A stretch of 64,000 bases of DNA, from contig CAWFGG010000001.1 in the NCBI GenBank assembly GCA_963815325.1, forward strand, positions 304,130 through 368,129, read 5' to 3'. The notes under the pieces are model-generated. The model did not search any database and was not told the DNA's origin. It saw only the letters and a program-made list of their open reading frames with translations. This DNA comes from an uncultured Gemmatimonadales bacterium. Lineage in GTDB: Bacteria > Gemmatimonadota > Gemmatimonadetes > Gemmatimonadales > GWC2-71-9. The translations under genes were made by a program, and so were the position numbers. Shown here piece by piece: positions 1 to 64,000 of the stretch; the stretch's first letter is position 1; every line of letters begins with the position of its first letter.

Positions 1-152
1 GACGAAATCGACTTCGAACCGTTGCATCAGATTCAAGATGTCCTGCTTGCCCGCGCCGGTCAGATCGGTGGGAAAGCCATTGAGAATTGGGCGGCCGGTC
101 CGCCCGGTGGCCACGCTGGGTCCCGATTCGGTGCCACGTCCTTCGTGCGTCA
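1..152 (-). CDS. 5' end of a hypothetical protein (partial, continues past the left edge)
   Basis: A reverse-strand ATG at 150-152 opens a frame reading MTHEGRGTESGPSVATGRTGRPILNGFPTDLTGAGKQDILNLMQRFEVDFV, with no stop before the window edge. It is too short for the ORF track. No family recognised. Confidence 0.3.
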
Positions 153-354
153 TCGCGGTCTCTGGGTAGGAGTTCTGAGGTTGGGCGGGGATGCTCCCCA
201 GCCAAGCGGCGAACAGATTAATGGCGTACGTCAGAATTTGCAAACTACGTCGCATTTGTGGTGCCACAAAAGCAAGGAAACGTCAATATATGCAAAAGTG
301 TGCATGAGAAAGCGCGGAAGATGCAGGAATGTCTGGTCGAGAGGGCGGGAGGTC

Positions 355-690
355 GGGATGTCGGGAGGGCGGTAGGGCGGTAGGGCGGTAGGGCGGCTGG
401 GAGAGACCAATAGCGGGGGGTGGGGCGCGGGGTGGTAGCCGATAGCGGGGAGAGGGGCGGATCGGCGGATTCGGCGGTTCGGCGGTTGGGAGAGACCGAT
501 AGCGGGGGGTAGGGCACTGGGTGGTAGCAGATAGCGGGGGGAGGGGCGGATCGGCGGATTCGGCGGTTCGGCGGTTCGGCGGCTGGGAGAGACCGATAGC
601 GGGGGGTGGGGCGCGGGGTGGTAGCCGATAGCGGGGTGCGGGGCGGCTGGGCGGTAGCCGATAGCGGGCGGAAGGGAGTGGAGCGGGGAC
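355..690. repeat. Nested G-rich tandem repeat array (three ~90-97 bp units plus short internal repeats)
   Basis: The unit core GGGAGAGACC(A/G)ATAGCGGGGGGT(G/A)GGGC...GGTGGTAGC(C/A)GATAGCGGGG starts at 399, 488 and 585. The first two copies are followed by AGGGGCGGATCGGCGGATTCGGCGGTTCGGCGGTT. (GGTAGGGC)x3 lies at 371-394. GATAGCGGGG and CGGCGGTT recur throughout the array. Confidence 0.9.
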
Positions 691-965
691 TAGCCTAGAC
701 TCTCCAGCACCCGCCAGAGTTCGAGCGGGCTGAAATCGTTGAAGCGGTTGATAATCTCCTGCTCACTCCACTCGAGGAAGATCCACCCGGTGGTCCGCAC
801 GGCGGCGTCGGACAGAAAGTGGAGCCGACCCGCCACGGTGTCGCCGTGGTGCCGAGTTTCGAGATACACGCCCCACGACACGTCGCTGCGCGCCAAGTCT
901 CCCAGGTGCCTCGCGGAGGGCGCTTCCGACAGTTGGCCTGAGCTGGACAAACGTGATGGCTCCAT
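690..965 (-). CDS. Hypothetical protein (start uncertain; the open frame extends to 1199)
   Basis: The C-terminal ~90 aa of ORF 690..1199 (MEPSRLSSSGQLSEAPSARHLGDLARSDVSWGVYLETRHHGDTVAGRLHFLSDAAVRTTGWIFLEWSEQEIINRFNDFSPLELWRVLESLG) has protein-like composition. The full ORF would overlap the mqnD-like start at 1175, so the internal Met at 965 is used as a minimal call. Confidence 0.4.
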   Translation of the reverse strand: MEPSRLSSSGQLSEAPSARHLGDLARSDVSWGVYLETRHHGDTVAGRLHFLSDAAVRTTGWIFLEWSEQEIINRFNDFSPLELWRVLESLG

Positions 966-1174
966 GCAGATCTCCCCAGAACACTGCCGGTCCGCTATCA
1001 CGGTAATGAGTCCTGGCGAACAACGCCAGCGTTGGCGTTCTTCGCCGGTGGGATGGGTGTAGATTTCCGGCTCGGACGCGACCCGCTGGGGCGGGCGGAG
1101 CCGGTCCGGGCACTCACAGCGGCCAGCCGAGGAGGGTTGCGCCGGGAGGCTACGACCCTGAACCCGTCGATTCC

Positions 1175-2017
1175 ATGACCCGAACAATACACGTCGCACA
1201 CAGTCCGGACTCCGACGACGCCTTCATGTTCTTCGCCCTCACCGAAGGAAAGATCGATACCGGTGACCGGCGATACGTGCACGAGCTCTCCGATATCGAA
1301 TCGCTCAACGCCCGCGCGCTCCGAGGCGAGTTGGAGGTTTCGGCGGTTTCGATTCACGCGTATGCGTACATCGCCGATCGCTACGCACTGCTGGCGAGTG
1401 GCTGCTCCATGGGCGATGGTTATGGCCCTCGATTGGTCTCGCGGCACCCCAAGCCCGAGGATCCCGTGGCCGCGTTGCGGGGACTGCGAGTGGCCGTGCC
1501 GGGTAGGCTCACCACTGCCTATCTCGCGCTGAAGCTGTTTCAACCGGACGTGGTCGAGGTGGTGCTTCCGTTTGACCAGATCGAAGCAGCGGTCCGCGAC
1601 GGGACCGTGGACGTGGGCCTGGTGATCCATGAAGGCCAGCTCACCTACGCGGACGAGGGATTCACCCTCTGGGGCGACCTCGGTGCTTGGTGGCTAAGCA
1701 AGACGGGGCTCCCGCTCCCGCTCGGAGGCAACGTCGTCCGGCGAGACCTCGGCCCGGAATTGGTGTCCCAGATTGCCGCCGATCTCCGCCGCAGCATTGA
1801 ATTTGGGCTCGCACATCGCCAGACCGCTCTCGCATATGCCAAGCGTTTCAACCGGGGAATCGGGGATGACCGGACCGACGCCTTCGTGGGCATGTATGTC
1901 AATGAATGGACGGTCGATTACGGGCCGCGGGGGAGGGAGGCCGTACGCACATTGCTCGAGCGCGGCGCGGAATCCGGCATCATCCCTGCAGCAGTAGAGG
2001 TGGCTTTCGCTGGGTAA
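1175..2017 (+). CDS. mqnD: Menaquinone (futalosine pathway) MqnA/MqnD-family protein, MqnD-like (1,4-dihydroxy-6-naphthoate synthase)
   Basis: The N-terminus HSPDSDDAFMFFALTEGKID...DIESLNARALRGELEVSAVSIHAYAYIADRYALLASGCSMGDGYGPRLVS follows the MqnD pattern (SPCPND-TF-F-AL ... D-E-LN ... G-GP). Confidence 0.7.
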   Translation: MTRTIHVAHSPDSDDAFMFFALTEGKIDTGDRRYVHELSDIESLNARALRGELEVSAVSIHAYAYIADRYALLASGCSMGDGYGPRLVSRHPKPEDPVAALRGLRVAVPGRLTTAYLALKLFQPDVVEVVLPFDQIEAAVRDGTVDVGLVIHEGQLTYADEGFTLWGDLGAWWLSKTGLPLPLGGNVVRRDLGPELVSQIAADLRRSIEFGLAHRQTALAYAKRFNRGIGDDRTDAFVGMYVNEWTVDYGPRGREAVRTLLERGAESGIIPAAVEVAFAG

Positions 2018-2173
2018 CGGGGCCTGGGGCACCCGGGAGACCCTCCCACAGGGGTCCTGGGGTGGCCGAGGCAGAGTCTGCCGTGGCGGTCCTGTGACTG
2101 GCCTTGGCCGCCCGTAGTGGGCCGGAAACTCGTTCCGGCACCGGAAGCAAGCCCGAACACTTGAGGAGATCCC

Positions 2174-3220
2174 GTGTCCGACAATGACGGGGCGCTGACC
2201 CTGTTGGTCGTGGATGACGAGGAGTCGATTCGAAGCGCCTTGAATCGATTCCTCTCCCAGCAGGGGTATCGGGTTCTCACCGCTGAGTCCGGCGAGGAGG
2301 CCCTGGAAATCCTCGCGCACGAATCCATCGATGCCGCGTTGCTCGACGTCCGACTGCCGGGCATCAGCGGGATCGACCTCGTGCCCAGGGTCGTCGAGGC
2401 GGGGCCGCATATTGCCATCCTCATGTTGACGGCAGTCAATGACGCAACGACCGCCAGTCTGTGCATGCAGCGTGGGGCGATGGAGTATCTCACCAAGCCG
2501 ATCGACCTCAAGGATCTCGATCGGGCGATCCGGCGAGCGCTCGAGCGCCGCGAGTCATCGCGCCAGTCGACTGAGCTCAGCGAGTTTTTCCGAGAAGAGG
2601 GCGCGCGCCGCACCTCGGAGTTGGAGCGGGTCTCCGTGGCCACGCTCGAGGTACTCGTGAACGCGCTCGAAGCCAAGGATTCGTACTCCCGCGGGCACTC
2701 GGCTCGCGTAGCCGATCTGTCGGCCATGGTCGCCGCCGAGCTGGGGCTACCAGATGAAGAGGTCGAGCGGGTCCGTACGGCCGGGCGGCTCCACGACATC
2801 GGAAAGATCGGTGTCCGGGAAGACATCTTCCTCAAACAGGGTCCGCTCACCAAACATGAATACGAGCTCGTGAAGCAGCATGTCGTGATCGGATCACAGA
2901 TCCTCGCCCCGCTGGCCCATCTCCGGGACATCTGCGATTCCGTACTCCATCACCACGAGCGCTGGGACGGCGGCGGGTACCCGGACGGGATCAAAGGGGA
3001 GGACATCCCGGTGGGCGCCCGCATCATCGGGGCCGTGGAAATCTTCGATGCGCTCACGACCTCCCGCCCGTACCAAGAGAAGATGTCCACGGAGTTTGCG
3101 GTCGAGCGGCTGCGCGACCTCATGGGCACCGCGGTGGAGCCTCGGATCTACTTGGCCCTCGAGGCCGTGGTTGGACGCCGCCGGACGCTGGTGTTTCTCG
3201 AAGATGACGGGAGGGGTTAG
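2174..3220 (+). CDS. Response regulator with HD-GYP output domain (putative c-di-GMP phosphodiesterase)
   Basis: REC domain (LLVVDDEESIR...LLDVRLPGISG...LTKP) followed by HD-GYP motifs (HSARVA, RLHDIGKIGV, HHERWDGGGYPDG). GTG start with a GAGGAG Shine-Dalgarno sequence upstream. Confidence 0.9.
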   Translation: MSDNDGALTLLVVDDEESIRSALNRFLSQQGYRVLTAESGEEALEILAHESIDAALLDVRLPGISGIDLVPRVVEAGPHIAILMLTAVNDATTASLCMQRGAMEYLTKPIDLKDLDRAIRRALERRESSRQSTELSEFFREEGARRTSELERVSVATLEVLVNALEAKDSYSRGHSARVADLSAMVAAELGLPDEEVERVRTAGRLHDIGKIGVREDIFLKQGPLTKHEYELVKQHVVIGSQILAPLAHLRDICDSVLHHHERWDGGGYPDGIKGEDIPVGARIIGAVEIFDALTTSRPYQEKMSTEFAVERLRDLMGTAVEPRIYLALEAVVGRRRTLVFLEDDGRG

Positions 3221-3253
3221 CAGCCACCGCCCTCTACCCGCCGGCCCCGGCTC

Positions 3254-4300
3254 GTGAAGTCTGACCGCAGCAGGGTCCGGATTCTGATCGCGGACGACGA
3301 TCCCGCCATCGTCCGCCTGATGTCGTTGGCCCTCACGCGCAACGGTTTCTCCACGCCACTCGAAGTCTCCACCGGTCAGGCCGCGCTCGCCGCTGCGGAC
3401 CAGGCGGACATTCTGCTGCTGGACTACCGGCTTCCGGATCTCTCGGGTATCGACGTTCTCGAGCAGCTTCAGCACGACCCTCACGCCCCATCGGTAGTGC
3501 TCGTTACCGCGCACGGCGGCGAGCACGTCGCCGCCGGGGCCCTCCGCCTCGGCGCCGAGGATTACCTCACCAAGGACGCCGCCCTGGCAGACCTGCTCCC
3601 CGAAGTGGTCGAGCGGGTGCGGCGCACCCGAGCGCTTCGGGCCGCCCTGGCCGACGCCGAGCACGAGCTGATGCTCGCAGCCCGCCGCGAGGCAATCGGT
3701 GAGATGACGGTGACCCTGCACCACGAGATCAACAACCCGCTCATGACGGCGTTTGCCGAGGTCTCGATCCTGCTGTCGGACGATCAGCTACCGGCTCACT
3801 ATCGCGCCGGTCTCGAGGAGCTGAAGGCGGCGCTCGAGCGCATTCGAGACATCATGCGGCGGGCGGGAGACCTCCAGGCGGCAGAGGCGGTCGAGTACGT
3901 GCACGGGATTTCCATGATGGATCTGTCGGCCCTCCCCGAATCATCCCAAACTCTCGGAAACGCGGTGGTGTACCTCGAGAGTCCATCCCTCGCCCGGATC
4001 GCGGAGCTCCTCATCCGCCGAGCGGGCTACACGGTCGATCGGGTCGGCTCCGTCGAGCAACTCGCACAACACGCGAGCGATGGAAATGCCGCAGTCGTTG
4101 TGGTGGCTGACGTAACCTGGAAGGCAGGAGGTACCTGGCTCAGTCGCCGGCAGGAAGGCAACCGGAGCTGTCGGGTGGTTGTGCTCGCGGCGGACGACGG
4201 TCGGCTGGCGCGCGAAGCGGGGGCAGACGCCGTGTTCTCTCTCCCCTTTGATCCGGCCGCGTTCGTCGAGCAGCTCGCCGCACTCAGCCAGGCTCCCTAG
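3254..4300 (+). CDS. REC - HisKA-like DHp (H-box) - REC-like protein without an ATPase domain
   Basis: N-terminal receiver (RILIADDDPAIV...LLLDYRLPDLSG...YLTKD), then the H-box TLHHEINNPLMTAFAE, then a C-terminal receiver-like segment (AVVYLESPSL...VVVVADV...VVVLAADD). I could not find N, G1 or G2 ATP-binding boxes. Confidence 0.75.
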   Translation: MKSDRSRVRILIADDDPAIVRLMSLALTRNGFSTPLEVSTGQAALAAADQADILLLDYRLPDLSGIDVLEQLQHDPHAPSVVLVTAHGGEHVAAGALRLGAEDYLTKDAALADLLPEVVERVRRTRALRAALADAEHELMLAARREAIGEMTVTLHHEINNPLMTAFAEVSILLSDDQLPAHYRAGLEELKAALERIRDIMRRAGDLQAAEAVEYVHGISMMDLSALPESSQTLGNAVVYLESPSLARIAELLIRRAGYTVDRVGSVEQLAQHASDGNAAVVVVADVTWKAGGTWLSRRQEGNRSCRVVVLAADDGRLAREAGADAVFSLPFDPAAFVEQLAALSQAP

Positions 4301-5346
4301 CCGGGAGGACCGGCCGGGGGCACGGGAAGTGCGGGTGCCCCACCCTGCTTTGCAAACTGATACGACATTCCCCTGAGCCGGGCGATCCGTTGCCGGATGG
4401 GCGGGTGCGAAGCGAAGACGTCCCCAACGAATCCCTCGCGTGCAGCGATGCGACGTTCCGCCGGATCCACGATGCACAGATGCGCCGCCCCCCGCCGGAT
4501 CGAGGCCGTCGCTCCGGACGCGGCATCGAGCTTCTCCAGGGCCGACGCGAGGGCTTCGGGATTACGAGTGAACTGGGCGCCCGTTGCATCGGCCAGGAAC
4601 TCGCGCTTGCGACTGACGGTCATTGCCATGAGGCGGGAGACGATCGGTGCAACGATGAGCGTCAGCACCCACGCGATCAGCACGGCGACGGCGAGCGGAT
4701 TGCCGTCGCGGCGGCCGCCGCCCTTCCCCAATACCCGGGGCATTCGGCCAGACCCTTGAAACACGCGGCCGAGGCCGTCCGACAGGAGTGCGATCGCGCC
4801 GACCATCGCCGCCAGCACGGTCATGAGGCGGACGTCGAGGTTCCGGATGTGCGCCATCTCGTGGGCCACGACGCTCTGCAGCTCGTCTCGCTTCAACACA
4901 TCGAGGAGCCCTTGGGTCACGGCGATGTGCGCGTGGCTCACATCGATGCCCGTCGCAAAGGCATTGGGATCGGGGTCCGGCACGATCCACACCGTGGGCT
5001 TCGGCACGCCGGACGCGATGCTCATCTCCTCGACCACGTTCGCCAGTTGTCGTTGCTCGAAGGTCACCGGCGTCACCAATTCCCACGCCCCGCTCGACCA
5101 GAGCACGCGCTTGGGCCCCTGACGCCACGAGAACCATGCGAGGCTACCGGCCGCGAGCGTTGCCACGATCCCAATGATCGGCACCGTGTGTCGGTAGGCG
5201 CCGGGAGCGGCCTGCTCGGTCAGGAGATAGAGGCCGAGGTCGCCGCCAAACCCGATCCACGCAAACAACACAACGAAGCCGGCAACGAGAAGCGTCGTGG
5301 ACCGGCGGTTTGCTGCCTGTTGGCTGAAGAGATCCTGCGCCGTCAC
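4297..5346 (-). CDS. M48-family (HtpX-like) membrane zinc metallopeptidase
   Basis: N-terminal TM helices, the HEXXH motif in VVAHEMAHIRNLD, and a C-terminal FASHPPIRQRIARL typical of M48/HtpX. There is a 4-nt start/stop overlap with lemA upstream. Confidence 0.85.
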   Translation of the reverse strand: MTAQDLFSQQAANRRSTTLLVAGFVVLFAWIGFGGDLGLYLLTEQAAPGAYRHTVPIIGIVATLAAGSLAWFSWRQGPKRVLWSSGAWELVTPVTFEQRQLANVVEEMSIASGVPKPTVWIVPDPDPNAFATGIDVSHAHIAVTQGLLDVLKRDELQSVVAHEMAHIRNLDVRLMTVLAAMVGAIALLSDGLGRVFQGSGRMPRVLGKGGGRRDGNPLAVAVLIAWVLTLIVAPIVSRLMAMTVSRKREFLADATGAQFTRNPEALASALEKLDAASGATASIRRGAAHLCIVDPAERRIAAREGFVGDVFASHPPIRQRIARLRGMSYQFAKQGGAPALPVPPAGPPG

Positions 5347-5915
5347 GCAGAGGGCTTTTTCATCGACAGGTCGACGGCAGGAACAGCCCGCTCGCCTGCA
5401 TCTTCGATCTCCCAGAGGTCTGCGGGAACGGCCTTCGCCAAACCTGCCACCAGATTGGCCGGGAACTGCATTTGCTTCGTGTTGTATTGTGTGGCAACGT
5501 CGTTATACAGCTGACGCGCAAAGCCAATCTTGTTTTCCGTTGTCGTCAGCTCTTCCTGCAGTTGGGTGATGTTGGCTGTGGCCTTGAGATTGGGATACGC
5601 TTCCACCAACGCGAAGAGCTTGCCCAGCGCCTGTGTGAGCATCCCCTCGGCTTGAGCAACCTCCTTTACGCCAGACGCGTTGACGGCGCGCGAGCGCGCG
5701 GCAATGACCGCCTCCATGGTCTCCCGCTCGAACTCCATGGCCCCCTTCACCGCGTTGACCAGATTTGGAATCAGGTCGTGCCGCCGTTTGAGCTGGACGT
5801 CGATCTGCTTCCATCCGTTGAGAACCTGGTTCTTGAGCGCGATCAGGCCGTTATAGGTCGCAATGAGCCACAGAATGACGGCTGCGATCAGCACCAAGAA
5901 GATGACGGTCGGCAT
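5343..5915 (-). CDS. lemA: LemA family protein
   Basis: Single N-terminal TM helix, then YNGLIALKNQVLNGWKQIDVQLKRRHDLIPNLV...TENKIGFARQLYNDVATQYN, which is the LemA signature. It shows the classic pairing with an M48 peptidase. Confidence 0.9.
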   Translation of the reverse strand: MPTVIFLVLIAAVILWLIATYNGLIALKNQVLNGWKQIDVQLKRRHDLIPNLVNAVKGAMEFERETMEAVIAARSRAVNASGVKEVAQAEGMLTQALGKLFALVEAYPNLKATANITQLQEELTTTENKIGFARQLYNDVATQYNTKQMQFPANLVAGLAKAVPADLWEIEDAGERAVPAVDLSMKKPSA

Positions 5916-5957
5916 GGCTATCTCACTTTGTTGAGGTAAGCGCGTTCGGCTACCGGT

Positions 5958-6584
5958 TCATTCCTTCCCGGCGTCCGAGAGAAGCCGGCGGAGGGTAGCC
6001 GCTAATTCGTCGTCGCTCCATCGCCCCCGAAGGAAGGGGTGTCCCGCATCGATCAGCAATTCACAGCCCGGCGCGATCGAGATGCGCCGCACCAGTGACG
6101 CGGCAGGTTGCGCGGACGGGTTCACGGACCCGGAACTCCGCGGCGGGTCGGGAGTGGCCGGCACCCTGCGACGAGTCCAGCCAAGGGCTTCGGGATCCGG
6201 AAGCCCGGGGCCGAGGGCGGCGGCAACCCGCCGCTCAACCACGTCGCCGGCGAGCCCGGCCAACTCCTGCCGAATGGTGTCCAACGCGGCACCCTCCATC
6301 TGGCGCAACTTAATGGCCAACACCTGCAGCAGGTGCCGGTACACGTAGATAGCAGATGTGCCGCGCCCCTCGGGCGGAGAGACCAGCCCGCGCGAAATAT
6401 AGAATCGAATGGTCCGGTCGCTCGGTACGGCGCGCGCAACCGCACTCACCGGATAGACGTCGGAGGCACGGAGAATGGCGCCGGCCAAGGCCGACAATTC
6501 CCGCAGGTTCCAGGGCGCCAACCCCCGATATGCCCACAGGGTCTTCAATGGGTCACCGGTCGTAGGAGCAGGCATCGCGGTCAT
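5958..6584 (-). CDS. MerR-like HTH protein (hypothetical regulator)
   Basis: SDRTIRFYISRGLVSPPEGRGTSAIYVYRHLLQVLAIKLRQMEGAALDTIRQEL resembles the MerR wHTH plus helix. The upstream 70 codons of ORF 5958..6794 are Arg/Pro-rich and look non-coding, so the start is set at the Met at 6584 (alternative 6575). Confidence 0.5.
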   Translation of the reverse strand: MTAMPAPTTGDPLKTLWAYRGLAPWNLRELSALAGAILRASDVYPVSAVARAVPSDRTIRFYISRGLVSPPEGRGTSAIYVYRHLLQVLAIKLRQMEGAALDTIRQELAGLAGDVVERRVAAALGPGLPDPEALGWTRRRVPATPDPPRSSGSVNPSAQPAASLVRRISIAPGCELLIDAGHPFLRGRWSDDELAATLRRLLSDAGKE

Positions 6585-6781
6585 TGACGCCCCTAGCGAG
6601 GGGGCGGGAGACGCGCGGGTTTCCGGCCTGGCTGCGGCATGCGGGGGGCTCCACCGTGACGAATACGTGGGTCGATGCTGACGGCTCCGGAGAGTATGCT
6701 CCGGTGCGGCGCGTCGGGCAAGATGTCGTCGCACGCGATTTCCTGACCGGTGGCGGGTCATTGCGATGATGCTCTGCGGCC

Positions 6782-7234
6782 GTGCCAAGAGCACCTTTCG
6801 TCATGCAACACGGCATGACCCTTCCCGAGCTGACCCTCAGCATCGCGCTGCTTGGTCTCCTCACAGCCATCGCGATTCCGAAATACCAAGAAACCCTCGA
6901 TCGCGTGGCCGTCGATCGGTCGGCGTACGCATTGGTTGCCGCCCACCACCGCGCCCGGATTGCGGCCATTCTCGAGAGCCAACCGTCACTGCTTCAGTTC
7001 ACGCCCGATTCTCTCGTTATCCGCATCCGCCGCGGGTCCGGGAACTCACTCTACTGGAACGGTCCGGGCCCCGCTGCTCGGAGGGTCCAGCTGACCGGGC
7101 CAGGCAAGGCAGTGGTGTTCAGCCCAACAGGCCTCACCATGGGGTTTGCCAATGGCACCTGGGTGCTGCGGAGAGGGCAGGCCTATCGGCGGGTGGTCAC
7201 GTCCAGGCTCGGCCGTGCCCGGATTCTGCGCTAG
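6782..7234 (+). CDS. Type IV pilin-like pseudopilin, GspH/FimT-like
   Basis: Prepilin-type N-terminus MQHG|MTLPELTLSIALLGLLTAIAIP (Gly, then a hydrophobic helix with Glu at +5). The size (~140 aa) and C-terminal beta region resemble FimT/GspH minor pilins. The start could be 6782 or 6803. Confidence 0.55.
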   Translation: MPRAPFVMQHGMTLPELTLSIALLGLLTAIAIPKYQETLDRVAVDRSAYALVAAHHRARIAAILESQPSLLQFTPDSLVIRIRRGSGNSLYWNGPGPAARRVQLTGPGKAVVFSPTGLTMGFANGTWVLRRGQAYRRVVTSRLGRARILR

Positions 7235-7251
7235 ACGGACACGACCCGGAC

Positions 7252-7647
7252 TCAGCGCGGAGAGTTCCGCGCGGGCGGCTCGATCCCATATCGCCGGATC
7301 TTGTTGAGCAATGTCGACCGCGAGATCCCGAGCAGGAGCGCCGCCTGTCGACGGTTGCCCCCCGTGTGGTCCAACATCGCCGCAATGTGCCGTCGCTCGA
7401 CCGCATCCAGGGGTTCCGCACCCGGCGGAGCTGCGGGAGCCAGAGCCTGCCTGAGGCGGGGCAAGTCGAGGCCGGGATCGTGAAGGTCGATCGCGAGAAT
7501 GTCGGGTGCGCCGCCAGGCATCGGACTGGCAGCGTCCCCGAGCCGATCTATCCCCACCGCTCGATACCCTGCCTGACGCAGAGCCGCCACCAACGACGCG
7601 CGACGTGACGCGTCGGGCCCAACGACAACGATCTCGAGCGCGGTCAT
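7252..7647 (-). CDS. Small receiver-like domain fused to a Fis-type HTH (NtrC-like protein without an AAA+ module)
   Basis: The N-terminus LEIVVVGPDASRRASLVAALRQAGYRAVGI...DILAIDLHDPGLD is receiver-like. The C-terminus VERRHIAAMLDHTGGNRRQAALLLGISRSTLLNKIRRYGI is a Fis/NtrC-type HTH. At 131 aa there is no room for a sigma-54 ATPase domain. Confidence 0.6.
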   Translation of the reverse strand: MTALEIVVVGPDASRRASLVAALRQAGYRAVGIDRLGDAASPMPGGAPDILAIDLHDPGLDLPRLRQALAPAAPPGAEPLDAVERRHIAAMLDHTGGNRRQAALLLGISRSTLLNKIRRYGIEPPARNSPR

Positions 7648-7722
7648 CTGCTCAAGCTAGCGGCCGTTCGGGCTCGGAGCCACCCGGCCGGCGCCCACCA
7701 GCAGGTATTAGCTTTCGATCAT

Positions 7723-8724
7723 ATGCAGACCCGCACATCCGAGCGCTCGACCCGCCCGGCCGCCGACCTGACCCATGCTCCTCTGGGCGAACGCGTCCAA
7801 GAACCGTTTGTCGTCGTCGCGGTCGATCACCGCGGAATCGATGAGCCGTTTACGGTGCTTACTCTCGGCAACCGCACAGGACGGATCGAGACGGCCCCGT
7901 TTTGGCTGAAGGACCTGCCTCGTGTGACCGGCATCGTGAAGGGCGACGTGGTCCAGGTCATCGGAGAGATCGCCTCGTATCACGACCGGCGACAGCTCAA
8001 GGTCAGTTCACTTCGCGTGCTGCCGAAAGACATGGTCGACTGGTCCGACCTGCTGCCGTCGATCGGGGATACTGGTCCCTATTGGGATGCGGCGGATCGG
8101 TGGCGGTCGAAGATCGTCCGCCCCAGGCTGCGGGCGGTGATCGACCTGTTCTTCTCGGACCCGGAGTTTCGCCAACGCTTCGAAGCCTGCCCCGCGAGCC
8201 TCAACGAGCACTATGCCGCCCAGGGCGGGGTGCTGGTGCATACGGTGGAGGTGGCGAGGATTGCCCGGACCATTGCCCGGGTGTGCCATGCCGAAGTCGA
8301 TGTGGCCGTGGCCGGGGCCTTGCTTCACGATATCGGAAAGACCGAGGCCTACCGCTGGTCGGGAGGATTCGATCTCTCCGAGCGCGGGGCGTTGCACGGC
8401 CCACAAGTGCTTGGAGCGGAGTTGCTCGCTCAGCGGGTCCGGTCCGTCACGGCACCGGCCTGCACCGATCACGAACTGGCTCTGCTGCAGCACCTGGTGC
8501 TTGCGCAGGCGGATACGCGTCCGCATCGCTCTCCCGTGGCTCCGGCAACCCTCGAGGCCTTGGTCATCCATCACGCAGACCGAGCCAGTGCCCAAACCGC
8601 AGGGCTCGCCAAGGCGCCCCCTTTGGGGACGGGCGCGCCGGGCGATCTCTTGATCACATTGGCGAACGTCCGAGGCCCCGACGGGCAGCAGGTGTTTCGA
8701 GGGGCCAGCGATTGGGGGGCGTAG
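7723..8724 (+). CDS. OB-fold plus HD-domain phosphohydrolase, YhaM-like 3'-5' exoribonuclease family
   Basis: N-terminal OB-like segment (FVVVAVDHRGIDEPFTVLTLGNRTGRIE...GDVVQVIGEIASYHDRRQLKV), then an HD domain (GGVLVHTVEV...ALLHDIGK...HHADRASA). Confidence 0.7.
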   Translation: MQTRTSERSTRPAADLTHAPLGERVQEPFVVVAVDHRGIDEPFTVLTLGNRTGRIETAPFWLKDLPRVTGIVKGDVVQVIGEIASYHDRRQLKVSSLRVLPKDMVDWSDLLPSIGDTGPYWDAADRWRSKIVRPRLRAVIDLFFSDPEFRQRFEACPASLNEHYAAQGGVLVHTVEVARIARTIARVCHAEVDVAVAGALLHDIGKTEAYRWSGGFDLSERGALHGPQVLGAELLAQRVRSVTAPACTDHELALLQHLVLAQADTRPHRSPVAPATLEALVIHHADRASAQTAGLAKAPPLGTGAPGDLLITLANVRGPDGQQVFRGASDWGA

Positions 8725-8750
8725 GTCCGCATGGAACCAGATACAAAAGA

Positions 8751-8787
8751 GGGACGGCCGTCTGGCTCTTCACCAAACGACCGTCCC
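8751..8787 (+). terminator. Hairpin downstream of the yhaM-like gene (possible terminator)
   Basis: GGGACGGCCGT (8751-8761) pairs with ACGACCGTCCC (8777-8787) with one mismatch in 11 bp. It starts 27 nt after the TAG at 8722-8724. There is no clear U-tract. Confidence 0.3.
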
Positions 8788-9236
8788 ACACATCAGCTAC
8801 CCGAGGCCGGGGCTCGCGCCGCCGTTCTTCTCCCACCCGCCGCCGCTTGGCTGATGCGCCGATCGGTAGGGCTAGGTGAGGCCTCAGCTTCCATCCCCAG
8901 GCCGGATGGCCGTCCCACCTGGTTCGTTGATGCGAGCGCTGCGAGTCAGATCGGGTCGCGGACCGACCTTTCGCACTGCACCCCGAGGCGCCACATCGGG
9001 GTGGATGAAGCGCGCGACTGGCTTCATCCGCCTCGGTCGAGGTGATCACCGGAATCAAACGGTCACCTGAGCCCTTGGTGCTTGGTAACCTCTTCCGATA
9101 ACTCGCCGAAGCTCACTCGCTGGTCGTACCCAGAATTCAGGGATCCCAAGCCGGTCCCAACGAGTGACGACCTAAAGATAGGGCCCAGGCGAAATGGCGC
9201 AAGTGCCTGTCTTTCTTCGGGTTACGCGATTCGGAC

Positions 9237-9329
9237 TGTGGATAGATGTGGAGCATTAAGCCCTGATATCGGTATCAGGTAGAGGGCCTCTCCACAGGGT
9301 GTGGAGATGTTGATTACTGCTTCTCCACA
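9237..9329. repeat. Cluster of TGTGGAG/CTCCACA inverted repeats forming two adjacent hairpins
   Basis: TGTGGAt at 9237-9243, TGTGGAG at 9247-9253, CTCCACA at 9290-9296, TGTGGAG at 9300-9306, CTCCACA at 9323-9329. An inner hairpin CCTGATA-tcgg-TATCAGG lies at 9262-9279. The cluster sits in a lower-GC intergenic stretch between convergent genes. Confidence 0.8.
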
Positions 9330-9377
9330 CTTGGCTGAGGAATGGTTGCTAGGAGTACCGCGGTTGAGGATTGGTCC

Positions 9378-9986
9378 TCAGGACTCGAGGCCGACCTCGA
9401 TGTACCGGAACGACGAGTCCAGTTCGGTCGGAAGGAACAAGCACCCTGCTGAGCCGGCGGCGAACCATCCGCCGAGCAGCGCCCGGGGAACATCGAGTTC
9501 CTGGATCACCGGACCCAACCAGCGGCGCAGGTGCCGTACCTCGGGGGCCCGCCGCGCCAGGACCGACAGCAGGGCGCCACCGCCGGGTGTCGCACGGAGA
9601 AAATGCGCCAGCGCATGGGCGCGCTGTCTGAATTCCACGGCCTTGACGCCCGGTTCGTCGAACAACACGGCTCCCTCCAGCAGAGCGGTGGGCGGGGCGT
9701 CGAGCCGCGGGCCGAGATACACGTATTGGCGCGACTTCTTGATTTTACGCTCTACCACCGCCGCACCGGTCTCGCTGGTGAGCCGCGCCGCATGCAGCAG
9801 ATCGTCGTCGTGCAGGATGCCGACTGCCGCCGTCCATTCGAGGGCCGAGAGGGCGGATTCGATGGGACAGCCTCCGTCGTCTGTGGCGACCAGCCTCGGC
9901 GCTTCCCCGGCACGAAGCATGAAGTGCGCGAGGCCTTCGGCCCGGTCCATGAACGTCCGGACGACGAGAATTTGTGGCAGAGTCAT
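9378..9986 (-). CDS. Hypothetical protein
   Basis: The 202-aa ORF has balanced composition (MTLPQILVVRTFMDRAEGLAHFMLRAGEAPRLVATDDGG...). The overlapping + strand ORF 9301..9999 is Ser/Arg/Ala-rich and looks like a shadow frame. No family recognised. Confidence 0.5.
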   Translation of the reverse strand: MTLPQILVVRTFMDRAEGLAHFMLRAGEAPRLVATDDGGCPIESALSALEWTAAVGILHDDDLLHAARLTSETGAAVVERKIKKSRQYVYLGPRLDAPPTALLEGAVLFDEPGVKAVEFRQRAHALAHFLRATPGGGALLSVLARRAPEVRHLRRWLGPVIQELDVPRALLGGWFAAGSAGCLFLPTELDSSFRYIEVGLES

Positions 9987-10077
9987 CCCTGAAACCTAAG
10001 GCCGCGGCACCGTAAATTCTACGTGCGCCACCGACCGTGCGGCGCGAGCCGCTCACCACAGGCATCTGCCCCGGACG

Positions 10078-12060
10078 TCAGGGCACCGCCTCCGGCCGGG
10101 GTTCCACCCGGACGATCCAGAGCCCCGAGTTCATGTCCGGCACGTAGATCCGGCCATCCCGGTAGATCGCCCCCCAGGCCATGGGGGAGTTGGGCATCGT
10201 CGCGTTGGGGTCGCCGGTGTAGACGTGCGCGACTTGTCGTCCCTGCCGGAGTAGATCGCCTTTCAGTTCGCCCGAAATGTCGAGCACGCGGAGCCCACCC
10301 TGGTAGTCGCCGAGATACAGTGTGTCGCCGGCCACCCAGATGTTGTGCGCGCCTCCGTCTCTGGGCTCGTAGTACGCCACCTCCCGCGGGTTGAACAGGT
10401 CCGACACGTCGACGACATGCAACCCGCCGTACGGACGGCCCAATCCCAAAACGGTCGGGCCCGTGAGCGGCGATGGTGTCGCGGCGAACACCTCGTCGCC
10501 GACGAAGACATACCGGCCATGCCGCCAGGCGGTATGGGTGCCCCGAATGAAGCCCGGCCCGCCCACGGCCTCGACATCGCGATACAGCCGATCGAGGTCA
10601 TACTTGAACTGCGATACCAGCTGCGGGTTCTCTGGGGTTCCGCCCCGGACGCCGTTGCCCACATCCAGGATCACGAGGCCGTCATTCCAGTAGCTCAGAT
10701 AGGCCAAACCGTCCTGCACATCGATATCATGCAACATTCGTCCTGCGGGTGCGCGGGGCACTTCCCAGCGTGCGACCTGCCGCGGACTGTAAGGGTTCCG
10801 AATGTCTATCACACGCATCGAGCCGGTCGCGTCGTCTGTCAGGTACACATGGCCGCGATAGACGAAGGCGCTGTGGACACCTCCCGTGACCGTCTCGGTG
10901 AATTCGGCGATTGCCTTGGGGTGGGCCGGATCCTCGAAGGAGAGAATCACGATGCCGTTCTGTCTCGTCGAGGCCCCTTCACGGGTCATGACGCCGAACT
11001 TGCCGTCTTCGGTAGTCATGACGTCGTTGATGTGCCGTGCGTCAACCACCACCGAGTCCGTGATGAGTGGAGCGCCCGGATTGGACAGGTCGATGGCGTA
11101 GAGTCGGTCCCCAACCGTGGTCAGATAACCATATTGCCCGTTGGGGTGAAGCCAGAATTCAGCGGCGGTCCCCGCGACGGGTTGCCGACCCACGAGCGCA
11201 GCCGACCGGACCACGTTCCGCGCCGACGCTTCGACTCTCGCCTCCGCGGTGCGTCCGGCAAATGTCGCGACGATGCGATAAGATCCCGGCGCTTCAGCCA
11301 CAAACATCCCATCGGGATCGACCAGTGCGTGCCCCGGGCCCACCGCCCACTCGGGGCTGGCGTCTGCCAGTAGATTGCCGGCTGCGTCGCGTGCCCGAAA
11401 CGTGAACGCCACGACATCGCCGGTACGGACGGTCGCACTGGGGGGGTCCAATTCGATCGACGCCACGGGATTGGCGTTGACCCGGAGCGGCATCCGCTCA
11501 ACCACGGTTCCCACCCGCGCAGAGATGGTTGCCCGGCCGGGCCTGAGCGCGACGAGCCTCCCGGCGGATGTTACCGCCACCACTCCTGGAGCATCGGATT
11601 CCCAGAGCACCTCGTCATACCGGCGATCGCCATCGGCCGAATATGGGATGGCACGGACCTGTACTGATTGCCCGACATAGAGCATCGCGAGGGCGGGCTC
11701 GAGTGCGATCCGGGATGCCGGCCGGGGCACGATCCGCACGTCAGCGAAGCCTGTCGCTGGCGCCCCACCTCCACGACGGCTTACCAAGGCCGAGATGCGG
11801 AGAGTTCCGGTTGACCCGCCCGCCACCAGGCCAGTCGAATCCACGGACCCCTCGAATTGGCCGCCGGACTGAAACCAGCGGACGCGGATATCACGAAGCC
11901 TGGCTCCGGAGGAATCGTACGCCGCGACAGTGAGTCGAATGGTGTCGCCCACTACAATGGCAATGTCACGGGGCTCGACGTCGACCCGGGCCACAGACTG
12001 GGACGTGGGAGAGGGTGCCACCTGCTGAAGCGCGACGAGAAGAAGAGCTGCGGAAACCAT
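10078..12060 (-). CDS. Secreted protein with N-terminal Ig-like (Big_2-type) domains and a C-terminal LVIVD-repeat beta-propeller
   Basis: Signal-like MVSAALLLVALQQVAP. Ig-like segments follow (ARVDVEPRDIAIVVGDTIRLTVAAYDSSG; IALEPALAMLYVGQSVQVRAIPY; IELDPPSATVRTGDVVAFTFRA). LVIVD-type repeats recur (LYAIDLSNP, MRVIDIRNP, GLVILDVGN, GLHVVDVSD, GLRVLDISG). Start taken at the Met at 12060; the ORF extends to 12102. Confidence 0.8.
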   Translation of the reverse strand: MVSAALLLVALQQVAPSPTSQSVARVDVEPRDIAIVVGDTIRLTVAAYDSSGARLRDIRVRWFQSGGQFEGSVDSTGLVAGGSTGTLRISALVSRRGGGAPATGFADVRIVPRPASRIALEPALAMLYVGQSVQVRAIPYSADGDRRYDEVLWESDAPGVVAVTSAGRLVALRPGRATISARVGTVVERMPLRVNANPVASIELDPPSATVRTGDVVAFTFRARDAAGNLLADASPEWAVGPGHALVDPDGMFVAEAPGSYRIVATFAGRTAEARVEASARNVVRSAALVGRQPVAGTAAEFWLHPNGQYGYLTTVGDRLYAIDLSNPGAPLITDSVVVDARHINDVMTTEDGKFGVMTREGASTRQNGIVILSFEDPAHPKAIAEFTETVTGGVHSAFVYRGHVYLTDDATGSMRVIDIRNPYSPRQVARWEVPRAPAGRMLHDIDVQDGLAYLSYWNDGLVILDVGNGVRGGTPENPQLVSQFKYDLDRLYRDVEAVGGPGFIRGTHTAWRHGRYVFVGDEVFAATPSPLTGPTVLGLGRPYGGLHVVDVSDLFNPREVAYYEPRDGGAHNIWVAGDTLYLGDYQGGLRVLDISGELKGDLLRQGRQVAHVYTGDPNATMPNSPMAWGAIYRDGRIYVPDMNSGLWIVRVEPRPEAVP

Positions 12061-12400
12061 GCAAACCTCGAAATCGGAACAGAGAGGGCCGGAGCGGCAC
12101 AATTGGCCGAACGGGCTAATCTATGCCCACCTTCCGCATCCTGCGACTGTCTGGTACCTCACCCTCGAATCGAACCGGTGAGCACCGTATACATGCCTGA
12201 CGGTTCGAGGTGTGCGACGGAGTTATCGCTCCACGCTCACCGCAGGCAGCGCCGCTCGCTGGGAGGATCGGACTGCTACCCTCACGCAAGAAGAGGGAGG
12301 TGTCGAGGACGCCATCTCAAGGCAGGTCATGGTCATTGAGCTGGCCGCGAGCAGCGGGGCACGCCCACCTCGGGGCACGCCACGGAGATCCAGAAACAGC

Positions 12401-14080
12401 TTACTCACCACCCCCCGTCTGCGATACGACGGCATACCGTTCCGCCCACGGCCGGCCGTTGGCATCGCGAACAGCGGCCAGCGCCGGGCTCGGGGTCGTG
12501 AGTTCTAACTCCAGGCCTGGCGGCAGTTTCTCCAAGGTGAGCGCATCCGGAAACGGGCTGCCGCCCCACATCCGGTAGATCAGATCGCCGCGCCGGACCT
12601 CCAGGCGCTCGACTTCTTCCCACTGCGGCGTCTGGCGCGAAATGGTCATGATGCGCATGCCGTCCAACTCGAGCCATGTCTCCGTCTCGAAGTACATTCC
12701 CGGGGCCCGCGAGATGTATGTGGCCTGCTCCAATTGCGCGTAATAGTGGAACCCGTGGGCGAATCCCCCATCGAGCAAGACGACGGCGGTCCGACCTTCG
12801 CGTGCAATACTGCGCAGGTCCGCAAAGAAGGCAGGAAAGCCCTCCCCGTCGAAGTTCCCCTCCCCAAATCCACCGACCCCGAGGTTGCCAAGGAGCTTGC
12901 CGCTGGGGTTGTACGTCCAGTACACGAGTGCCCCGGTCGGCATGAACCCGTCATGGGTTCGGAACGAAGGTCCGACGAACGGATTGATGAGGTTGTTGGG
13001 TATGAAGTGCCCCAACCCGACGAACAGGTGGACGTTGACCAGCAGGAGCACTGTTGCCCAGGCCAGCGAGGGCCGAAGGATGCGAGTGGTGACCTGTACG
13101 AGATCCGTGACCCCCACGGCCGTACACAAAGCAATGGGCATGGCGATCAGCAAAAAGTATCGTGGCGTGGTGGTCGACCCGTAATAGAAGAGAACCGGCA
13201 CGGCACACCACGCCACGACGAACCCCCACACCCTTCTCCGCTCCGCCAACAAGTGGCGAAACCCAACGAACGCCACCAGGAGAGGAATAGGGGAAATCGC
13301 CCAGACGAGATACTCCCAGAACATTGTAGGATACCAACGATTGAAAATGTGGAGGGCGATTTCCGTCCCCATGCTGTCGGTACGGGGGTCGAAGGCGAGC
13401 GCGAGAACGTACGGGACCGCGACGGCCATCGAGGTAAGAGCGGCACGCGCGATGGCGGCGCCCCGTCGGTCGGGGTGGTTCACCCAGATCAGGTACGCGA
13501 CCACCGGCGCAACCAGAATCGCGTCCGCCCGAACGACGACCGCGAGCCCGAACAGGATGAGGCTCAGGGTCTCGGCTGCCACACGGGGGCGGTTGGACAG
13601 GATCGCCACGGCCACCGCGATCATCGCAGCCTGGAGCATCAGGGAGTTCCCGTACTGCGCGCTCGTCCAGACGATCGGGTTGACCGTGAGCACAGCGGCC
13701 ATCAGCCACCGTTCCTGCGATGTGAGGCTTCGGCGAAACGTGAACAGCGCCGCCAGTGGGATCACGGCGCCGCTCACGGCCGAGACGACCTTCATGATGA
13801 ACGGGATGAGCCCGACCCGAGCCCCCAACAACACATCCACCACCTCGATGAAGCGGTAGTAGCCGAGCTGCGGCGCATAACGGTATAGTCCCCCGCCTAT
13901 GCTGTCGCGTACTAATGCCGCCGTGCCCGCGGCGAGGGACAACTCGTCCTCTTCCCAGAAGTACTGGAAATAGGTGCCCAACAGACGAGCAGCGAGGAGG
14001 ACGACGAAGAACACGGCCCCCCCCGGAATCGTGGGCTCCTCTCGGAAGACCTTCAGGGATCCGAACACCTTCCTCAACAT
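12401..14080 (-). CDS. Polytopic membrane glycosyltransferase, GT-C fold (ArnT/PMT-like, family 39-like)
   Basis: The first ~400 aa are multi-TM, with an acidic first-loop motif (YFQYFWEEDELSLAAG). A C-terminal soluble domain of ~150 aa follows. It lies directly downstream of a GT2 gene with a 1-nt gap. Confidence 0.7.
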   Translation of the reverse strand: MLRKVFGSLKVFREEPTIPGGAVFFVVLLAARLLGTYFQYFWEEDELSLAAGTAALVRDSIGGGLYRYAPQLGYYRFIEVVDVLLGARVGLIPFIMKVVSAVSGAVIPLAALFTFRRSLTSQERWLMAAVLTVNPIVWTSAQYGNSLMLQAAMIAVAVAILSNRPRVAAETLSLILFGLAVVVRADAILVAPVVAYLIWVNHPDRRGAAIARAALTSMAVAVPYVLALAFDPRTDSMGTEIALHIFNRWYPTMFWEYLVWAISPIPLLVAFVGFRHLLAERRRVWGFVVAWCAVPVLFYYGSTTTPRYFLLIAMPIALCTAVGVTDLVQVTTRILRPSLAWATVLLLVNVHLFVGLGHFIPNNLINPFVGPSFRTHDGFMPTGALVYWTYNPSGKLLGNLGVGGFGEGNFDGEGFPAFFADLRSIAREGRTAVVLLDGGFAHGFHYYAQLEQATYISRAPGMYFETETWLELDGMRIMTISRQTPQWEEVERLEVRRGDLIYRMWGGSPFPDALTLEKLPPGLELELTTPSPALAAVRDANGRPWAERYAVVSQTGGGE

Positions 14081-14081
14081 C

Positions 14082-14822
14082 TCACATCATCCCGCGAAGC
14101 TGACGGACAAGCTCCACAGCCTTCGCGCCGAACTGCGTGAGACGAACGCTTGGTTCGCCACCGTACCGCTCACGGAACCTGATCGGGACCTTCCCGTGCG
14201 TGACCGACAGCCGTTTCAACAACACTGCCAGGCCGATATTGGTGAGATCGACCGGCGTCGCCTTCAGGCGGGTCACGGGGCCCTTGAGCACGGACGCGTG
14301 CATCAGCCGGTACGGCGTGTTCGCATCGATGCACCATACACGGGCCGTGACGAGCAGTACCATCCGAAGCAAGCGACTCGCCAACACGCGGCGCCACCCA
14401 TCGTCACGGGCCTTGCGCCAGCCGTAGATCACTTGATACCGATCACGCTCGCGCCACAGCCGGAAGAAGTACTGGGGATCGCATTGTCCATCTGAGTCGA
14501 TCTGGAACACGTAGCGAGCGCCCAGGTTGAGGGCACGCTCGTATCCGACGAGGCAGGTAAGCCCATGCCCACGGTTGGAATGCGTGTGGAGTCGAATGCG
14601 GTCGCCGAGTTGCTCCTGCAACCGTTCGACGATAGCGGGGCTCCGATCGGTCGAGCCATCGTTCATCACCAGAATGACAAAGTCTTCCGTCCAGTTCTCT
14701 ATCTCCAGGTACCACTCCCGAATCACCTTGCGTAACGATGGTTGTTCGTTATACACGGGAATGACCACCACCAATTCGGGCGACATGTTTCCACCTGCCG
14801 TTGTGTCGTCAGCTCCCGTCAT
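14082..14822 (-). CDS. Family 2 glycosyltransferase, polyprenyl-phosphate glycosyltransferase-like (ArnC/GtrB/DPM1-like)
   Basis: VVVIPVYNEQPSLRKVI...VMNDGSTDRS...QIDSDGQ are GT2 (GT-A) DXD-type signatures at the size typical of ArnC/DPM1-like enzymes. The start abuts the glf stop; an alternative start is 14786. Confidence 0.8.
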   Translation of the reverse strand: MTGADDTTAGGNMSPELVVVIPVYNEQPSLRKVIREWYLEIENWTEDFVILVMNDGSTDRSPAIVERLQEQLGDRIRLHTHSNRGHGLTCLVGYERALNLGARYVFQIDSDGQCDPQYFFRLWRERDRYQVIYGWRKARDDGWRRVLASRLLRMVLLVTARVWCIDANTPYRLMHASVLKGPVTRLKATPVDLTNIGLAVLLKRLSVTHGKVPIRFRERYGGEPSVRLTQFGAKAVELVRQLRGMM

Positions 14823-15988
14823 CGGGCGCTCGGCTTCACGCGCGCGTTCAATCTGTCGAACTCCTTCAGTGCCATCGCGACCACCTGGTCCATATTGTAA
14901 TACCGATAGGCTGCGAGTCTGCCGATAAAACTCACGTTCGTCTCACGCTCTGCGAGCCGGGCATACTTGGCATACGTGGCTGCCGATGCTCCCGTCGGAA
15001 CGGGATAGTACGGCTCTTGGGTCTCGTCCATCGATGCCGGAAACTCGCGGACGATCGTGGATGCCGGGGTTGCCTGCCCCGTTGCGTGCTTGATCTCGAC
15101 GATGCGAGTGAAGGCATGATCGTTGGGGTAATTCACCTGCATCTCAGGCTGCCAGAACCCGGGCTTGCCGGATACCGGTGTCCGCGCCTCGAGCGCGGGC
15201 GCCTCGAAACTCTCGAACTCGAACCGCAGGGATCGATACGGCAGTCGTCCGAACGTGTAGTCGAAGAACGCGTCGACGGGACCGGTGTAGATCATGTGAT
15301 CGAACCGGACATGGGGCATCACATCACGATAGTCGGTGTCGAGACGGATCGTGAGCGGTTGGGCCTGCGCAACCATGTTGTCGAATAGGCGAGAGTATCC
15401 GTCGCGTGGCAAAGCCTGGAATCTCTCTTCCAGGTAGGCGTCGTTCCGTGCCGTGCGGATGGGAATTCTTGCGCAAACGGAAGGCGCCAAATCCCTCGGG
15501 TGCATCTTCCAATGCTTTTGCGTATACCCGAGAAAGAACATCTCGTAAAGTTCCCACCCCACCTGCGATACCACCACCTCTTCGGAATTCCGCGGGTTTT
15601 CAATGGGTACGCGCTTCTCCGCCAAATACGCTGCGAACTCCTCCTCGCTCGACGGCCGGCCGATCAACTGCTCGAAAGTCGTCAGGTTAATCGGGAAACT
15701 CCAGAACCGACCGCCCGTGAAACTTTGCACCTTGTACGTGACGTGATGCCATTCGGTGAACTGCGACAAATACTCGACGACGCGCGGTGCGTTGGTGCGA
15801 AAATAGTGTGGCCCGTACGTGTGGACCAACACGCCGGCATCGTCGAAGTAGTCGTGCGCATTGCCTCCGATGTGCGGTCGCCGCTCCACCACCAGGCACC
15901 GCATGCCAAGCTGGGACGAGAGGCGCTCGGCCAGGACGAGCCCTGCGAATCCCGCGCCGACGATGAGGAAGTCGTACCGGTCGGGCAT
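14819..15988 (-). CDS. glf: UDP-galactopyranose mutase
   Basis: MPDRYDFLIVGAGFAGLVLAERL...VVERRPHIGGNAHDYFDDAGVLVHTYGPHYFRTN...RLAAYRYYNMDQVV matches Glf. The 153 codons upstream in ORF 14819..16447 are Arg/Cys/Pro-rich and were rejected as coding. Confidence 0.9.
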   Translation of the reverse strand: MPDRYDFLIVGAGFAGLVLAERLSSQLGMRCLVVERRPHIGGNAHDYFDDAGVLVHTYGPHYFRTNAPRVVEYLSQFTEWHHVTYKVQSFTGGRFWSFPINLTTFEQLIGRPSSEEEFAAYLAEKRVPIENPRNSEEVVVSQVGWELYEMFFLGYTQKHWKMHPRDLAPSVCARIPIRTARNDAYLEERFQALPRDGYSRLFDNMVAQAQPLTIRLDTDYRDVMPHVRFDHMIYTGPVDAFFDYTFGRLPYRSLRFEFESFEAPALEARTPVSGKPGFWQPEMQVNYPNDHAFTRIVEIKHATGQATPASTIVREFPASMDETQEPYYPVPTGASAATYAKYARLAERETNVSFIGRLAAYRYYNMDQVVAMALKEFDRLNARVKPSAR

Positions 15989-16516
15989 TGCGCGATTCAG
16001 TCCCCTCTTGTGATCACGCGATTGATCTCGCGACGGTGAACACCTCCGCCCCCGAACCGGCTGCCCACCAGGCCAGACCTGGCGGACAGATCCGCCCGAG
16101 CCAAGAACGAACGCTTGGGCAAGAACGAGGCCACGGCGGTCGCATCGCGGGTTGAGTCCCGTGAGGATCCTTGCCAGGCGCCGGGACACTGGACACCGAA
16201 CCCCGCTCGAGAGTCGCAAGGTAATCGCGCCCCGCGTCGCGATCGCAATGAGACCGACATTCTCCCCAGGCCTCACCGCCAAGAGCCTCCAACAAGCCCG
16301 GCAGCGCCACGCTGACGGGGGAGAGCGAGCGCACCGTCCGCAGTGCCAGCGGCAGCGCAGCTTTGGCAGGGTACGGGGGTTGGCAGGGGCGCACGAGCTG
16401 GCTCGTGGAGCGAAGTGAAGGATGGAGCCGCAGCCGGATCCGGCCAATCGATGCGCACCTTCCGTATCCTGCGACCGCCTCGTACCTTACCCATGAACCG
16501 AGCCAGCGAGCGCCGC

Positions 16517-17038
16517 ATGCGGGTTGAGTGGAATTCGTATCTTTCGCCAGTGGGGACGTTGACCCTCGTCGAGGGCGCGGACGGTCCACTGGTCGTCGAG
16601 TTCCCAACCAAACGCACGAGTGTGAATTGGGCCGACCGGTTACGCAAACGTAATCGCGATGTGACCATCGACACCGGGCCGTGCCAGCGCTTGACCAACT
16701 GGCTTGCGGGGTACTTTCGCGGTGGGCCACGGCCGTTCCCGTTCCCGGAGTACCTGGGCGACTATTTCGTGCTCGAACCATCCCAACTCGCGGTGTGGCG
16801 TCATCTCTGCACCATTCCCTTCGGGAAGACCTGCAGCTACGACGACCTGGCACGGGCCACAGGCATTCCGCCCAGGGCCGTCGGACAAATCCTCGGATCG
16901 AACCCGTTGGCGCTACTCATCCCTTGCCACCGCGTCGTCGGAAAGCAAGGTGGCTTGGTGGGTTACGGTGGGGGGCTCACCCGAAAGCGCTGGCTGCTCA
17001 ACCACGAGTTGCGGGCGGTCGGGGTGGTCCTCAGCTGA
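16517..17038 (+). CDS. ogt: Methylated-DNA--protein-cysteine methyltransferase
   Basis: C-terminal IPFGKTCSYDDLARATGIPPRAVGQILGSNPLALLIPCHRVVGKQGGLVGYGGGLTRKRWLLNHE contains the PCHRV active site. The start was chosen at MRVEWNSYLSPVG by analogy with Ogt N-termini; alternatives are 16493 and 16451. Confidence 0.85.
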   Translation: MRVEWNSYLSPVGTLTLVEGADGPLVVEFPTKRTSVNWADRLRKRNRDVTIDTGPCQRLTNWLAGYFRGGPRPFPFPEYLGDYFVLEPSQLAVWRHLCTIPFGKTCSYDDLARATGIPPRAVGQILGSNPLALLIPCHRVVGKQGGLVGYGGGLTRKRWLLNHELRAVGVVLS

Positions 17039-17272
17039 TCCTCGGAGGCCGGCCCGGCCCACCCACCGCCTGGCATCCTGCATTAACCGTGAAGTCGAGC
17101 CCCCACCGATCGATCCCAAAGTGGCCGATGCCGCCTCCAAGGTGGCCATCACGGACCGAGGGCCCATGGTCCGGACATTGCAGCGAGCATGGGCGAGCCC
17201 AGTGTGGCCGGACCGGTGGCCGGGCGCGCCGGGCGCTCGATTGACGGGGTTGTCCGCTAAGAGGAAAGGCCA

Positions 17273-17806
17273 ATGATCCGACGTTTGGGAGTTCTCATCG
17301 CGTGCATGGCGACTGCGTCCGTTGGGGCCGCCTCGGCTCAGGACGAGCTGCCGGCCGACGGGGCACACCTCAGCTTTTTCGGGTTCGAAGCCGGTGCGCA
17401 TCTGACCGACCTGGATGATCAGGTCAGGGAGTTGGGCGGCTCGGGTCTGCGATGCACCCGCTCGCGCGCCGATCGTCGGCTACTCGATTGCCGTGGAACC
17501 GCACCCGATCCTGCCGCGGGCCGACAGATAGAGATCTGGATCTCGGCCATCGACAGTCTGGGCGGGGTTGTCACCATCTCGGGGGATGTGAGCGCGGCAC
17601 AGCTCGACGACTGGCGACGGCTCATCGAGCAAGACTACGGCAAGGTTGGGGCTCGCGTTCAGGGACCCCAGTGGATGATGCAGTGGGTGCGGCGGCGGCA
17701 GATGATCCGTCTTACTTGGCGGGTCGAAAACAATCAAAAGGTTGCTTCGGTCAGTCTGGTCGACGGCCCGGTCCTCGATGGCTGGGGTCGATCCTCGGCT
17801 CGGTGA
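17273..17806 (+). CDS. Secreted hypothetical protein
   Basis: Signal peptide MIRRLGVLIACMATASVGAASAQD, then a 150-aa domain with no recognised family. Confidence 0.55.
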   Translation: MIRRLGVLIACMATASVGAASAQDELPADGAHLSFFGFEAGAHLTDLDDQVRELGGSGLRCTRSRADRRLLDCRGTAPDPAAGRQIEIWISAIDSLGGVVTISGDVSAAQLDDWRRLIEQDYGKVGARVQGPQWMMQWVRRRQMIRLTWRVENNQKVASVSLVDGPVLDGWGRSSAR

Positions 17807-17927
17807 CCAGCGGGCGGACGACTACCAACTCTCCTCGAGCCGTTAGCTCGTCGCTCAGCGGGGCATGGCGGTGGAGGCGGGCGGGGTGGCGTGCCCGCTG
17901 CCCAGAACGCGCAGGATAGCGGCCGAG

Positions 17928-18326
17928 CTACTTCTTCCGTACGGCCTTTCGCGGCTTGCTCTTCACGGGCTTGCGCGCGGAAGGCTTCTTCGCGCCGGAC
18001 TTCTTCGGCGCTGCTTTCTTGGCCTTCTTTCGAGCCGTCGACTTGGCCTTGGAGCGCTTGGCCCGCACGGCGGCACGGCTCGCACGCTTCTGGTTCGCCA
18101 CGTCGACTTCTTGGAGTACTCGGACACATTCGTCCTCGGCCAAGAGGCCGCGGCGGCTCGCGTACTGGAGCAGCTCCTGGGCGTCAGCTAGCTCGAATTC
18201 CTCGATGCGGGCGGCAGATCGGATTATACCGACCAACGCGTCGGCCACCGGACTGCGCAACACATTCGCGATCCCCGGCAAGCTTTCCAACAGGGTGGAC
18301 ATCTGGGCGCCACCAAGCTCTGACAC
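17928..18326 (-). CDS. Hypothetical protein with a histone H1-like Lys/Ala-rich C-terminal tail
   Basis: An ~80-aa acidic/helical N-terminal part (STLLESLPGIANVLRSPVADALVGIIRSAARIEEFELADAQELLQYASRRGLL) is followed by KRASRAAVRAKRSKAKSTARKKAKKAAPKKSGAKKPSARKPVKSKPRKAVRKK. Confidence 0.6.
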   Translation of the reverse strand: MSELGGAQMSTLLESLPGIANVLRSPVADALVGIIRSAARIEEFELADAQELLQYASRRGLLAEDECVRVLQEVDVANQKRASRAAVRAKRSKAKSTARKKAKKAAPKKSGAKKPSARKPVKSKPRKAVRKK

Positions 18327-18463
18327 AACCCCTCCTTCCGATCACTGCCGACCAGCCGGCCACCGCCTCACGGCGTATTGCCAAAGAGGCGGCAAGCTAG
18401 CGTTGCGACTGCCACATCAAAAGGAGTTGTTGGAACAACCACCAAACATATACCGAAGATGAT

Positions 18464-18877
18464 CTACTCGATCACTAGGGTTCCCACCGCGCCATAGACC
18501 TGGTGGGTCAGGCAATAGAACCGGTAAGTCCCAGCGGCCAGGCGCGGCACGACTATTCGATAGGCGTCACCCACGTCGACGAGCAGCGGGCCTCTCAGGT
18601 CGCTTACCCTGCCGACCATGGCGCGGTTGAGCGCCGCAACTTGGGCTCCCTCGAGTCCGGTCGGGTCGAAGGCGATGCTGTGCGGAGGGCCGGAAACGAC
18701 CCGGAACACGATGACATCCCCGGGGCGTGCCGAGACTTTGAGGGGGTGAAATCCGAAACGGCCTTCGGCACGATCCGCCCGCAACTCAACGGGGTGGGTG
18801 GCCTGGCCTTGGAGCTGCCCGGCCATGAGGAGTGCCACTACTCCCAGCAGCAAGCCGATTCGGCGGTGAACGAGCAT
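18464..18877 (-). CDS. Cupredoxin-fold (plastocyanin/pseudoazurin-like) copper protein, secreted
   Basis: Signal peptide MLVHRRIGLLLGVVALLMAGQLQG. His ligand context GPPHSIAFD. The C-terminal YRFYCLTHQVYGAVGTLVIE carries the Cys-x2-His loop. Confidence 0.7.
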   Translation of the reverse strand: MLVHRRIGLLLGVVALLMAGQLQGQATHPVELRADRAEGRFGFHPLKVSARPGDVIVFRVVSGPPHSIAFDPTGLEGAQVAALNRAMVGRVSDLRGPLLVDVGDAYRIVVPRLAAGTYRFYCLTHQVYGAVGTLVIE

Positions 18878-18971
18878 GGCTCCCCCTCTCTTTGCGGCCT
18901 GTGGCGACGGACCCTAGATTGAAGATGGCGGAGCGGATGGGATTGTCCACCTCTCCCCGGAAGGACCGCCA

Positions 18972-19223
18972 GTGGGTCGCAGGAAGATAAAGGAGTACCG
19001 ACCGTCCGAAGCCCTGGCCCTGATTGCGGCCGACCGCGACCAGCAGCCTCTGGTTTGTCCGGTCTGCGGCAAGGGCGCCATTACCCGCATCCCCAAGCGT
19101 CCGCCTAGAAGCCGATCGTCGAGAGGGGGTCAGATCAGGCTCCACTGTACGGCCTGCGATCGCAGCGCCGCCTACACGCAGTCGCCGGGCGACCGCTCGA
19201 CGACCTCCCCGTCACCTTCCTAG
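18972..19223 (+). CDS. Small Cys4 zinc-ribbon-like protein (hypothetical)
   Basis: GTG start preceded by GGAAGGA. It has CPVC...(27 aa)...CTAC spacing (LVCPVCGKGAITRIP...IRLHCTACDRS). It ends 60 nt before the MFS gene start. Confidence 0.4.
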   Translation: MGRRKIKEYRPSEALALIAADRDQQPLVCPVCGKGAITRIPKRPPRSRSSRGGQIRLHCTACDRSAAYTQSPGDRSTTSPSPS

Positions 19224-19284
19224 GACTCTCGCGTCCTGTTGCTCCCTTGCCCCGCGGCACGGGTCCCAGCATCCTGCATCCCTT

Positions 19285-20502
19285 ATGAGCGAGTCCACCT
19301 CGGCCGCCACCACGGCGGGCCAGCGGCGCGCCCTTCGGCTGGTGCTCCTGACCGTCTTCATCGACCTCATCGGCTTCGCCATCGTGCTGCCGCTCCTGCC
19401 GAGCTATGGAGCACGATACGGCGCCAGCGACGCGGCGATCGGTGTCCTCGTCGCGAGCTATTCGCTGATGCAACTCCTGCTCGCACCGTGGTGGGGGCGG
19501 CTGAGCGACCGAATCGGTCGACGCCCCGTGCTCTTGATCAGCCTGGTTGGGAGCGCGGTATCGTATCTCCTGTTCGGGTTCGCGGGCAGCTTCCTCGCAC
19601 TCCTTGTGTCTCGCGTGATTGCCGGGGGCAGTGGGTCCATCGTCAATGTTGCTCAAGCAACCTTGGCCGATGTAACCCCGCCGGATCGGCGCGCCCGTGC
19701 CATGGGCCTGATTGGCGCTGCGTTCGGGGTGGCATTTGTGATCGGTCCCGCGCTCGGTGGCATGAGCACGCGTCTGGGGGACGCCGCCCCGGGGCTCCTG
19801 GCCGCCGCGCTGTGTGGCATGAACTTCATCGCCGCGCTGGTCTGGCTTCCTGAAACACGGACGGAAGCCCACAGGGCCGAGAGCCAGGTTCGACCACCGT
19901 GGCGGCCGCTCCTGGCTCCCTTGGGCATCCTGTTTCTCGAGACCTTCGCCTTCACCGTCATCTACGCCGTGTTCCCCTTGTACGGTGAACGCATGTGGGG
20001 CTTCGGCCGGGAGGGCGTGTCCTATCTGTTCGTATTCATCGGATTGGTCACCGTCGTGGTCCAAGGTTGGATGGTAGGACGACTCGCACCCCGGTTTGGA
20101 GAGCCGCGCGTCATGGTTGCGGGCTGTGTTTCGCTGGCGGTCGGCCTGATGCTGCTCCCGATGAGCGCCACCCTGGCGGCGTCAGCCGAGTGGCGCCTGC
20201 CCTCGTTGCTCGGAGTCCTAGCGTTGATTTCCGCGGGGACTGGGCTCGTGGCGCCGACTGCCGCGAGTTATGTGTCGCGGCTTACCAGGTCCGAAGCCCA
20301 GGGTCACGCCCTCGGACGGCTGCAGAGCTCGGGTGCGATGGCGCGAGTGGCGGGCCCAATACTCCTGGGCGTGGTGAGCGACCTGTCCGATTCCGGACCG
20401 TTCATCGCCGCGAGCGGTGTTGCATCGCTCGCGCTGCTCCTCGCCGTAACGACGGCGTACCGATCGCCTACTCGGGGGTCGAGAAGATCCGGCCCCACCT
20501 GA
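19285..20502 (+). CDS. MFS transporter (drug:H+ antiporter / TetA-like family)
   Basis: Twelve-TM-like profile with MFS motifs (FIDLIGFAIVLPLLP, GRLSDRIGRRPVLL). Start set at MSESTSAATT; the 87 upstream codons of ORF 19024..20502 look non-coding. Confidence 0.85.
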   Translation: MSESTSAATTAGQRRALRLVLLTVFIDLIGFAIVLPLLPSYGARYGASDAAIGVLVASYSLMQLLLAPWWGRLSDRIGRRPVLLISLVGSAVSYLLFGFAGSFLALLVSRVIAGGSGSIVNVAQATLADVTPPDRRARAMGLIGAAFGVAFVIGPALGGMSTRLGDAAPGLLAAALCGMNFIAALVWLPETRTEAHRAESQVRPPWRPLLAPLGILFLETFAFTVIYAVFPLYGERMWGFGREGVSYLFVFIGLVTVVVQGWMVGRLAPRFGEPRVMVAGCVSLAVGLMLLPMSATLAASAEWRLPSLLGVLALISAGTGLVAPTAASYVSRLTRSEAQGHALGRLQSSGAMARVAGPILLGVVSDLSDSGPFIAASGVASLALLLAVTTAYRSPTRGSRRSGPT

Positions 20503-21184
20503 CGTCAGTGATGAACGGCAGGGGACGCCAGCTTTGTTGGTCGTAGCTGAAATAGATCACCAATGGCCGGCCCCGAATGTTCTTCCTGGGCAGGAAGCCC
20601 CACATCCGGCTATCGTGTGAGTTATCGCGACTGTCACCCATCACGAAATAGGAATCCGGCGGCACGACGATCGGGCCCCAGTCCTGAAGGTCGGGATGGT
20701 AGGTTGCGCTGTCGCCGTTAGCGAGGTAGCGCACTTGCCACTCACGCATCCGCTGCCGCTGGAACTGGTCGGCCGCTGGGAGCGGGTCCGCATGCACGAC
20801 GTAGGGTTCGTTCAGCATGCGGCCGTTGCGAATCATCCGGCCGCCCGTCATGGCGAGCGTGTCCCCGGGCATTCCCATCAAGCGTTTCACCACTTTGATG
20901 TCTTCTTCGACGGAGTCGAAGACAATGAGGTCGCCGCGCCGCGGCTCGCGTACCGCCGGCAGGCGCTTGTGGATTAGGGGAACCTCGGCACCGTACAGCG
21001 CCTTGTTCACAAACAGGAAATCCCCGATCATGAGGGTGTTTTCCATGCTCCCCGAAGGAATCCGGAACGCTTCCACCAAGAAGGTGCGGAGGAAGAACCA
21101 GACCACCAAGGCGAGGGCGATGGACTTGACCCAACCCCAGACCCAGGGGACGAAACCGGATTCTTTTGATGCTGCCTTCTTCAT
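20468..21184 (-). CDS. lepB: Signal peptidase I
   Basis: FRIPSGSMENTLMIGDFLFVNK (catalytic Ser box), VKRLMGMPGD, and GDSRDNSHDSRMWGFLP (Lys/GDN box region). Confidence 0.92.
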   Translation of the reverse strand: MKKAASKESGFVPWVWGWVKSIALALVVWFFLRTFLVEAFRIPSGSMENTLMIGDFLFVNKALYGAEVPLIHKRLPAVREPRRGDLIVFDSVEEDIKVVKRLMGMPGDTLAMTGGRMIRNGRMLNEPYVVHADPLPAADQFQRQRMREWQVRYLANGDSATYHPDLQDWGPIVVPPDSYFVMGDSRDNSHDSRMWGFLPRKNIRGRPLVIYFSYDQQSWRPLPFITDVRWGRIFSTPE

Positions 21185-21221
21185 GGCCAGCTCCTACCCT
21201 TTGCGCCCGCCCGACGCTCGA

Positions 21222-22307
21222 TCAATTTACCCAATCCGCAATGAACAAGTTGGTTTCGCGGGCCTCGGAGCCGTGGCGGTTCGATGCCCAGACCAACTTC
21301 GACCCATCCGGGCTGAACATGGGGAACGAGTCGAACTCCCCATCGAAGGTTACCCGCTCGAGTCCGGTCCCATCGATGTTGACGAGATAGAGGTTGAAGA
21401 CGCGTCCACCTTGGCTCTCGTGATTGGAGGCAAAGATGATCCGGGACCCGTCCGGGTGGAAGTATGGGGCGAAGTTTGCGCCCCCGAGATTGGTCACTTG
21501 CCGCGCTTCGCTGCCGTCGGCGTTCGCGACCCAGAGCTCGAGATTGCCCGGCCGCACCATGCGCTGGGCCAGCAGACCCAAGTAGTCCGCAGAGTCCGCC
21601 GCGGTTTGCGGGTATCCGGCCCGCCAAACGATCTTCGTCCCGTCCGGCGAAAAGAACGCTCCCCCGTCGTAGCCCACCCGCTGCGTCACCCGGCGGAGAT
21701 CCGACCCGTCCACGTTCATGGTATAGAGTTCGAGATCACCGTCCATGGTGCTGGTGAAGATGATCCGGGATCCATCCGGGGACAGGGTCGCCTCCGCATT
21801 GTAGGTTCCGTTGTCAGTGAGTTTTTGGAGATCGCTCCCGTCTGCCGCCGCCGTGTAGATCTCGAAGTGGCCGATCGGCCACACATAGCCTTTCGAATGA
21901 TCCGGTGGCGTCGGGCAGGCAGCGTCGTGCTCGAACGTCGAGCTGTAGAGAATCCGACGGTCATTGTCGTAGAAGTACCCGCAGGTGGTACGCCCCTGGC
22001 CGTTCGACACCCGTCGCAAGCCGGTGCCGTCGGCGTTGATGACATACTGCTGGTCACAACCTTCGGCGACCTTGTCCTGTCGCTGGAAGATGATCTCCTT
22101 GCCCGATTTCGAGAAATAGCCCTCCGCGTTGTTTCCACCGAAAGTCAATTGTTGGATGTTTGCGAGATGCACTTCCCCCGGCTCGGGGTCGACAAACACG
22201 CCCGCGGGCGCGGCGGCCTCGTCGCGCGCTCCGCCACAGGCCACGAGCATCATCAGACCGCCCAACCCAAGAACCCCGAAGTGCCTTCGAATCTGCATAC
22301 CAGTCAT
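21222..22307 (-). CDS. PD40/TolB-like beta-propeller lipoprotein
   Basis: Lipoprotein-type signal (GLMMLVACGG). WD40-like PD40 repeats recur (SPDGSRIIFTS, SPDGTKIVW, HPDGSRIIFAS, SPDGSKLVWASNR). Confidence 0.8.
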   Translation of the reverse strand: MTGMQIRRHFGVLGLGGLMMLVACGGARDEAAAPAGVFVDPEPGEVHLANIQQLTFGGNNAEGYFSKSGKEIIFQRQDKVAEGCDQQYVINADGTGLRRVSNGQGRTTCGYFYDNDRRILYSSTFEHDAACPTPPDHSKGYVWPIGHFEIYTAAADGSDLQKLTDNGTYNAEATLSPDGSRIIFTSTMDGDLELYTMNVDGSDLRRVTQRVGYDGGAFFSPDGTKIVWRAGYPQTAADSADYLGLLAQRMVRPGNLELWVANADGSEARQVTNLGGANFAPYFHPDGSRIIFASNHESQGGRVFNLYLVNIDGTGLERVTFDGEFDSFPMFSPDGSKLVWASNRHGSEARETNLFIADWVN

Positions 22308-22762
22308 CCTTTCAACAGGGCGAGCACTTCCGCCGCGTGTCCTTTCGGTTTCACCTTTTCGAACACCTTGAGCACGGTACCATGTTCATCGAGCACGAAG
22401 GTCGTCCGCAAGACGCCGTGATATGACTTCCCGTACATCGACTTCTTCCCCCACGCGCCGTACGCGTCCGCGACGGCGTGGTCGGGGTCGGCGAGGAGGG
22501 GGAAGGGGAGTTGATATTTCGTTTTGAACTTTCGGTGCGACGCCTCGTCGTCCGGAGACACACCGAGCACCACGGCTCCGGCCTGCGAGACCGCCCGCCA
22601 GGAGTCGCGAAAGCCGCACGCTTCGGTGGTGCACCCGGGCGTATCGTCCCTGGGATAGAAGTAGAGAACGACCTTCTTGCCACGGAACGTGTCGAGTGAG
22701 ATCTCCGTATCGTCGTCGGATCGGAGCGAGAATACAGGAGCGGGATCGCCAGGTTTGAGCAT
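22304..22762 (-). CDS. bcp: Thioredoxin-dependent thiol peroxidase (peroxiredoxin Bcp)
   Basis: MLKPGDPAPVFSL...KKVVLYFYPRDDTPGCTTEACGFRD is the Bcp/PrxQ active-site context. Confidence 0.9.
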   Translation of the reverse strand: MLKPGDPAPVFSLRSDDDTEISLDTFRGKKVVLYFYPRDDTPGCTTEACGFRDSWRAVSQAGAVVLGVSPDDEASHRKFKTKYQLPFPLLADPDHAVADAYGAWGKKSMYGKSYHGVLRTTFVLDEHGTVLKVFEKVKPKGHAAEVLALLKG

Positions 22763-22776
22763 GATTCGTCGTATCG

Positions 22777-24384
22777 TTACGGCGCGGCGCGCCACGTCGG
22801 AAGTTCGAGCAAAGGTATGGCCAGCGGCTGCCGGACCCGCAGAATGGGGGAGTCTTGGCCTTGGCGCAAGTCGCGATCGAGGAAGTTCCAGGCAGCGACA
22901 CCATCAGCGGAACCGGGCTCCAGCAGGTAAGCGGCGAGCACGCCGAGACGCTGCCCCGTCGGTACGAAGAACCAGCCCGCCACCGCGCGTCCGGCCTCAG
23001 GCCGCCAGGCCCCGGCCAGGTCGACCATCCGATGGCCCTGAAATGGCCGCGCTGCTCCCACAAGGCTGTCGATATGGAACGCCTCGACGGGTCCCGTCCA
23101 CTCCTCGCCAACCCGGGCGACCCGTATTCCGTGACGGCCAAGCAGCTCCACGACGTGCCCGAGCCGCGGCGGGAGGAGGTAGCCCGCCGCAAGAGCCTCG
23201 CGGCGCACGGGGGCGAAGCGATCGAACACCGGCATGCGGATCGACCGGTAGGTCCCGGTGCGGCGGCGGCGGGAGAATCCGTGCGATCCATCGCCGGCCG
23301 GTTCCGTGATCTCGGCGATGACCTCGAGGACGCGGGGGGCAGCATAGTCGGACCGCACGGCTATGGAGTCCGGTACCCAGCGCCCGGGTGGTCCGTCGAG
23401 CGACGCGATGGTATCGCGCTGCTCGGCCGCAAGGCTCAGGATCTCGTGCACGAAGTTATACGTGGCCCTGATGCGCTCCTCAAAAGGCGCATTGCTGTAG
23501 GCCTCGCTGAGGATCGCCATACGGCCGCGCATGGCAAACCAGTTGACGCCATAGCGCGGGTATGGTTCGTAGGTAAACCATCCCTGATCGAGGGAATCGG
23601 CCTCTTGATTCTTGAAGTTGCCGTAATCGAAAATCTCCTGACCATGCCGTTCGCGCATGCGGGTGCGGACGGTTGGGAGGAACACGTCCTGTACGAAATC
23701 GTTTGACGGGCCACTGCTTGGATTGAGCCCCGGTGAATAGGTGAGTGCGTACCCGTGGTAACTCCCGTTAGTGGTGTGGAGGTCAATGAAGAAATCCGGG
23801 TCCCACTCATTGATGAGCGCCGCGGCACCCCGTGTCTCCGGTGCCTCCATCTTGACGTAGTCCCGGTTCAGGTCGAGTCCCTGTCCATTGACCCTCCGTC
23901 CGACCACCGAAGGACCGTTTTGCCCCGGCCGATTCCGGTCGGACGGCCCGATTGCCTCGTTCCCGTCGACATTGTAAATCGGCACCACGAGGACGATCAC
24001 GCTATCCAAGAGCGGCCGAAGCACCCCGAGCGTCAACTCACGAAGCAGCATCTGAGCGGCCTCTTTGCCCTCGACTTCTCCAGCGTGAATGTTGCCCTGG
24101 ATGTAGAGAATGGGCTTTCGGGTCCTGTGGGCGTCCGCGGCATCATCGACCATTGGCCGGGCGGCAAGTACCCAAGGGATCGACCGTCCCTCCACGCTTC
24201 GGGCCAGCGTGCCGACTCTGAGGTCGGCGCCGGCCCGCTCGAGTGAGTCGAGGAACGACCCCACGTCCTGGTAGGTCGAGGTTTGCTGTGCAGTGGTGCG
24301 CTCGGGTCGGGTGCTCTGTCCGACGAGGAGCCCGCTCGACAGCGGCACCAGCACGAGCAGTGACGTGCAGAATCGGGGGGTCAT
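22777..24384 (-). CDS. M14-family zinc carboxypeptidase, secreted
   Basis: Signal peptide, then ILYIQGNIHAGEVEGKEAAQMLL (HxxE zinc site) and NRDYVK...DLHTTNGS, typical of M14. There is a 4-nt overlap with the upstream gene. Confidence 0.8.
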   Translation of the reverse strand: MTPRFCTSLLVLVPLSSGLLVGQSTRPERTTAQQTSTYQDVGSFLDSLERAGADLRVGTLARSVEGRSIPWVLAARPMVDDAADAHRTRKPILYIQGNIHAGEVEGKEAAQMLLRELTLGVLRPLLDSVIVLVVPIYNVDGNEAIGPSDRNRPGQNGPSVVGRRVNGQGLDLNRDYVKMEAPETRGAAALINEWDPDFFIDLHTTNGSYHGYALTYSPGLNPSSGPSNDFVQDVFLPTVRTRMRERHGQEIFDYGNFKNQEADSLDQGWFTYEPYPRYGVNWFAMRGRMAILSEAYSNAPFEERIRATYNFVHEILSLAAEQRDTIASLDGPPGRWVPDSIAVRSDYAAPRVLEVIAEITEPAGDGSHGFSRRRRTGTYRSIRMPVFDRFAPVRREALAAGYLLPPRLGHVVELLGRHGIRVARVGEEWTGPVEAFHIDSLVGAARPFQGHRMVDLAGAWRPEAGRAVAGWFFVPTGQRLGVLAAYLLEPGSADGVAAWNFLDRDLRQGQDSPILRVRQPLAIPLLELPTWRAAP

Positions 24385-26339
24385 GGAGCCACCTCCAATA
24401 CCCCGGAAGGGGAGTCGGGTGGAATCAAGTAGCGGGTCTCCTCGACAAACGGCTGGCCATCGTCCACGGTAAATGTGACTTCGGGGATGAGCACGGGCCG
24501 GCGGCGTGGCCCCACGGAGAGATCGCGCGCGTCACCATGCGAGGGAAACCACGCCGCAACGCTCCTATCCAGGATCACTTGGAATGCATCCGTATCCCGC
24601 CTCATCACGAGGCGCCTCAACTCAGCGGACTCCGGCACGGCATCGGCAAGGGCCGCGATCATGAGATAGCCCTGGACGTGCGGGTCCAGTGGACGCGCGG
24701 CTGCCATCTCCGCAAGTTTCTCGGCCTCTCCGAACGCGATGAGGGGAAACTCGACCGCGAGCTTCCGCAGAATTCGGTCGGCCTCGTACTCGGCCAACCC
24801 CTCCGCCAAGTAGAGGTCCGGCTCTGTCACAGTGAGGACCGTGCCATTTGCCCCCAACGACACCCCGGGGCCATCGGGATGGGTGCGCACATGGCCGTGG
24901 ACAATGTGATGCCATTCATGGAGCACCGTCCCGATCGCAAAGAGGGGCATGGTGCTCGGGTCGATCAAAACAACGTCGCGCGCTTCGAGGAATCCGCCGC
25001 GGGCCCGTGCGGATTCCTGGCCTATGCTACTGATCTCGTACCGCAATGTCCCGAGATCGACGACTGACGTTCCGGGGGCTGGTGGCCCTACCTCTTGAAC
25101 AACCTGCCGCAGTCCTGCTTGACCATGTCGTGCCAGCCAGCGGGCTGCAGATGGATTTTCTACGACGATCAACCGATCGAGGACTTCCGAAAAGACGCCG
25201 GCCACTGGTGCGCCTTCGGCGTACCCGAACAGGCGCACGCGAACGGCCGGCACAGGCGCGCCATTGTCGGGCCAAGCTGATTGTACGATGTCGGCAAGGG
25301 AACGTGCACCGGAGTCCCCGAGCCACGGCTCGGTCACGAGGAATCGCATGGCGGCTTCGTACCAGTGCACGGCCCCTTCGTAGCCGGCCAGCAACGCTTG
25401 AACCGCGCGGAACGAATCCGGAGCTCCGTGCTGCATGGGGCCGAGTACGGCGCCGTAGTGCTCCGGCTCCGTGTTCGAGAGGACGAAGAGACGGTACAGT
25501 TCTAAAGCGATCACTTCATCGGCAGGCTGGTGTTCCGATCGGGACAGACGTCCGGCCACCGAAAGCGCGGCCGTGGCGCTTGCCCATTCAACTCCCGGCA
25601 GCTGCTGGCGCGCAGCGTGGAGTGCCACGTCATGAATGTCGACGTGCCACTCACCGGTCGGCCGGAAGAGGAAGTCGAACCGCTTGCGGGCGGAATCGCT
25701 GACCAAGCGACGACGTATGGTCGCCAACACGGTCCGGTGCGCGGCGACCATCGCCTCCCGGTCACGCAGTCCCATGGCACGGATCACCGCGGCCTCGCCC
25801 AAGTCCTCTCGACTCAACGCCGTGAGTCCGGATGCGTCCGCCACCGCGCGATATCGTTCGATCACCGACTCGGTGGTGTGCCCGCGCGCGGCGGCGGCTC
25901 GCAGCCAGGCGCCCGGCAGCCGCTGGATGGAATCGCCCACTCCATAGAAGACGAGAACTTGCCGCTGAGTGAATCGCGGCAGCGATGCGTAAAATTCGAC
26001 AGAATCCGCGAGGCGCTCGGCAACCCACTGACGGCGCTCCCCGCCGTCCACGAACGCTTCCCCGACCAAGCTGTCCTGGTCGAGTCGGCCGGTGAACCGC
26101 CGGAATCTCGAGCCGGTCACCAACCACTCGACTCGGTCATCATCGAACGCGCGACCCGTGAGCGGGCGAGGGCCGCTCGTAACGCCTGCCAAGTCCACGG
26201 TGCCAGACACGGTTGCCCCATCAACCGCGAGCCACAACTCACCCAAAATCGTGGCAGGAATGCCGCCGCGAAGGATGACCCTCCACCGGCCGGCCACCTG
26301 ACCATTGAGCGCGGGGTTGTAACTGAGGAAGACCAGCAT
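24381..26339 (-). CDS. Large hypothetical protein with an HExxH motif (putative metalloprotease); start unresolved (26339 up to 26534)
   Basis: GTVLHEWHHIVHGH, with LAEGLAEYEAD downstream, suggests a gluzincin-like site. The segment RRGPRGGWTAPRILATLMLVFLSYNPALNG upstream of the Met at 26339 looks like a signal peptide, but I found no ATG/GTG/TTG between it and the adaptor-gene stop at 26425. Confidence 0.55.
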   Translation of the reverse strand: MLVFLSYNPALNGQVAGRWRVILRGGIPATILGELWLAVDGATVSGTVDLAGVTSGPRPLTGRAFDDDRVEWLVTGSRFRRFTGRLDQDSLVGEAFVDGGERRQWVAERLADSVEFYASLPRFTQRQVLVFYGVGDSIQRLPGAWLRAAAARGHTTESVIERYRAVADASGLTALSREDLGEAAVIRAMGLRDREAMVAAHRTVLATIRRRLVSDSARKRFDFLFRPTGEWHVDIHDVALHAARQQLPGVEWASATAALSVAGRLSRSEHQPADEVIALELYRLFVLSNTEPEHYGAVLGPMQHGAPDSFRAVQALLAGYEGAVHWYEAAMRFLVTEPWLGDSGARSLADIVQSAWPDNGAPVPAVRVRLFGYAEGAPVAGVFSEVLDRLIVVENPSAARWLARHGQAGLRQVVQEVGPPAPGTSVVDLGTLRYEISSIGQESARARGGFLEARDVVLIDPSTMPLFAIGTVLHEWHHIVHGHVRTHPDGPGVSLGANGTVLTVTEPDLYLAEGLAEYEADRILRKLAVEFPLIAFGEAEKLAEMAAARPLDPHVQGYLMIAALADAVPESAELRRLVMRRDTDAFQVILDRSVAAWFPSHGDARDLSVGPRRRPVLIPEVTFTVDDGQPFVEETRYLIPPDSPSGVLEVAP

Positions 26340-26424
26340 CAGCGTGGCGAGTATGCGCGGCGCAGTCCAGCCTCCACGTGGACCACGGCGCGGATTCGTT
26401 CCGCGGCGCCGGGAAGCCTGTTTG

Positions 26425-27570
26425 CTAAGGAGACGCAGGGGGGGAGTTCTCTGACGCGGCCCCAGCAGGGGATGCCGGTTCGGGACCAGCCTTGGCGGCT
26501 GCCGTATCCGCGGGCACGACTTGTTGACGGTCAACCGGGATGGGCGTCACCGCCATTCCGGGCTGGAGGCGGACCTGTCCGCCGACCACCACTTGCTCTC
26601 CGGCAGCCACGCCTGAACGGATCTCGACAAAGCCAGGGATTCGGACTCCCAACTCAACCGCGCGTCGCTCCGCCTTGCTGCTGTCGTCGATCACCCAGAT
26701 CACCGGCCCTGCCTCGAGCGGGACGATCGCCTCCTCGGGAACGATCGTCGCTGCGGGGCGCACGTCGGTGGCCAGCCGGACTTCAATGAACATGCCGGGC
26801 TGGAGATCTCCCTCACGGTTCGGAACGCGGGCTTTCACCAGGATCGTCCGCGAGGGAAGGGTGACGATGGGATCGACGAACTCGACGGTACCCCGGAAAT
26901 CACGCCCCGAAATGGCCGCTACCCGGAAGGCGACCTCCTGCCCGAGGGCGAGTTCCGAGGCGTAGCGCTCGGGAACCTGAAACACGGCACGCTGGGGGTG
27001 AACGGTCTGGAGCGTGACCAACCCGGTGGAGCTGGTGACGTAATCGCCCAGGCTCACTTGCCGCGAGCCGGCGACACCGCCAAAGGGAGCGCGGACGACG
27101 GTCCGGTCGAGGCGGACCTTGAGAAGTTCGTACTGCGCCTCGCTACTGCGGGCGGTGGCTTCCGCCTGTTCCAGATCGGCCTGCGAGGCGGCATTCTGTG
27201 CGATGAGAGTGCGAGTCCGTTCCAAGGCCTGGCGGCTGAGATCTCGCTCGGCTTCGGCCCGAGCGACCTGGGCGACCAGCTCCGCGTCGTCGACCTTGAA
27301 CAGTGGCGCCCCGGCCCGAACGTATCTGCCCTCCCGAAAGAGGATACCGGTGATTCGTCCGTCGATGTCCGGCCGGAGGATGATCGATTGCACGGCTTCG
27401 ATCTGACCCGTTGTCTGAATCGCGTCGATCACCGTGTCCACCTGCGCCCGAGCGACCTCCACTGGCGCCGCAAATCCGCCGCCGCCAAACCCGCCATCTT
27501 CGGCTTGCCCATCGCCACAACCCCATGCGGCGACAACCGCGAGCCCGAATACCAGACCTCGTGTGACCAT
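26425..27570 (-). CDS. Efflux RND periplasmic adaptor (membrane fusion protein)
   Basis: Lipoprotein-like N-terminus (LAVVAAWGCG). It has coiled-coil and beta-barrel MFP architecture (VDTVIDAIQTTGQIEAVQSIILRPDIDGRI...; ...VFQVPERY...). Confidence 0.9.
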   Translation of the reverse strand: MVTRGLVFGLAVVAAWGCGDGQAEDGGFGGGGFAAPVEVARAQVDTVIDAIQTTGQIEAVQSIILRPDIDGRITGILFREGRYVRAGAPLFKVDDAELVAQVARAEAERDLSRQALERTRTLIAQNAASQADLEQAEATARSSEAQYELLKVRLDRTVVRAPFGGVAGSRQVSLGDYVTSSTGLVTLQTVHPQRAVFQVPERYASELALGQEVAFRVAAISGRDFRGTVEFVDPIVTLPSRTILVKARVPNREGDLQPGMFIEVRLATDVRPAATIVPEEAIVPLEAGPVIWVIDDSSKAERRAVELGVRIPGFVEIRSGVAAGEQVVVGGQVRLQPGMAVTPIPVDRQQVVPADTAAAKAGPEPASPAGAASENSPPASP

Positions 27571-28847
27571 TAGTCCTTCCCGGTGAAGAGGCGCCGGCCG
27601 AGAATCGCTTCCAGTCCCGCCAGTGCCAATCGTGTTGCCGTGCGGGACTGTACCAGCCCCGCCTGGGCGTCGCTCAAGTTGACCTGCGCTTCGAGGAGAT
27701 CGAGAATGTCGGTTGCGCCGCTCCGATAGCGTGCCTGCTGAACACGATAATTCTCTTCGGCAACGACAACGGCCTGCGCGGCGAGGTCGGTCGCCGCCCG
27801 CGACGTCAGGTACTGGTCATAGGCCTGGGTTACGTCGGGTCGGGCCGAGCGTTCCAGGTCCTCACGAATGGCACGGGCGACGTCGCGGTTGACGCGTGCC
27901 TGCGTAATACCGATCTCGCGTCTTCCTCCGTCCCAGATCGGCAGGCTCACCCCGATCGAGAGGGTCGAGCGCTTGGTTGCGTTCGGGAAGACTTTCACGT
28001 CGAAGGCGGAGGTGTTCGCAGTCAGCCCGATTTGCGGCAACCATGCCGAACGTTGGGCCCAGAGCTGTGCTCCGGCACGCTGCTCACTCGCCCGGGCAAC
28101 CCGATAGCTCGGACCCTGTTCCAGGGCTTCGGCGACGGCCTCTTCGAGGGTCAGCGGGAGATCGGGCGCGGGCCCGGACGGCAGTGGCGCGGCATCCACC
28201 GGCCCTGCCGCCCCAATCAGGCTGCCCAGGGTCAGTCGCGACACACGGAGCCGGCTTTCCTCGCGCAGCAGGTTGACGCGAGCCCGGGTGAGTTCCAGCA
28301 AGAGCCGGAGCGAATCGGTCTGGACGGCCGCCCCGGACAATACCCGGGCCCGCGCAACGACCAACTGTTCCTCGGCGCGGGCCACCCGTTGCCGAGCGAC
28401 TTCGGTGAGCTCCCTGTTCGAGACCAGATCATAGTAGGCCGACTCGGTGAGGAGCGCAGCCGCGAAGCGCGCCTCCAGTTCCCCCGCTCGAGCGCCGGTC
28501 AGCTGGGCCTTGGCGGCCGCGAGATCGGCAAATTTCCGTCCGCCCGCAAAGAGTTCGTATTGGCCGGTCAACTGGGCAAAGGCAAACGTCTTCGATGCCG
28601 CGCCCGTCCCGATATTGAAACTCGGCGAGGAGGAGACCTGGTAGCTCCCCTGCACCGTGATCGAAGGAAGGATGAAGGCCAGGTAGGCTGCGCGCCGACC
28701 CCACGCCGCGTTATCGATCTGTCCGAGGGCCGCAACGTAGTTGGGATCGAGCTGGGTCGCGCGTTCCAAGGCTTCGGCAAGGGTGACGCGAGGCATGGTA
28801 TCCGTCGCGGCAACCTGCACCGCCAGGAACAATCCGAGCAGCATCAT
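27570..28847 (-). CDS. TolC-family outer membrane efflux protein
   Basis: Two-repeat OEP pattern (LTLAEALERATQLDPNY...; LTLEEAVAEALEQGPSYRVA...), 425 aa. It overlaps the RND stop by 4 nt. Confidence 0.88.
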   Translation of the reverse strand: MMLLGLFLAVQVAATDTMPRVTLAEALERATQLDPNYVAALGQIDNAAWGRRAAYLAFILPSITVQGSYQVSSSPSFNIGTGAASKTFAFAQLTGQYELFAGGRKFADLAAAKAQLTGARAGELEARFAAALLTESAYYDLVSNRELTEVARQRVARAEEQLVVARARVLSGAAVQTDSLRLLLELTRARVNLLREESRLRVSRLTLGSLIGAAGPVDAAPLPSGPAPDLPLTLEEAVAEALEQGPSYRVARASEQRAGAQLWAQRSAWLPQIGLTANTSAFDVKVFPNATKRSTLSIGVSLPIWDGGRREIGITQARVNRDVARAIREDLERSARPDVTQAYDQYLTSRAATDLAAQAVVVAEENYRVQQARYRSGATDILDLLEAQVNLSDAQAGLVQSRTATRLALAGLEAILGRRLFTGKD

Positions 28848-31800
28848 GCTTCAACCGTGGCGCGCGGGATTCGGCCTCGCCACCCTCCGACAGCCAGCCG
28901 GATCTGGAGCGCATCCAACAGGACGTAGACCACCGGCACCAGGAAGAGCGTCAGGACCGTCGAGACCATGATGCCCCCGACGATGACCAGGCCGAGTGGA
29001 ATCCTGCTCTCGGAGCCGGCGCTGAGCCCCAACGCGATTGGCATGGCCCCTGCTACTGTTGATGTAGCCGTCATCAGGATCGGCCGGAGACGGATGCGAC
29101 CCGCCTCGAGCACGGCATCGATGGTGTCCAGTCCTTTGGCCTTCAATTGATTGGCATATTCCACCAACAGGATCGAGTTCTTCGACGCCAACCCGATCAG
29201 GAGGATCATCCCGATTTGGCTGTAGAGATTGAGCGTGGACTGCATGATGAAGAGCGTCACCAGCGCACCGCTTACTGCTAATGGCACCGCGAGGAGTACG
29301 GTGAACGGGTGCACCAGCGACTCGAATTGGGCGGCCAGGACCATGTAGACCACGATGAGTGCCAGCACAAACGCGAAATACAACGCCGTTCCGCTGTCTT
29401 CCAGCTCTCGGGATTCCCCGGCGAGTGCGGTGGAGCTACCGGGTGGTAGCACTTCAGCCGCGGCTGCACGGAGGGAATCAATCGCCGAGCCAAGCACCAG
29501 GCCGGGCGCAAGGCTCGCGTCGAGCGTGTACGAGCGCACCCGATTGTAGTGCAGCAGCGCCGACGGACCGATATTCTCGGTCACGGTGGCGACTTGATCG
29601 AGATTGATCAACCCGCCGTCGCGCCCGCGGACATAGAGGCCGCTCATGTCGCTCGGCGTGGCTCGCTCCTCCGGGCGCATCTGTACCACGACATCGTAGA
29701 GCTTGTTGTCGCGGGTAAACGTGCTGACCCGCCGACCCCCGAGCATGGTTTCGAGCGTCGCCCCGATAGACTCCACCGAGACGCCGAGATCTTCGGCCCG
29801 ATCGCGTTGGTAGCTGACGGTGAGTTCCGGTTTGTTCACCTTGAGGTCGATGTCGAGGTTGATCAATCCGGGAATCTGGGCTGCCCGCGCCTGGAAGCGG
29901 TCCATGCCGGCCACCAACGAATCGAAGTTCGGGTGTTGCACCACGAACTGCACCGGCTTCCCGAAGCCTCCGATGGGCGAGGGGGCGAAGGCAAATGCCT
30001 GAACCCCCGGGATCCCGAAATATTGAGGGAAGAGCTCTCCGATCACGTCCTGGGTGGAGCGACTGCGCTCCGACCAGTCGGTGAGCTGTGCGAAGACAAT
30101 GCCTTGGTTGACCGGAACGAAGCCGCCCACGATGCTGAAGTACGACTCGACGTCGGCGGTCCTGGCCAGAATCGCCTCGACCTGTCGTTGGTATTGATCT
30201 GTGAACTCGACCGTGGACCCTTCCGGCGCCTGAATGGCGCTGAGGAACCACCCACGATCCTCGTCCGGGACGAACTCCCGTTCGAGCGCCTGGAAGGTGA
30301 CCACCGCCACCACGAGAGCGCCGACGGCACCACCAAGGACGACGCCGCGATGCCGCACTGCCCAGGTGAGCGCCTTGGCGTAGCCCGTCGCCAGCCCTAC
30401 AAACCCGCGCTCGAACGCCTGAAACACCGGCCCGTGCGACTTGGGGACCCGCAAGATTTTGGCGCACAGCATGGGTGTCAGGCTGAGCGCGACGAAGCTC
30501 GACACGATCACCGCACCAGCCAACGCCACGCCGAACTCGTTGAACAGCCGACCGGTCGTGCCCTGGAGGAAGGCCAACGGCGAGAACACCGCCACGAGCG
30601 CGACCGTGGTGGCAATCACGGCGAATGCGATTTCCCGCGTGCCGTCGCGTGCGGCGATTGCCGGGTCTTCGACCAGCTCTTCCTGGTGGCGGTAGGCGTT
30701 CTCGAGCACAACGATGGCGTCATCCACCACGAGGCCGATCGCGAGAATCAGCGCCAGTAAGGTAAAGGTATTGATCGAGAATCCGAGGAAGAACATGACC
30801 GCGAAGGCCGCAATGATCGACACGGGAATCGCGAGACCCGGAATCAGCGTGGCGCGGACATTGCGCAGTGCCAGGAAGATGATGACGACGACCAGAAACG
30901 CCGCGAGCCCGAGCGTCAGCAGCGTCTCGCGGATGGATCGCTTGACATAAATCGAGGAATCGAACGCCGCTTCGATCTCGACACCGGGCGGAAGTGCTGC
31001 CTGCACCTCGGGCAGGCCCGCACGAATGTTCTCGGCCACGTCGAGCAGATTCGCCTTGGACTGACGGACCACGCCGATACCGATAGCGGAAACGCCCTTG
31101 TATCGCAGGGTACTCCGCTCCTCTCGGGCGGCCAGCTCGACTTTCGCCAGATCGATCAGCTTCACCAACTGGCCGCCCTGGTTGGCCACCGTGATGTTGC
31201 CGAACTGTTCGGGCGTCTTGAGTTCGCCCAAGGAGCGAACGGTGAACTCCCGAGTCTCGGATTCGATTCTGCCGGCCGGGATTTCCACGTTCCGGGTCCG
31301 GATGGCGTTCTCGACGTCTTGGACCGTCAGCCCGCGCGCCGCGAGCTCCTTCGGCGAGAGCCAGATTCGCATGGAGTATTGCCGCTGCCCGGCAATGAAG
31401 ACCCGCCCGACCCCGGTAATGGTTTGCAGTCGGGTCTTCACGATCCGGTCTGCGATGTCGGAGAGCTGCATGCGGGTGTAGTTGGCCCCAGAAAGCGCTA
31501 TCCAATAGAAGGGCTGCGCGTCGGCGTCCTGCTTGGCCACCACGGGCTCGCCGACCTCTCGGGGCAGCCGGCCCCGCACCCGGGAGACCTTGTCGCGCAC
31601 GTCCTGCGCGGCGCTCTCGATGTCCCGACCCAGGTTGAATTCGAGGGTGATGTTGCTGCTTTGCTCCGCGCTCGAGCTGGTGAGGGTACGAAGGCCCTCA
31701 ACGGTGCTCAATTCCTCTTCGAGAATGTCCGTCACGGCCGATTCGACCACCCGTGGATTGGCACCGGGCAAGAAGGTCGACACCGAGATGATGGGCGGGT

Positions 31801-31921
31801 CGATATCGGGAAACTCCCGTACCTGAAGTCGGGTGTACCCAATGACGCCAAAAAGCACGAGTGCCGCGCTCATCATCGTAGCCAGCACGGGGCGCTCGAT
31901 CGACGTATCGGACAGTTTCAT
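28844..31921 (-). CDS. RND efflux permease (AcrB/HAE-type), intact
   Basis: 1025 aa, with MKLSDTSIERPVLATMMSAALVLFG, GLVVDDAIVVLENAYRH, and a duplicated 6-TM plus large-loop topology. Confidence 0.93.
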   Translation of the reverse strand: MKLSDTSIERPVLATMMSAALVLFGVIGYTRLQVREFPDIDPPIISVSTFLPGANPRVVESAVTDILEEELSTVEGLRTLTSSSAEQSSNITLEFNLGRDIESAAQDVRDKVSRVRGRLPREVGEPVVAKQDADAQPFYWIALSGANYTRMQLSDIADRIVKTRLQTITGVGRVFIAGQRQYSMRIWLSPKELAARGLTVQDVENAIRTRNVEIPAGRIESETREFTVRSLGELKTPEQFGNITVANQGGQLVKLIDLAKVELAAREERSTLRYKGVSAIGIGVVRQSKANLLDVAENIRAGLPEVQAALPPGVEIEAAFDSSIYVKRSIRETLLTLGLAAFLVVVIIFLALRNVRATLIPGLAIPVSIIAAFAVMFFLGFSINTFTLLALILAIGLVVDDAIVVLENAYRHQEELVEDPAIAARDGTREIAFAVIATTVALVAVFSPLAFLQGTTGRLFNEFGVALAGAVIVSSFVALSLTPMLCAKILRVPKSHGPVFQAFERGFVGLATGYAKALTWAVRHRGVVLGGAVGALVVAVVTFQALEREFVPDEDRGWFLSAIQAPEGSTVEFTDQYQRQVEAILARTADVESYFSIVGGFVPVNQGIVFAQLTDWSERSRSTQDVIGELFPQYFGIPGVQAFAFAPSPIGGFGKPVQFVVQHPNFDSLVAGMDRFQARAAQIPGLINLDIDLKVNKPELTVSYQRDRAEDLGVSVESIGATLETMLGGRRVSTFTRDNKLYDVVVQMRPEERATPSDMSGLYVRGRDGGLINLDQVATVTENIGPSALLHYNRVRSYTLDASLAPGLVLGSAIDSLRAAAAEVLPPGSSTALAGESRELEDSGTALYFAFVLALIVVYMVLAAQFESLVHPFTVLLAVPLAVSGALVTLFIMQSTLNLYSQIGMILLIGLASKNSILLVEYANQLKAKGLDTIDAVLEAGRIRLRPILMTATSTVAGAMPIALGLSAGSESRIPLGLVIVGGIMVSTVLTLFLVPVVYVLLDALQIRLAVGGWRGRIPRATVEA

Positions 31922-32142
31922 GCGTCCTCGACTTGATTGGACTGCGCGGGCCGCCGCCTCAGAGCTAGGATTGACGTCCCCCTACGAGCACCCGACCCCA
32001 TTGGTTACTGCCCCGGACGGCAGGGATGGGCAGACCATGGGGCGTCGGGGGTCGTCCTCGCGCGGCTATCGGGGCAGGGAATTGCTGGGGAAGAACGCGG
32101 CCTGCTGAGTCCTCGTCAAAAGAATGCTGGAGAGTCGTCGGG

Positions 32143-32304
32143 TTAAGATGACTCGCTGCCCAGTCGGGCGTCCACGAGCGGTCCGGCGAACAGGAGGATC
32201 ATCGCGTTCACGAGGAGCCCGATCAAACCAGTCACGAATGCCAGCGCAGCGAGCATCAGGCCGGCGCCAATTGTGGCCAGGACTATCACGAGGACGTCGA
32301 ACAT
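32143..32304 (-). CDS. Small two-helix membrane protein (53 aa), not in the ORF track
   Basis: The reverse-strand ATG at 32302-32304 is preceded by AGGAGCGGCACG. The translation is MFDVLVIVLATIGAGLMLAALAFVTGLIGLLVNAMILLFAGPLVDARLGSESS, with TAA at 32143-32145. The + strand ORF 32124..32318 is its Arg-rich shadow. Confidence 0.5.
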   Translation of the reverse strand: MFDVLVIVLATIGAGLMLAALAFVTGLIGLLVNAMILLFAGPLVDARLGSESS

Positions 32305-32371
32305 CGTGCCGCTCCTGAAATCAGACTCTGAAGGACACGTAGGTTACATCCCTGGTCGGCATCCTCGCAAC

Positions 32372-33838
32372 TCAGCCGTCCTCGCCTCGGGATGACCCCG
32401 GACCCCGTGCGGCAAGCGCCTGCCGCGCAGCCGCCGCCACCTCCCCCTCTGCCTGCCGGCCGACGCTCTCGAGGGCACCCCGGGCGGCGGCTGATCCACA
32501 GTCGGCGAGGACACTGACCGCCTCCAATCGCTGGGCCCGGCTGTACCCCCGTTTCAGAATTCCCTTCTTCTCGAGCGCGACCGTGGCAAGGGCGGTTACG
32601 GCCTCCCGGCTTCCGAGCCGGCCGAGGGCACGGGCCATCATTACCCAGGCAGTCTCATCCCGCTCTCCTTCGAGCGCCACCATGAGGGGCATCCCAAGGC
32701 CGGACCGCTCGGAGGCCGCAATCGCGAGCGCCGCATGCCCCCGGGTGTCAGGTGATGCATGCTGTAGCCCTTGCCGGAGCGCCTCCACTGCCCGGGCGTT
32801 CGCAAACGCCGCCAGCGCGTGGAGCCCCGCAGCTCGGATGTCCGGACTTGGATCGTCGAGCAGGGCAAGCAAGGAGGGGAGAGCCTCGGAGTCCGCGAGG
32901 CGCGCCAGCAGTTCAGCGCCGAGCCGTACAACGGAGGCCTTCTCATGATTGAGCAGAGGAAGTACCTGCCTGAGCGCTCCCGGGGTTCCGACGATGGCAT
33001 CGTGGAGAAAGGCCCTTGCTTCGACCGATTCGGTCTGCTGAATGGATTCGATCATCGCTTCGAGGGCATCGCGGCCGCCCCATGGCAGGATGTCTGCAAC
33101 GCGTTGTTGCTCCTCGGGAGCCCGGATCGCAAAGGATATAAAGGAATCGAGTGTCGGCTTGGGGAGGAGGCGCTTCACCTGGATGGCGAAGCTGCGCGAC
33201 TCGGGTTCCGGAATGCGCGGCGCCATCTGGATAAGGGCCTGGGCGGCATGAATCGCCTCCATCCAGGACGATTGCGCGCAGGCCGCGGTCAGGGCAGCCG
33301 TCACTTCCGCCATCTTGGCGGAGAGGCCTTCCGCCAAGCGAGGGCGGCGCGGCTGGTCGTCCTCCACTAGTGGCAGGAACTGAAAGCCGGGCTCCTCGAC
33401 GAGCGGCGGGTCCGGCGCCTTGGCGACCGCCCTCGGAGTGATCGCCTCCGCGGCACCAGGGCGGATGGATTGCACCAGCTCAACGCGGACGGCCTCGGTG
33501 CTGGGAATCGGGCCGTCTTCTTGGGCAAGGGCCTGGGCCAGCGCGAGTAGCTCCTCCGCCGGCGCCCCATGAGCCACCCGAATTACGTCGACCTGTCGGG
33601 CATGCATCCTCCCTCTGAGGCTCGTGTCATTGAGCATGCCGGCGAGTTGGATCCCGGCCTCTTCCACCACCGGCTCTCGCGCAACGAGGGCAGTGACTTC
33701 GGTCACGAGCTTCCGAACGGATGCTTGGTCCCCGCGCGTGGCGCGCAGCTGTTGCACCAGGCGTCCGAGGGCGTCGCTGAATGGGGTGCTGCCCGCCACA
33801 ACCGACTCCTTCCGGTTCGATTCCCCGAACGTTGTCAT
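32372..33838 (-). CDS. HEAT-repeat (PBS-lyase HEAT-like) protein
   Basis: The C-terminal half has repeated A-rich helical hairpins (LLDDPSPDIRAAGLHALAAFANARAVEAL; HASPDTRGHAALAIAA; ...RGALESVGR). 488 aa, no enzymatic motif seen. Confidence 0.6.
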   Translation of the reverse strand: MTTFGESNRKESVVAGSTPFSDALGRLVQQLRATRGDQASVRKLVTEVTALVAREPVVEEAGIQLAGMLNDTSLRGRMHARQVDVIRVAHGAPAEELLALAQALAQEDGPIPSTEAVRVELVQSIRPGAAEAITPRAVAKAPDPPLVEEPGFQFLPLVEDDQPRRPRLAEGLSAKMAEVTAALTAACAQSSWMEAIHAAQALIQMAPRIPEPESRSFAIQVKRLLPKPTLDSFISFAIRAPEEQQRVADILPWGGRDALEAMIESIQQTESVEARAFLHDAIVGTPGALRQVLPLLNHEKASVVRLGAELLARLADSEALPSLLALLDDPSPDIRAAGLHALAAFANARAVEALRQGLQHASPDTRGHAALAIAASERSGLGMPLMVALEGERDETAWVMMARALGRLGSREAVTALATVALEKKGILKRGYSRAQRLEAVSVLADCGSAAARGALESVGRQAEGEVAAAARQALAARGPGSSRGEDG

Positions 33839-34329
33839 CCGGCACGACGAATGGGAAGGAGTGCGGCTCTCGGAACGACGCGGACCAGTACCTGGAGTGG
33901 CTCCCAGACACGCGCGCCCCCGCGAGATTGCTCGCGGGGGCGCGTGGACCTACTCGTCGGCGAGGTTAGGAAACCTTGACCGGGATCGACTGTCCTCGGC
34001 AACGAGAACACTCGCTCGAACGAGCCGTACGAGCGCTCATACCGATGCACTCGCTCCGTCTTCTCCTCGGCTACCTGCCGCTTCTCGCCCCGGATGGTAA
34101 GCGTGTTGTTCTCCAGGGACAGCTTCACATCCTCCGGCCGAACGCCGGGTATCTCCGCGATGATCTTGATCGTGTCCGAATCCCCGAACACGTCGCACGG
34201 CGGGACCCACTGAGACGTAATGGTCCCCTCACCGCCTTCGCTCTGCCAGGTTCCGAAGGCGTCATCGAACATCCGATTGATCCGATTGAGCAGAATCGCC
34301 TCCGGTCGCCTCGTAATGGTGAGTGCCAT
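33835..34329 (-). CDS. Hsp20/alpha-crystallin family small heat-shock protein with an aberrant (probably frame-disrupted) C-terminus
   Basis: GGAGGA Shine-Dalgarno, then MALTITRRP...WVPPCDVFGDSDTIKIIAEIPGVRPEDVKLSLENNTLTIRGEKRQ...ERSYGSFERVFSLPRTVDP is canonical. Downstream of 33982 the in-frame sequence (GQGFLTSPTSRSTRP...) loses all similarity. Confidence 0.75.
   Translation of the reverse strand: MALTITRRPEAILLNRINRMFDDAFGTWQSEGGEGTITSQWVPPCDVFGDSDTIKIIAEIPGVRPEDVKLSLENNTLTIRGEKRQVAEEKTERVHRYERSYGSFERVFSLPRTVDPGQGFLTSPTSRSTRPREQSRGGARVWEPLQVLVRVVPRAALLPIRRAG
33913..33944 (-). terminator. Strong GC hairpin downstream of the Hsp20 alpha-crystallin domain
   Basis: A perfect 14-bp stem (33913-33926 with 33931-33944, CGCGCCCCCGCGAG/CTCGCGGGGGCGCG) and a 4-nt loop. 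There is no U-tract. It lies inside the in-frame extension of the Hsp20 ORF. Confidence 0.5.
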
Positions 34330-34579
34330 GGTACATCCTCCAGGTGTCTGTCTGACTTGGTTCGTTTCGTCCCCGCCACGCCGAGTCAGCCGTCGATGGC
34401 AGGACCACCCACGCTCATTGCAGCCGCCATGCCAGGGCCAACGGGCAAGAATCGGCCAAAATGACAATTCTTCTGAGATGGGGTTGGTCCCTGGCAGTCC
34501 GATGGACTGCCAGTTTGTGCCACCGGGAGCGAGAGTGGAGTGGGGGCACCCTCTTGGTGGTGGGGGCTGTCGTGGGGCC

Positions 34580-36016
34580 TCAGGCAACCCCGTCCGATAC
34601 CACGGGAAGTCCTGCCTCGTCCCAGGCCACGATTCCCCCAGTCAGGTTTGAGACGTCCCGCCGGCCAGCCGTGCGCAGTAGGCTCGCAGCAATCGTGGAG
34701 CGTCCACCGGTCCGGCATTGAAGGACCAGCGGCCGGTCGGACGGGAGTTCCTCGAGCCGGTCCCGGAGATAGCCGAGGTGGATATGGGTCGCGCCCGGCA
34801 GATGGCCGGCCTTCCATTCTGCGGCGGCGCGGACGTCGATCACGGCCACGTCCCCGGTCTCCATGCGACGGGCAAGCTCCCGGCTGTCGATCTGGTCGAT
34901 CCGGTCTAGTTCGACGCCGCTCGCTTCGGCGCTGATGATGGCTGAGGCCCCGGCATATCCGGCGATGCGCTCGAGTCCGATCAAGGCCAGATCGCGCACA
35001 GTGTCATCGAGGGCGTGCTCGTGCGTGTCGGGAACGATCAGGTAGAACTCGCGGTCATAGGGTACCAGCCACCCGGCCCAGGTTGGAAAGGAACGGCCGA
35101 ACGGGATGTTGATGGTGCCGGAATGGTGGCCCTCGCTGAATTCCTGTTTCGAGCGGGCGTCGATGACCACTGCCCCGTCACGGATGAGGTCGACAATCCG
35201 GGCGTCATCGAGTCGTGGCGGGCGCTTGAAGCCGTCGAGGATCGCCGGCCCCTCCCGGTTCACTCGCTTCATTTGCCCGAAGTACTTGGGAGGCTCCGGC
35301 TGGTCGGCCAGCACCAAGGCCATAAAGTCGTCTTCTTCGGTCGAACCGAAGGCCCAATTGAACAGGCGTTCATAGCCGACCGTCGACTGTGGCACCGCAC
35401 TCATCCCCTTGCCGCAGGCCGACCCGGCTCCGTGTGCCGGCCACACTTGAAGATGGTCTGGGAGGTCCTTGAACGCGCGGAGGCTTTGGAAGAGCGCCCT
35501 GGCCGCTCCCTCGCTTGCACCCGTCACATGCGCAGCCCGTTCCAATAGGTCCGGTCGTCCCACGTCTCCCACGAACACGAAATCGCCGGTGAGGACGCCC
35601 ATGGGGCCCGACGCTCCAGCCGTATCCGTGACCACGAAACAGATGTGTTCCGGAGTGTGTCCCGGCGTGTGCATCACATCGAACCGGATGTTGCCGACCA
35701 TGAAGTGGTCGTCGTGGCGGAGCAGCGTCGCGCCCGCGCCCGCGGCAAAGGCGTACTGCCAGTCCTCACCGCCCTCGGCCGACAGCAGGAGCTGGGCGCC
35801 GACTCGGTGGGCGAGTTCCCGAGCGCCTGAGACAAAGTCGGCGTGGATATGGGTCTCGGTCACCGCGCTCACGCGAAGGTCCTCCGCTTCCGCGGCCCGT
35901 AGGTACTGATCGATGTCCCGGTTCGGGTCGACGACGAGTGCCTCCCCCGTCGCGGCGCAGCCGATGAGGTAACTCGCCTGTGCCAACTTGTCGTCGTAAA
36001 GGCGCTGGAAGATCAT
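34580..36016 (-). CDS. MBL-fold hydrolase fused to two rhodanese domains (persulfide dioxygenase-sulfurtransferase, Blh/CstB-like)
   Basis: MIFQRLYDDKLAQASYLIGC...VTETHIHADFVSGARELA (HxHxDH metallo-beta-lactamase motif). Two rhodanese-like modules follow, the last with the active-site loop LQCRTGGRS. Confidence 0.85.
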   Translation of the reverse strand: MIFQRLYDDKLAQASYLIGCAATGEALVVDPNRDIDQYLRAAEAEDLRVSAVTETHIHADFVSGARELAHRVGAQLLLSAEGGEDWQYAFAAGAGATLLRHDDHFMVGNIRFDVMHTPGHTPEHICFVVTDTAGASGPMGVLTGDFVFVGDVGRPDLLERAAHVTGASEGAARALFQSLRAFKDLPDHLQVWPAHGAGSACGKGMSAVPQSTVGYERLFNWAFGSTEEDDFMALVLADQPEPPKYFGQMKRVNREGPAILDGFKRPPRLDDARIVDLIRDGAVVIDARSKQEFSEGHHSGTINIPFGRSFPTWAGWLVPYDREFYLIVPDTHEHALDDTVRDLALIGLERIAGYAGASAIISAEASGVELDRIDQIDSRELARRMETGDVAVIDVRAAAEWKAGHLPGATHIHLGYLRDRLEELPSDRPLVLQCRTGGRSTIAASLLRTAGRRDVSNLTGGIVAWDEAGLPVVSDGVA

Positions 36017-36137
36017 GAGTGGACAGTGAGTGGTGAGTGGTACGTAGTACGCAGTGCCCCGGGATGCAGAACGCGGATTTCGACCGAACCCAAAGGTACA
36101 TCTCCGGTCAACGTCCACCATTCACTCCCGGGGACAC

Positions 36138-36160
36138 CTTCACTATATTGCTATATGGTT
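36138..36160. promoter_or_regulatory. AT-rich operator/promoter-like element overlapping the arsR-family start codon
   Basis: CTTCACTATATTGCTATATGGTT contains the near-palindrome ATATTGCTATAT and a TATATT -10-like hexamer at 36144-36149. The ATG lies at 36155 with no Shine-Dalgarno sequence. It sits in the 138-nt divergent intergenic region. Confidence 0.45.
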
Positions 36161-36514
36161 GTAGAGCGAAAGAGCCTTCGATCGGGCGTCCAGTTCACCG
36201 AGGACACCGCCGACCTGGTCGCCGAGCGGTTCAGCGCGCTCGGCGAGCCCATGCGGCTGCGTCTCTTGAATGCCTTGCGGCCCGGGGCTCGGTCGGTGGG
36301 CGAGCTCGTGACCCTCATCGGCACGAGCCAAGCCAACGTCTCAAAGCACCTTCAGGTGCTCTACAAGCAGGGATTCGTCGACCGGCGAAAGGATGGGACG
36401 ACCATCTTCTACCGGATTGCCGACCCCATGGTCTTCGAGATGTGCAACCTGGTGTGTGACGGGATCCAACAGGATCTCGACCAGCGGCGCGCCCGATTAC
36501 GGCCGAACGACTAA
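36155..36514 (+). CDS. ArsR/SmtB-family transcriptional regulator
   Basis: LVAERFSALGEPMRLRLLNALRPGARSVGELVTLIGTSQANVSKHLQVLYKQGFVDRRKDGTTIFYRI is the ArsR wHTH. The only cysteines are in the C-terminal FEMCNLVCDG. Confidence 0.88.
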   Translation: MVVERKSLRSGVQFTEDTADLVAERFSALGEPMRLRLLNALRPGARSVGELVTLIGTSQANVSKHLQVLYKQGFVDRRKDGTTIFYRIADPMVFEMCNLVCDGIQQDLDQRRARLRPND

Positions 36515-36546
36515 CCGCCGGCGTTCGGGCCGCCCCACGCTGCCCC

Positions 36547-36840
36547 CTAAAAGAACTGGTCGACTCCGAGCGTCGAGACGTGGAGGCGCTCACCTTCCGG
36601 CATGTGCCCGGCCTGCGATTTGAGCGCTACCATCACGGGTTCCTGCCGCTCTGGTGACACGACGGAGAAGAAGAGCGTGGTGTTCCCGGGGAACGCACGC
36701 GTTCCGTGGCGTGGACCGCTCGTTCCCGCTCCGCACGCCTCGTTGACGCAGGTGTAGCCAGACACGCCTTCTTGCTTGAGCACATCAGTCATGATATCCG
36801 GATGGGTGCCGGGGTAGGTAATCAAGAACAAGCGGTGCAT
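36547..36840 (-). CDS. Small P-II-like transporter-associated protein (DUF3240 / PG0541-like)
   Basis: 97 aa: MHRLFLITYPGTHPDIMTDVLKQEGVSGYTCVNEACGAGTSGPRHGTRAFPGNTTLFFSVVSPERQEPVMVALK... resembles, from memory, the small proteins encoded just after RND pumps (G-F/Y-T ... GxG-SG-P-H-G-x-x-A-F/W-P). Its ATG overlaps the RND stop (TGATG). Confidence 0.5.
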   Translation of the reverse strand: MHRLFLITYPGTHPDIMTDVLKQEGVSGYTCVNEACGAGTSGPRHGTRAFPGNTTLFFSVVSPERQEPVMVALKSQAGHMPEGERLHVSTLGVDQFF

Positions 36841-39800
36841 CAGGACGTACCTCCTTCTCTGCGGCGAAGCTCCCAGTACAACAGCGGCACGACCACCATC
36901 GTGAGCAAGGTTGCGACGATGGCGCCGCTGATCAGCGCCACGGCCAGACCCTGAAAGATCGGATCGAGCACCATGACCAGGCCCCCGATCACCACCGCCG
37001 CGGCCGTCAAGGCAATCGGCCGGAACCGTACGGCGCCCGCCTCCACCACGGCCTCGGCCAACGGGCGGCCGCGCTCTTCCGCCAGCTGGATGAAATCGAC
37101 CAGCAGGATCGAGTTTCGAACGATGATGCCGGCGAGCGCGATCATCCCGATCATCGAGGTGGCCGTGAAGAACGCCCCGGTCACCGCATGTCCTGGCAGG
37201 ATTCCCACCAGCGTCAGTGGAATGGGCGCCATGATGACCAACGGAATCTTGAACGACTGGAACCACCCGACCACCAGCACGTAGATCAGGATCAAGACCG
37301 CCGCGAAGGCGATCCCGAGATCGCGAAAGACTTCGATGGTGATGTGCCACTCGCCGTCCCACTTCATCGCCGTCTCATCCAGCTGCTCGGGGAGAACGGC
37401 GTTGTAGCGCCGGATCTCAGCCCCGGCCACCCGCACCGTATCCAGGGCCCGGTTCATGTTCAGGATCGCGTAGACCGGTGACTCGACCGTGCCGGCTACA
37501 TCGCCGGTTACGTATATCACCGGGCGCAGGTTCTTCCGATAACGCGACGGCTCGCGCACGGTGGAGTCGACGGTGACGAATCGCGCCAGCGGTTGCGAAC
37601 CGGAGGCCGTGGCCACCGGGGTGGCCAGCAAGGCCTGCACCGAGGACCGCTGGGGAAGCGGGAACCTCGTCACGATGGGCACCGGCTCGCGAGCCGGCGA
37701 TTCTCGCACGAGGCCCGCGACCGATCCCGAGAGTGCCAGCGTGAGCGTGTGGGTCAGTTGTTCGACGCTGGCGCCGGCTTGCGCTGCGCGGACCCGGTCC
37801 ACGCGTGAACATCCACCCTGCCTGCGGCGCTTCGAGCGACCAATCGACATCGACCACACCGGCCGCGTGCTCGAAGACATCCTTGACGCGCCGGGCGGCC
37901 TCGATACGGGTGGAGTCGTCCGCCGCATAGATCTCGGCAACCAACGTCGAAAACACCGGCGGCCCCGGCGGAATTTCGGCAATCTTGGCGCTGGCCCGGT
38001 AGCGCCGCGCGATTGAGTCGATCCCCGGCCGCACCGCGACCGCGATGTCATGGCTCTGTCGCTTCCGATCGTCCTTCGGGCGCAAGTTCACCTGGAGGTC
38101 CACGCCGTTCGGGCTTTGGCGGAGGAAGTAGTGCCGCACGAGGCCGTTGAAGTTGAAGGGCGCCGCCGTGCCGGCGTACACCTGGGTGTTTTCAACTTCC
38201 GGTGTCTCCCCGACGTAGGCCGCCACTTCAGTGCCGAGCGCATTGGCGGTTTCGAGTGTCGCGCCCTCCGGAAGATCCAACACCACCTGGAACTCACTCT
38301 TGTTGTCGAACGGCAGCATCTTGACCTTGACCACCTTGATCGCCAGGAGCCCCATGGAGAGCACCAGGAGTGTGGCCACGGCGCCGTAGAACAGATGGCG
38401 GCGGCGCGGATCGTCCATGAGAGGCTGCATGATCCGGGCATACCGTTGGCCGAATTGCGACCGTTCTTCGGGCTCGTGGGCCACATCCGTCTTGGGGTGT
38501 GTCACCGGCACGTGGCCGCGCAGGAGGCGCAGTGCCAGATACGGAGTGATCATGAACGCCACGGCGAGCGAGGCCAGCATCGCCGCCGAGGCGCCGACCG
38601 GGATGGGGCGCATGTACGGCCCCATCAAACCCGAGACGAAGGCCATCGGGAGAATCGCGGCGATCACGGTGAAGGTCGCGAGGATGGTCGGATTCCCGAC
38701 CTCGTCCACCCCTTCCACGGCGGCCACCTCCGGTGTGCGTCCACCCATCTGGAGATGGCGGTAGATGTTCTCGACGACCACAATCGCGTCGTCGACCAGG
38801 ATGCCGATCGAGAAAATCAGAGCGAACAGCGTGATCCGGTTGAGGGTGTAGCCCAGGGCGTAGTAGACGAAGAGGGTCAGGCCCAACGTCACCGGAACCG
38901 CCACGAGCACGATGATCGCTTCCCGCCAACCCAGGAAGATGCCGATGAGCACGGTGACCGACAGCGTCGCGATCAACAGGTGGAGGATGAGTTCGTTGGC
39001 CTTCTCGCTCGCCGTTTCCCCGTAGTCGCGTGTCACTTCGAGTCCGACGTCGGCGGGAATCAACCGAGAGCTGGCTGCCTCGACGCGCTCGAGGACTGCA
39101 TGCGCGATGGCCGTGGCATTGGCGCCCGGTCGCTTGGCGATCGCAAGCGTGACGGCATGTTCCACGACACCGTCACGTCCCCGATGAGATACGTAGTGCT
39201 CGACTTCGCCGAAGGTGTCGTCGAGTGTGGCCACGTTTCCCAGATAGACCGGCCCGGCTCCCCGGCTGCTCACGACGACCCGCGCGAGATCCTGGACGCT
39301 CCGAATCGGGGCGCCGATCTGCACCCGGAACACGGCGTTGTCCGAGGCAAACTCGCCGGCCGTCAGGCGCGCGTTGGTGCCGCGAAGCGCCGCCGCTACT
39401 TCGCCCGGCGTGATCCCGTTCGATGCCAGGCGCGCCGGGTCGAGTATCACACGCACGGTGCGCGGTCTGCCGCCAACCACGAACGTCTCCGCCACGTCCG
39501 GCAGCGTCCGGACTTCATCATCGAGATGCGTGGCGATGAGCCGCAGTTCATCGGACCCGTAGCGCGTCGAGTGTAGGGTCAGCGTGAGGATCGGGACGTC
39601 ATCGATGCTGTGCGGCTTGACCAGAGGCGGAGACGCTCCGGGTGGAGCTTCGTCCATGGCCGCGGCGAGCTTCGCGTGGACCTTGCTGACGCTCCGATCC
39701 TGATCCTCGCCTACCGTGAAGCGCACCGTGACCAGCGTCATGCCGTCCCCGGCCATCGCGTAGACGTACTCGACCCCCGGATATTTCCCACATCAGCTTT

Positions 39801-40012
39801 TCGATCGGGCGCGTCAGCAAGTTCTCCACTTCCGATGGACTCGCTCCCGGGAAGGCCGCCATGACGTCGATCATGGGGACCGAGATTTGCGGCTCTTCCT
39901 CGCGCGGCGTGCCGAGCAGCGCGAGGGCGCCCACCGCCAAGGAGGCCAGCATGACCAGCGGGGTCAGTTTCGACCGGAGGAAGGCCTGTGCAACCCTGCC
40001 CGCGATGCCCAT
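36840..40012 (-). pseudogene. RND efflux permease interrupted by two frameshifts
   Basis: Three consecutive ORFs carry contiguous RND sequence. ORF 39599..40012 reads [22 protein letters not shown]...[14 protein letters not shown]...[12 protein letters not shown] 37417..39756 is preceded in its frame by YPGVEYVYA, then reads [13 protein letters not shown]...ILVDDAIVVVENIYRH...VDVDWSLEAPQAGWMFT. ORF 36840..38051 reads VDRVRAAQAGASVEQL...IVRNSILLVDF...LLYWELRRRE. The frame switches lie at about 39779-39785 and 37800-37810. Confidence 0.85.
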
Positions 40013-40015
40013 CGT

Positions 40016-41053
40016 TCAGCCCGCCTCTCCGGGTGGGGTCGGGAGCACGATGCGGTCACCAGGTTCGAGGCCGGAAAGGACCTCGACCCAATCACCGAAG
40101 GTTTCACCCAGCCGTACCCATCGAAGTTCAGTCTCTTCACCGCGACGAACGTACACTCCGTTCAGGGCCCCCTCGCGTACCAGCGCCGCCCGGGGCACGG
40201 CCAGCGCGCGACGCTCTCCTTGGACGAGGGCAAGCGTTGCGGCGCTCCCACTCAAGTACTTTTGGTTCGGATTGGTAACGAGTGCGTTGACGGTGTAGAG
40301 GTTCGCACCGGGACCCGGGACCACACCCTCGATTTTGAGGTCGACTGGCTCTCCCTCCAACGTCCCTCGTATGGCCGCGCCGCGGGCAAGTCCGCGCACG
40401 GCACGCGGCGGCGCCATCACACTCACGCGAAGCCGGGATGCATTCTCGAGCGCTACCAGCGGTGTCCCGGGGGCGGCAAACGCACCAGGATCAACAAACC
40501 GTCTGGTAACGACCCCGCCGAATGGTGCGCGGATCTCTGCGTAGTGCACCGCGGCAGCGACCTCGGCTGCGGCCGCCTGGGCCACCGCCACCCCAGCCGA
40601 GGCGCGACTGAGCTGGGTCTCGGCGGCGTCGAGCTGTGCTTTGGCCGCCGCGCTGTCGGCAAAGAGCGCCCGGATACGCGTCGCATGAAGCTCCGCCTCG
40701 CCGCGGACGGCTTCAGCTTCCCGCAGGCCCGCAGCCACTCTGGCGCGCTTGGCGTCCAGATCCCGGGCATCGATCTCGAGCAGCAACTGACCCGCCCGGA
40801 CCACATCGCCCTCCTGTACCAGGACCCGGGTCACGGCCCCCATGAGCTTGGTGCTGAGCGTCGCTTGCTGGATTGGTTCTGCCGTGCCCGAGGCCTCGAA
40901 CACATCCTCAAGCACGGTATCCGATACCACGTGCGTCGCACCGGTAGCAGTGGCGCCCGCCGGTCTGCTCGTTTGGTTGTCATGCCCACGCGAGCACGCT
41001 CCGACGGCGGCGAGGCTCGCGATGAAAATGAGGGGATTCGACCAGCGACTCAT
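40016..41053 (-). CDS. Efflux RND periplasmic adaptor (MFP)
   Basis: Lipoprotein-like N-terminus (FIASLAAVGAC). It has MFP lipoyl, coiled-coil and barrel segments (GTAEPIQQATLSTKLMGAVTRVLVQEGDVVRAGQLLLEID...). Confidence 0.88.
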   Translation of the reverse strand: MSRWSNPLIFIASLAAVGACSRGHDNQTSRPAGATATGATHVVSDTVLEDVFEASGTAEPIQQATLSTKLMGAVTRVLVQEGDVVRAGQLLLEIDARDLDAKRARVAAGLREAEAVRGEAELHATRIRALFADSAAAKAQLDAAETQLSRASAGVAVAQAAAAEVAAAVHYAEIRAPFGGVVTRRFVDPGAFAAPGTPLVALENASRLRVSVMAPPRAVRGLARGAAIRGTLEGEPVDLKIEGVVPGPGANLYTVNALVTNPNQKYLSGSAATLALVQGERRALAVPRAALVREGALNGVYVRRGEETELRWVRLGETFGDWVEVLSGLEPGDRIVLPTPPGEAG

Positions 41054-41057
41054 TGTG

Positions 41058-42425
41058 TCACTCCTCTAGGGCGGTCAGGCTCGCGACGCTGAGCCCGAAT
41101 GCTTTGCGTCGATCGGCTTCGCCAACGATGAGTTGATACTGGACGAGCGACAGTCCCAATTGCGAACTCGTCTCCGTGGCCTGGGCGTCGAGCAGTTCAA
41201 CCACCGTCGCGAGCCCTCCTTCATACTTTCGACTCACAATCCGGTGGGCCTCCCGGCTCTGTTCGACCGCACGCTCGGCGATGTCCAGTCGGGTGAGCGC
41301 CACCTCGACATCGGTTTGGCGGGCTGCCATCTCCACGCGCGCTCGGTGCGTCGCCGCCTCGGCCATGGCTCGCGCCGAAGCTTCCCGGCCCTTGGCCGCC
41401 TGCATGTCGCCGATCTCCGAGGCCCCCGCAAAGGGCGTCCAGACCGCCATGACCCCGACGGTCCAGCTCTTGTCGCCGGCGAAGAACCCGTCGGCGTACC
41501 AATCGTACCGGGCGAACGAGTTGACCCTCGGCACATAGCGGGACCGGGCTCGCCACACGTCGCGCCGGCTGGCATCCCAGGCATGGGTAGCTGCCGCCAC
41601 GTCCTGACGTGCCTGACGCGTTAACGAATCGGGCCGGATCACGGCTCGGATGCGAGTGGGAGAAGGGAGGCTCTCGGGTATCGTGGCGGCGGCGCTGGCT
41701 GGGTCGCCGAGCAACAACGCCAACTCCCGATGCGCGTTGGCGCTCTCTCCTCGAGCCATGGCCAGTTGCGCGTCGACTTCGCCGGCACGCACCGAGGCGA
41801 GCAGCGCATCGGACCGGGTAACCATCCCGTTCGTCACCATCAACTCAGCTTGTCTGGTATGTTCGTGCGCGGCGCGGGAGGCGGCTTCCAATGTCTTGAC
41901 TTGAAATCCCGCCAGGATTGACCCGAAATAAGCGCGCACGACGTCGGCGCGCACCGACTCCCGGGTCCACCGCGCATTTGCGGCACTCGCCGCGGCGGCA
42001 CTCGACGCCGCAGCCCGACCCAGCCACGCATCGGCATTGAAGAGCGGTTGTTCCACCACCAGCGCCCCGGCGTACAGGGATTGAGTCGCCGGATTATTCA
42101 GGGCGGCGGGGTCAAATGCCGCTGGCGTCACGGCGCGCTGACGGAGAATCGTTCCAAACGCGCCGAGCGGATCGGTCGTCCGGGTGTAGCCACCCTCGGC
42201 ACGGAGGGTCGGCAATACCCCCGCAAGGGCCGCGGTCTTGTCTCCGGAGCGGACCTGGGTTTCCCCCGCTGCGATACGGTTGGAATACGCCAGCTGGTCG
42301 GCCCGATCCAGCGCCTCGGCCAGCGAAAGGCTCTGGGCGGCCGCACCGGACACGGCACCTACGGCCAGGGTTGTCCCGAGCACTGTGCCGTAAACCATTG
42401 TCTTTATGTGTCTTGCGCTTCGCAT
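41058..42425 (-). CDS. TolC-family outer membrane efflux protein
   Basis: Signal peptide plus SLSLAEALDRADQLAYSNRIAAGE, and a second repeat with the OEP pattern. 455 aa. Confidence 0.85.
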   Translation of the reverse strand: MRSARHIKTMVYGTVLGTTLAVGAVSGAAAQSLSLAEALDRADQLAYSNRIAAGETQVRSGDKTAALAGVLPTLRAEGGYTRTTDPLGAFGTILRQRAVTPAAFDPAALNNPATQSLYAGALVVEQPLFNADAWLGRAAASSAAAASAANARWTRESVRADVVRAYFGSILAGFQVKTLEAASRAAHEHTRQAELMVTNGMVTRSDALLASVRAGEVDAQLAMARGESANAHRELALLLGDPASAAATIPESLPSPTRIRAVIRPDSLTRQARQDVAAATHAWDASRRDVWRARSRYVPRVNSFARYDWYADGFFAGDKSWTVGVMAVWTPFAGASEIGDMQAAKGREASARAMAEAATHRARVEMAARQTDVEVALTRLDIAERAVEQSREAHRIVSRKYEGGLATVVELLDAQATETSSQLGLSLVQYQLIVGEADRRKAFGLSVASLTALEE

Positions 42426-42470
42426 AGACCATACCTAAAGGGCGTTGAGCTCGCCAACCGGCAATTGTTG

Positions 42471-42500
42471 CTTCACTACTATATAACCATAAAGCTATAA
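42471..42500. promoter_or_regulatory. AT-rich element upstream of the second efflux operon, related to the arsR-proximal site
   Basis: CTTCACTACTATATAACCATAAAGCTATAA shares CTTCACTA(C)TATAT with 36138-36150. It also carries AACCATAAAGC, whose reverse complement matches GCTATATGGTT (36150-36160) at 10 of 11 positions. Confidence 0.4.
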
Positions 42501-42617
42501 AGCAAGGGATTGCGTCGCTACAGTCTGAGCCAGGCCTCGTGAAGGCCCTTGCCATCGAGTATGAGGGTTCCTTGTTTCTCCCCAACGCTCGATCATGTCC
42601 GTGGGTACCGGGTGCTA

Positions 42618-43022
42618 ATGGAAAGCAAGATGGAAGACAGGTCGGTCCGACTCGATCAGTGGCTCTGGGCCGCGCGGTTTTATAAGACCCGCGCCTTGGC
42701 TGCCCGCGCCGTCGAGGGGGGCAGCGTCCAGGTGGACGGCCAACGGGTAAAGCGGGCCAAAGCCATTCGAATTGGCGACCAGATCCGCATTCGACAAGCG
42801 CCGTTCGAGTACCAGGTGGTCGTTCGGGGACTGGCCGAGCGCCGGGGCTCGGCAGCTGCGGCAGGAGAACTCTACCTCGAGACACCGGAGAGCAGGTCGG
42901 CTCGGGAGGTCCTTACGACCCGCCTGAAGAGCGCGCCCCCGCCCCTGTTCTACGAGAAGGGCCGCCCTTCCAAGAAGGAACGGCGGGAGATGGAGCAACT
43001 CAAGCGGCGGCAACGTGAATAG
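42618..43022 (+). CDS. hslR: Ribosome-associated heat-shock protein Hsp15 (S4 RNA-binding domain)
   Basis: VRLDQWLWAARFYKTRALAARAVEGGSVQVDGQRVKRAK closely follows the HslR N-terminus, with a basic C-terminal tail. An alternative start is 42630. Confidence 0.85.
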   Translation: MESKMEDRSVRLDQWLWAARFYKTRALAARAVEGGSVQVDGQRVKRAKAIRIGDQIRIRQAPFEYQVVVRGLAERRGSAAAAGELYLETPESRSAREVLTTRLKSAPPPLFYEKGRPSKKERREMEQLKRRQRE

Positions 43023-43103
43023 AAGCAGGCGCCGACGCATCCACTCGCCCCCCAAGCTGCCGACGAGCAGTCATGCACAAGCGCACGGGCTGGAGCACCG
43101 TCC

Positions 43104-45018
43104 GTGAGCGCGCTCCTTGGCGCATTCCCGGAATATGGATCGCCACCGCCGAGTGACGCGGCGCTCAGCCCCGCGCTCGATGCGCTTCGCGTACGAGGCC
43201 GCGATCGGGAAGAGCTGCATCGTGAGGACGCGGCATTGCTCGGAGTGCTCCGCCACGACTGGGAGCTTGCACCGTGGATCTCGGGCAATGTCCTACTCGC
43301 CCGGGACCAGGAATCCGGTGTCGTCGTGGCCGCGGATGCGGCCCTGTACTATCGCGACGATTTGCTGCGCGCCATGGGGCAGGCCGGGATTCGCAGCCGG
43401 GGCAGTAACCCCGCCGAGCTGATCCTTGCCGCATACCTGGCATGGGGCGATTCGTGCCCCGACGCGACTCGAGGGTGATTTCGCCTTCATTCTCTGGGAC
43501 GGGCGCCAGAGGCGGGTGTTGGCTGCCAGAGATTTCGGTGGGAAACGGCCGCTGTTTCACGCCGAGTTTGGCGGGACGCTCTTTCTCGCCTCCACCATCC
43601 CGGCCCTCCTCGCCGCACCGGGCGCGAGCCGGGAACTCGATTGGACGGTGATTGCCGAGGCGGCCGCGGCGCTGACCAACTCACCGGACGAGACGGCCTT
43701 TGGCGCAGTTCGCCGTCTCCCTGCCGGATCGACGCTCGTGTACGAGCCAGGTTCGGCGCCACGAGTCCGGCGGCATTGGTGGCCGCCCACCTTCCGCACT
43801 TGGGGAGAACACAACTCGAAAGACGCGGCCGCGGAGCTCAGACGCACGCTCGAACGGGCGGTCGATGAGCGCATGGCAGGCGAAGGCGTAACGGCGTGTT
43901 TCCTCTCGGGCGGGTACGACTCCCCGGCAGTTTACGCAGCGGGACGCCACCTATTGGCAAACAGCGGAGCCCGGCGCGAACTCCGTGCTATCTCGATGAG
44001 TTTTCCGCCCGGCGACTCCGGCCGGGAAGACGAGCTCATCGAGCAGATCGTCGGACACTGGAACGACGCGACGCGTTGGATCCAGAGCACGGACGTTCCC
44101 TTCTGCGAGGATCCGGAGGAGCACGCGCGTCAACGCGCCGAGCCATACCCGCACCTCTTCGAAACCTTCAACCGCGTCGCCACCCGCGCTGCCGTTGGCC
44201 AAGGTGCACGGGTTGTGCTGGACGGGAGCGGCGGCGACCAGCTCTTTGCCGTCGGGGCGAATGTCCTGTCAGATCTGCTGCGTGGCGGGCATTGGCTCTG
44301 GTTGGCTTCGGATTGGAAGGCCCTGGGTGGAGGGAGCTGGCGAGACTTCTTCAAGGTGGCGGTCCAGCCCCGGATGGGACCGAAACTGCTTCGAGCGGCA
44401 ACCTGGCTCCGCGGCGGCCGCCCGCTGGCCGATGTCGGGTTCGTTCGCGACATCCCGCCCTGGTTCTCGAAGACGTTCGTCGAGCGCCACGGCCTTCGAA
44501 CCCGCGAGCACGATCGCCAACCGGCCCGCGGCACCATGAGTTGGTCCGCCTACGAAGCCTTGTGGTACCTGACCACCCCGGCGTTCCCTCGCATGGCCGA
44601 ATACGTCGCGAGCTTTGCCTTGGAGGAGGGCGCCGAGTACCGCTCCCCGCTCCTCGACAGGCGAATCGTCGAATTGGCGGCCACCCGCCCGGCATCGGAC
44701 CGGCGCCGGGGCACCGAGACCAAGCTACTGCTTCGCCACGCCATGGAAGGACTCCTACCGACATCCGTCCTCGCTGGGCGGCCGCACAAGACCGGGATGC
44801 CGGTGGACTACATGCGGGGATCCGCCCGGGCCCTCCTAGGCGGGCCGTTGCGTCCGCTGCTCCGAGATTCAGCCCTGGCAGAGGCCGGGATCGTCGAGCC
44901 GGAGGCCTTGCAGAGGGCAGTCGAGCGCTGTGTGGCTGGCCAGGACGACGGGCAGGCCGTTGGGCTCTACCTGACCCTCCAGGCCGAACTCTGGGCGCGT
45001 CAGCAGATTGGGGGGTGA
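43104..45018 (+). pseudogene. Asparagine synthetase B-family protein without the N-terminal Cys (lasso-peptide cyclase-like), one frameshift
   Basis: ORF 43104..43478 reads MSALLGAF...ELILAAYLAWGDSC. ORF 43426..45018 reads RLEGDFAFILWDGRQRRVLAARDFGGKRPLF...ACFLSGGYDSPAV (PP-loop SGGxDS). Together they make one AsnB-like protein if one base is removed near 43455-43470. Residue 2 is Ser, not the glutaminase Cys. Confidence 0.8.
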
Positions 45019-45201
45019 AGACCCGCGTGGGGAGGGGTGTCCCCGGTTTGGGACATCGCCCACCCCGGGTTGCCGCCAGCCGTTCGCCCCCCCCAACCCC
45101 CCCTTGCGGACGGGGCTTTCGTACGGTACAGTTTCTGCAGCTAAGAAAGCTGCGATGGGGTTGTGGTCATGTAGTCCGGCCCAATGTCTCAGAGGTGGTG
45201 T

Positions 45202-45384
45202 ATGTACGCCAAGCCTGTGTTGGAGCGATTCGGCACATTTCGGGATCTCACCCAGATGCCGCCGCCACAAGGAAAGAAGGATCCAGGTGCGGACCTGACG
45301 ATGCGATCAACTGTGAGTCCCATGCCGGTCCGGTCGCCGCTGCATGCGGTGGCAGTCCGGAACGGCGGCGGTCGCACGAGCTGA
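45202..45384 (+). CDS. Candidate RiPP (lasso-type) precursor peptide
   Basis: ATG preceded by GAGGTGG. The N-terminus MYAKPVLERFGTFRDLTQ fits the lasso leader pattern YxxPxLxxxGxxxxLTx with Thr at -2. A hairpin terminator lies 52 nt downstream. It sits between the AsnB-like gene and the ABC transporter genes. Confidence 0.5.
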   Translation: MYAKPVLERFGTFRDLTQMPPPQGKKDPGADLTMRSTVSPMPVRSPLHAVAVRNGGGRTS

Positions 45385-45435
45385 TTCCGCTGGGAGGTTC
45401 TTGACCTTCCGCCGCACAATTACCGAACTGTGAAC

Positions 45436-45480
45436 CGCCCGCCCTCTGAGAAATCTCCGAGGGCGGGCGTCCCTTTGGGT
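45436..45480 (+). terminator. Intrinsic-terminator-like hairpin after the small peptide ORF
   Basis: A perfect 11-bp stem, CGCCCGCCCTC (45436-45446) with GAGGGCGGGCG (45459-45469), a 12-nt loop, then TCCCTTTGGGT. Confidence 0.55.
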
Positions 45481-45572
45481 ATAGGGGCCGCCATCGGCCC
45501 GAGATCCTCGAGCCTGTTCAATCCTCGACGCTGGCAAGTGAGCCCTCCAGGCACCCACGGTACCAAGCCCCA

Positions 45573-46614
45573 GACCCGGCATTCGTTTTCCTCCGGGGGC
45601 TCACCAAGTCCTACCCGATTCACCGCCAATGGCGCGAGATACTGCGCCGCCCGTTCACCGAACAGTGGACGGCCGCGCTCGAGGGAGTGGACTTAGCCGT
45701 TGAGCGTGGCGAGTTCTTCGGCCTCCTGGGACCGAATGGGGCCGGCAAGACCACACTGTTCAAGGTGCTGTCCACCCTCATCACCCCAGACTCCGGTCAG
45801 GCCCAGGTGGACGGCCTCGACGTGGTGCGCAGACGCCGCCCAGGTGCGGAAGATCCTGTCGCCCGTGATCCCGGATGAACGCAGTCTCTTGTGGCGCCTC
45901 TCGGCGCGCGAGAACCTGAATCTCTTTGCCGGCCTGTACGGCTACAGCGGCAACGGCCGTGCGGCTCGGGTCAACGATCTCCTGGACATCGTGGGCCTGG
46001 AGGAAGCGGGCAACAAGATGGTGGGGCAGTTCTCGTCCGGCATGAAGCAGCGACTGCTCATCGCGCGGGCGCTCCTCCCCGAGCCGCGGCTGCTGCTGCT
46101 CGACGAACCGACCCGGAGCCTCGATCCGGTGTCGGCCGAGCGCTTCCGCAGGTTCCTCCGCGACGAGATCGGTGGGCGCCAGGGTTGCACGATCCTCCTC
46201 GCCACGCACAACGCCGAGGAAGCGCTCGATTTGTGCACCCGTGTGGCCGTGCTCGATCGGGGGAGGGTCCGGGCGGTTGGGACGCCGGAGGCGCTCGCGC
46301 TCCGCGTGGCGGAGCAACGCTTCCGGATCTACACGCGGACGCCAGACGCGCCGGCGTTCGGGGAGTTGCTCCACCGGGGGTTGGCGCAGAGTGTCAGCAT
46401 GACGGCAACGGCCGACGGCCAGTGGTCGGTAGTAGAAGTAGAGATTTCCAGAGGCAATGAGGGATGTGAAGCCGTTCTTGCCTACCTCGCCCGCCAGGGC
46501 GTTGCGGTAGCCCGGCTCGAGCGCATCCGACCCACCCTGGCCCAGGTGATCGAACACGTGGTGGCCCAGCATCCGCCGGTCGCACCATCATCAGCCGAGG
46601 CCCCTCGATCATGA
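45573..46614 (+). pseudogene. ABC transporter ATP-binding protein (ABC-2 subfamily) with a frameshift and no obvious start codon
   Basis: The frame of ORF 45687..45878 reads ...[66 protein letters not shown]...QVDGLDVV (Walker A). The frame of ORF 45700..46614 continues [19 protein letters not shown]...FSSGMKQRLLIARAL...LLLLDEPTRSLD (signature, Walker B). The switch lies near 45825-45835. There is no in-frame ATG/GTG/TTG upstream of LRGLTKSY. Confidence 0.8.
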
Positions 46615-47411
46615 GGACGATCCTGGCGTTCCTGCGGGCCAATTGGCTCACCGCGACGAGCTACCGGATCGACCTCGTCATCTCGCTCATTTCGCTGGCC
46701 GCCGCCGCCGTCCCGCTCTACTTCGTGTCGGGTGCACTGCAGCCCTTGATGGCGGACTCGATCCGTACCGAAGGCGGGCAATATTTCGGGTTCGCGCTGG
46801 TGGGCATCGTGACCTACAGCTTCCTGGGTGTTGCGGTGAACAGCATCCCCACCGGCTTGGGGAAGAGCATCAGCTCGGGCACCATCGAGGCATTCCTGGT
46901 CGCGCCGGCATCCCTGCCTTCGATTCTCGCCGCGTTCGCCTCCTACGATCTGATATGGACCACCCTGCGGGCCGTGGTCTTTCTCGGCGTGGGCGCGGTT
47001 CTTGGCGCCCGCTTTGCCCCGTCGGGGCTGCCGGCAGCCCTGTTCATCCTGGCTCTAACCGTGCTGGCCTACGTGCCCATCGGCCTCATGGCGGCGGCAA
47101 TGGTCATGGCATTCCGAACGACGGGGCCGCTTCCCAAGGCGGTGTTCGCAGCCTCGGCGCTGCTCGGTGGCGTGTACTATCCCACGACCGTCATCCCGTC
47201 ATGGATCGAGCTGGTGTCGCGCATCGTGCCCCTCACCTACGGGCTCCGCGCCATCCGGCGCACCCTGCTCGAAGGATGGTCACTCGGCCAGGTGGGAGGG
47301 GACGTATTGACCCTGATCGGGATCAGCGCCGTGCTGTTCGCCGTGGCCATTCCGTTGTTCCTGAAGGCACTTGGGACGGCACGGCGCCGCGGCACGCTCG
47401 CTCACCCATGA
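46611..47411 (+). CDS. ABC-2 type transporter permease
   Basis: A six-TM profile typical of ABC-2 permeases (MRTILAFLRANWLTATSYRIDLVISLISL...). There is an ATGA overlap with the ATPase stop. Confidence 0.85.
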   Translation: MRTILAFLRANWLTATSYRIDLVISLISLAAAAVPLYFVSGALQPLMADSIRTEGGQYFGFALVGIVTYSFLGVAVNSIPTGLGKSISSGTIEAFLVAPASLPSILAAFASYDLIWTTLRAVVFLGVGAVLGARFAPSGLPAALFILALTVLAYVPIGLMAAAMVMAFRTTGPLPKAVFAASALLGGVYYPTTVIPSWIELVSRIVPLTYGLRAIRRTLLEGWSLGQVGGDVLTLIGISAVLFAVAIPLFLKALGTARRRGTLAHP

Positions 47412-47417
47412 GGGCTG

Positions 47418-49307
<1,890 letters not shown>

Positions 49308-49571
49308 TCAGCGGGGGGTCAATTCTCGTGCATCATGGTGCGGACGGGACCTGGGCCCCATCCCCCTGCAGCCTGGTCGCAACCTGTTCCGCCTCATCAT
49401 GTTATGGGACGTTGTCTCATGACGTGCTCCAGGTCCCGATCGGTAACCTGGTCGCTAACTCCCGATCCCATCTGGTCTTAGAGGGGTGACCTGGCGGGTC
49501 CCCTCTGTTCAAGTCAGGAAATTGGATGCATTATGGTGCCCTGCCACCCACTCATTCAGAGAGGTTGAACC

Positions 49572-52179
49572 ATGCGCAGCTCTCGTTGGCAAGGCCTGGT
49601 CCGCTGGCGGGCTTCCCTCGTATTCCTAGGAGTGTGCGCCGCCAGCCTGGCATTCGCGACCTCGGCCCGAGCCCAAGCTACCGGCACCGTCACGGGCTCC
49701 GTGACCCGAGCCGAGGATGGAATTGCGCTCCTCGGCGTGACGGTGTTGGTGCAGGGAACCAACCTCCAGACGTCCACCAACGCGGAAGGTCGGTACACGC
49801 TCGCACGAGTGCCAGGTGGGGCACAGGTCATTGTGTTTCGCTGGCTGGGCTACGGCGGGGTCGATCAGCCGGTCACGGTTTCGGCCAACCAGGCCGCGGT
49901 AGTGAACGCGGCGCTGACCCGGGCCCCCATCGCGCTCGGCGAACTGACGGTCGAGGCAGCCTCCCGGGCGCCGGAGCGGGTGGTCGACGCGCCGGCCGCG
50001 GTATCGGTGGTCACGCCGCAGGTACTCCGGTCGGCGTCACTCACCGGCCAAGCCGGAATCGCGCTTCAACGTCTCCCCGGTGTGGACGTAGTCCAGAGCG
50101 GGGTCAATGATTTCAACATCAATGCCCGCGGGCTCAACTCGTCGCTGAACCGACGGGTGCTGGTCCTCTTGGACGGCCGTGACCTGGCGATCGCGTTCCT
50201 TGGCGCCCAGGAGTGGAACGGGCTCCCGGTACCGCTCGAGGACCTGGATCGGGTCGAGATGGCGCGAGGCCCGGGCTCAGCACTGTATGGTGCCAACGCG
50301 TTCAGCGGCGTAGTCAACATGATCACGCCGGACGCGCGCCAAGTCTTGGGCACCAAGGTCTCATTGGGCGGTGGCGAGCTGGCCACCTTCCGGGGCGACC
50401 TCCGGCACGCCGGCATACTCGGTGAGGGCCGCGTCGGGTACCGCGTGAACGCGGGCTTCTACCAGAGCGAGAGCTTCACCCGTCGCGAACGGGCGTTGGT
50501 GACTGAGCAAGGAATACGCAGCCGCGTCGACGACCTCCGAGGCTCTCCGTCCAGCACCGTTTCCGGGGTTTGAAGTCGTCCCGCTAGATGGTCAGACGAC
50601 GGCAACTCCTTTTGGTCAACCGGTGCCGCCACCGGTGAACCGGACGATCTGCGCAACATCTACGGCTCGGCCCGCCTCGATTACTACGCCGACAACGGCT
50701 CGGTTGTCTCGGTGGATGGTGGGGCCAGCCGGGTCGAGAACGAGGTCTTCGTGACCGGCATCGGGCGAGTACAGGTCAAGAAGGGCACCAAGCCTTGGGC
50801 CCGCGTTGCCTGGGCCGCCGAGCGATTCAACATTTCGGCGTGGTACACCGGACGGAACACCAACGAGGATCAGGTGTCGCTCGCGAGCGGCGCCGCGCTC
50901 TTGGAAACCTCGGCGATCTTCCACTGTCGAGGGCCAGACCAACCACAACTTCCTGGAGGACCGCGGCCGCGTGGTGGTTGGCGCATCGTTCCGGAACTAC
51001 AACGTCGATACTGACAGCACCCTCATGGCCCTGAGCGACGATGATCGGAGTGACAAGACCTATTCGGTCTATGGGCAAGTCGAGTTCAAACTGATTCCCG
51101 AACTCAAGGCGGTTGCGGCGCTTCGCTTTGACGACGCAGATCTGCACGACGCCCAGTACTCACCCAAGGGCGCGCTGGTGTTCAGCCCGACGCCGGATCA
51201 TTCCATCCGGGTCACCTACAATCAGGCGTTTCAGGTTCCCAACTATTCCGAGTTCTTCCTGCGCGCCGCCGCAGGGGCTCCGGCCAACTTCTCGCAGCTC
51301 GAGAGCGGGCCTCCGCGGCCTCGCCACATTGGGGCCGCGGCTCTAACCGGCGTCCCGGTGGGTCAGCTCTACGTCCGATCGTCCCCGGTGCAGGAATGGC
51401 TCAGCGACTGTGCCGGTCCTGGCGCCTCGGCAATGCCGGCCTCGAAGTGGAGAAGGTCAAGGGCTGGGAGATCGGATATAAGGGCAACATCACCGATCGC
51501 GCCTACGTAACGGTCGATCTCTTTCAGAGCAAGATCGAGAACTTCGTGACCGATCTCCTGCGCTGGCGTCGAGAACCCGACATATCGACCGCTCCTGGAC
51601 AGCACCTGCAGCGCTCCGGACAGCATCCGGCGCGGCGGCCGATGCGCGACAGTCGCGTCGCCGCCGGAAGGTCCCGGCGACCCTGAGGCTACCCAGCTAC
51701 CGGACGATGCGAGCGGCAATTGTCAGTTTCGTACACCAACGCGGTGACGGTGAAGCAGCGCGGCGTCGAGCTCGGCTTCGGCATTCAACTCATCGACGAA
51801 GTCCGCTTCGACGGGTCGTACACCTTCTTCGACACGAATTTCTTCCAGGACAACATCAAGGGCCTGGCGGCGGGAGACGTGCTGCAACCCAACACGCCCA
51901 AGCACAAGGCCAACTTGTCGCTCGCCTATAGCGGGCTCCAGGGCATCGACGCCGAGGTGGCCCTCCGGATGATCGATGGGTACGACGTGGGCCGCCGGCA
52001 TCTTCCAGGGCTATGTGCCGTCGAGTGAGACGGTCAACCTGAGCGCCGGCTACCGGATCAGTAACCACTTCCGAGTCCAGGCCGCCGTCACCAACCTGTT
52101 CGATCAGGAGCGCTACCACCTCTATGGTGGCTCGGTTATCGGCCGGCGCATTCTCGGTGGGGTGACAACCTACTTCTAA
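49572..52179 (+). pseudogene. TonB-dependent receptor (carboxypeptidase-regulatory-like N-domain, plug and barrel) with at least seven frame disruptions
   Basis: ORF 49572..50573 gives the signal peptide, the CarbopepD_reg-like domain (GTVTGSVTRAEDGIALLGVTVLVQGTNLQTSTNAEGRYTLARVP) and the plug (LPGVDVVQSG...VLVLLDGRD...ARGPGSALYGANAFSGVVNMIT). Barrel segments continue in alternating frames (ORFs 50712..51014, 50806..51510, 51396..51686, 51720..52028, 51976..52179). The sequence ends in the canonical ...GRRILGGVTTYF. Confidence 0.85.
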
Positions 52180-52289
52180 TCGCCGCGTGACCACGCTGGG
52201 GCACCGTGCCCGATTCCGGCCGCGCCGGGATCGGGCACGGTGTCGTTGGTGGGATAGCGTCTGAGCCAGCGGGCCGGCAGATTCGTTTC

Positions 52290-53150
52290 ATGGTGCCTGC
52301 TCTCCTCCGCACGTTGGCCTTCGCGGCCGCGATCTACGTCGTGCTGGCCGCGGTCCTCTGGTTGTCTCAGGCCCGGATGATCTTCTTCGCACCCCGAGGA
52401 GCCGTACCCGATCCGCGCACGTTCGGGCTCATCGGCGAGCGGGTGGCGGTCGAGACGGCCGATGGGCTCACGCTCTACGGTTGGTACTTGCCGGCGGAGC
52501 GGGAAGGCGGCTCGGTTGCGCCGGCCCTCATCTGGTTTTACGGCAACGCCGAAAACGTGGCGCTGCTGGCACCCCTCCTCGGCTCGCTCCGCCCACCCGG
52601 CTATGCCCTCCTGGTCCTGGACTATCGTGGCTACGGCCAGAACCCGGGCAAGCCGAGTGAGGCGGGGCTCTACCAGGACGCGGATGCCGCGTGGGCGTGG
52701 CTCGATGGCAGACCGGACATCGATCTCGGGCGCGTAGCCGTCTACGGGCGATCACTGGGAAGCGTGCCGGCGCTCTACCTTGCCACCACCAAGCCGGTGG
52801 CGGCCGTGATTCTCGACTCGCCGTTTACCACGGCCCGAGCCATGGCCCGGGTCCACTACCGGCTGTTCCCGTCGTTTCTGGTCCGCTACACAATGGACAA
52901 CCTGGCGCGATCGGGGCGGCTCAGCGCGCCGTTGTTCATCATCCACGGGACCCACGACCAGATCGCACCCATCCGCATGGGACGAGCCCTGGCCAGGTCG
53001 GGACGGGCCCACGTGCTGCACGAGGTCCAAGGGGCAGGGCACAACGACGTCTACCAAATGATTCGACCACCCTACGCCCAAGTGATTCGGCAGTTTCTCG
53101 CTACCGTCCGGGACGCAGGGGCGACCGGGCCGCCGCGCGGCACGCCGTGA
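52290..53150 (+). CDS. Alpha/beta hydrolase (BEM46/S33-like), membrane-anchored
   Basis: N-terminal TM helix (MVPALLRTLAFAAAIYVVLAAVLWL), nucleophile elbow GRSLGS, then HGTHDQIAP and GAGHND. Confidence 0.8.
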   Translation: MVPALLRTLAFAAAIYVVLAAVLWLSQARMIFFAPRGAVPDPRTFGLIGERVAVETADGLTLYGWYLPAEREGGSVAPALIWFYGNAENVALLAPLLGSLRPPGYALLVLDYRGYGQNPGKPSEAGLYQDADAAWAWLDGRPDIDLGRVAVYGRSLGSVPALYLATTKPVAAVILDSPFTTARAMARVHYRLFPSFLVRYTMDNLARSGRLSAPLFIIHGTHDQIAPIRMGRALARSGRAHVLHEVQGAGHNDVYQMIRPPYAQVIRQFLATVRDAGATGPPRGTP

Positions 53151-53959
53151 CGACGAGCCCCCTGCTCCAGATTGGCCGCCGCCTCGTCATCGCGCATCGG
53201 GGGGCGTCGGCGTACGCCCCCGAGAACACCATGCCCGCGTTTCAACTCGCGGTGGAGCAGGGAGCGGACGCAATCGAATTAGACGTCAGGGTGACCCGCG
53301 ATGGCGTCCCGGTGGTGCTCCACGACACCACCACGGCTCGCACGACCGACGTCGCCGGTGACTTGGCAGACACCACCGCGGATCGGCTGCGAGCTGCTGA
53401 TGCCGGTGCCCGATTCTCGCCTGATGGCGGTCAGACGTTTCCTTGGCAGGACCGCGGGGTTCGGATCCCGACGCTCGCGGAGGTCCTCCAAACCATTCCG
53501 GACCTTCCCCTCCTCGTCGAAATCAAAGAGCCACGGGGCCAAGGAGAGGTCCGGCAGGTCCTCGAGACGCACTCGGCACAGCACCGTGTGGTCGTGGCCT
53601 CAGCCGACTGGCGCGCGCTGGCCGCGTTCCGGGACAGTGGCTTCAGCCTTGGCGCCAGTCGGCGCGAGATCGTGAGGCTGTATGCGGGCGCGTGGGCTGG
53701 ATGGGCTCCGCGCACCGTGGCCTACCGAGTGCTCTCGGTCCCCCAGTCTTTCCACGGTCTTCCCGTCCCGACGCCGCGATTCGTGGCGGCGGCCCATCGG
53801 CGCGGATGCCCGGTCCATGTGTGGACTGTGGACGATCCGGCCGCCGTCCGGCGATTGTGGGGCGATGGAGTTTCAGGTATCGTGACCAATGTTCCGGATG
53901 TGATGCGCCAGGTCCGGGATACGCTGCCGCTCAACTCCGACGACGCTGCAACTCCCTGA
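53147..53959 (+). CDS. Glycerophosphodiester phosphodiesterase family protein
   Basis: VIAHRGASAYAPENTMPAFQLAVEQGADAIELDVRVTRDGVPVVLHD is the GDPD signature. The GTG start overlaps the preceding stop (GTGA). Confidence 0.85.
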   Translation: MTTSPLLQIGRRLVIAHRGASAYAPENTMPAFQLAVEQGADAIELDVRVTRDGVPVVLHDTTTARTTDVAGDLADTTADRLRAADAGARFSPDGGQTFPWQDRGVRIPTLAEVLQTIPDLPLLVEIKEPRGQGEVRQVLETHSAQHRVVVASADWRALAAFRDSGFSLGASRREIVRLYAGAWAGWAPRTVAYRVLSVPQSFHGLPVPTPRFVAAAHRRGCPVHVWTVDDPAAVRRLWGDGVSGIVTNVPDVMRQVRDTLPLNSDDAATP

Positions 53960-53983
53960 TCCCATCCCCGTGACGGGAGGACA

Positions 53984-55057
53984 ATGGCTCGCAAAAAGGT
54001 TGGTAAGAAGGCTCGCAGGAAGGCTGGCACGAAGCCCAGGAGGCTCTTTTGGACCCGCTGGTCGGACGAGCGGCTCCTCGAGCTCAGACTCTGCGACTTG
54101 GGGCTTCGGGTCGAGGGCACCTGGATTGCCAAGCGCGTGAAAGAACTCTACCGCGAGCTTGCGTCGCGGGGCATCCGGCTGCGGCCCCACATCTGGCTGA
54201 CCGACGAGTGGTTCAGCCCGGCCGGGATTCCCGGCATTGGCGTGCCATTCTATTTAGCGCATCCAAGGCTCATGCGGCTCGAACGAACCAAGATGCTCGA
54301 AGTGGAAGGTGGCACGCGAGCGGATTGCCTCCGGATACTGCGTCACGAGACCGGACACGCGCTCCAACATGCCTATCGTCCGGAGCGCCGGCGGTCGTGG
54401 CAGGGATTGTTCGGTCTCTCCTCCACAAAGTATCCGGAGTACTACCGGCCGAATCCAGCCAGCAAGCGCTACGTGCAAAACCTCCGGCTTTGGTACGCAC
54501 AGAGCCACCCGGACGAGGACTTCGCGGAGACCTTTGCGGTGTGGCTCAAGCCCCGCTCCGATTGGCGCAAGCGCTACGCGAGCTGGCCGGCCATCAAGAA
54601 GCTCGAGTACGTCGATCGGTTGATGGCCGAGATTGGGCCAACCGTACCGCCGGTGCGGACGCGGGCACAAATGGACCCGATCTCGGCGCTCCGCATTACC
54701 CTTGGCGATTTCTATGCGGCTCGCCGCGAACGCTACCGCATGGACATCCCCAATACCTACGATCGCGATTTGCTTCGTCTCTTCTCGAATGACCCCCGGC
54801 ATCGCCGTCATCGGGCGGCCTCCACGTTTCTCCGACAGCATCGTGCCGAGATCCGAGCCCGAATCGCCAAGTGGTCCGGCGAGTATCAGGCCACCCTCGA
54901 CGCGGTATTGGCCGACATGATTGCCCGCTGCCGGGAACTCCGACTCCGTGTGGTGGGGTCCGAGCGGCAGCTGGTGATCGACTTCACCGTCATGCTGACG
55001 GTGAACGTCATGCAGGTGCTGTACGGCCGTGGCCGGCGGGATTGGATCGCGCTATGA
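53984..55057 (+). CDS. Putative zinc-binding metallopeptidase-like protein (HExxH; DUF2248-like)
   Basis: Basic N-terminus (MARKKVGKKARRKAGTKPRR), then LRILRHETGHALQHAY (HExxH) and HPDEDFAETFAVWL. No signal peptide. Confidence 0.6.
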   Translation: MARKKVGKKARRKAGTKPRRLFWTRWSDERLLELRLCDLGLRVEGTWIAKRVKELYRELASRGIRLRPHIWLTDEWFSPAGIPGIGVPFYLAHPRLMRLERTKMLEVEGGTRADCLRILRHETGHALQHAYRPERRRSWQGLFGLSSTKYPEYYRPNPASKRYVQNLRLWYAQSHPDEDFAETFAVWLKPRSDWRKRYASWPAIKKLEYVDRLMAEIGPTVPPVRTRAQMDPISALRITLGDFYAARRERYRMDIPNTYDRDLLRLFSNDPRHRRHRAASTFLRQHRAEIRARIAKWSGEYQATLDAVLADMIARCRELRLRVVGSERQLVIDFTVMLTVNVMQVLYGRGRRDWIAL

Positions 55058-56067
55058 AGAAACATCGCATCCTCGTCCTCATGCACCCGGAGATGGTGCC
55101 GCCCGAAACCTTGCGTGGGTTCACCCAGGATGAGATCAATCTGTGGAAGACGGAATACGACGTGGTCACCACGCTCAAGGAGCTGGGCCACGAGGTCGTG
55201 CCGGTCGGCGTCCAGGACGAACTGCTCCCGGTCGGGAAGGCGGTGGGCGACTTGGAGCCCCATGTCGTGTTCAACTTACTGGAGGAATTCCACGGGAAGG
55301 CTACCTACGACCAACACGTGGTCAGTTACCTCGAATTGCTTCGCGTGCCGTATACCGGCTGCAACCCGCGTGGGTTGGTGCTGGCCCGAGGAAAGGCCCT
55401 GAGCAAGAAACTCTTGGCATACCACCGGATTCGCGTTCCCGCCTTTGCCGTGTATCCCATCGGCCGCAAGGTGCGCCGCTCCACGCGCCTCGGCTTCCCG
55501 CTCATCGTCAAGAGCCTGATCGAACACGCCTCCCGCGGCATTGCGCGGGCGTCGGTGGTCGACTCCGAGGAGAAGCTGGCCGACCGTGTGGCCTTTGTGC
55601 ACGAGCACATCGGCACCGACGCTATTGCGGAACAGTACATCGAGGGACGGGAGCTGTACGTGGGCGTGCTCGGAAACGAACGGCTGCAAGTCCTTCCGAC
55701 CTGGGAGCTCACCTTCGAAGGCATTCCCGACGACGCTCCCCGCATCGCCACGGCCAAGGTGAAGCACGACCCTGCATACCAGGCGCGACGCGGCATCTTC
55801 CAGGGGCCGGCCGAGAGCATCCCGGCGGCGCTCGAGATGCACATCACACGAACCTGTAAGCGGATCTACCGCATTCTCGAACTCTCGGGCTACGCCCGAA
55901 TCGACTTCCGTCTCACGGAGGCGGGCGAACTGTATTTCCTCGAAGCCAACCCCAACCCCGAGATCGCCCAGAGCGAGGAGTTCGCCTCCGCGGCCGACTA
56001 TGCCGGGATCAAGTACCCCGAGCTCTTACAGAAGATCGTCAATCTCGGTATGCGACGAAGACACTGA
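55054..56067 (+). CDS. ATP-grasp ligase, D-alanine--D-alanine ligase-like family
   Basis: KHRILVLMHPEMVPP...GCNPRGLVLARGKALSKKLLAYHRIRVP...PLIVKSLIEHASRGI...AIAEQYIEGRELYVGVLGN...YARIDFRLTEAGELYFLEANPNP is ATP-grasp architecture. There is an ATGA overlap with the upstream gene. Confidence 0.8.
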   Translation: MKKHRILVLMHPEMVPPETLRGFTQDEINLWKTEYDVVTTLKELGHEVVPVGVQDELLPVGKAVGDLEPHVVFNLLEEFHGKATYDQHVVSYLELLRVPYTGCNPRGLVLARGKALSKKLLAYHRIRVPAFAVYPIGRKVRRSTRLGFPLIVKSLIEHASRGIARASVVDSEEKLADRVAFVHEHIGTDAIAEQYIEGRELYVGVLGNERLQVLPTWELTFEGIPDDAPRIATAKVKHDPAYQARRGIFQGPAESIPAALEMHITRTCKRIYRILELSGYARIDFRLTEAGELYFLEANPNPEIAQSEEFASAADYAGIKYPELLQKIVNLGMRRRH

Positions 56068-56116
56068 CCACTCCATTCATCCGCGACCGTCGGTAGACCG
56101 GTCGCTGGGAGGCCGT

Positions 56117-57406
56117 ATGCAGACCCGCCGATCGTTTGTCGCCGCTCTGGCCGGAGCGGCTGCGACCCTCCCGCCATTCCGCGCCGACGCGATCATGCAA
56201 CTCTGGCGTGCCCACGACGTAGCCGGAACTCGTTCGCCCGAGGAGGTGGCCGAGGACGAGTCCTACTGGAGTCACATCCAGCGGGCGTTCGACACCGATC
56301 GGACCATCATCAACCTCAACAACGGCGGGGTCTGCCCAACCCCAACCCACGTGCTGGAGGCCATGATCCGGGATCTGCGCTTTACCAACGAAATCCCGGC
56401 CTATCACATGTGGCGGCTCCTCGAGCCCAGAATCGAATCGGTGCGACGAGAGCTGGCCATCGAATTCGGCTGCGACCCCGAAGAAATGGCCATTACGCGA
56501 AATGCGTCCGAGGCGATGGAGACCATGATCTTCGGCCTCGATCTCAAGCGCGGCGATGAGGTGCTCGTCACCAACCAGAACTACGGACGGATGCTGACCT
56601 CGTGGAACCAACGCGAACGCCGTGACGGCGTCGTGCTGAAACAGGTCTCCTTCCGCGTTCCGCCACCCTCGCCTGACTACCTCGTGGACCAGTTCCGTCG
56701 CGCCATCACTCCGCGCACTCGCGTCATCGAGGTCACCCACATCACCAACCTGACCGGTCAGATCCTGCCGGTCCGCGAACTCGTTGAGCTGGCCCGCCCA
56801 CATGGCATCGAGGTGTTTGTCGATGGAGCGCACGCGTTCGCCCATTTTCCCTTTACCCGTGACGACCTGGCGTGCGACTACTACGGAACCAGCCTCCACA
56901 AGTGGCTGCTCGCGCCCATCGGAACTGGATTTCTCTACGTCCGGAAGGAGAAGCAACGAGGGCTCTGGCCCCTGATGGCGGCCTCCGAGGCCCAAGACAA
57001 TGACATTCGCAAATATGAGGAAATCGGAACACACCCGGCCGCGAACCACAATGCCATCGCCGCCGCGCTGGCGTTCCATCGGGGCATCGGGGCCGATCGC
57101 AAGATCGCGCGCCTTCGGTATCTTCGGAACCGGTGGGCCAAGCACTTGCTCGCGTCGAGCGACCGCGTTCGAGTGCATACGCCACTGGACACCAACGACG
57201 CGGGCGCCATCGCGTTGGTCCAGGTCGACGGGCTGGATTCAGGCCAGTTGTCCGAGTGGCTCCTCGGGCGGCACCGCATCTTCACGGTCGCGATCAAACA
57301 CCCTGAGTTCGAGGGCGTCCGGGTGACACCCAACGTGTACACCACCTTGGACGAGGTGGATCGCTTCGCCGAGATGACGCTCCATGCCATAGCCCGCGGC
57401 ATCTGA
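56117..57406 (+). CDS. Class V aminotransferase-fold PLP enzyme (isopenicillin-N-epimerase/cysteine-desulfurase-like) with a Tat signal
   Basis: MQTRRSFVAALAGAAATLPPF is a twin-arginine motif (T-R-R-x-F-V). The body has FVDGAHAFAH and the SLHKWLLAPIGTG PLP-lysine context. GGGAGG Shine-Dalgarno upstream. Confidence 0.75.
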   Translation: MQTRRSFVAALAGAAATLPPFRADAIMQLWRAHDVAGTRSPEEVAEDESYWSHIQRAFDTDRTIINLNNGGVCPTPTHVLEAMIRDLRFTNEIPAYHMWRLLEPRIESVRRELAIEFGCDPEEMAITRNASEAMETMIFGLDLKRGDEVLVTNQNYGRMLTSWNQRERRDGVVLKQVSFRVPPPSPDYLVDQFRRAITPRTRVIEVTHITNLTGQILPVRELVELARPHGIEVFVDGAHAFAHFPFTRDDLACDYYGTSLHKWLLAPIGTGFLYVRKEKQRGLWPLMAASEAQDNDIRKYEEIGTHPAANHNAIAAALAFHRGIGADRKIARLRYLRNRWAKHLLASSDRVRVHTPLDTNDAGAIALVQVDGLDSGQLSEWLLGRHRIFTVAIKHPEFEGVRVTPNVYTTLDEVDRFAEMTLHAIARGI

Positions 57407-57460
57407 GTGCTGCCGGGACACGGCCTTGTCAGGGTTCCGTGCCGCCACAACCTTTCGGGC

Positions 57461-58924
57461 ATGGCCCGAGGATTACTTCATCTCCCTGCCCCGCAGGGTG
57501 CCCGGCTCCTGGCCCGTGACCTGATCGACACCGTCCGAGCCGCCGCCGCCCAGCTCGAGGCGACGCCCGGCGCGGACGCATTGCACGATCTGCGCGTTGC
57601 GATTCGGCGGCTCCGAACCCTGCTCAGGTCCTACCAACCGTGGCTGGGTCCGGCAGCATCTCCCAAGGTCCGGAGGGGCCTGAGACGAATTGCCTCCGCA
57701 ACCGGAACCACGCGTGACATCGATGTCCAGTTGGCCTGGATCGAGCAGCACGCCTCCACGTTTGCGGCCCGGGAGCAGGCGGGCCTCACGTGGTTGAAAC
57801 GTCGGCTCGAGCGGCGACGGAGCGCGACCCTGGCAAGCCTCCGCCGCAAGGAGGCGAAACGCCTACGCCGGCTGACCGACTTCATAGGGGAGGAGGTTCG
57901 GGAGTTTTGCTTGCCGGCAGACCCAGCGGACCGCGCTCACCAGCCGGCGGCCACCCTCGCCGCCGTGACCGGCGATCTTCTCGGAACCTTGCTCCACCAA
58001 TTCGAGCCCGAACTCGACGCCATTCGGTCGATCGATGACCGAAACCGTTCGCATGCTGCCCGGATTACCGGGAAGCGGATCAGATACCTCATCGAGCCGC
58101 TGGGGCAGGAACTGTCGGCGGGCTCCGACGCCGTTAGCCAACTCAAGCAACTGCAGGACATGCTGGGTGAATTCAACGATGCCAACCAATTCGAGAACCT
58201 CGTAGGCCGGGCACAAGACCAGGTGGCGGTTCGGCAGGAGCGCCGGTTCTCGAAGGCAGTGCTCAACGGCAAGGTCCTGGACGAAGCCTGGGTGGGCCGG
58301 ATGCGGGAGCGGGACCCGTGCCCAGGGCTTGCGGCGTTGCACGAGCGTCTCGATGCGCGGCAGCACGAGTGCTACGCTCGCATCGAGCAGTGGCTGCACG
58401 ATGAAGCCTTCGCACTGCGCCGCCGCTTGCATGACATGGTCGTGGCGCTCTGCCGCACCCAGATCCCGGATCGCGAAATCGAGCGCAAGTACCTGCTTCG
58501 GTCATTGCCGGACCTGGTCGTTGGCTCGGCGGCCCAATTGATCGAGCAGGGGTATCTCCCGGGCTCCCGGGTTCGAGAGCGCCTCCGACGCATACGGATG
58601 ACAGGGACGGAACGGTATTACCGGACCATCAAAGTGGGAGACGGAATCGACCGCGCGGAGTTCGAGGAGGAGACGACCCGCGAAATGTTCGCCTCCATGT
58701 GGCCGTTGACCGAGGGCAAGCGTGTTCGCAAACGCCGCTATCGCGTGGTCTTTGGTGAGCTCATCTGGGAAATCGACGAATTCCTCGACCATCCTCTCAT
58801 CATGGCGGAGGTCGAGATCCCCCACCCCAGCATCGATCCGGAACCGCCCGAGTGGCTCAGGCCCTATGTGGTCCGTCAAGTCTCGGGCGAGCCGGAATTC
58901 CTCAATGTGAACCTGGCGCGCTAG
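57461..58924 (+). CDS. CHAD domain protein fused to a C-terminal CYTH (triphosphate tunnel metalloenzyme) domain
   Basis: CHAD helices (ALHDLRVAIRRLRTLLRSY; SHAARITGKRIRYLIEP; LQDMLGEFNDANQF) are followed by the CYTH start EIERKYLL and ...RKRRYRVVFGELIWEIDEFLDHPLIMAEVEIP. Confidence 0.8.
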   Translation: MARGLLHLPAPQGARLLARDLIDTVRAAAAQLEATPGADALHDLRVAIRRLRTLLRSYQPWLGPAASPKVRRGLRRIASATGTTRDIDVQLAWIEQHASTFAAREQAGLTWLKRRLERRRSATLASLRRKEAKRLRRLTDFIGEEVREFCLPADPADRAHQPAATLAAVTGDLLGTLLHQFEPELDAIRSIDDRNRSHAARITGKRIRYLIEPLGQELSAGSDAVSQLKQLQDMLGEFNDANQFENLVGRAQDQVAVRQERRFSKAVLNGKVLDEAWVGRMRERDPCPGLAALHERLDARQHECYARIEQWLHDEAFALRRRLHDMVVALCRTQIPDREIERKYLLRSLPDLVVGSAAQLIEQGYLPGSRVRERLRRIRMTGTERYYRTIKVGDGIDRAEFEEETTREMFASMWPLTEGKRVRKRRYRVVFGELIWEIDEFLDHPLIMAEVEIPHPSIDPEPPEWLRPYVVRQVSGEPEFLNVNLAR

Positions 58925-58991
58925 CGCCCGCGAATTGCCCCCCGAAGCCTCCGCAACTGCCCTGGGGTTGACCAGCCGCGGCCCATGGACT

Positions 58992-59015
58992 ATCCTTTCA
59001 TCCGGATGAAAGGAT
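58992..59015. promoter_or_regulatory. Perfect 24-bp palindrome immediately upstream of the sahR-like start codon
   Basis: ATCCTTTCATCC|GGATGAAAGGAT at 58992-59015, with the ATG at 59019. The right arm contains the only Shine-Dalgarno-like AAGGA. Confidence 0.6.
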
Positions 59016-59018
59016 GAT

Positions 59019-59999
59019 ATGACCGCACAGGCCGATGTCTTTGGCCGGATGGATGTCCTGGCCGACAGTACGCGCACCCGCTTGTTGCTGACCCTCGAGG
59101 CCGGCGAGATGACGGTATCGGAACTGCGGACCGTGCTCCAGCTGCCCCAGTCCACCGTGAGCCGCCATCTCAGGATCCTGTCGGACGAGGGCTGGGTCAG
59201 CGCCCGCGCAGACGGGGCGAGCCATCGCTATCGCAAGACGGCGAGCGGGCCGGATACCAGGGCCGCCGAACTCTGGCACCTGGTCCGCGCCGAGGTTCGG
59301 GAGACCGCGACGGCCGCCCAAGACGCGGCGCGCGCTCAGAGCGTGCTGGCCGCGCGCCGTGCCACGTCGCGTGAATTCTTCTCATCCACGGCAGGACGGT
59401 GGGATGAGTTGCGCCGCACGCTTTTCGGCTCGCGCCCCGAGCTCGGCGCCTTCCTGGCTTTGTTCGATCCGGCATGGGTCGTGGGCGACCTGGGAAGCGG
59501 TACCGGGCAGTTGGCGGAAGCGCTGGCGCCCTTCGTCAGACAGGTCCTGGCGGTGGACGAATCGCCGGCCATGCTCGAAGCCGCGCGGGTGCGGCTCTAC
59601 AGCCTGCCCAACGTTGAGGTGCGTCGTGGGGAGCTCGAGGCCCTCCCAATCGAGGCCGGGGAATTGGACGTCGCTATCCTGTCCCTGGTGCTGCACTACA
59701 CGCCGGAACCCGGCCGGGTGTTGGCCGAGGCCGGCCGGGTGCTTCGACCGGGCGGCCGGATGCTCATTATCGATATGCAACCCCACGATCATGCCGAGTA
59801 CCGGAGTGACATGGGACACGCGTGGCAGGGGTTTTCCAAGGAGCAGATCTTCGAATGGCTTGGTAACGCAGGGTTCGATCGGCCGGTCTATCACATGCTG
59901 CCGGCCGATCCGGAAGCCAGAGGGCCGACACTTTTCGCAGCGAGCGCGTATTGGCCGGACACGACCGTCATCACACGACCGAACCGAGTGACGCACTGA
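59019..59999 (+). CDS. sahR: ArsR-type wHTH fused to a SAM-methyltransferase-like domain (SahR-like regulator)
   Basis: N-terminus LADSTRTRLLLTLEAGEMTVSELRTVLQLPQSTVSRHLRILSDEGWVSAR (ArsR HTH). C-terminus VGDLGSGTGQLAEAL...VLAVDESPAML...LRPGGRMLIIDM (class I SAM-binding motifs). It lies directly upstream of ahcY with a 27-nt gap. Confidence 0.7.
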   Translation: MTAQADVFGRMDVLADSTRTRLLLTLEAGEMTVSELRTVLQLPQSTVSRHLRILSDEGWVSARADGASHRYRKTASGPDTRAAELWHLVRAEVRETATAAQDAARAQSVLAARRATSREFFSSTAGRWDELRRTLFGSRPELGAFLALFDPAWVVGDLGSGTGQLAEALAPFVRQVLAVDESPAMLEAARVRLYSLPNVEVRRGELEALPIEAGELDVAILSLVLHYTPEPGRVLAEAGRVLRPGGRMLIIDMQPHDHAEYRSDMGHAWQGFSKEQIFEWLGNAGFDRPVYHMLPADPEARGPTLFAASAYWPDTTVITRPNRVTH

Positions 60000-60026
60000 A
60001 CGATTCACTGTAAGGAGTTAAACATC

Positions 60027-61514
<1,488 letters not shown>

Positions 61515-61538
61515 TGGTTCGGATCGACCCTGAACGGC

Positions 61539-61563
61539 GACGGGGCGCTTTCGGCGCCCCGTC
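61539..61563. terminator. Bidirectional terminator hairpin between ahcY and the convergent zraP-like gene
   Basis: GACGGGGCGC (61539-61548), loop TTTCG, GCGCCCCGTC (61554-61563). It lies 25 nt after the ahcY TAG and 7 nt before the stop of the minus-strand gene. Confidence 0.6.
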
Positions 61564-61569
61564 GTCGTG

Positions 61570-62094
61570 CTACCCGCCGGATTCCTGTCCGCTCGAACGC
61601 CCACCCATCATGCCGCAGCCTCCTGCCATCCCGGACTCCATACGCGATTGCATCTGCTTCATCTGTTCCGCGTGATGTGCGTCCAGCTTCGCAGCTTGAT
61701 CGGTCGTCAATACCGTCTTGGTCCGCTCATGGAAGCGGAGTCGGGCCGGCATGAGGGCGTGCATCGACGCTTGAGCGGTCGACCTGAGCGCGGCAACAGA
61801 ATCCGCACCCACCCCAGTTCGACATCCTTGCCGCAGGGCGTCGTGTGTCTGCTCCGCTTCGGCTCGAAGAGCCTTCGTCTCGACGAGCAGCGAGTCCCGC
61901 AATGGCTTGATTAGCGCGACCTGTTCCGGCGAGAGATCGAGCATGGTGGCAAGACGTTCCGTGGTGGGTTGGAACCCCTGGTCATCCAACGCCATGCCTC
62001 CCCCCATGCCCCCCATGTGTCCGCGCTGCTGTGCGACGGCCACCGTTGCGACGCACAGGAGCAGCCCGGCAATTCGGAGAGTGCGAACCATCAT
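61570..62094 (-). CDS. Periplasmic CpxP/Spy-family chaperone, ZraP-like (Met/Gly-rich termini)
   Basis: Signal peptide MMVRTLRIAGLLLCVATVAVAQQ. Two LTxxQ-type motifs (LSPEQVALIK, LTTDQAAKLD). HMGGMGGGM after the signal and a C-terminal GMAGGCGMMGG, as in ZraP. Confidence 0.65.
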   Translation of the reverse strand: MMVRTLRIAGLLLCVATVAVAQQRGHMGGMGGGMALDDQGFQPTTERLATMLDLSPEQVALIKPLRDSLLVETKALRAEAEQTHDALRQGCRTGVGADSVAALRSTAQASMHALMPARLRFHERTKTVLTTDQAAKLDAHHAEQMKQMQSRMESGMAGGCGMMGGRSSGQESGG

Positions 62095-62337
62095 TCGATG
62101 CCTCCTTGAGTGTTGTGCGGTAGGACCGCGGCTCGACCCTCCCGCGGGCCCGCCCCCGGTGGTGCCGTGGACTTCCGTGTAAGAGAGATCCGGGCCCATG
62201 AATAGAGGATGAAGCGAGGATGATGGACCCCTCATATGGGAACGCCATGCGAGATGACCCGCCCTGGCGGACCTATCGATGGCTCGGCACATCCTGGGAC
62301 GTGCCTACATTGGTCGCGTGGCCGCCTCGGGAACCTC

Positions 62338-62979
62338 CTACCTGTTACCCACGGTTTGGAGGTAGGTCACGATGGCCGTGGTCTGTTCACGCGTCGGCGG
62401 CGTGACCCTCATCCGCTCGATGTTCCGCTCCATGCGCATGAAGATGGCGGGCCAGTCATTGATGGTGTGCGCCTTCGGATCCGGAAGCGCGTGGCACTGG
62501 CCGCAGACCGCGGCAAACTCCTCGCGTCCCGTGCCGGCAGGGAGGGTTCCGGTGGTCACCTGGAGCGCGTGCTCGGTGAGATAATCGAGCAGGACTCGCC
62601 GCTCCCCGGTCTCTGGAACTTGGATGCCAAATTCAGCCGGCAGCCGGTCCATTCGAAGCCACATCCGCCGGACAACGTTGGGCCAATCGGTGGCACTGTG
62701 GGTCGTCGGTGACGGTAGCCAGTGGCACTGCTGTGCGCAGTAGGTCACCACGAGCTTGGCGCCTCGCGATTCCGGATCCGGCAAGTCGGAGGCCGTGGTC
62801 CCCTCCGGGGGGAGCGCGACCCTGGCCGACGCGAGCAAAATTTGATCGCGGGTTCCCTGGGCGGACAGCGGGGGGGGCGACGCCTCGCCGCCTTGCGGTT
62901 GGGGGGCGCGTTCCTGGCATGCCCCGATCCCGAGACCGACGAGAAGCAGGCCGACGATCCGGGAGGAAAGGGTCCACAT
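62338..62979 (-). CDS. Putative dihaem c-type cytochrome lipoprotein
   Basis: Lipobox-like LLVGLGIGAC. It has two internally repeated modules, VTYCAQQCHWLPSPTTHSATDWPNVVRRM and AAVCGQCHALPDPKAHTINDWPAIFMRM. Their haem-attachment motifs are CxxxCH and CxxCH. Confidence 0.5.
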   Translation of the reverse strand: MWTLSSRIVGLLLVGLGIGACQERAPQPQGGEASPPPLSAQGTRDQILLASARVALPPEGTTASDLPDPESRGAKLVVTYCAQQCHWLPSPTTHSATDWPNVVRRMWLRMDRLPAEFGIQVPETGERRVLLDYLTEHALQVTTGTLPAGTGREEFAAVCGQCHALPDPKAHTINDWPAIFMRMERNIERMRVTPPTREQTTAIVTYLQTVGNR

Positions 62980-63183
62980 GCGAGCCTCCAAAGTCACAGG
63001 GCCTCCTGCCGAAGTTGGGGTTCAGTCCTCAAGTTAAGCTGGGAATGGCGTCGAAACCACACGGCCCGCCCTTTCAGTCTTTTCGACCGGTTCGTCATCA
63101 CATACCTTTAGCGTGCAGTCAGGACGGTTCGACGACGTGGCGTGAGTCCCCACTCCGACTCCTTCCACCGAGTATCCCTTGAC

Positions 63184-64000
63184 GTGACGTCTAAGCCCAC
63201 TCCACAAGAGCACCTGGCCCTGTCACGGGAAGTCTCGGCATTCCTGGTACAGTTCTCAATTGCGCTCCACAACATCTCGACGTACCCGCGCGGCCACCCC
63301 ATGTTGGCAACGGCGGTAGACGCGGTCATGGGTCGCGTTCGCCCGTTGTTGAAACGGGACCACTCGCTCTCCCTCGGCGTTGCCAAGACACAGCTTCTGG
63401 TCGAAGGCGCGGCCACCGACCCGAACAACGCGGTGCTGCGGGATCTGGCCCAGAGGCTCCACCGCCATCAGATCGGGATGGTGCGGCTTAGCGAGGGGGT
63501 TGCGCACGACGAGATGGCGGACTTCCTCGAGCGCCTGAGCGCCGACCCCATTTACCAGGGCCAGCCGCTCGGCTTGAGCCCCGAAGGCGAGCGGCAACGA
63601 TGGCCCCACGTCCAGGTTACCCCGCTGGCCTTCGATCAGCTGGAGCTGGTGGACAAGCGGCCCGGTGACAGCGAAGGGAGTCGAGCCGTGCGTCTCTGGT
63701 TGGCCTTGGCCGATTCCGCCGTCACCGGGCCGGAGAGTGCCACCGAAAAGCAGGCCCTCGACGTGCAGGACGTCGCGCAGGCTATCAACGAATCCTCCCA
63801 TGATGAGTCATACGATCGCGTGATCGTCGGCTATCTCCTTCAGCTCAGTCGGGAGTTGGCAGCGAGCGAGGGAGCGGACGGCGCGGTACTGAAGCGACGC
63901 CTGACTGAACTTCTCGAAGGCCTCACGCCGGAGACCCTCCATCGCCTCCTGCAGATGGGTGGTGGGCTGGCCGAACGACAGGAATTGGTCAAGACCCTCT
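63184..64000 (+). CDS. Hypothetical protein, partial (runs off the right edge); resembles N-terminal regions of large HD/HD-GYP-type signalling proteins
   Basis: The frame is open from a TAG at 63109-63111 to the window end, with GTG candidates at 63142 and 63184. Translation: ...LSREVSAFLVQFSIALHNISTYPRGHPMLATAVDAVMGRVRPLL...LVEGAATDPNNAVLRDLAQRLHRHQIGMVRLSEGV.... It is absent from the ORF track because no stop is reached. The antisense ORF 63256..63801 looks like a shadow. Confidence 0.5.
   Translation, partial: MTSKPTPQEHLALSREVSAFLVQFSIALHNISTYPRGHPMLATAVDAVMGRVRPLLKRDHSLSLGVAKTQLLVEGAATDPNNAVLRDLAQRLHRHQIGMVRLSEGVAHDEMADFLERLSADPIYQGQPLGLSPEGERQRWPHVQVTPLAFDQLELVDKRPGDSEGSRAVRLWLALADSAVTGPESATEKQALDVQDVAQAINESSHDESYDRVIVGYLLQLSRELAASEGADGAVLKRRLTELLEGLTPETLHRLLQMGGGLAERQELVKTL

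Follow-up and report, generated by a model that had tools for sequence, protein, structure and literature searches.

A probable reduced lasso-peptide operon of the kinase-associated family, without B1, B2 and kinase genes, in an uncultured Gemmatimonadales bacterium

Described kinase-associated systems and the Gemmatimonadales locus

The genes A, B and C together customarily define lasso peptide biosynthesis, and since the B protease is demanded by the rules used for genome mining, B-less clusters are systematically overlooked. In the pseudomycoidin system of Bacillus pseudomycoides (psm), which belongs to the kinase-associated family, A and C suffice in vivo without B1 and B2, and the cluster of Stanieria cyanosphaera, encoding C, A and K, is a natural B-less case (Zyubko et al. 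2019, PMC6993621). The paeninodin-type phosphorylated lasso clusters, which include the Bsf cluster (PMC10368454), are given with the order A-K-C-B1-B2-D (Zhu et al. 2016, as cited in PMC13381572).

The DNA analysed here is a 64-kb stretch (the window) from an uncultured Gemmatimonadales bacterium. Its locus at 43104-47411 comprises C, A, D1 and D2, all on the + strand, in the gene order Hsp15-C-A-D1-D2-thiC. A sequence-only reading had described four elements (a cyclase homologue, a 60-codon ORF, a hairpin and an ABC-2 pair) between Hsp15 upstream and thiC downstream, and each of them, together with both neighbours, was found where it had been placed. The core of that reading, in which a RiPP locus of lasso type has a cyclase, a precursor and an ABC-2 exporter but neither RRE nor protease, is supported by the curated leader model, the conserved leader-motif ORF and the B1, B2 and kinase genes beside the relatives' cyclases. 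The locus is probably a real lasso-peptide operon in reduced form, from the kinase-associated (paeninodin/pseudomycoidin-type) family.

Like the psm and Stanieria clusters, the locus belongs to the kinase-associated lasso family and has an AsnB-type cyclase and a precursor ending in Ser. However, the psm cluster keeps B1/B2, K and N and the Stanieria cluster keeps its kinase, whereas the clade of the window lacks B1, B2 and K. This clade, from the phylum Gemmatimonadota, also differs in that its ABC-2 exporter is split, its core is much longer (two Cys within ~39 aa), and 2-6 residues separate the conserved Gly from the T-x end of the leader. With the paeninodin-type clusters it shares the YxxPxL...T leader motif and the conserved C-terminal Ser; their Gly1-Asp8 ring is also the one favoured here by alignment, and most relatives of the window's cyclase have an HprK-like kinase. 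Unlike them, the window locus has no kinase, RRE or B2 protease, and therefore does not itself encode phosphorylation or canonical leader removal.

The nearest sister group is a Gemmatimonadota subfamily with the order B1-C-A-K-D1-D2 (e.g., L032/P0009, L040-L048) and a cyclase identity of ~50%. The core block is nearly shared (GKSDPG[FW]DL...C...AAPGSAAAC..GRS in the sister group, GKKDPGADL..C..AAPGSHAAC..RTS in the window clade), as is the ABC-2 D1/D2 pair, and B2 is absent from the sister loci too. In contrast to the window clade, the sister subfamily still has B1 directly 5' of C, with K placed between A and D1. The sister leader has T-Q directly before Gly1, where the window clade has an MPPPQ spacer.

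At least six contigs from related Gemmatimonadales, with cyclase identities of 71-94% (L001, L002/L031, L034, L035/L036 and L037, with L038/L039 in agreement), have the Hsp15-C-A-D1-D2-thiC layout intact, so the relatives do contain an intact C-A-D version beside Hsp15 and thiC, as the synteny check proposed earlier had sought. The dN/dS values across six relatives were 0.13-0.26 for C, 0.15-0.23 for D1, 0.02-0.14 for D2 and 0.03-0.21 for A, resembling those of the adjoining housekeeping genes (Hsp15, 0.16-0.32; MFP, 0.08-0.16). These values indicate that C-A-D1-D2 is maintained under purifying selection across the Gemmatimonadales clade.

Cyclase homologue, precursor and exporter

The gene for C, an AsnB-family lasso macrolactam synthetase homologue (43104..45018, + strand), was delimited from ORFs plus repair; it starts with GTG at 43104 and encodes 637 aa once one inserted base at 43462 is removed. 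Its Pfam domains are GATase_7 and Asn_synthase. The Ser at residue 2 instead of the glutaminase Cys, and the PP-loop (FLSGGYDSPAV, with SGGYDS at 43906-43923), are present as first described, giving C the AsnB fold, intact SGGxDS loop and lack of an N-terminal catalytic Cys that mark lasso macrolactam synthetases. The clade's C retains 39 of the 46 family-conserved columns, including S268-G-G-x-D272-S273. The top NCBIfam model for C is that of the lasso isopeptide cyclase, NF033535 (221.9 bits, against 161 for true AsnB); the scores fall short of the curated cutoffs of 525 bits for NF033535 and of 300 for NF033561 (115.5 bits). Because 222 bits is far under 525, C can be regarded as a divergent member of the NF033535 family. 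C belongs to the lasso-cyclase lineage as an ATP-dependent PP-loop enzyme. Both models are narrow 'exception/subfamily' models. The genetic context is also that of a lasso C protein, with the precursor directly 3' of C, in the window as in most related loci, and B1 plus B2 adjoining homologues in 25 of 36 well-flanked loci.

The precursor gene A (45202..45384, + strand, 60 codons) has an ATG start, a ribosome-binding site AGAGGTGG at 45191 and an alignment with L001, L002, L034, L035 and L037. Its product begins with the leader MYAKPVLERFGTFRDLTQ, after which come the MPPPQ spacer and GKKDPGAD, a conserved ring block. The fit of its N-terminus to the lasso leader motif held, with YxxPxLxxxGxxxxxT present and the NF033521 model (lasso_leader_L3) passed at 22.3 bits against a curated cutoff of 19 (22.4 bits for the intact L001 peptide). 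The motif Y..P.[LIVM]...G.....T occurs once in the six-frame translated window, compared with an average of 0.14 over 100 triplet-shuffled sequences, and the conservation of the small ORF, which the earlier reading had put at stake, was borne out by a leader-motif ORF after the cyclase homologue in nearly all relatives. Within the core of ~39 residues are the G-K-K-D-P-G-A-D block and two Cys, and its last residue is Ser; the ending ...GGGRTS, common to the window and every clade member, provides the terminal Ser of phosphorylated lasso clusters, and the precursors of the wider family end in Ser as well. A cut after T-Q would give Met1...Asp9, whereas the alignment with relatives favours Gly1...Asp8, Thr then being at -7; both cleavage readings put Asp at core position 7-9. 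For a threaded lasso, 39 residues is a long core, which counts against the explanation as a lasso operon.

The exporter is a pair of separate, translationally coupled ABC_tran and ABC2_membrane genes, as the ABC-2 ATPase and permease noted previously. D1 (45538..46614, + strand), a DrrA-like ABC-2 ATPase of ~358 aa, starts with GTG at 45538 and matches TIGR01188 drrA (E = 3.3e-74) and Pfam ABC_tran, its repaired translation being collinear with the 358-aa L031 protein. The intact permease D2 (46611..47411, + strand, 266 aa, ABC2_membrane) has 99% identity to L002, and its start overlaps the D1 stop (ATGA, 46611-46614). Both PF00005 (D1) and PF01061 (D2) are above gathering scores.

Absent genes, frameshifts and competing explanations

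Searches for B1 (PqqD/RRE), B2 (protease) and the HprK-like kinase used HMMs built from relatives on six-frame fragments, with HMMER filters off (--max). None of the three was found in the 64-kb window, which bears out the missing RRE and leader protease of the sequence-only reading, nor in the contigs L001, L002 and L034-L037, while the same HMMs detect B1 and B2 in most relatives. The locus therefore lacks the pair that marks a canonical lasso cluster, a transglutaminase-like B2 (NF033537) and a PqqD-like B1, and window and clade lack the HprK-like kinase of paeninodin/pseudomycoidin-type clusters. The kinase-associated family type, and the missing kinase at the locus, are points absent from the earlier reading.

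In relatives at 36-50% identity, the cyclase adjoins a PqqD-type B1, a B2 (NF033537 66-67 bits, cutoff 33) and an HprK-like kinase. Since these distant relatives are mostly ordered B1-B2-C-A-K-D1-D2, the family can be classed as the paeninodin/pseudomycoidin kinase-associated lasso type. Among the 36 metagenomic loci having adequate flanks, all carry the kinase; 25 have B1, B2 and K, five have B1 and K without B2, and six have K without B1 or B2, a distribution indicating that loss of B2, or of B1 and B2 together, is recurrent within the family. Some family loci also carry a nucleotidyltransferase-like gene. A reduction series is thus visible from B1B2-C-A-K-D through B1-C-A-K-D and C-A-K-D to C-A-D, with the window clade at its end.

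The window copy carries five frameshifting indels, +1 at 43462 in C (called against L001 and L002), -1 at 45301 and -2 at 45358 in A, and -1 at 45571 and +1 at 45831 in D1. Of the frameshifts described before, one each in C and the ATPase, both stand, but the count is five and not two, the ATPase having a second and A having two. In A, codons 34-52 (19 codons) are out of frame relative to all relatives, which there encode ...LTSALNCESHAAPGSHAACGGSPGTGGGRTS, with loss of both conserved Cys; together the -1 and -2 indels restore the frame ahead of the C-terminal GGGRTS. The nearby RND pump gene (two frameshifts) and TonB receptor gene are also broken, and frameshifts in such non-lasso neighbours, likewise absent from the earlier reading, point to assembly error. 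As the window-lineage changes are mostly synonymous, with synonymous:non-synonymous counts of 18:4 for C+D1+D2 and 50:8 for the RND pump gene, the five frameshifts are most likely consensus errors of the window assembly and are not to be taken as biology before a read-level check.

Two explanations would deny that the locus is a working lasso operon. C could be an asparagine synthetase/amidotransferase, either ordinary or EPS-associated, with the small ORF there by chance, given that TIGR01536 (161 bits) and TIGR03108 (159 bits) match C too and that every model match of C sits below its curated cutoff. This is very improbable: residue 2 is Ser and not the catalytic Cys, C falls outside the housekeeping and EPS asparagine synthetases (a grouping considered in the earlier reading) and scores highest with the lasso cyclase model, the precursor is above its cutoff, across phyla the small ORF stays beside the cyclase gene, conserved and subject to purifying selection, and B1, B2 and K flank the homologues of C. 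Model scores, ORF conservation, dN/dS and these flanks effectively refute it. The other explanation, a real and recently inactivated pseudogene cluster with genuine frameshifts in C, A and D1 and with the RND pump and TonB receptor genes co-decaying, is unlikely, although the five indels fall inside 2.4 kb and B1, B2 and K are already lost. The ~10 detected indels all lie at 36.8-52.2 kb, clustered in accessory genes, with thiC, Hsp15 and genes elsewhere in the window intact, and 5 of 10 events lie within the lasso locus, out of 21.8 kb aligned to relatives (binomial P = 0.03); this uneven spread makes a local real decay of accessory genes possible. However, the synonymous excess in C+D1+D2 and RND gives no sign of relaxed selection, the nucleotides beneath the out-of-frame part of A still match the conserved peptide, the two indels in A restore the frame, and a 92%-identical long-read MAG (L002) has private, different frameshifts in its RND and OEP genes. 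Also, the window copy has ~1 indel per three substitutions, which far exceeds the neutral-decay expectation. The decaying cluster of the sequence-only reading is consequently disfavoured for the window copy because of the 18 to 4 ratio, and for the clade, where the genes are intact and dN/dS is low in six relatives.

If the operon is functional, the question is how its leader is removed. The C-A-D operon may be served in trans by the B1/B2 (perhaps also the kinase) of another lasso cluster in the same genome, as a split or satellite cluster with the canonical T(-2) site and a Met1-Asp9 ring, a plausible arrangement that falls somewhat short of an even chance. The leader MYAKPVLERFGTFRDLTQ is identical in relatives at 86-94% identity and has only conservative differences at 71-73%, despite many synonymous changes; Y, P, L and T stand at the canonical -17, -14, -12 and -2 if the cut follows TQ (spacing rule, PMC10368454), Asp then being residue 9; the C-terminal Ser is retained; and some genomes have two such clusters (L015 and L017 in one Parasphingorhabdus MAG). 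On the other hand, the canonical cut puts Asp at 6 or 10 in the cores of L037 (QQGKKD...) and L042 (NALGWGCKPD...), outside the known ring sizes of 7-9, the GK[KS]DPGxD block aligns as Gly1-Asp8 in every member, and no second cluster was seen within the ~20 kb inspected per genome. More tentatively, the clade's C-A-D1D2 could be a lasso (or branched-cyclic) pathway that naturally runs without B1, B2 and kinase. In it a housekeeping protease would cut a variable spacer (MPPPQ, QQ or NALGW) that arose between Gly1 and the former T-x end of the leader, and the cyclase alone would fold the unusually long, ~39-residue disulfide-bearing core and close its Gly1-Asp8 ring. If so, the repeated loss of B2 (5/36) and of B1 and B2 (6/36) would reflect a cyclase lineage generally not needing B proteins. 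Perfect conservation of the leader and of its YxxP motif for RRE binding, despite no RRE nearby, fits trans-acting B proteins.

The comparisons show that the clade retained only C-A-D1-D2, inserted between Hsp15 and thiC, of the family's ancestral B1-B2-C-A-K-D1-D2 order. For the reduced lasso-peptide operon, it is proposed here that the leader and the short MPPPQ spacer would be removed by a factor encoded outside the locus, either a B1/B2 pair elsewhere or a housekeeping protease. C would then adenylate the Asp side chain and close a Gly1-Asp8 isopeptide ring, or a Met1-Asp9 ring after canonical T(-2) cleavage; the two Cys of the core may form a disulfide in the tail, and D1D2 may export the product or protect the producer. 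The clade is a natural test bed for the question posed by pseudomycoidin, whether such cyclases are B-independent and what removes the leader, and it offers a small two-gene system for engineering.

Non-coding elements around the precursor gene

A non-coding block 5' of A (45103..45179, + strand) is kept in all six clade members, even in L035 and L037, where dS >1. It consists of CTTGCGG (45103), a 17-nt spacer ending in GG, TACAGT (45127-45132) and GGTTGTGGTCATGTAGTCCGG (45159-45179). The block looks like a promoter plus 5' UTR, from which A would be transcribed independently; a generic sigma-70 scan did not call it, its -35 hexamer matching at 3 of 6 positions.

The strong hairpin that had been described after the small ORF was verified at 45436..45469 (+ strand), as a GC-rich 11-bp stem followed by TCCCTTTGG, which dominates the local fold (MFE -47.7 kcal/mol, z = -3.87) and is kept in 6/6 relatives, one pair being compensatory. 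A generic rule for T-run terminators did not recognize this hairpin. It is likely a terminator or attenuator between A and the exporter genes, and as such it may attenuate read-through into D1/D2. Additionally, a small hairpin directly 3' of the A stop codon (45392..45410, + strand), more weakly supported than the former, is predicted for the window sequence and recurs in the consensus structure folded from six relatives.

The lasso-like operon and its conserved elements

The four co-directional elements that the sequence-only reading had assigned to a lasso-like locus at 43104-47411 are all present, as judged from ORFs, Pfam and NCBIfam matches and the local fold; gene calls were made from greedy ORFs, Pfam and homology in place of a GC3-based finder, which is noisy at 66% GC. 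The AsnB-family cyclase homologue, C, runs from GTG 43104 to 45018 (+) and encodes 637 aa once repaired, being readable end to end only with one base near 43462 taken out. The repaired protein begins with M-S-A-L-L-G, in which Ser replaces the AsnB catalytic Cys, contains the GATase_7 and Asn_synthase domains (Pfam) and has the PP-loop FLSGGYDSPAV. Its top NCBIfam model is NF033535, "lasso peptide isopeptide bond-forming cyclase" (221.9 bits, below the curated cutoff), followed by TIGR01536, asparagine synthase (161 bits), and TIGR03108, EPS amidotransferase (159 bits), both also below their curated cutoffs. Of 46 columns with at least 90% conservation among the family's other cyclases, 39, including the whole PP-loop, are retained in the window clade, the group of C-A-D1-D2 loci lying between Hsp15 and thiC. 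A PDB sequence search with C gave distant AsnB-type matches only (7ylz, 1ct9) and no close solved lasso cyclase.

The precursor gene, A, is a 60-codon ORF at 45202-45384 (+) with the N-terminus MYAKPVLERFGTFRDLTQ, which reaches 22.3 bits with NF033521 (lasso_leader_L3, cutoff 19); when all six frames of the window are translated, the lasso leader motif turns up a single time, 0.14 occurrences being expected. An upstream start giving MSQRWC... was rejected, as there is no Met at that place in L001, a collinear relative, and the ribosome-binding site precedes ATG 45202. The small ORF is conserved next to the cyclase in related genomes, where the clade precursors align as MYAKPVLERFGTFRDLTQ-MPPP[QR]-GKKDPGAD[LF][TA]SALNCESHAAPGSHAACGGS...GRTS, with QQ instead of MPPPQ in the clade member L037. 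The exporter genes are D1, a DrrA-like ABC ATPase (+, E = 3e-74), whose start at GTG 45538 is recognisable only after a deletion at 45571 is taken into account, and D2, an ABC-2 permease (+) located 3' of D1 and identified by Pfam/NCBIfam match.

Two non-coding elements flank A. A block at 45103-45179, 5' of A, consists of CTTGCGG-N17-TACAGT and then a 21-nt element, GGTTGTGGTCATGTAGTCCGG, and persists even where dS to a relative exceeds 1; it may combine a promoter with a 5' UTR element. On the 3' side of A, at 45436-45469 (+), a GC-rich hairpin has a local fold with z = -3.9 (0/200 shuffles fold as well) and, like the ribosome-binding site of A, is kept in the most divergent clade members. 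Both elements were defined by comparative alignment; the block matched no Rfam family at the gathering threshold, and a generic sigma-70/terminator scan called neither of them.

Hsp15 lies upstream of C, and thiC lies downstream of D2 on the opposite strand. A TPP riboswitch (RF00059, 63.8 bits, gathering score 54.3) is located directly upstream of thiC at 49188-49291 (-), and the thiC start by homology is 49109 (563 aa), not the longer-ORF start at 49253.

Synteny, selection and gene content in the family

A scan of one genome per species gave 30 loci. L001 and L002, from Gemmatimonadales MAGs, are collinear with the window across 12-21 kb at ~92% DNA identity; protein searches and contig look-ups gave cyclase identities of 88% for L034, 73% for L037 and 71% for L035/L036, and the metagenome scan added L038 and L039. 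An intact version of the C-A-D arrangement, sought in these relatives, was found throughout: L001, L002 and L034-L039 share the order RND pump operon-Hsp15-C-A-D1-D2-thiC with unbroken lasso ORFs. All four genes, and the leader, are under purifying selection. Pairwise dN/dS within the clade, in ranges that take in comparisons with dS >1, is 0.13-0.26 for C, 0.03-0.21 for A, 0.15-0.23 for D1 and 0.02-0.14 for D2, while the neighbouring Hsp15 and MFP genes have 0.16-0.32 and 0.08-0.16, respectively. Because of the low dN/dS, the conserved cyclase columns and the conserved non-coding features, the operon is maintained by selection at the clade level; the suggestion of a decaying cluster does not hold there, given these values in C, A, D1 and D2 and the unbroken ORFs of the relatives.

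All relatives whose cyclases are 36-50% identical belong to the Gemmatimonadota, with hundreds of them in public data. Their cyclases are flanked by a PqqD-type protein (B1, the RRE; lasso PqqD models), by a 140-170-aa protein passing NF033537, "lasso peptide biosynthesis B2 protein" (66-67 bits, cutoff 33), and by a ~320-aa protein with the HprK P-loop signature that matches HprK-related kinase models (K). Among 36 metagenomic loci whose flanks reach 2 kb or more upstream and 2.5 kb or more downstream, B1, B2 and K occur together in 25, B1 and K without B2 in 5, and K without B1 or B2 in 6, with the same ABC-2 pair in most. The precursors mostly have a C-terminal Ser and an Asp at core position 7-9. 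The family is the kinase-associated lasso type of paeninodin and pseudomycoidin (PMC6993621; PMC10368454; PMC13381572), and the same gene set is found in more distant loci of Acidobacteria, Chloroflexota, Sphingomonadales, Arenicella and Paenibacillus/Cohnella.

The sister group closest to the window clade is a B1-C-A-K-D1-D2 subfamily, for example L032 (50% identity), with the core GKSDPG[FW]DL...C...AAPGSAAAC..GRS. This architecture is recurrent. In L040, L044-L046, L048, L055, L032 and L010, B1 lies immediately next to the cyclase gene, and B2 is absent both from between them and from the available flanks. Another Gemmatimonadota subfamily (L103, L105, L106, L107 and L116, also L087, L096, L102, L104 and L108) has the layout C-A-K-D1-D2 and short precursors of the type ...REVT-LAGGxVxAxDxxNPYHRYS, with no B1 or B2 within up to 8 kb upstream; L088 encodes a near-identical peptide, yet has B1 and B2 ~1.3 kb upstream of C.

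The lack of an RRE and a leader protease (B2) at the locus, as claimed from the sequence, was borne out and extends to the kinase. HMMs built from the B1, B2 and K proteins of relatives, run with the HMMER filters disabled on six-frame translated fragments of 20 aa or longer, gave no match in the 64-kb window nor in L001, L002 and L034-L037, and the same HMMs recover all three proteins in other loci. The gaps between Hsp15 and C (~80 nt) and between A and D1 (~150 nt) leave no room for B or K remnants. A B2 fused to C, or a hidden remnant, was also rejected, as C does not exceed the length of its counterparts in B-containing relatives, the gaps are small and the six-frame searches were empty. 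The window clade is thus the most reduced form of the series B1B2-C-A-K-D, B1-C-A-K-D, C-A-K-D and C-A-D.

Frameshifts in the window copy

The frameshifts reported for the cyclase and the ATPase are both present, but A is also hit and D1 is hit twice. Relative to L001 and L002, the private indels of the window are 43462 (+1) in C; 45301 (-1), 45337 (-3) and 45358 (-2) in A; 45517 (+1) in the intergenic region; and 45571 (-1) and 45831 (+1) in D1. The -1 and -2 indels put 19 codons of A out of frame, so that the peptide as assembled reads ...ADLT-MRSTVSPMPVRSPLHAVAV-RNGGGRTS, where relatives have ...ADLT-SALNCESHAAPGSHAACGGSPG-TGGGRTS; the DNA under the shifted part is still clearly the conserved sequence. 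Outside the operon, the RND pump gene at 36843-40012 (-), ~1056 aa in relatives, lies in three frames with private +1 insertions at 39782 and 37803. The TonB-dependent receptor at 49572-52176 (+), 859 aa in L002, is in at least four frame segments with breaks at ~50925, ~51400 and ~51987; its centre is only 62-85% identical to L002, against 90-98% for neighbouring genes, and its breaks may be errors, real decay or loop divergence. The HEAT, HSP20, lactamase-rhodanese, HTH, MFP, OEP, Hsp15, D2, ThiC and three downstream genes are unbroken.

These frameshifts are probably consensus errors. Codon changes on the window lineage are mostly synonymous (synonymous to non-synonymous 6:3 in C, 6:0 in D1 and 6:1 in D2), so selection is not relaxed in any of the apparently broken genes, and the breaks of the RND pump gene look like assembly errors given its 50 synonymous and 8 non-synonymous window-specific changes. 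Indels amount to roughly one per three substitutions, and neutral decay gives far fewer. The 92% identical L002/L031 (CAVOGR010000002.1, locus 3738-8226), presumably a long-read assembly since it belongs to a MAG series with Flye-style contig names, has private frameshifts of its own. These single-base indels, at the window equivalents of 36787, 37224, 38731 and 41336, cause its RND pump gene to be called as three genes and cut its OEP gene to 90 aa, with the lasso genes unbroken. A real and very recent inactivation of the window copy could instead account for the fall of all ~10 frameshift-type indels inside about 15 kb (36.8-52.2 kb), the Pfam matches of genes in the remainder of the 64-kb window being full-length; set against the codon changes, the indel ratio and the private frameshifts of L002, it is unlikely. 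Possible sources of the clustering are a local coverage drop, strain mixing or real decay.

Proposed ring, leader removal and other window features

C is predicted to adenylate an Asp side chain and link it to the new N-terminus by an isopeptide bond, D1D2 would serve for product export or immunity, and the hairpin may tune the precursor to exporter transcript ratio. Most simply, the predicted ring joins Gly1 and Asp8 of the conserved block GK[KS]D[PL]GxD, which is alignable across L032, L004, L037 and the window clade. A Gly1-Asp8 ring implies a spacer between the T-x end of the leader and Gly1, namely MPPPQ in the window, QQ in L037 and a NALGW-type sequence in the related locus L042. If cleavage followed the canonical leader spacing (Y-17, P-14, L-12, T-2; PMC10368454), Met would be the first residue of the window core, giving a Met1-Asp9 ring; however, the same spacing puts the Asp at 6 or 10 in L037 and L042, outside known ring sizes. 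As for how the leader is removed, the perfect conservation of its RRE-binding motif speaks for processing in trans by a B1/B2 pair. The spacer before Gly1, the repeated loss of B genes across the family and the pseudomycoidin experiments, in which A and C were enough in two hosts and whose authors mention a naturally occurring cluster without B genes (PMC6993621), point instead to B-independent processing.

Neither the parts nor the family is new, and the precursor already has its name from an NCBI model. The difference from described systems is that B1, B2 and kinase are all missing from a cluster which is conserved and maintained by selection. The phylum also differs, since lasso clusters of Gemmatimonadota have until now appeared in reports only as antiSMASH counts (PMC11316326). 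As a natural example, the window clade locus would be useful for asking whether lasso peptides can form independently of B proteins.

Elsewhere in the window, a 717-aa ORF at 24381-26534 (-) and a 559-aa ORF at 12401-14080 (-) are both without a Pfam match; the latter encodes a multi-pass membrane protein and adjoins a GT2 glycosyltransferase and a UDP-galactopyranose mutase. RND efflux operons (OEP-MFP-RND) occur twice, separately, at 26425-31921 (-) and 36843-42398 (-), and the proteins of the two share only 25-30% identity. A GAGTAGT-like heptamer tandem repeat at ~36041, in the intergenic stretch that separates the lactamase-rhodanese and HTH regulator genes, differs in copy number among the window, L001 and L002.

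Follow-up and report, generated by a model that had tools for sequence, protein, structure and literature searches.

The small open reading frame (ORF) that starts at position 45202 of the analysed 64,000-nt stretch of Gemmatimonadales DNA (the window) is a genuine precursor gene of the lasso peptide family and is conserved in relatives. It is best explained as the precursor of a reduced lasso cluster, the product of which is probably processed in trans and then cyclised by the adjacent cyclase, a reading to which a probability of about 0.6 can be given. Judged from alignments to relatives, the real product is a peptide of 61 aa, of which 18 belong to the leader and 43 to the core.

The translation of the ORF in the initial annotation was reproduced exactly on re-reading, and the lasso-leader spacing claimed there is in place, with Y2, P5, L7, G11 and T17 at their positions and a Thr at -2 that can be read directly. 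Aligned to the curated NCBIfam leader model NF033521 (lasso_leader_L3), the ORF scores 22.3 bits, above the cut-off of 19, with the match spanning residues MYAKPVLERFGTFRDLT, and the leader motif written as a regular expression has a single match across the six frames of the window. A second in-frame ATG at 45184 is missing from L002, L005 and L010, whereas ATG 45202 and the Shine-Dalgarno sequence are invariant among relatives. At its other end the ORF closes with GRTS and the stop codon in the window and in every clade member, which gives the peptide a C-terminal Ser. A protein search returned three homologues of the precursor, one of them being P0001, MYAKPVLERFGTFRDLTQMPPPRGKKDPGADLASALNCESHAAPGSHAACGGSPGNGGGRTS; the homologue P0003 is already named lasso leader-containing protein by NCBI. 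The initial annotation had made its assignment dependent on conservation in related genomes, and the leader as well as the core frame are conserved there. Over 17 leader positions, the window leader is 53-88% identical to that of other loci (mean 70%), while the cyclases of these loci are 39-49% identical to the window's (mean 44%). As the leader is conserved far above the cyclase, recognition by a shared B1/B2 pair is plausible.

Table 1. Features of the precursor gene and its cluster in the window
Feature	Position	Strand	Basis or remark
Lasso-cyclase (C) homologue, AsnB-like	43104..45018	+	Pfam Asn_synthase, GATase_7; best NCBIfam NF033535
Promoter-like site TTGCGG, 17-nt spacer, TACAGT	45104..45132	+	Hexamers and spacing conserved in 8 related loci
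5'-UTR block GTTGTGGTC(A/G)TG	45160..45171	+	Conserved in 8 loci, one A/G position varies
Shine-Dalgarno GAGGTGG	45192..45198	+	GAGGT invariant in all relatives
Precursor (A) ORF	ATG 45202 to TGA 45382-45384	+	Direct translation
Leader peptide MYAKPVLERFGTFRDLTQ (YxxPxLxxxGxxxxxTx)	45202..45255	+	NF033521 match, family conservation
Core region and stop	45256..45384	+	DNA alignments to L001, L002, L005, L006, L010
First 1-nt deletion	45301..45302	+	ACG A-T GCG vs relatives' ACG AGT GCG; shifts to +2 frame
Two more 1-nt deletions	45356..45362	+	CC-GGAA-C vs CCCGG(T/A)A(C/A)(C/T); leader frame regained
GC-rich hairpin, then short T run	45435..45469	+	Folding and conserved stem
ABC transporter ATPase (DrrA-like)	45552..46614, start approximate	+	Domain matches
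ABC-2 permease, 266 aa, intact	46611..47411	+	Pfam ABC2_membrane

The cluster and its neighbours follow the order S4/Hsp15 (42549-43022), cyclase, precursor, ABC ATPase, ABC-2 permease and, on the minus strand, thiC, and this order together with the opposite-strand thiC is common to at least six related contigs, L001, L002, L003, L005, L006 and L010. The AsnB homologue reported earlier beside the precursor is indeed an adjacent cyclase-type gene with the lasso cyclase model NF033535 as its best NCBIfam match, although its 221 bits lie below the model cut-off of 525, as do the 241 bits of the cyclase from the canonical cluster L008. A 1-nt insertion near 43463 breaks the cyclase gene, which in relatives encodes an uninterrupted protein of 637 aa; another 1-nt insertion, near 45831, breaks the gene of the ABC ATPase, likewise intact in relatives (about 355-358 aa). 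The ABC-2 permease is 99% identical to the L006 protein, and an exact-protein look-up of it gave no record. Further downstream, a TPP riboswitch (RF00059, 63.8 bits) lies at 49188-49291 on the minus strand, upstream of thiC; the listed 611-aa thiC ORF (47418-49253) runs past this riboswitch, and a start that fits the relatives is found near 49109.

The leader-binding protein B1, the peptidase B2 and the kinase are absent from the neighbourhood of the precursor. Searches by tblastn with the L007 and L008 proteins for B1, B2, the kinase and NTP_transf_5 gave only matches of E > 0.8 in the 64-kb window, and no B1, B2 or kinase is present within 10 kb on either side of the cluster in L006/L009. 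A B2 HMM built from 53 family proteins had no match in L001-L006 or L009-L011, a PqqD-like B1 is absent from the window clade by the same searches, and no Transglut_core3 domain was found within 10 kb on either side of the L006 cluster. The HprK-like kinase that is missing in the window was found in 66 related loci, where it matches HprK_rel_A weakly. An alpha/beta hydrolase gene with weak S33, S15 and S9 peptidase matches (52206-53150, plus strand) and a gene for a Peptidase_Mx protein (53984-55057, plus strand) lie 5-8 kb downstream, past thiC and a TonB receptor, and show no sign of peptide processing.

Homologues of the cyclase number in the hundreds at 40-50% identity and come nearly all from Gemmatimonadota; of 89 sources, 87 contain a leader-motif ORF, which adjoins the cyclase gene in nearly all of them. 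Cluster architectures were assigned with HMMs built from the related loci. The majority type consists of B1, B2, C, A, an HprK-like kinase, ABC, ABC-2 and NTP_transf_5 (for example L008, the B2 of which passes NF033537). A B2-less type retains B1, C, A, kinase, ABC and ABC-2 (L007, L012, L014, L015, L023, L024, L036, L037, L039, L040, L049 and L061), and thus the sister clusters L007 and L014 still possess B1. The window's clade (L001-L006, L009-L011) is reduced to C, A, ABC and ABC-2, and a minimal type has only C and A within 10 kb on either side (L016, L017); the neighbours of L016 include a Peptidase_S10 gene and a virginiamycin B lyase-like gene and nothing B-like. A neighbour-joining tree of the cyclases unites the B2-less, window-clade and minimal groups in one clade, which implies that B2 was lost in one event and that B1 and the kinase disappeared later. 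Three loci (L019, L025 and L022, at positions of about 9900-14500 in each) have two cyclase genes with a separate precursor after each. As L022 also lacks B2, this gene was apparently lost more than once. L079 is the sole locus of the cyclase family from a MAG labelled Gammaproteobacteria, for which a binning error or horizontal transfer is possible.

Cores in this family are long and diverse. Among 59 distinct precursors, 55 have Asp or Glu at core position 7-9 (Asp8 alone 34 times, Asp9 alone 14 times), and the first core residue is A in 12, I in 11, G in 10, V in 6, L in 5, M in 4 and S in 4, with others in the remainder. Core length ranges from 17 to 48 aa, and two tail Cys and a final Ser are present in most. 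The long core of the window and its non-Gly first residue are therefore ordinary for the family. The features for which the core had been called atypical, Met1, PPP at positions 2-4 and its length, are real, with Met1, PPP and Asp9 conserved in relatives too, but long cores with a residue other than Gly at the start are usual among the roughly 60 Gemmatimonadota homologues. An outlier is found at 2409-2579 of L092, where the textbook leader MYEKPVLERFGSLRQLTA precedes a core (APFAALGAPLSLATSSMTGMGGCGPNIPIGD...) that has no acidic residue in its first 30 positions.

In the mechanism proposed for the window cluster, a PqqD-type B1 would bind the YxxPxL...T leader, and a B2 encoded elsewhere in the genome, or another protease, would cut it. 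The adjacent AsnB-type cyclase would then adenylate an Asp of GKKDPGAD and close a macrolactam onto a free amine, through which the tail may be threaded, while the two conserved tail Cys, seen only once the frame is repaired, could form a disulfide and the ABC-2 pair would export the product. Supply of the peptidase in trans is suggested by five MAGs with a B2-less cluster that hold a second lasso-type locus, four of these loci carrying B2 and the fifth (L047) beginning at its cyclase, which leaves the upstream genes out of view. The proposal is further consistent with the score of the leader model, with the best match of the cyclase and with the full lasso clusters of more distant relatives, in which B2 passes NF033537. 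It has to be weighed against the absence of B1, B2 and kinase described above, against the fact that no second cyclase locus appeared in the three MAGs of the window clade among the best 80 matches, and against the core itself, in which an insert separates the leader from the conserved Gly and the Asp at position 9 is replaceable. A literature search for trans-acting or missing lasso peptidases gave no direct precedent.

That the cluster is maintained is seen from substitution rates. For window-clade pairs that include L002 or L005, with dS about 1, dN/dS is 0.03-0.16 for the precursor, 0.014-0.19 for the core only and 0.13-0.17 for the cyclase, and MPPP(Q/R) is maintained across relatives despite synonymous changes. 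Purifying selection and the retention of this motif indicate that the B-less cluster is functional in relatives.

In the window, the middle third of the precursor gene is garbled by single-base deletions, and the suspicion in the initial annotation that nearby indels conceal part of the true core was right. The first deletion shifts the reading to the +2 frame and the two others, with the missing bases at about 45358-45361, restore the leader frame; in addition, the gene is one codon (3 nt) short near 45332-45338 compared with relatives. As the losses total 6 nt, the original stop codon is retained, and the pattern leaves the MPPPQGKKDPGADLT start and the GGGRTS end in the leader frame with only the middle in +2. 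Residues 33-53 of the ORF as read (MRSTVSPMPVRSPLHAVAVRN) are accordingly out of frame with respect to every relative. The conserved core reading is MPPPQGKKDPGADLT[S]AINCESHAGPVAAACGGSP[G][N]GGGRTS and stop, and putting three bases back gives MYAKPVLERFGTFRDLTQMPPPQGKKDPGADLTSAINCESHAGPVAAACGGSPGNGGGRTS, 61 aa, which matches the relatives; the peptide that they indicate is MYAKPVLERFGTFRDLTQ/MPPPQGKKDPGADLTSAINCESHAGPVAAACGGSPGNGGGRTS (here and below, the slash marks the predicted cleavage site). To the question of which frame orthologues conserve, the alignments give a mixed answer, the leader frame at both ends of the core and +2 in between.

The three deletions in the precursor are most likely assembly errors. 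Compared with L006/L009, the closest relative (a Gemmatimonadales MAG, 84-99% protein identity), window genes that match in at least two frames are the cyclase, the ABC ATPase, two RND pump genes and the TonB receptor, and isolated 1-nt indels are visible at the frameshift points when compared with L001. Isolated 1-nt indels break up the RND efflux pump (37221-40012, minus strand) and the TonB-dependent receptor (49572-52176, plus strand), so that each is spread over two or three frames, with three frameshift sites in the receptor. Indels in these genes of the same kind as in the lasso genes point to an error-prone assembly, and the presence of similar isolated indels in unrelated genes makes assembly error the likely cause.

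An alternative is that the cluster in this genome is a decaying remnant, in which the frameshifts are real mutations that came after B1, B2 and the kinase had been lost. Three of its four genes (cyclase, precursor and ABC ATPase) are broken in the window, which would fit a dead cluster as well as a misassembled one, and the three deletions plus the 3-nt loss in the precursor fall inside about 60 nt, an unusually high local density. Decay nevertheless seems unlikely, since unrelated neighbours are broken alike (at two points in the RND pump and at three in the TonB receptor), a split RND pump and outer-membrane factor (OEP) gene are also found in the near-identical long-read MAG L006, all other copies of the cluster are intact and under purifying selection, and the deletions in the precursor add up so that the stop codon is preserved.

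The possible position of the ring can be considered by comparison with related cores. Sister clusters have TQ/GKSDPGFD (Gly1-Asp8) or TQ/AGKSDPGWD (Ala1-Asp9). The window clade has TQ/MPPPQ-GKKDPGAD, in which a 5-aa insert (MPPPQ or MPPPR) separates Thr(-2)x(-1) from the conserved G of GKKDPGAD and places the first Asp at 9, a canonical position, and the second at 13. Asp9 is found in the window and in the other clade members with the insert (L001, L002, L006, L010), while L005 has only two extra residues (TL/QQ-GKKDPGAD) and its Asp at 6 and 10, which makes a canonical ring impossible there. A metagenome scan for further spacer variants yielded, besides one unrelated core, nothing but near-identical MPPP(Q/R) copies, and a literature search for 10-membered lasso rings gave no direct precedent.

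A profile search extended the subfamily to 25 distinct cores (L007, L012, L014, L016, L017, L019, L061, L093, L096-L098 and proteins P0125-P0141). All 25 share the pair Lys(i)...Asp(i+6), an invariance that is partly circular because the subfamily was delimited partly by eye, and the distance of the Lys from the Thr(-2)x(-1) site varies from 1 to 9 residues. An acid at position 7-9 is present in only 13 of these cores. Where the window has Asp9, several members carry V, S, A or T, whereas no member departs from Asp13. The Asp9 to which the initial annotation pointed is thus real and stands at a ring-compatible position but is not the conserved Asp of the subfamily, and the replaceability of Asp9 beside an invariant Asp13 suggests D13 as the probable ring acceptor. 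Its amine partner could be an N-terminus at Gly6 or Lys7, Met1 in an oversized ring, or the Lys side chain. Members with B1 and B2 can lack an acid at 7-9 too: P0126 (QGGDD-GKKVLGFDL) has none there though its cluster has both genes, and the precursor of L093 (...LTL/QGGDDGKKVLGFDL...) has neither Asp nor Glu at core positions 7-9. L093 contains a complete cluster at 5680-12645 (B1, B2, C, A, kinase and ABC genes).

The Lys side chain leads to a second alternative, in which the cyclase would join the epsilon-amine of K7 to D13 and removal of the leader, and with it B2 and B1, would be dispensable. Such a ring without the N-terminus would explain the loss of B2 and then of B1 as well as the variable distance between Thr(-2) and Lys; it would agree with the constant Lys-Asp spacing despite this offset, with the scarcity of acids at 7-9, and with the absence of B2 throughout the window's cyclase clade. 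The spacing is rare elsewhere, occurring in 1 of 40 cores of other subfamilies, and by the atom count made here the Lys-Asp lactam has 26 ring atoms, equal to the 8-residue Gly1-Glu8 lasso ring. On the other hand, a literature search gave no precedent for a lasso cyclase acting on a Lys side chain, the sister clusters have the textbook Gly1 to Asp8 arrangement, the motif is also present in clusters that retain B1 and B2 (L093, L019, L025), and the invariance shares the circularity noted above. A Lys-Asp link is rather improbable, somewhat more so than decay.

Two further readings concern the core sequence itself. It is very improbable that this strain makes the peptide read in a single frame throughout (core MPPPQGKKDPGADLTMRSTVSPMPVRSPLHAVAVRNGGGRTS): the frame is open and shares its start and stop with relatives, but its middle 21 residues match no relative, while all relatives agree with these bases when they are read in +2, both Cys included, and the as-read core was rejected for this reason. 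A core read in +2 from the first residue onwards (AAATRKEGSRCGP...), which would have three Cys and a ring between Ala1 and Glu7, was translated correctly in the initial annotation and contains one genuine segment, DAINCESHAGPVAAACGGSP, but is refuted by the alignments, as relatives keep MPPP(Q/R)GKKDPGADL, and with it the MPPPQGKKDPGADLT start, in the leader frame through synonymous substitutions, no relative encodes AAATRKEGSRCGP, and Glu7 and the third Cys are out-of-frame artefacts with a counterpart in no relative.

Comparison with known systems places the 61-aa precursor and its cluster close to the phosphorylated lasso peptides. The clusters of paeninodin, pseudomycoidin and Bsf comprise split B1/B2, an HPr-kinase-like kinase, a nucleotidyltransferase and an ABC transporter (PMC6993621, PMC10368454), which is exactly the gene set of the window's more distant relatives; the Thr at -2, the YxxPxL motif and lasso kinases have been described as well (PMC10368454). 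The window cluster shares with this type the YxxPxL...Thr(-2) leader, the AsnB-type cyclase, the ABC exporter and the C-terminal Ser. It differs in having no B1, B2, kinase or nucleotidyltransferase, and its core is about twice as long, with two tail Cys and the 5-aa insert after the cleavage site. The curated cut-off of NF033521 is exceeded by the window ORF and by its relatives, but membership of this family describes the leader only, as the model is silent on the core and on the completeness of the cluster.

Class IV lasso peptides such as LP2006 have one disulfide inside the tail. Both conserved Cys of the window family are likewise in the tail, C-terminal to any possible ring, but the tail is much longer and Gly/Ser-rich, and the disulfide is a prediction here. 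In the minimal system of pseudomycoidin, a leaderless core is converted into the peptide by the cyclase on its own (PMC6993621), so that a lasso cyclase can be active with no leader peptidase present. The window gene, unlike this system, still encodes a highly conserved leader, which implies that a protease or a leader-independent cross-link is still needed. Among lasso peptides, metanodin was the first in which ring position 1 is Asn (PMC12670498), and novelty at this position was still called unprecedented in 2025 (PMC12670498). Its unusual first ring residue and its origin in a cluster from an uncultivated soil bacterium resemble the situation in the window, but metanodin was produced in E. 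coli from the cloned cluster, whereas Met1 is predicted here and may not be the residue from which the ring is closed.

Lasso clusters have been counted in marine Gemmatimonadota (PMC11316326), and a literature search on lasso peptides of this phylum found such cluster counts only and none characterised. The loci compared here indicate that Gemmatimonadota hold a large lasso family with a near-uniform leader and long, very diverse cores, in which one clade retains the cyclase and the precursor under purifying selection after loss of the peptidase, with the branch of the window having also lost the leader-binding protein. Supply of the peptidase in trans would mean that several lasso clusters share one processing pair, and genome-mining rules that demand B and C together would then miss clusters of this kind. 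Without such supply, the macrolactam would be made in a way not yet described.

The signals flanking the precursor are conserved as well, in eight related loci in which the stretches between these signals have diverged. The promoter-like site proposed earlier is present with its two hexamers (TTGCGG at 45104-45109, TACAGT at 45127-45132) and 17-nt spacing, and the hexamers are conserved in eight related loci although the spacers diverge, but a scan with an E. coli-type sigma-70 consensus did not call the site; it is retained as promoter-like on the strength of conservation. The conserved 5'-UTR block sits between this site and the Shine-Dalgarno sequence. The latter was found as claimed, with GAGGT located 4-10 nt upstream of the ATG. 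Downstream of the precursor, the hairpin that had been proposed as a terminator at 45436-45469 has arms at 45435-45446 and 45459-45469, and the 61-nt fold is stable (dG -32.9 kcal/mol, z = -4.8, with 0 of 200 shuffles as stable). Its stem is conserved in relatives and its loop variable, with one compensatory change from G-C to A-T in L002. Judged by fold and position, it looks like a terminator or attenuator ahead of the exporter genes, which could set the ratio of precursor to exporter transcript.
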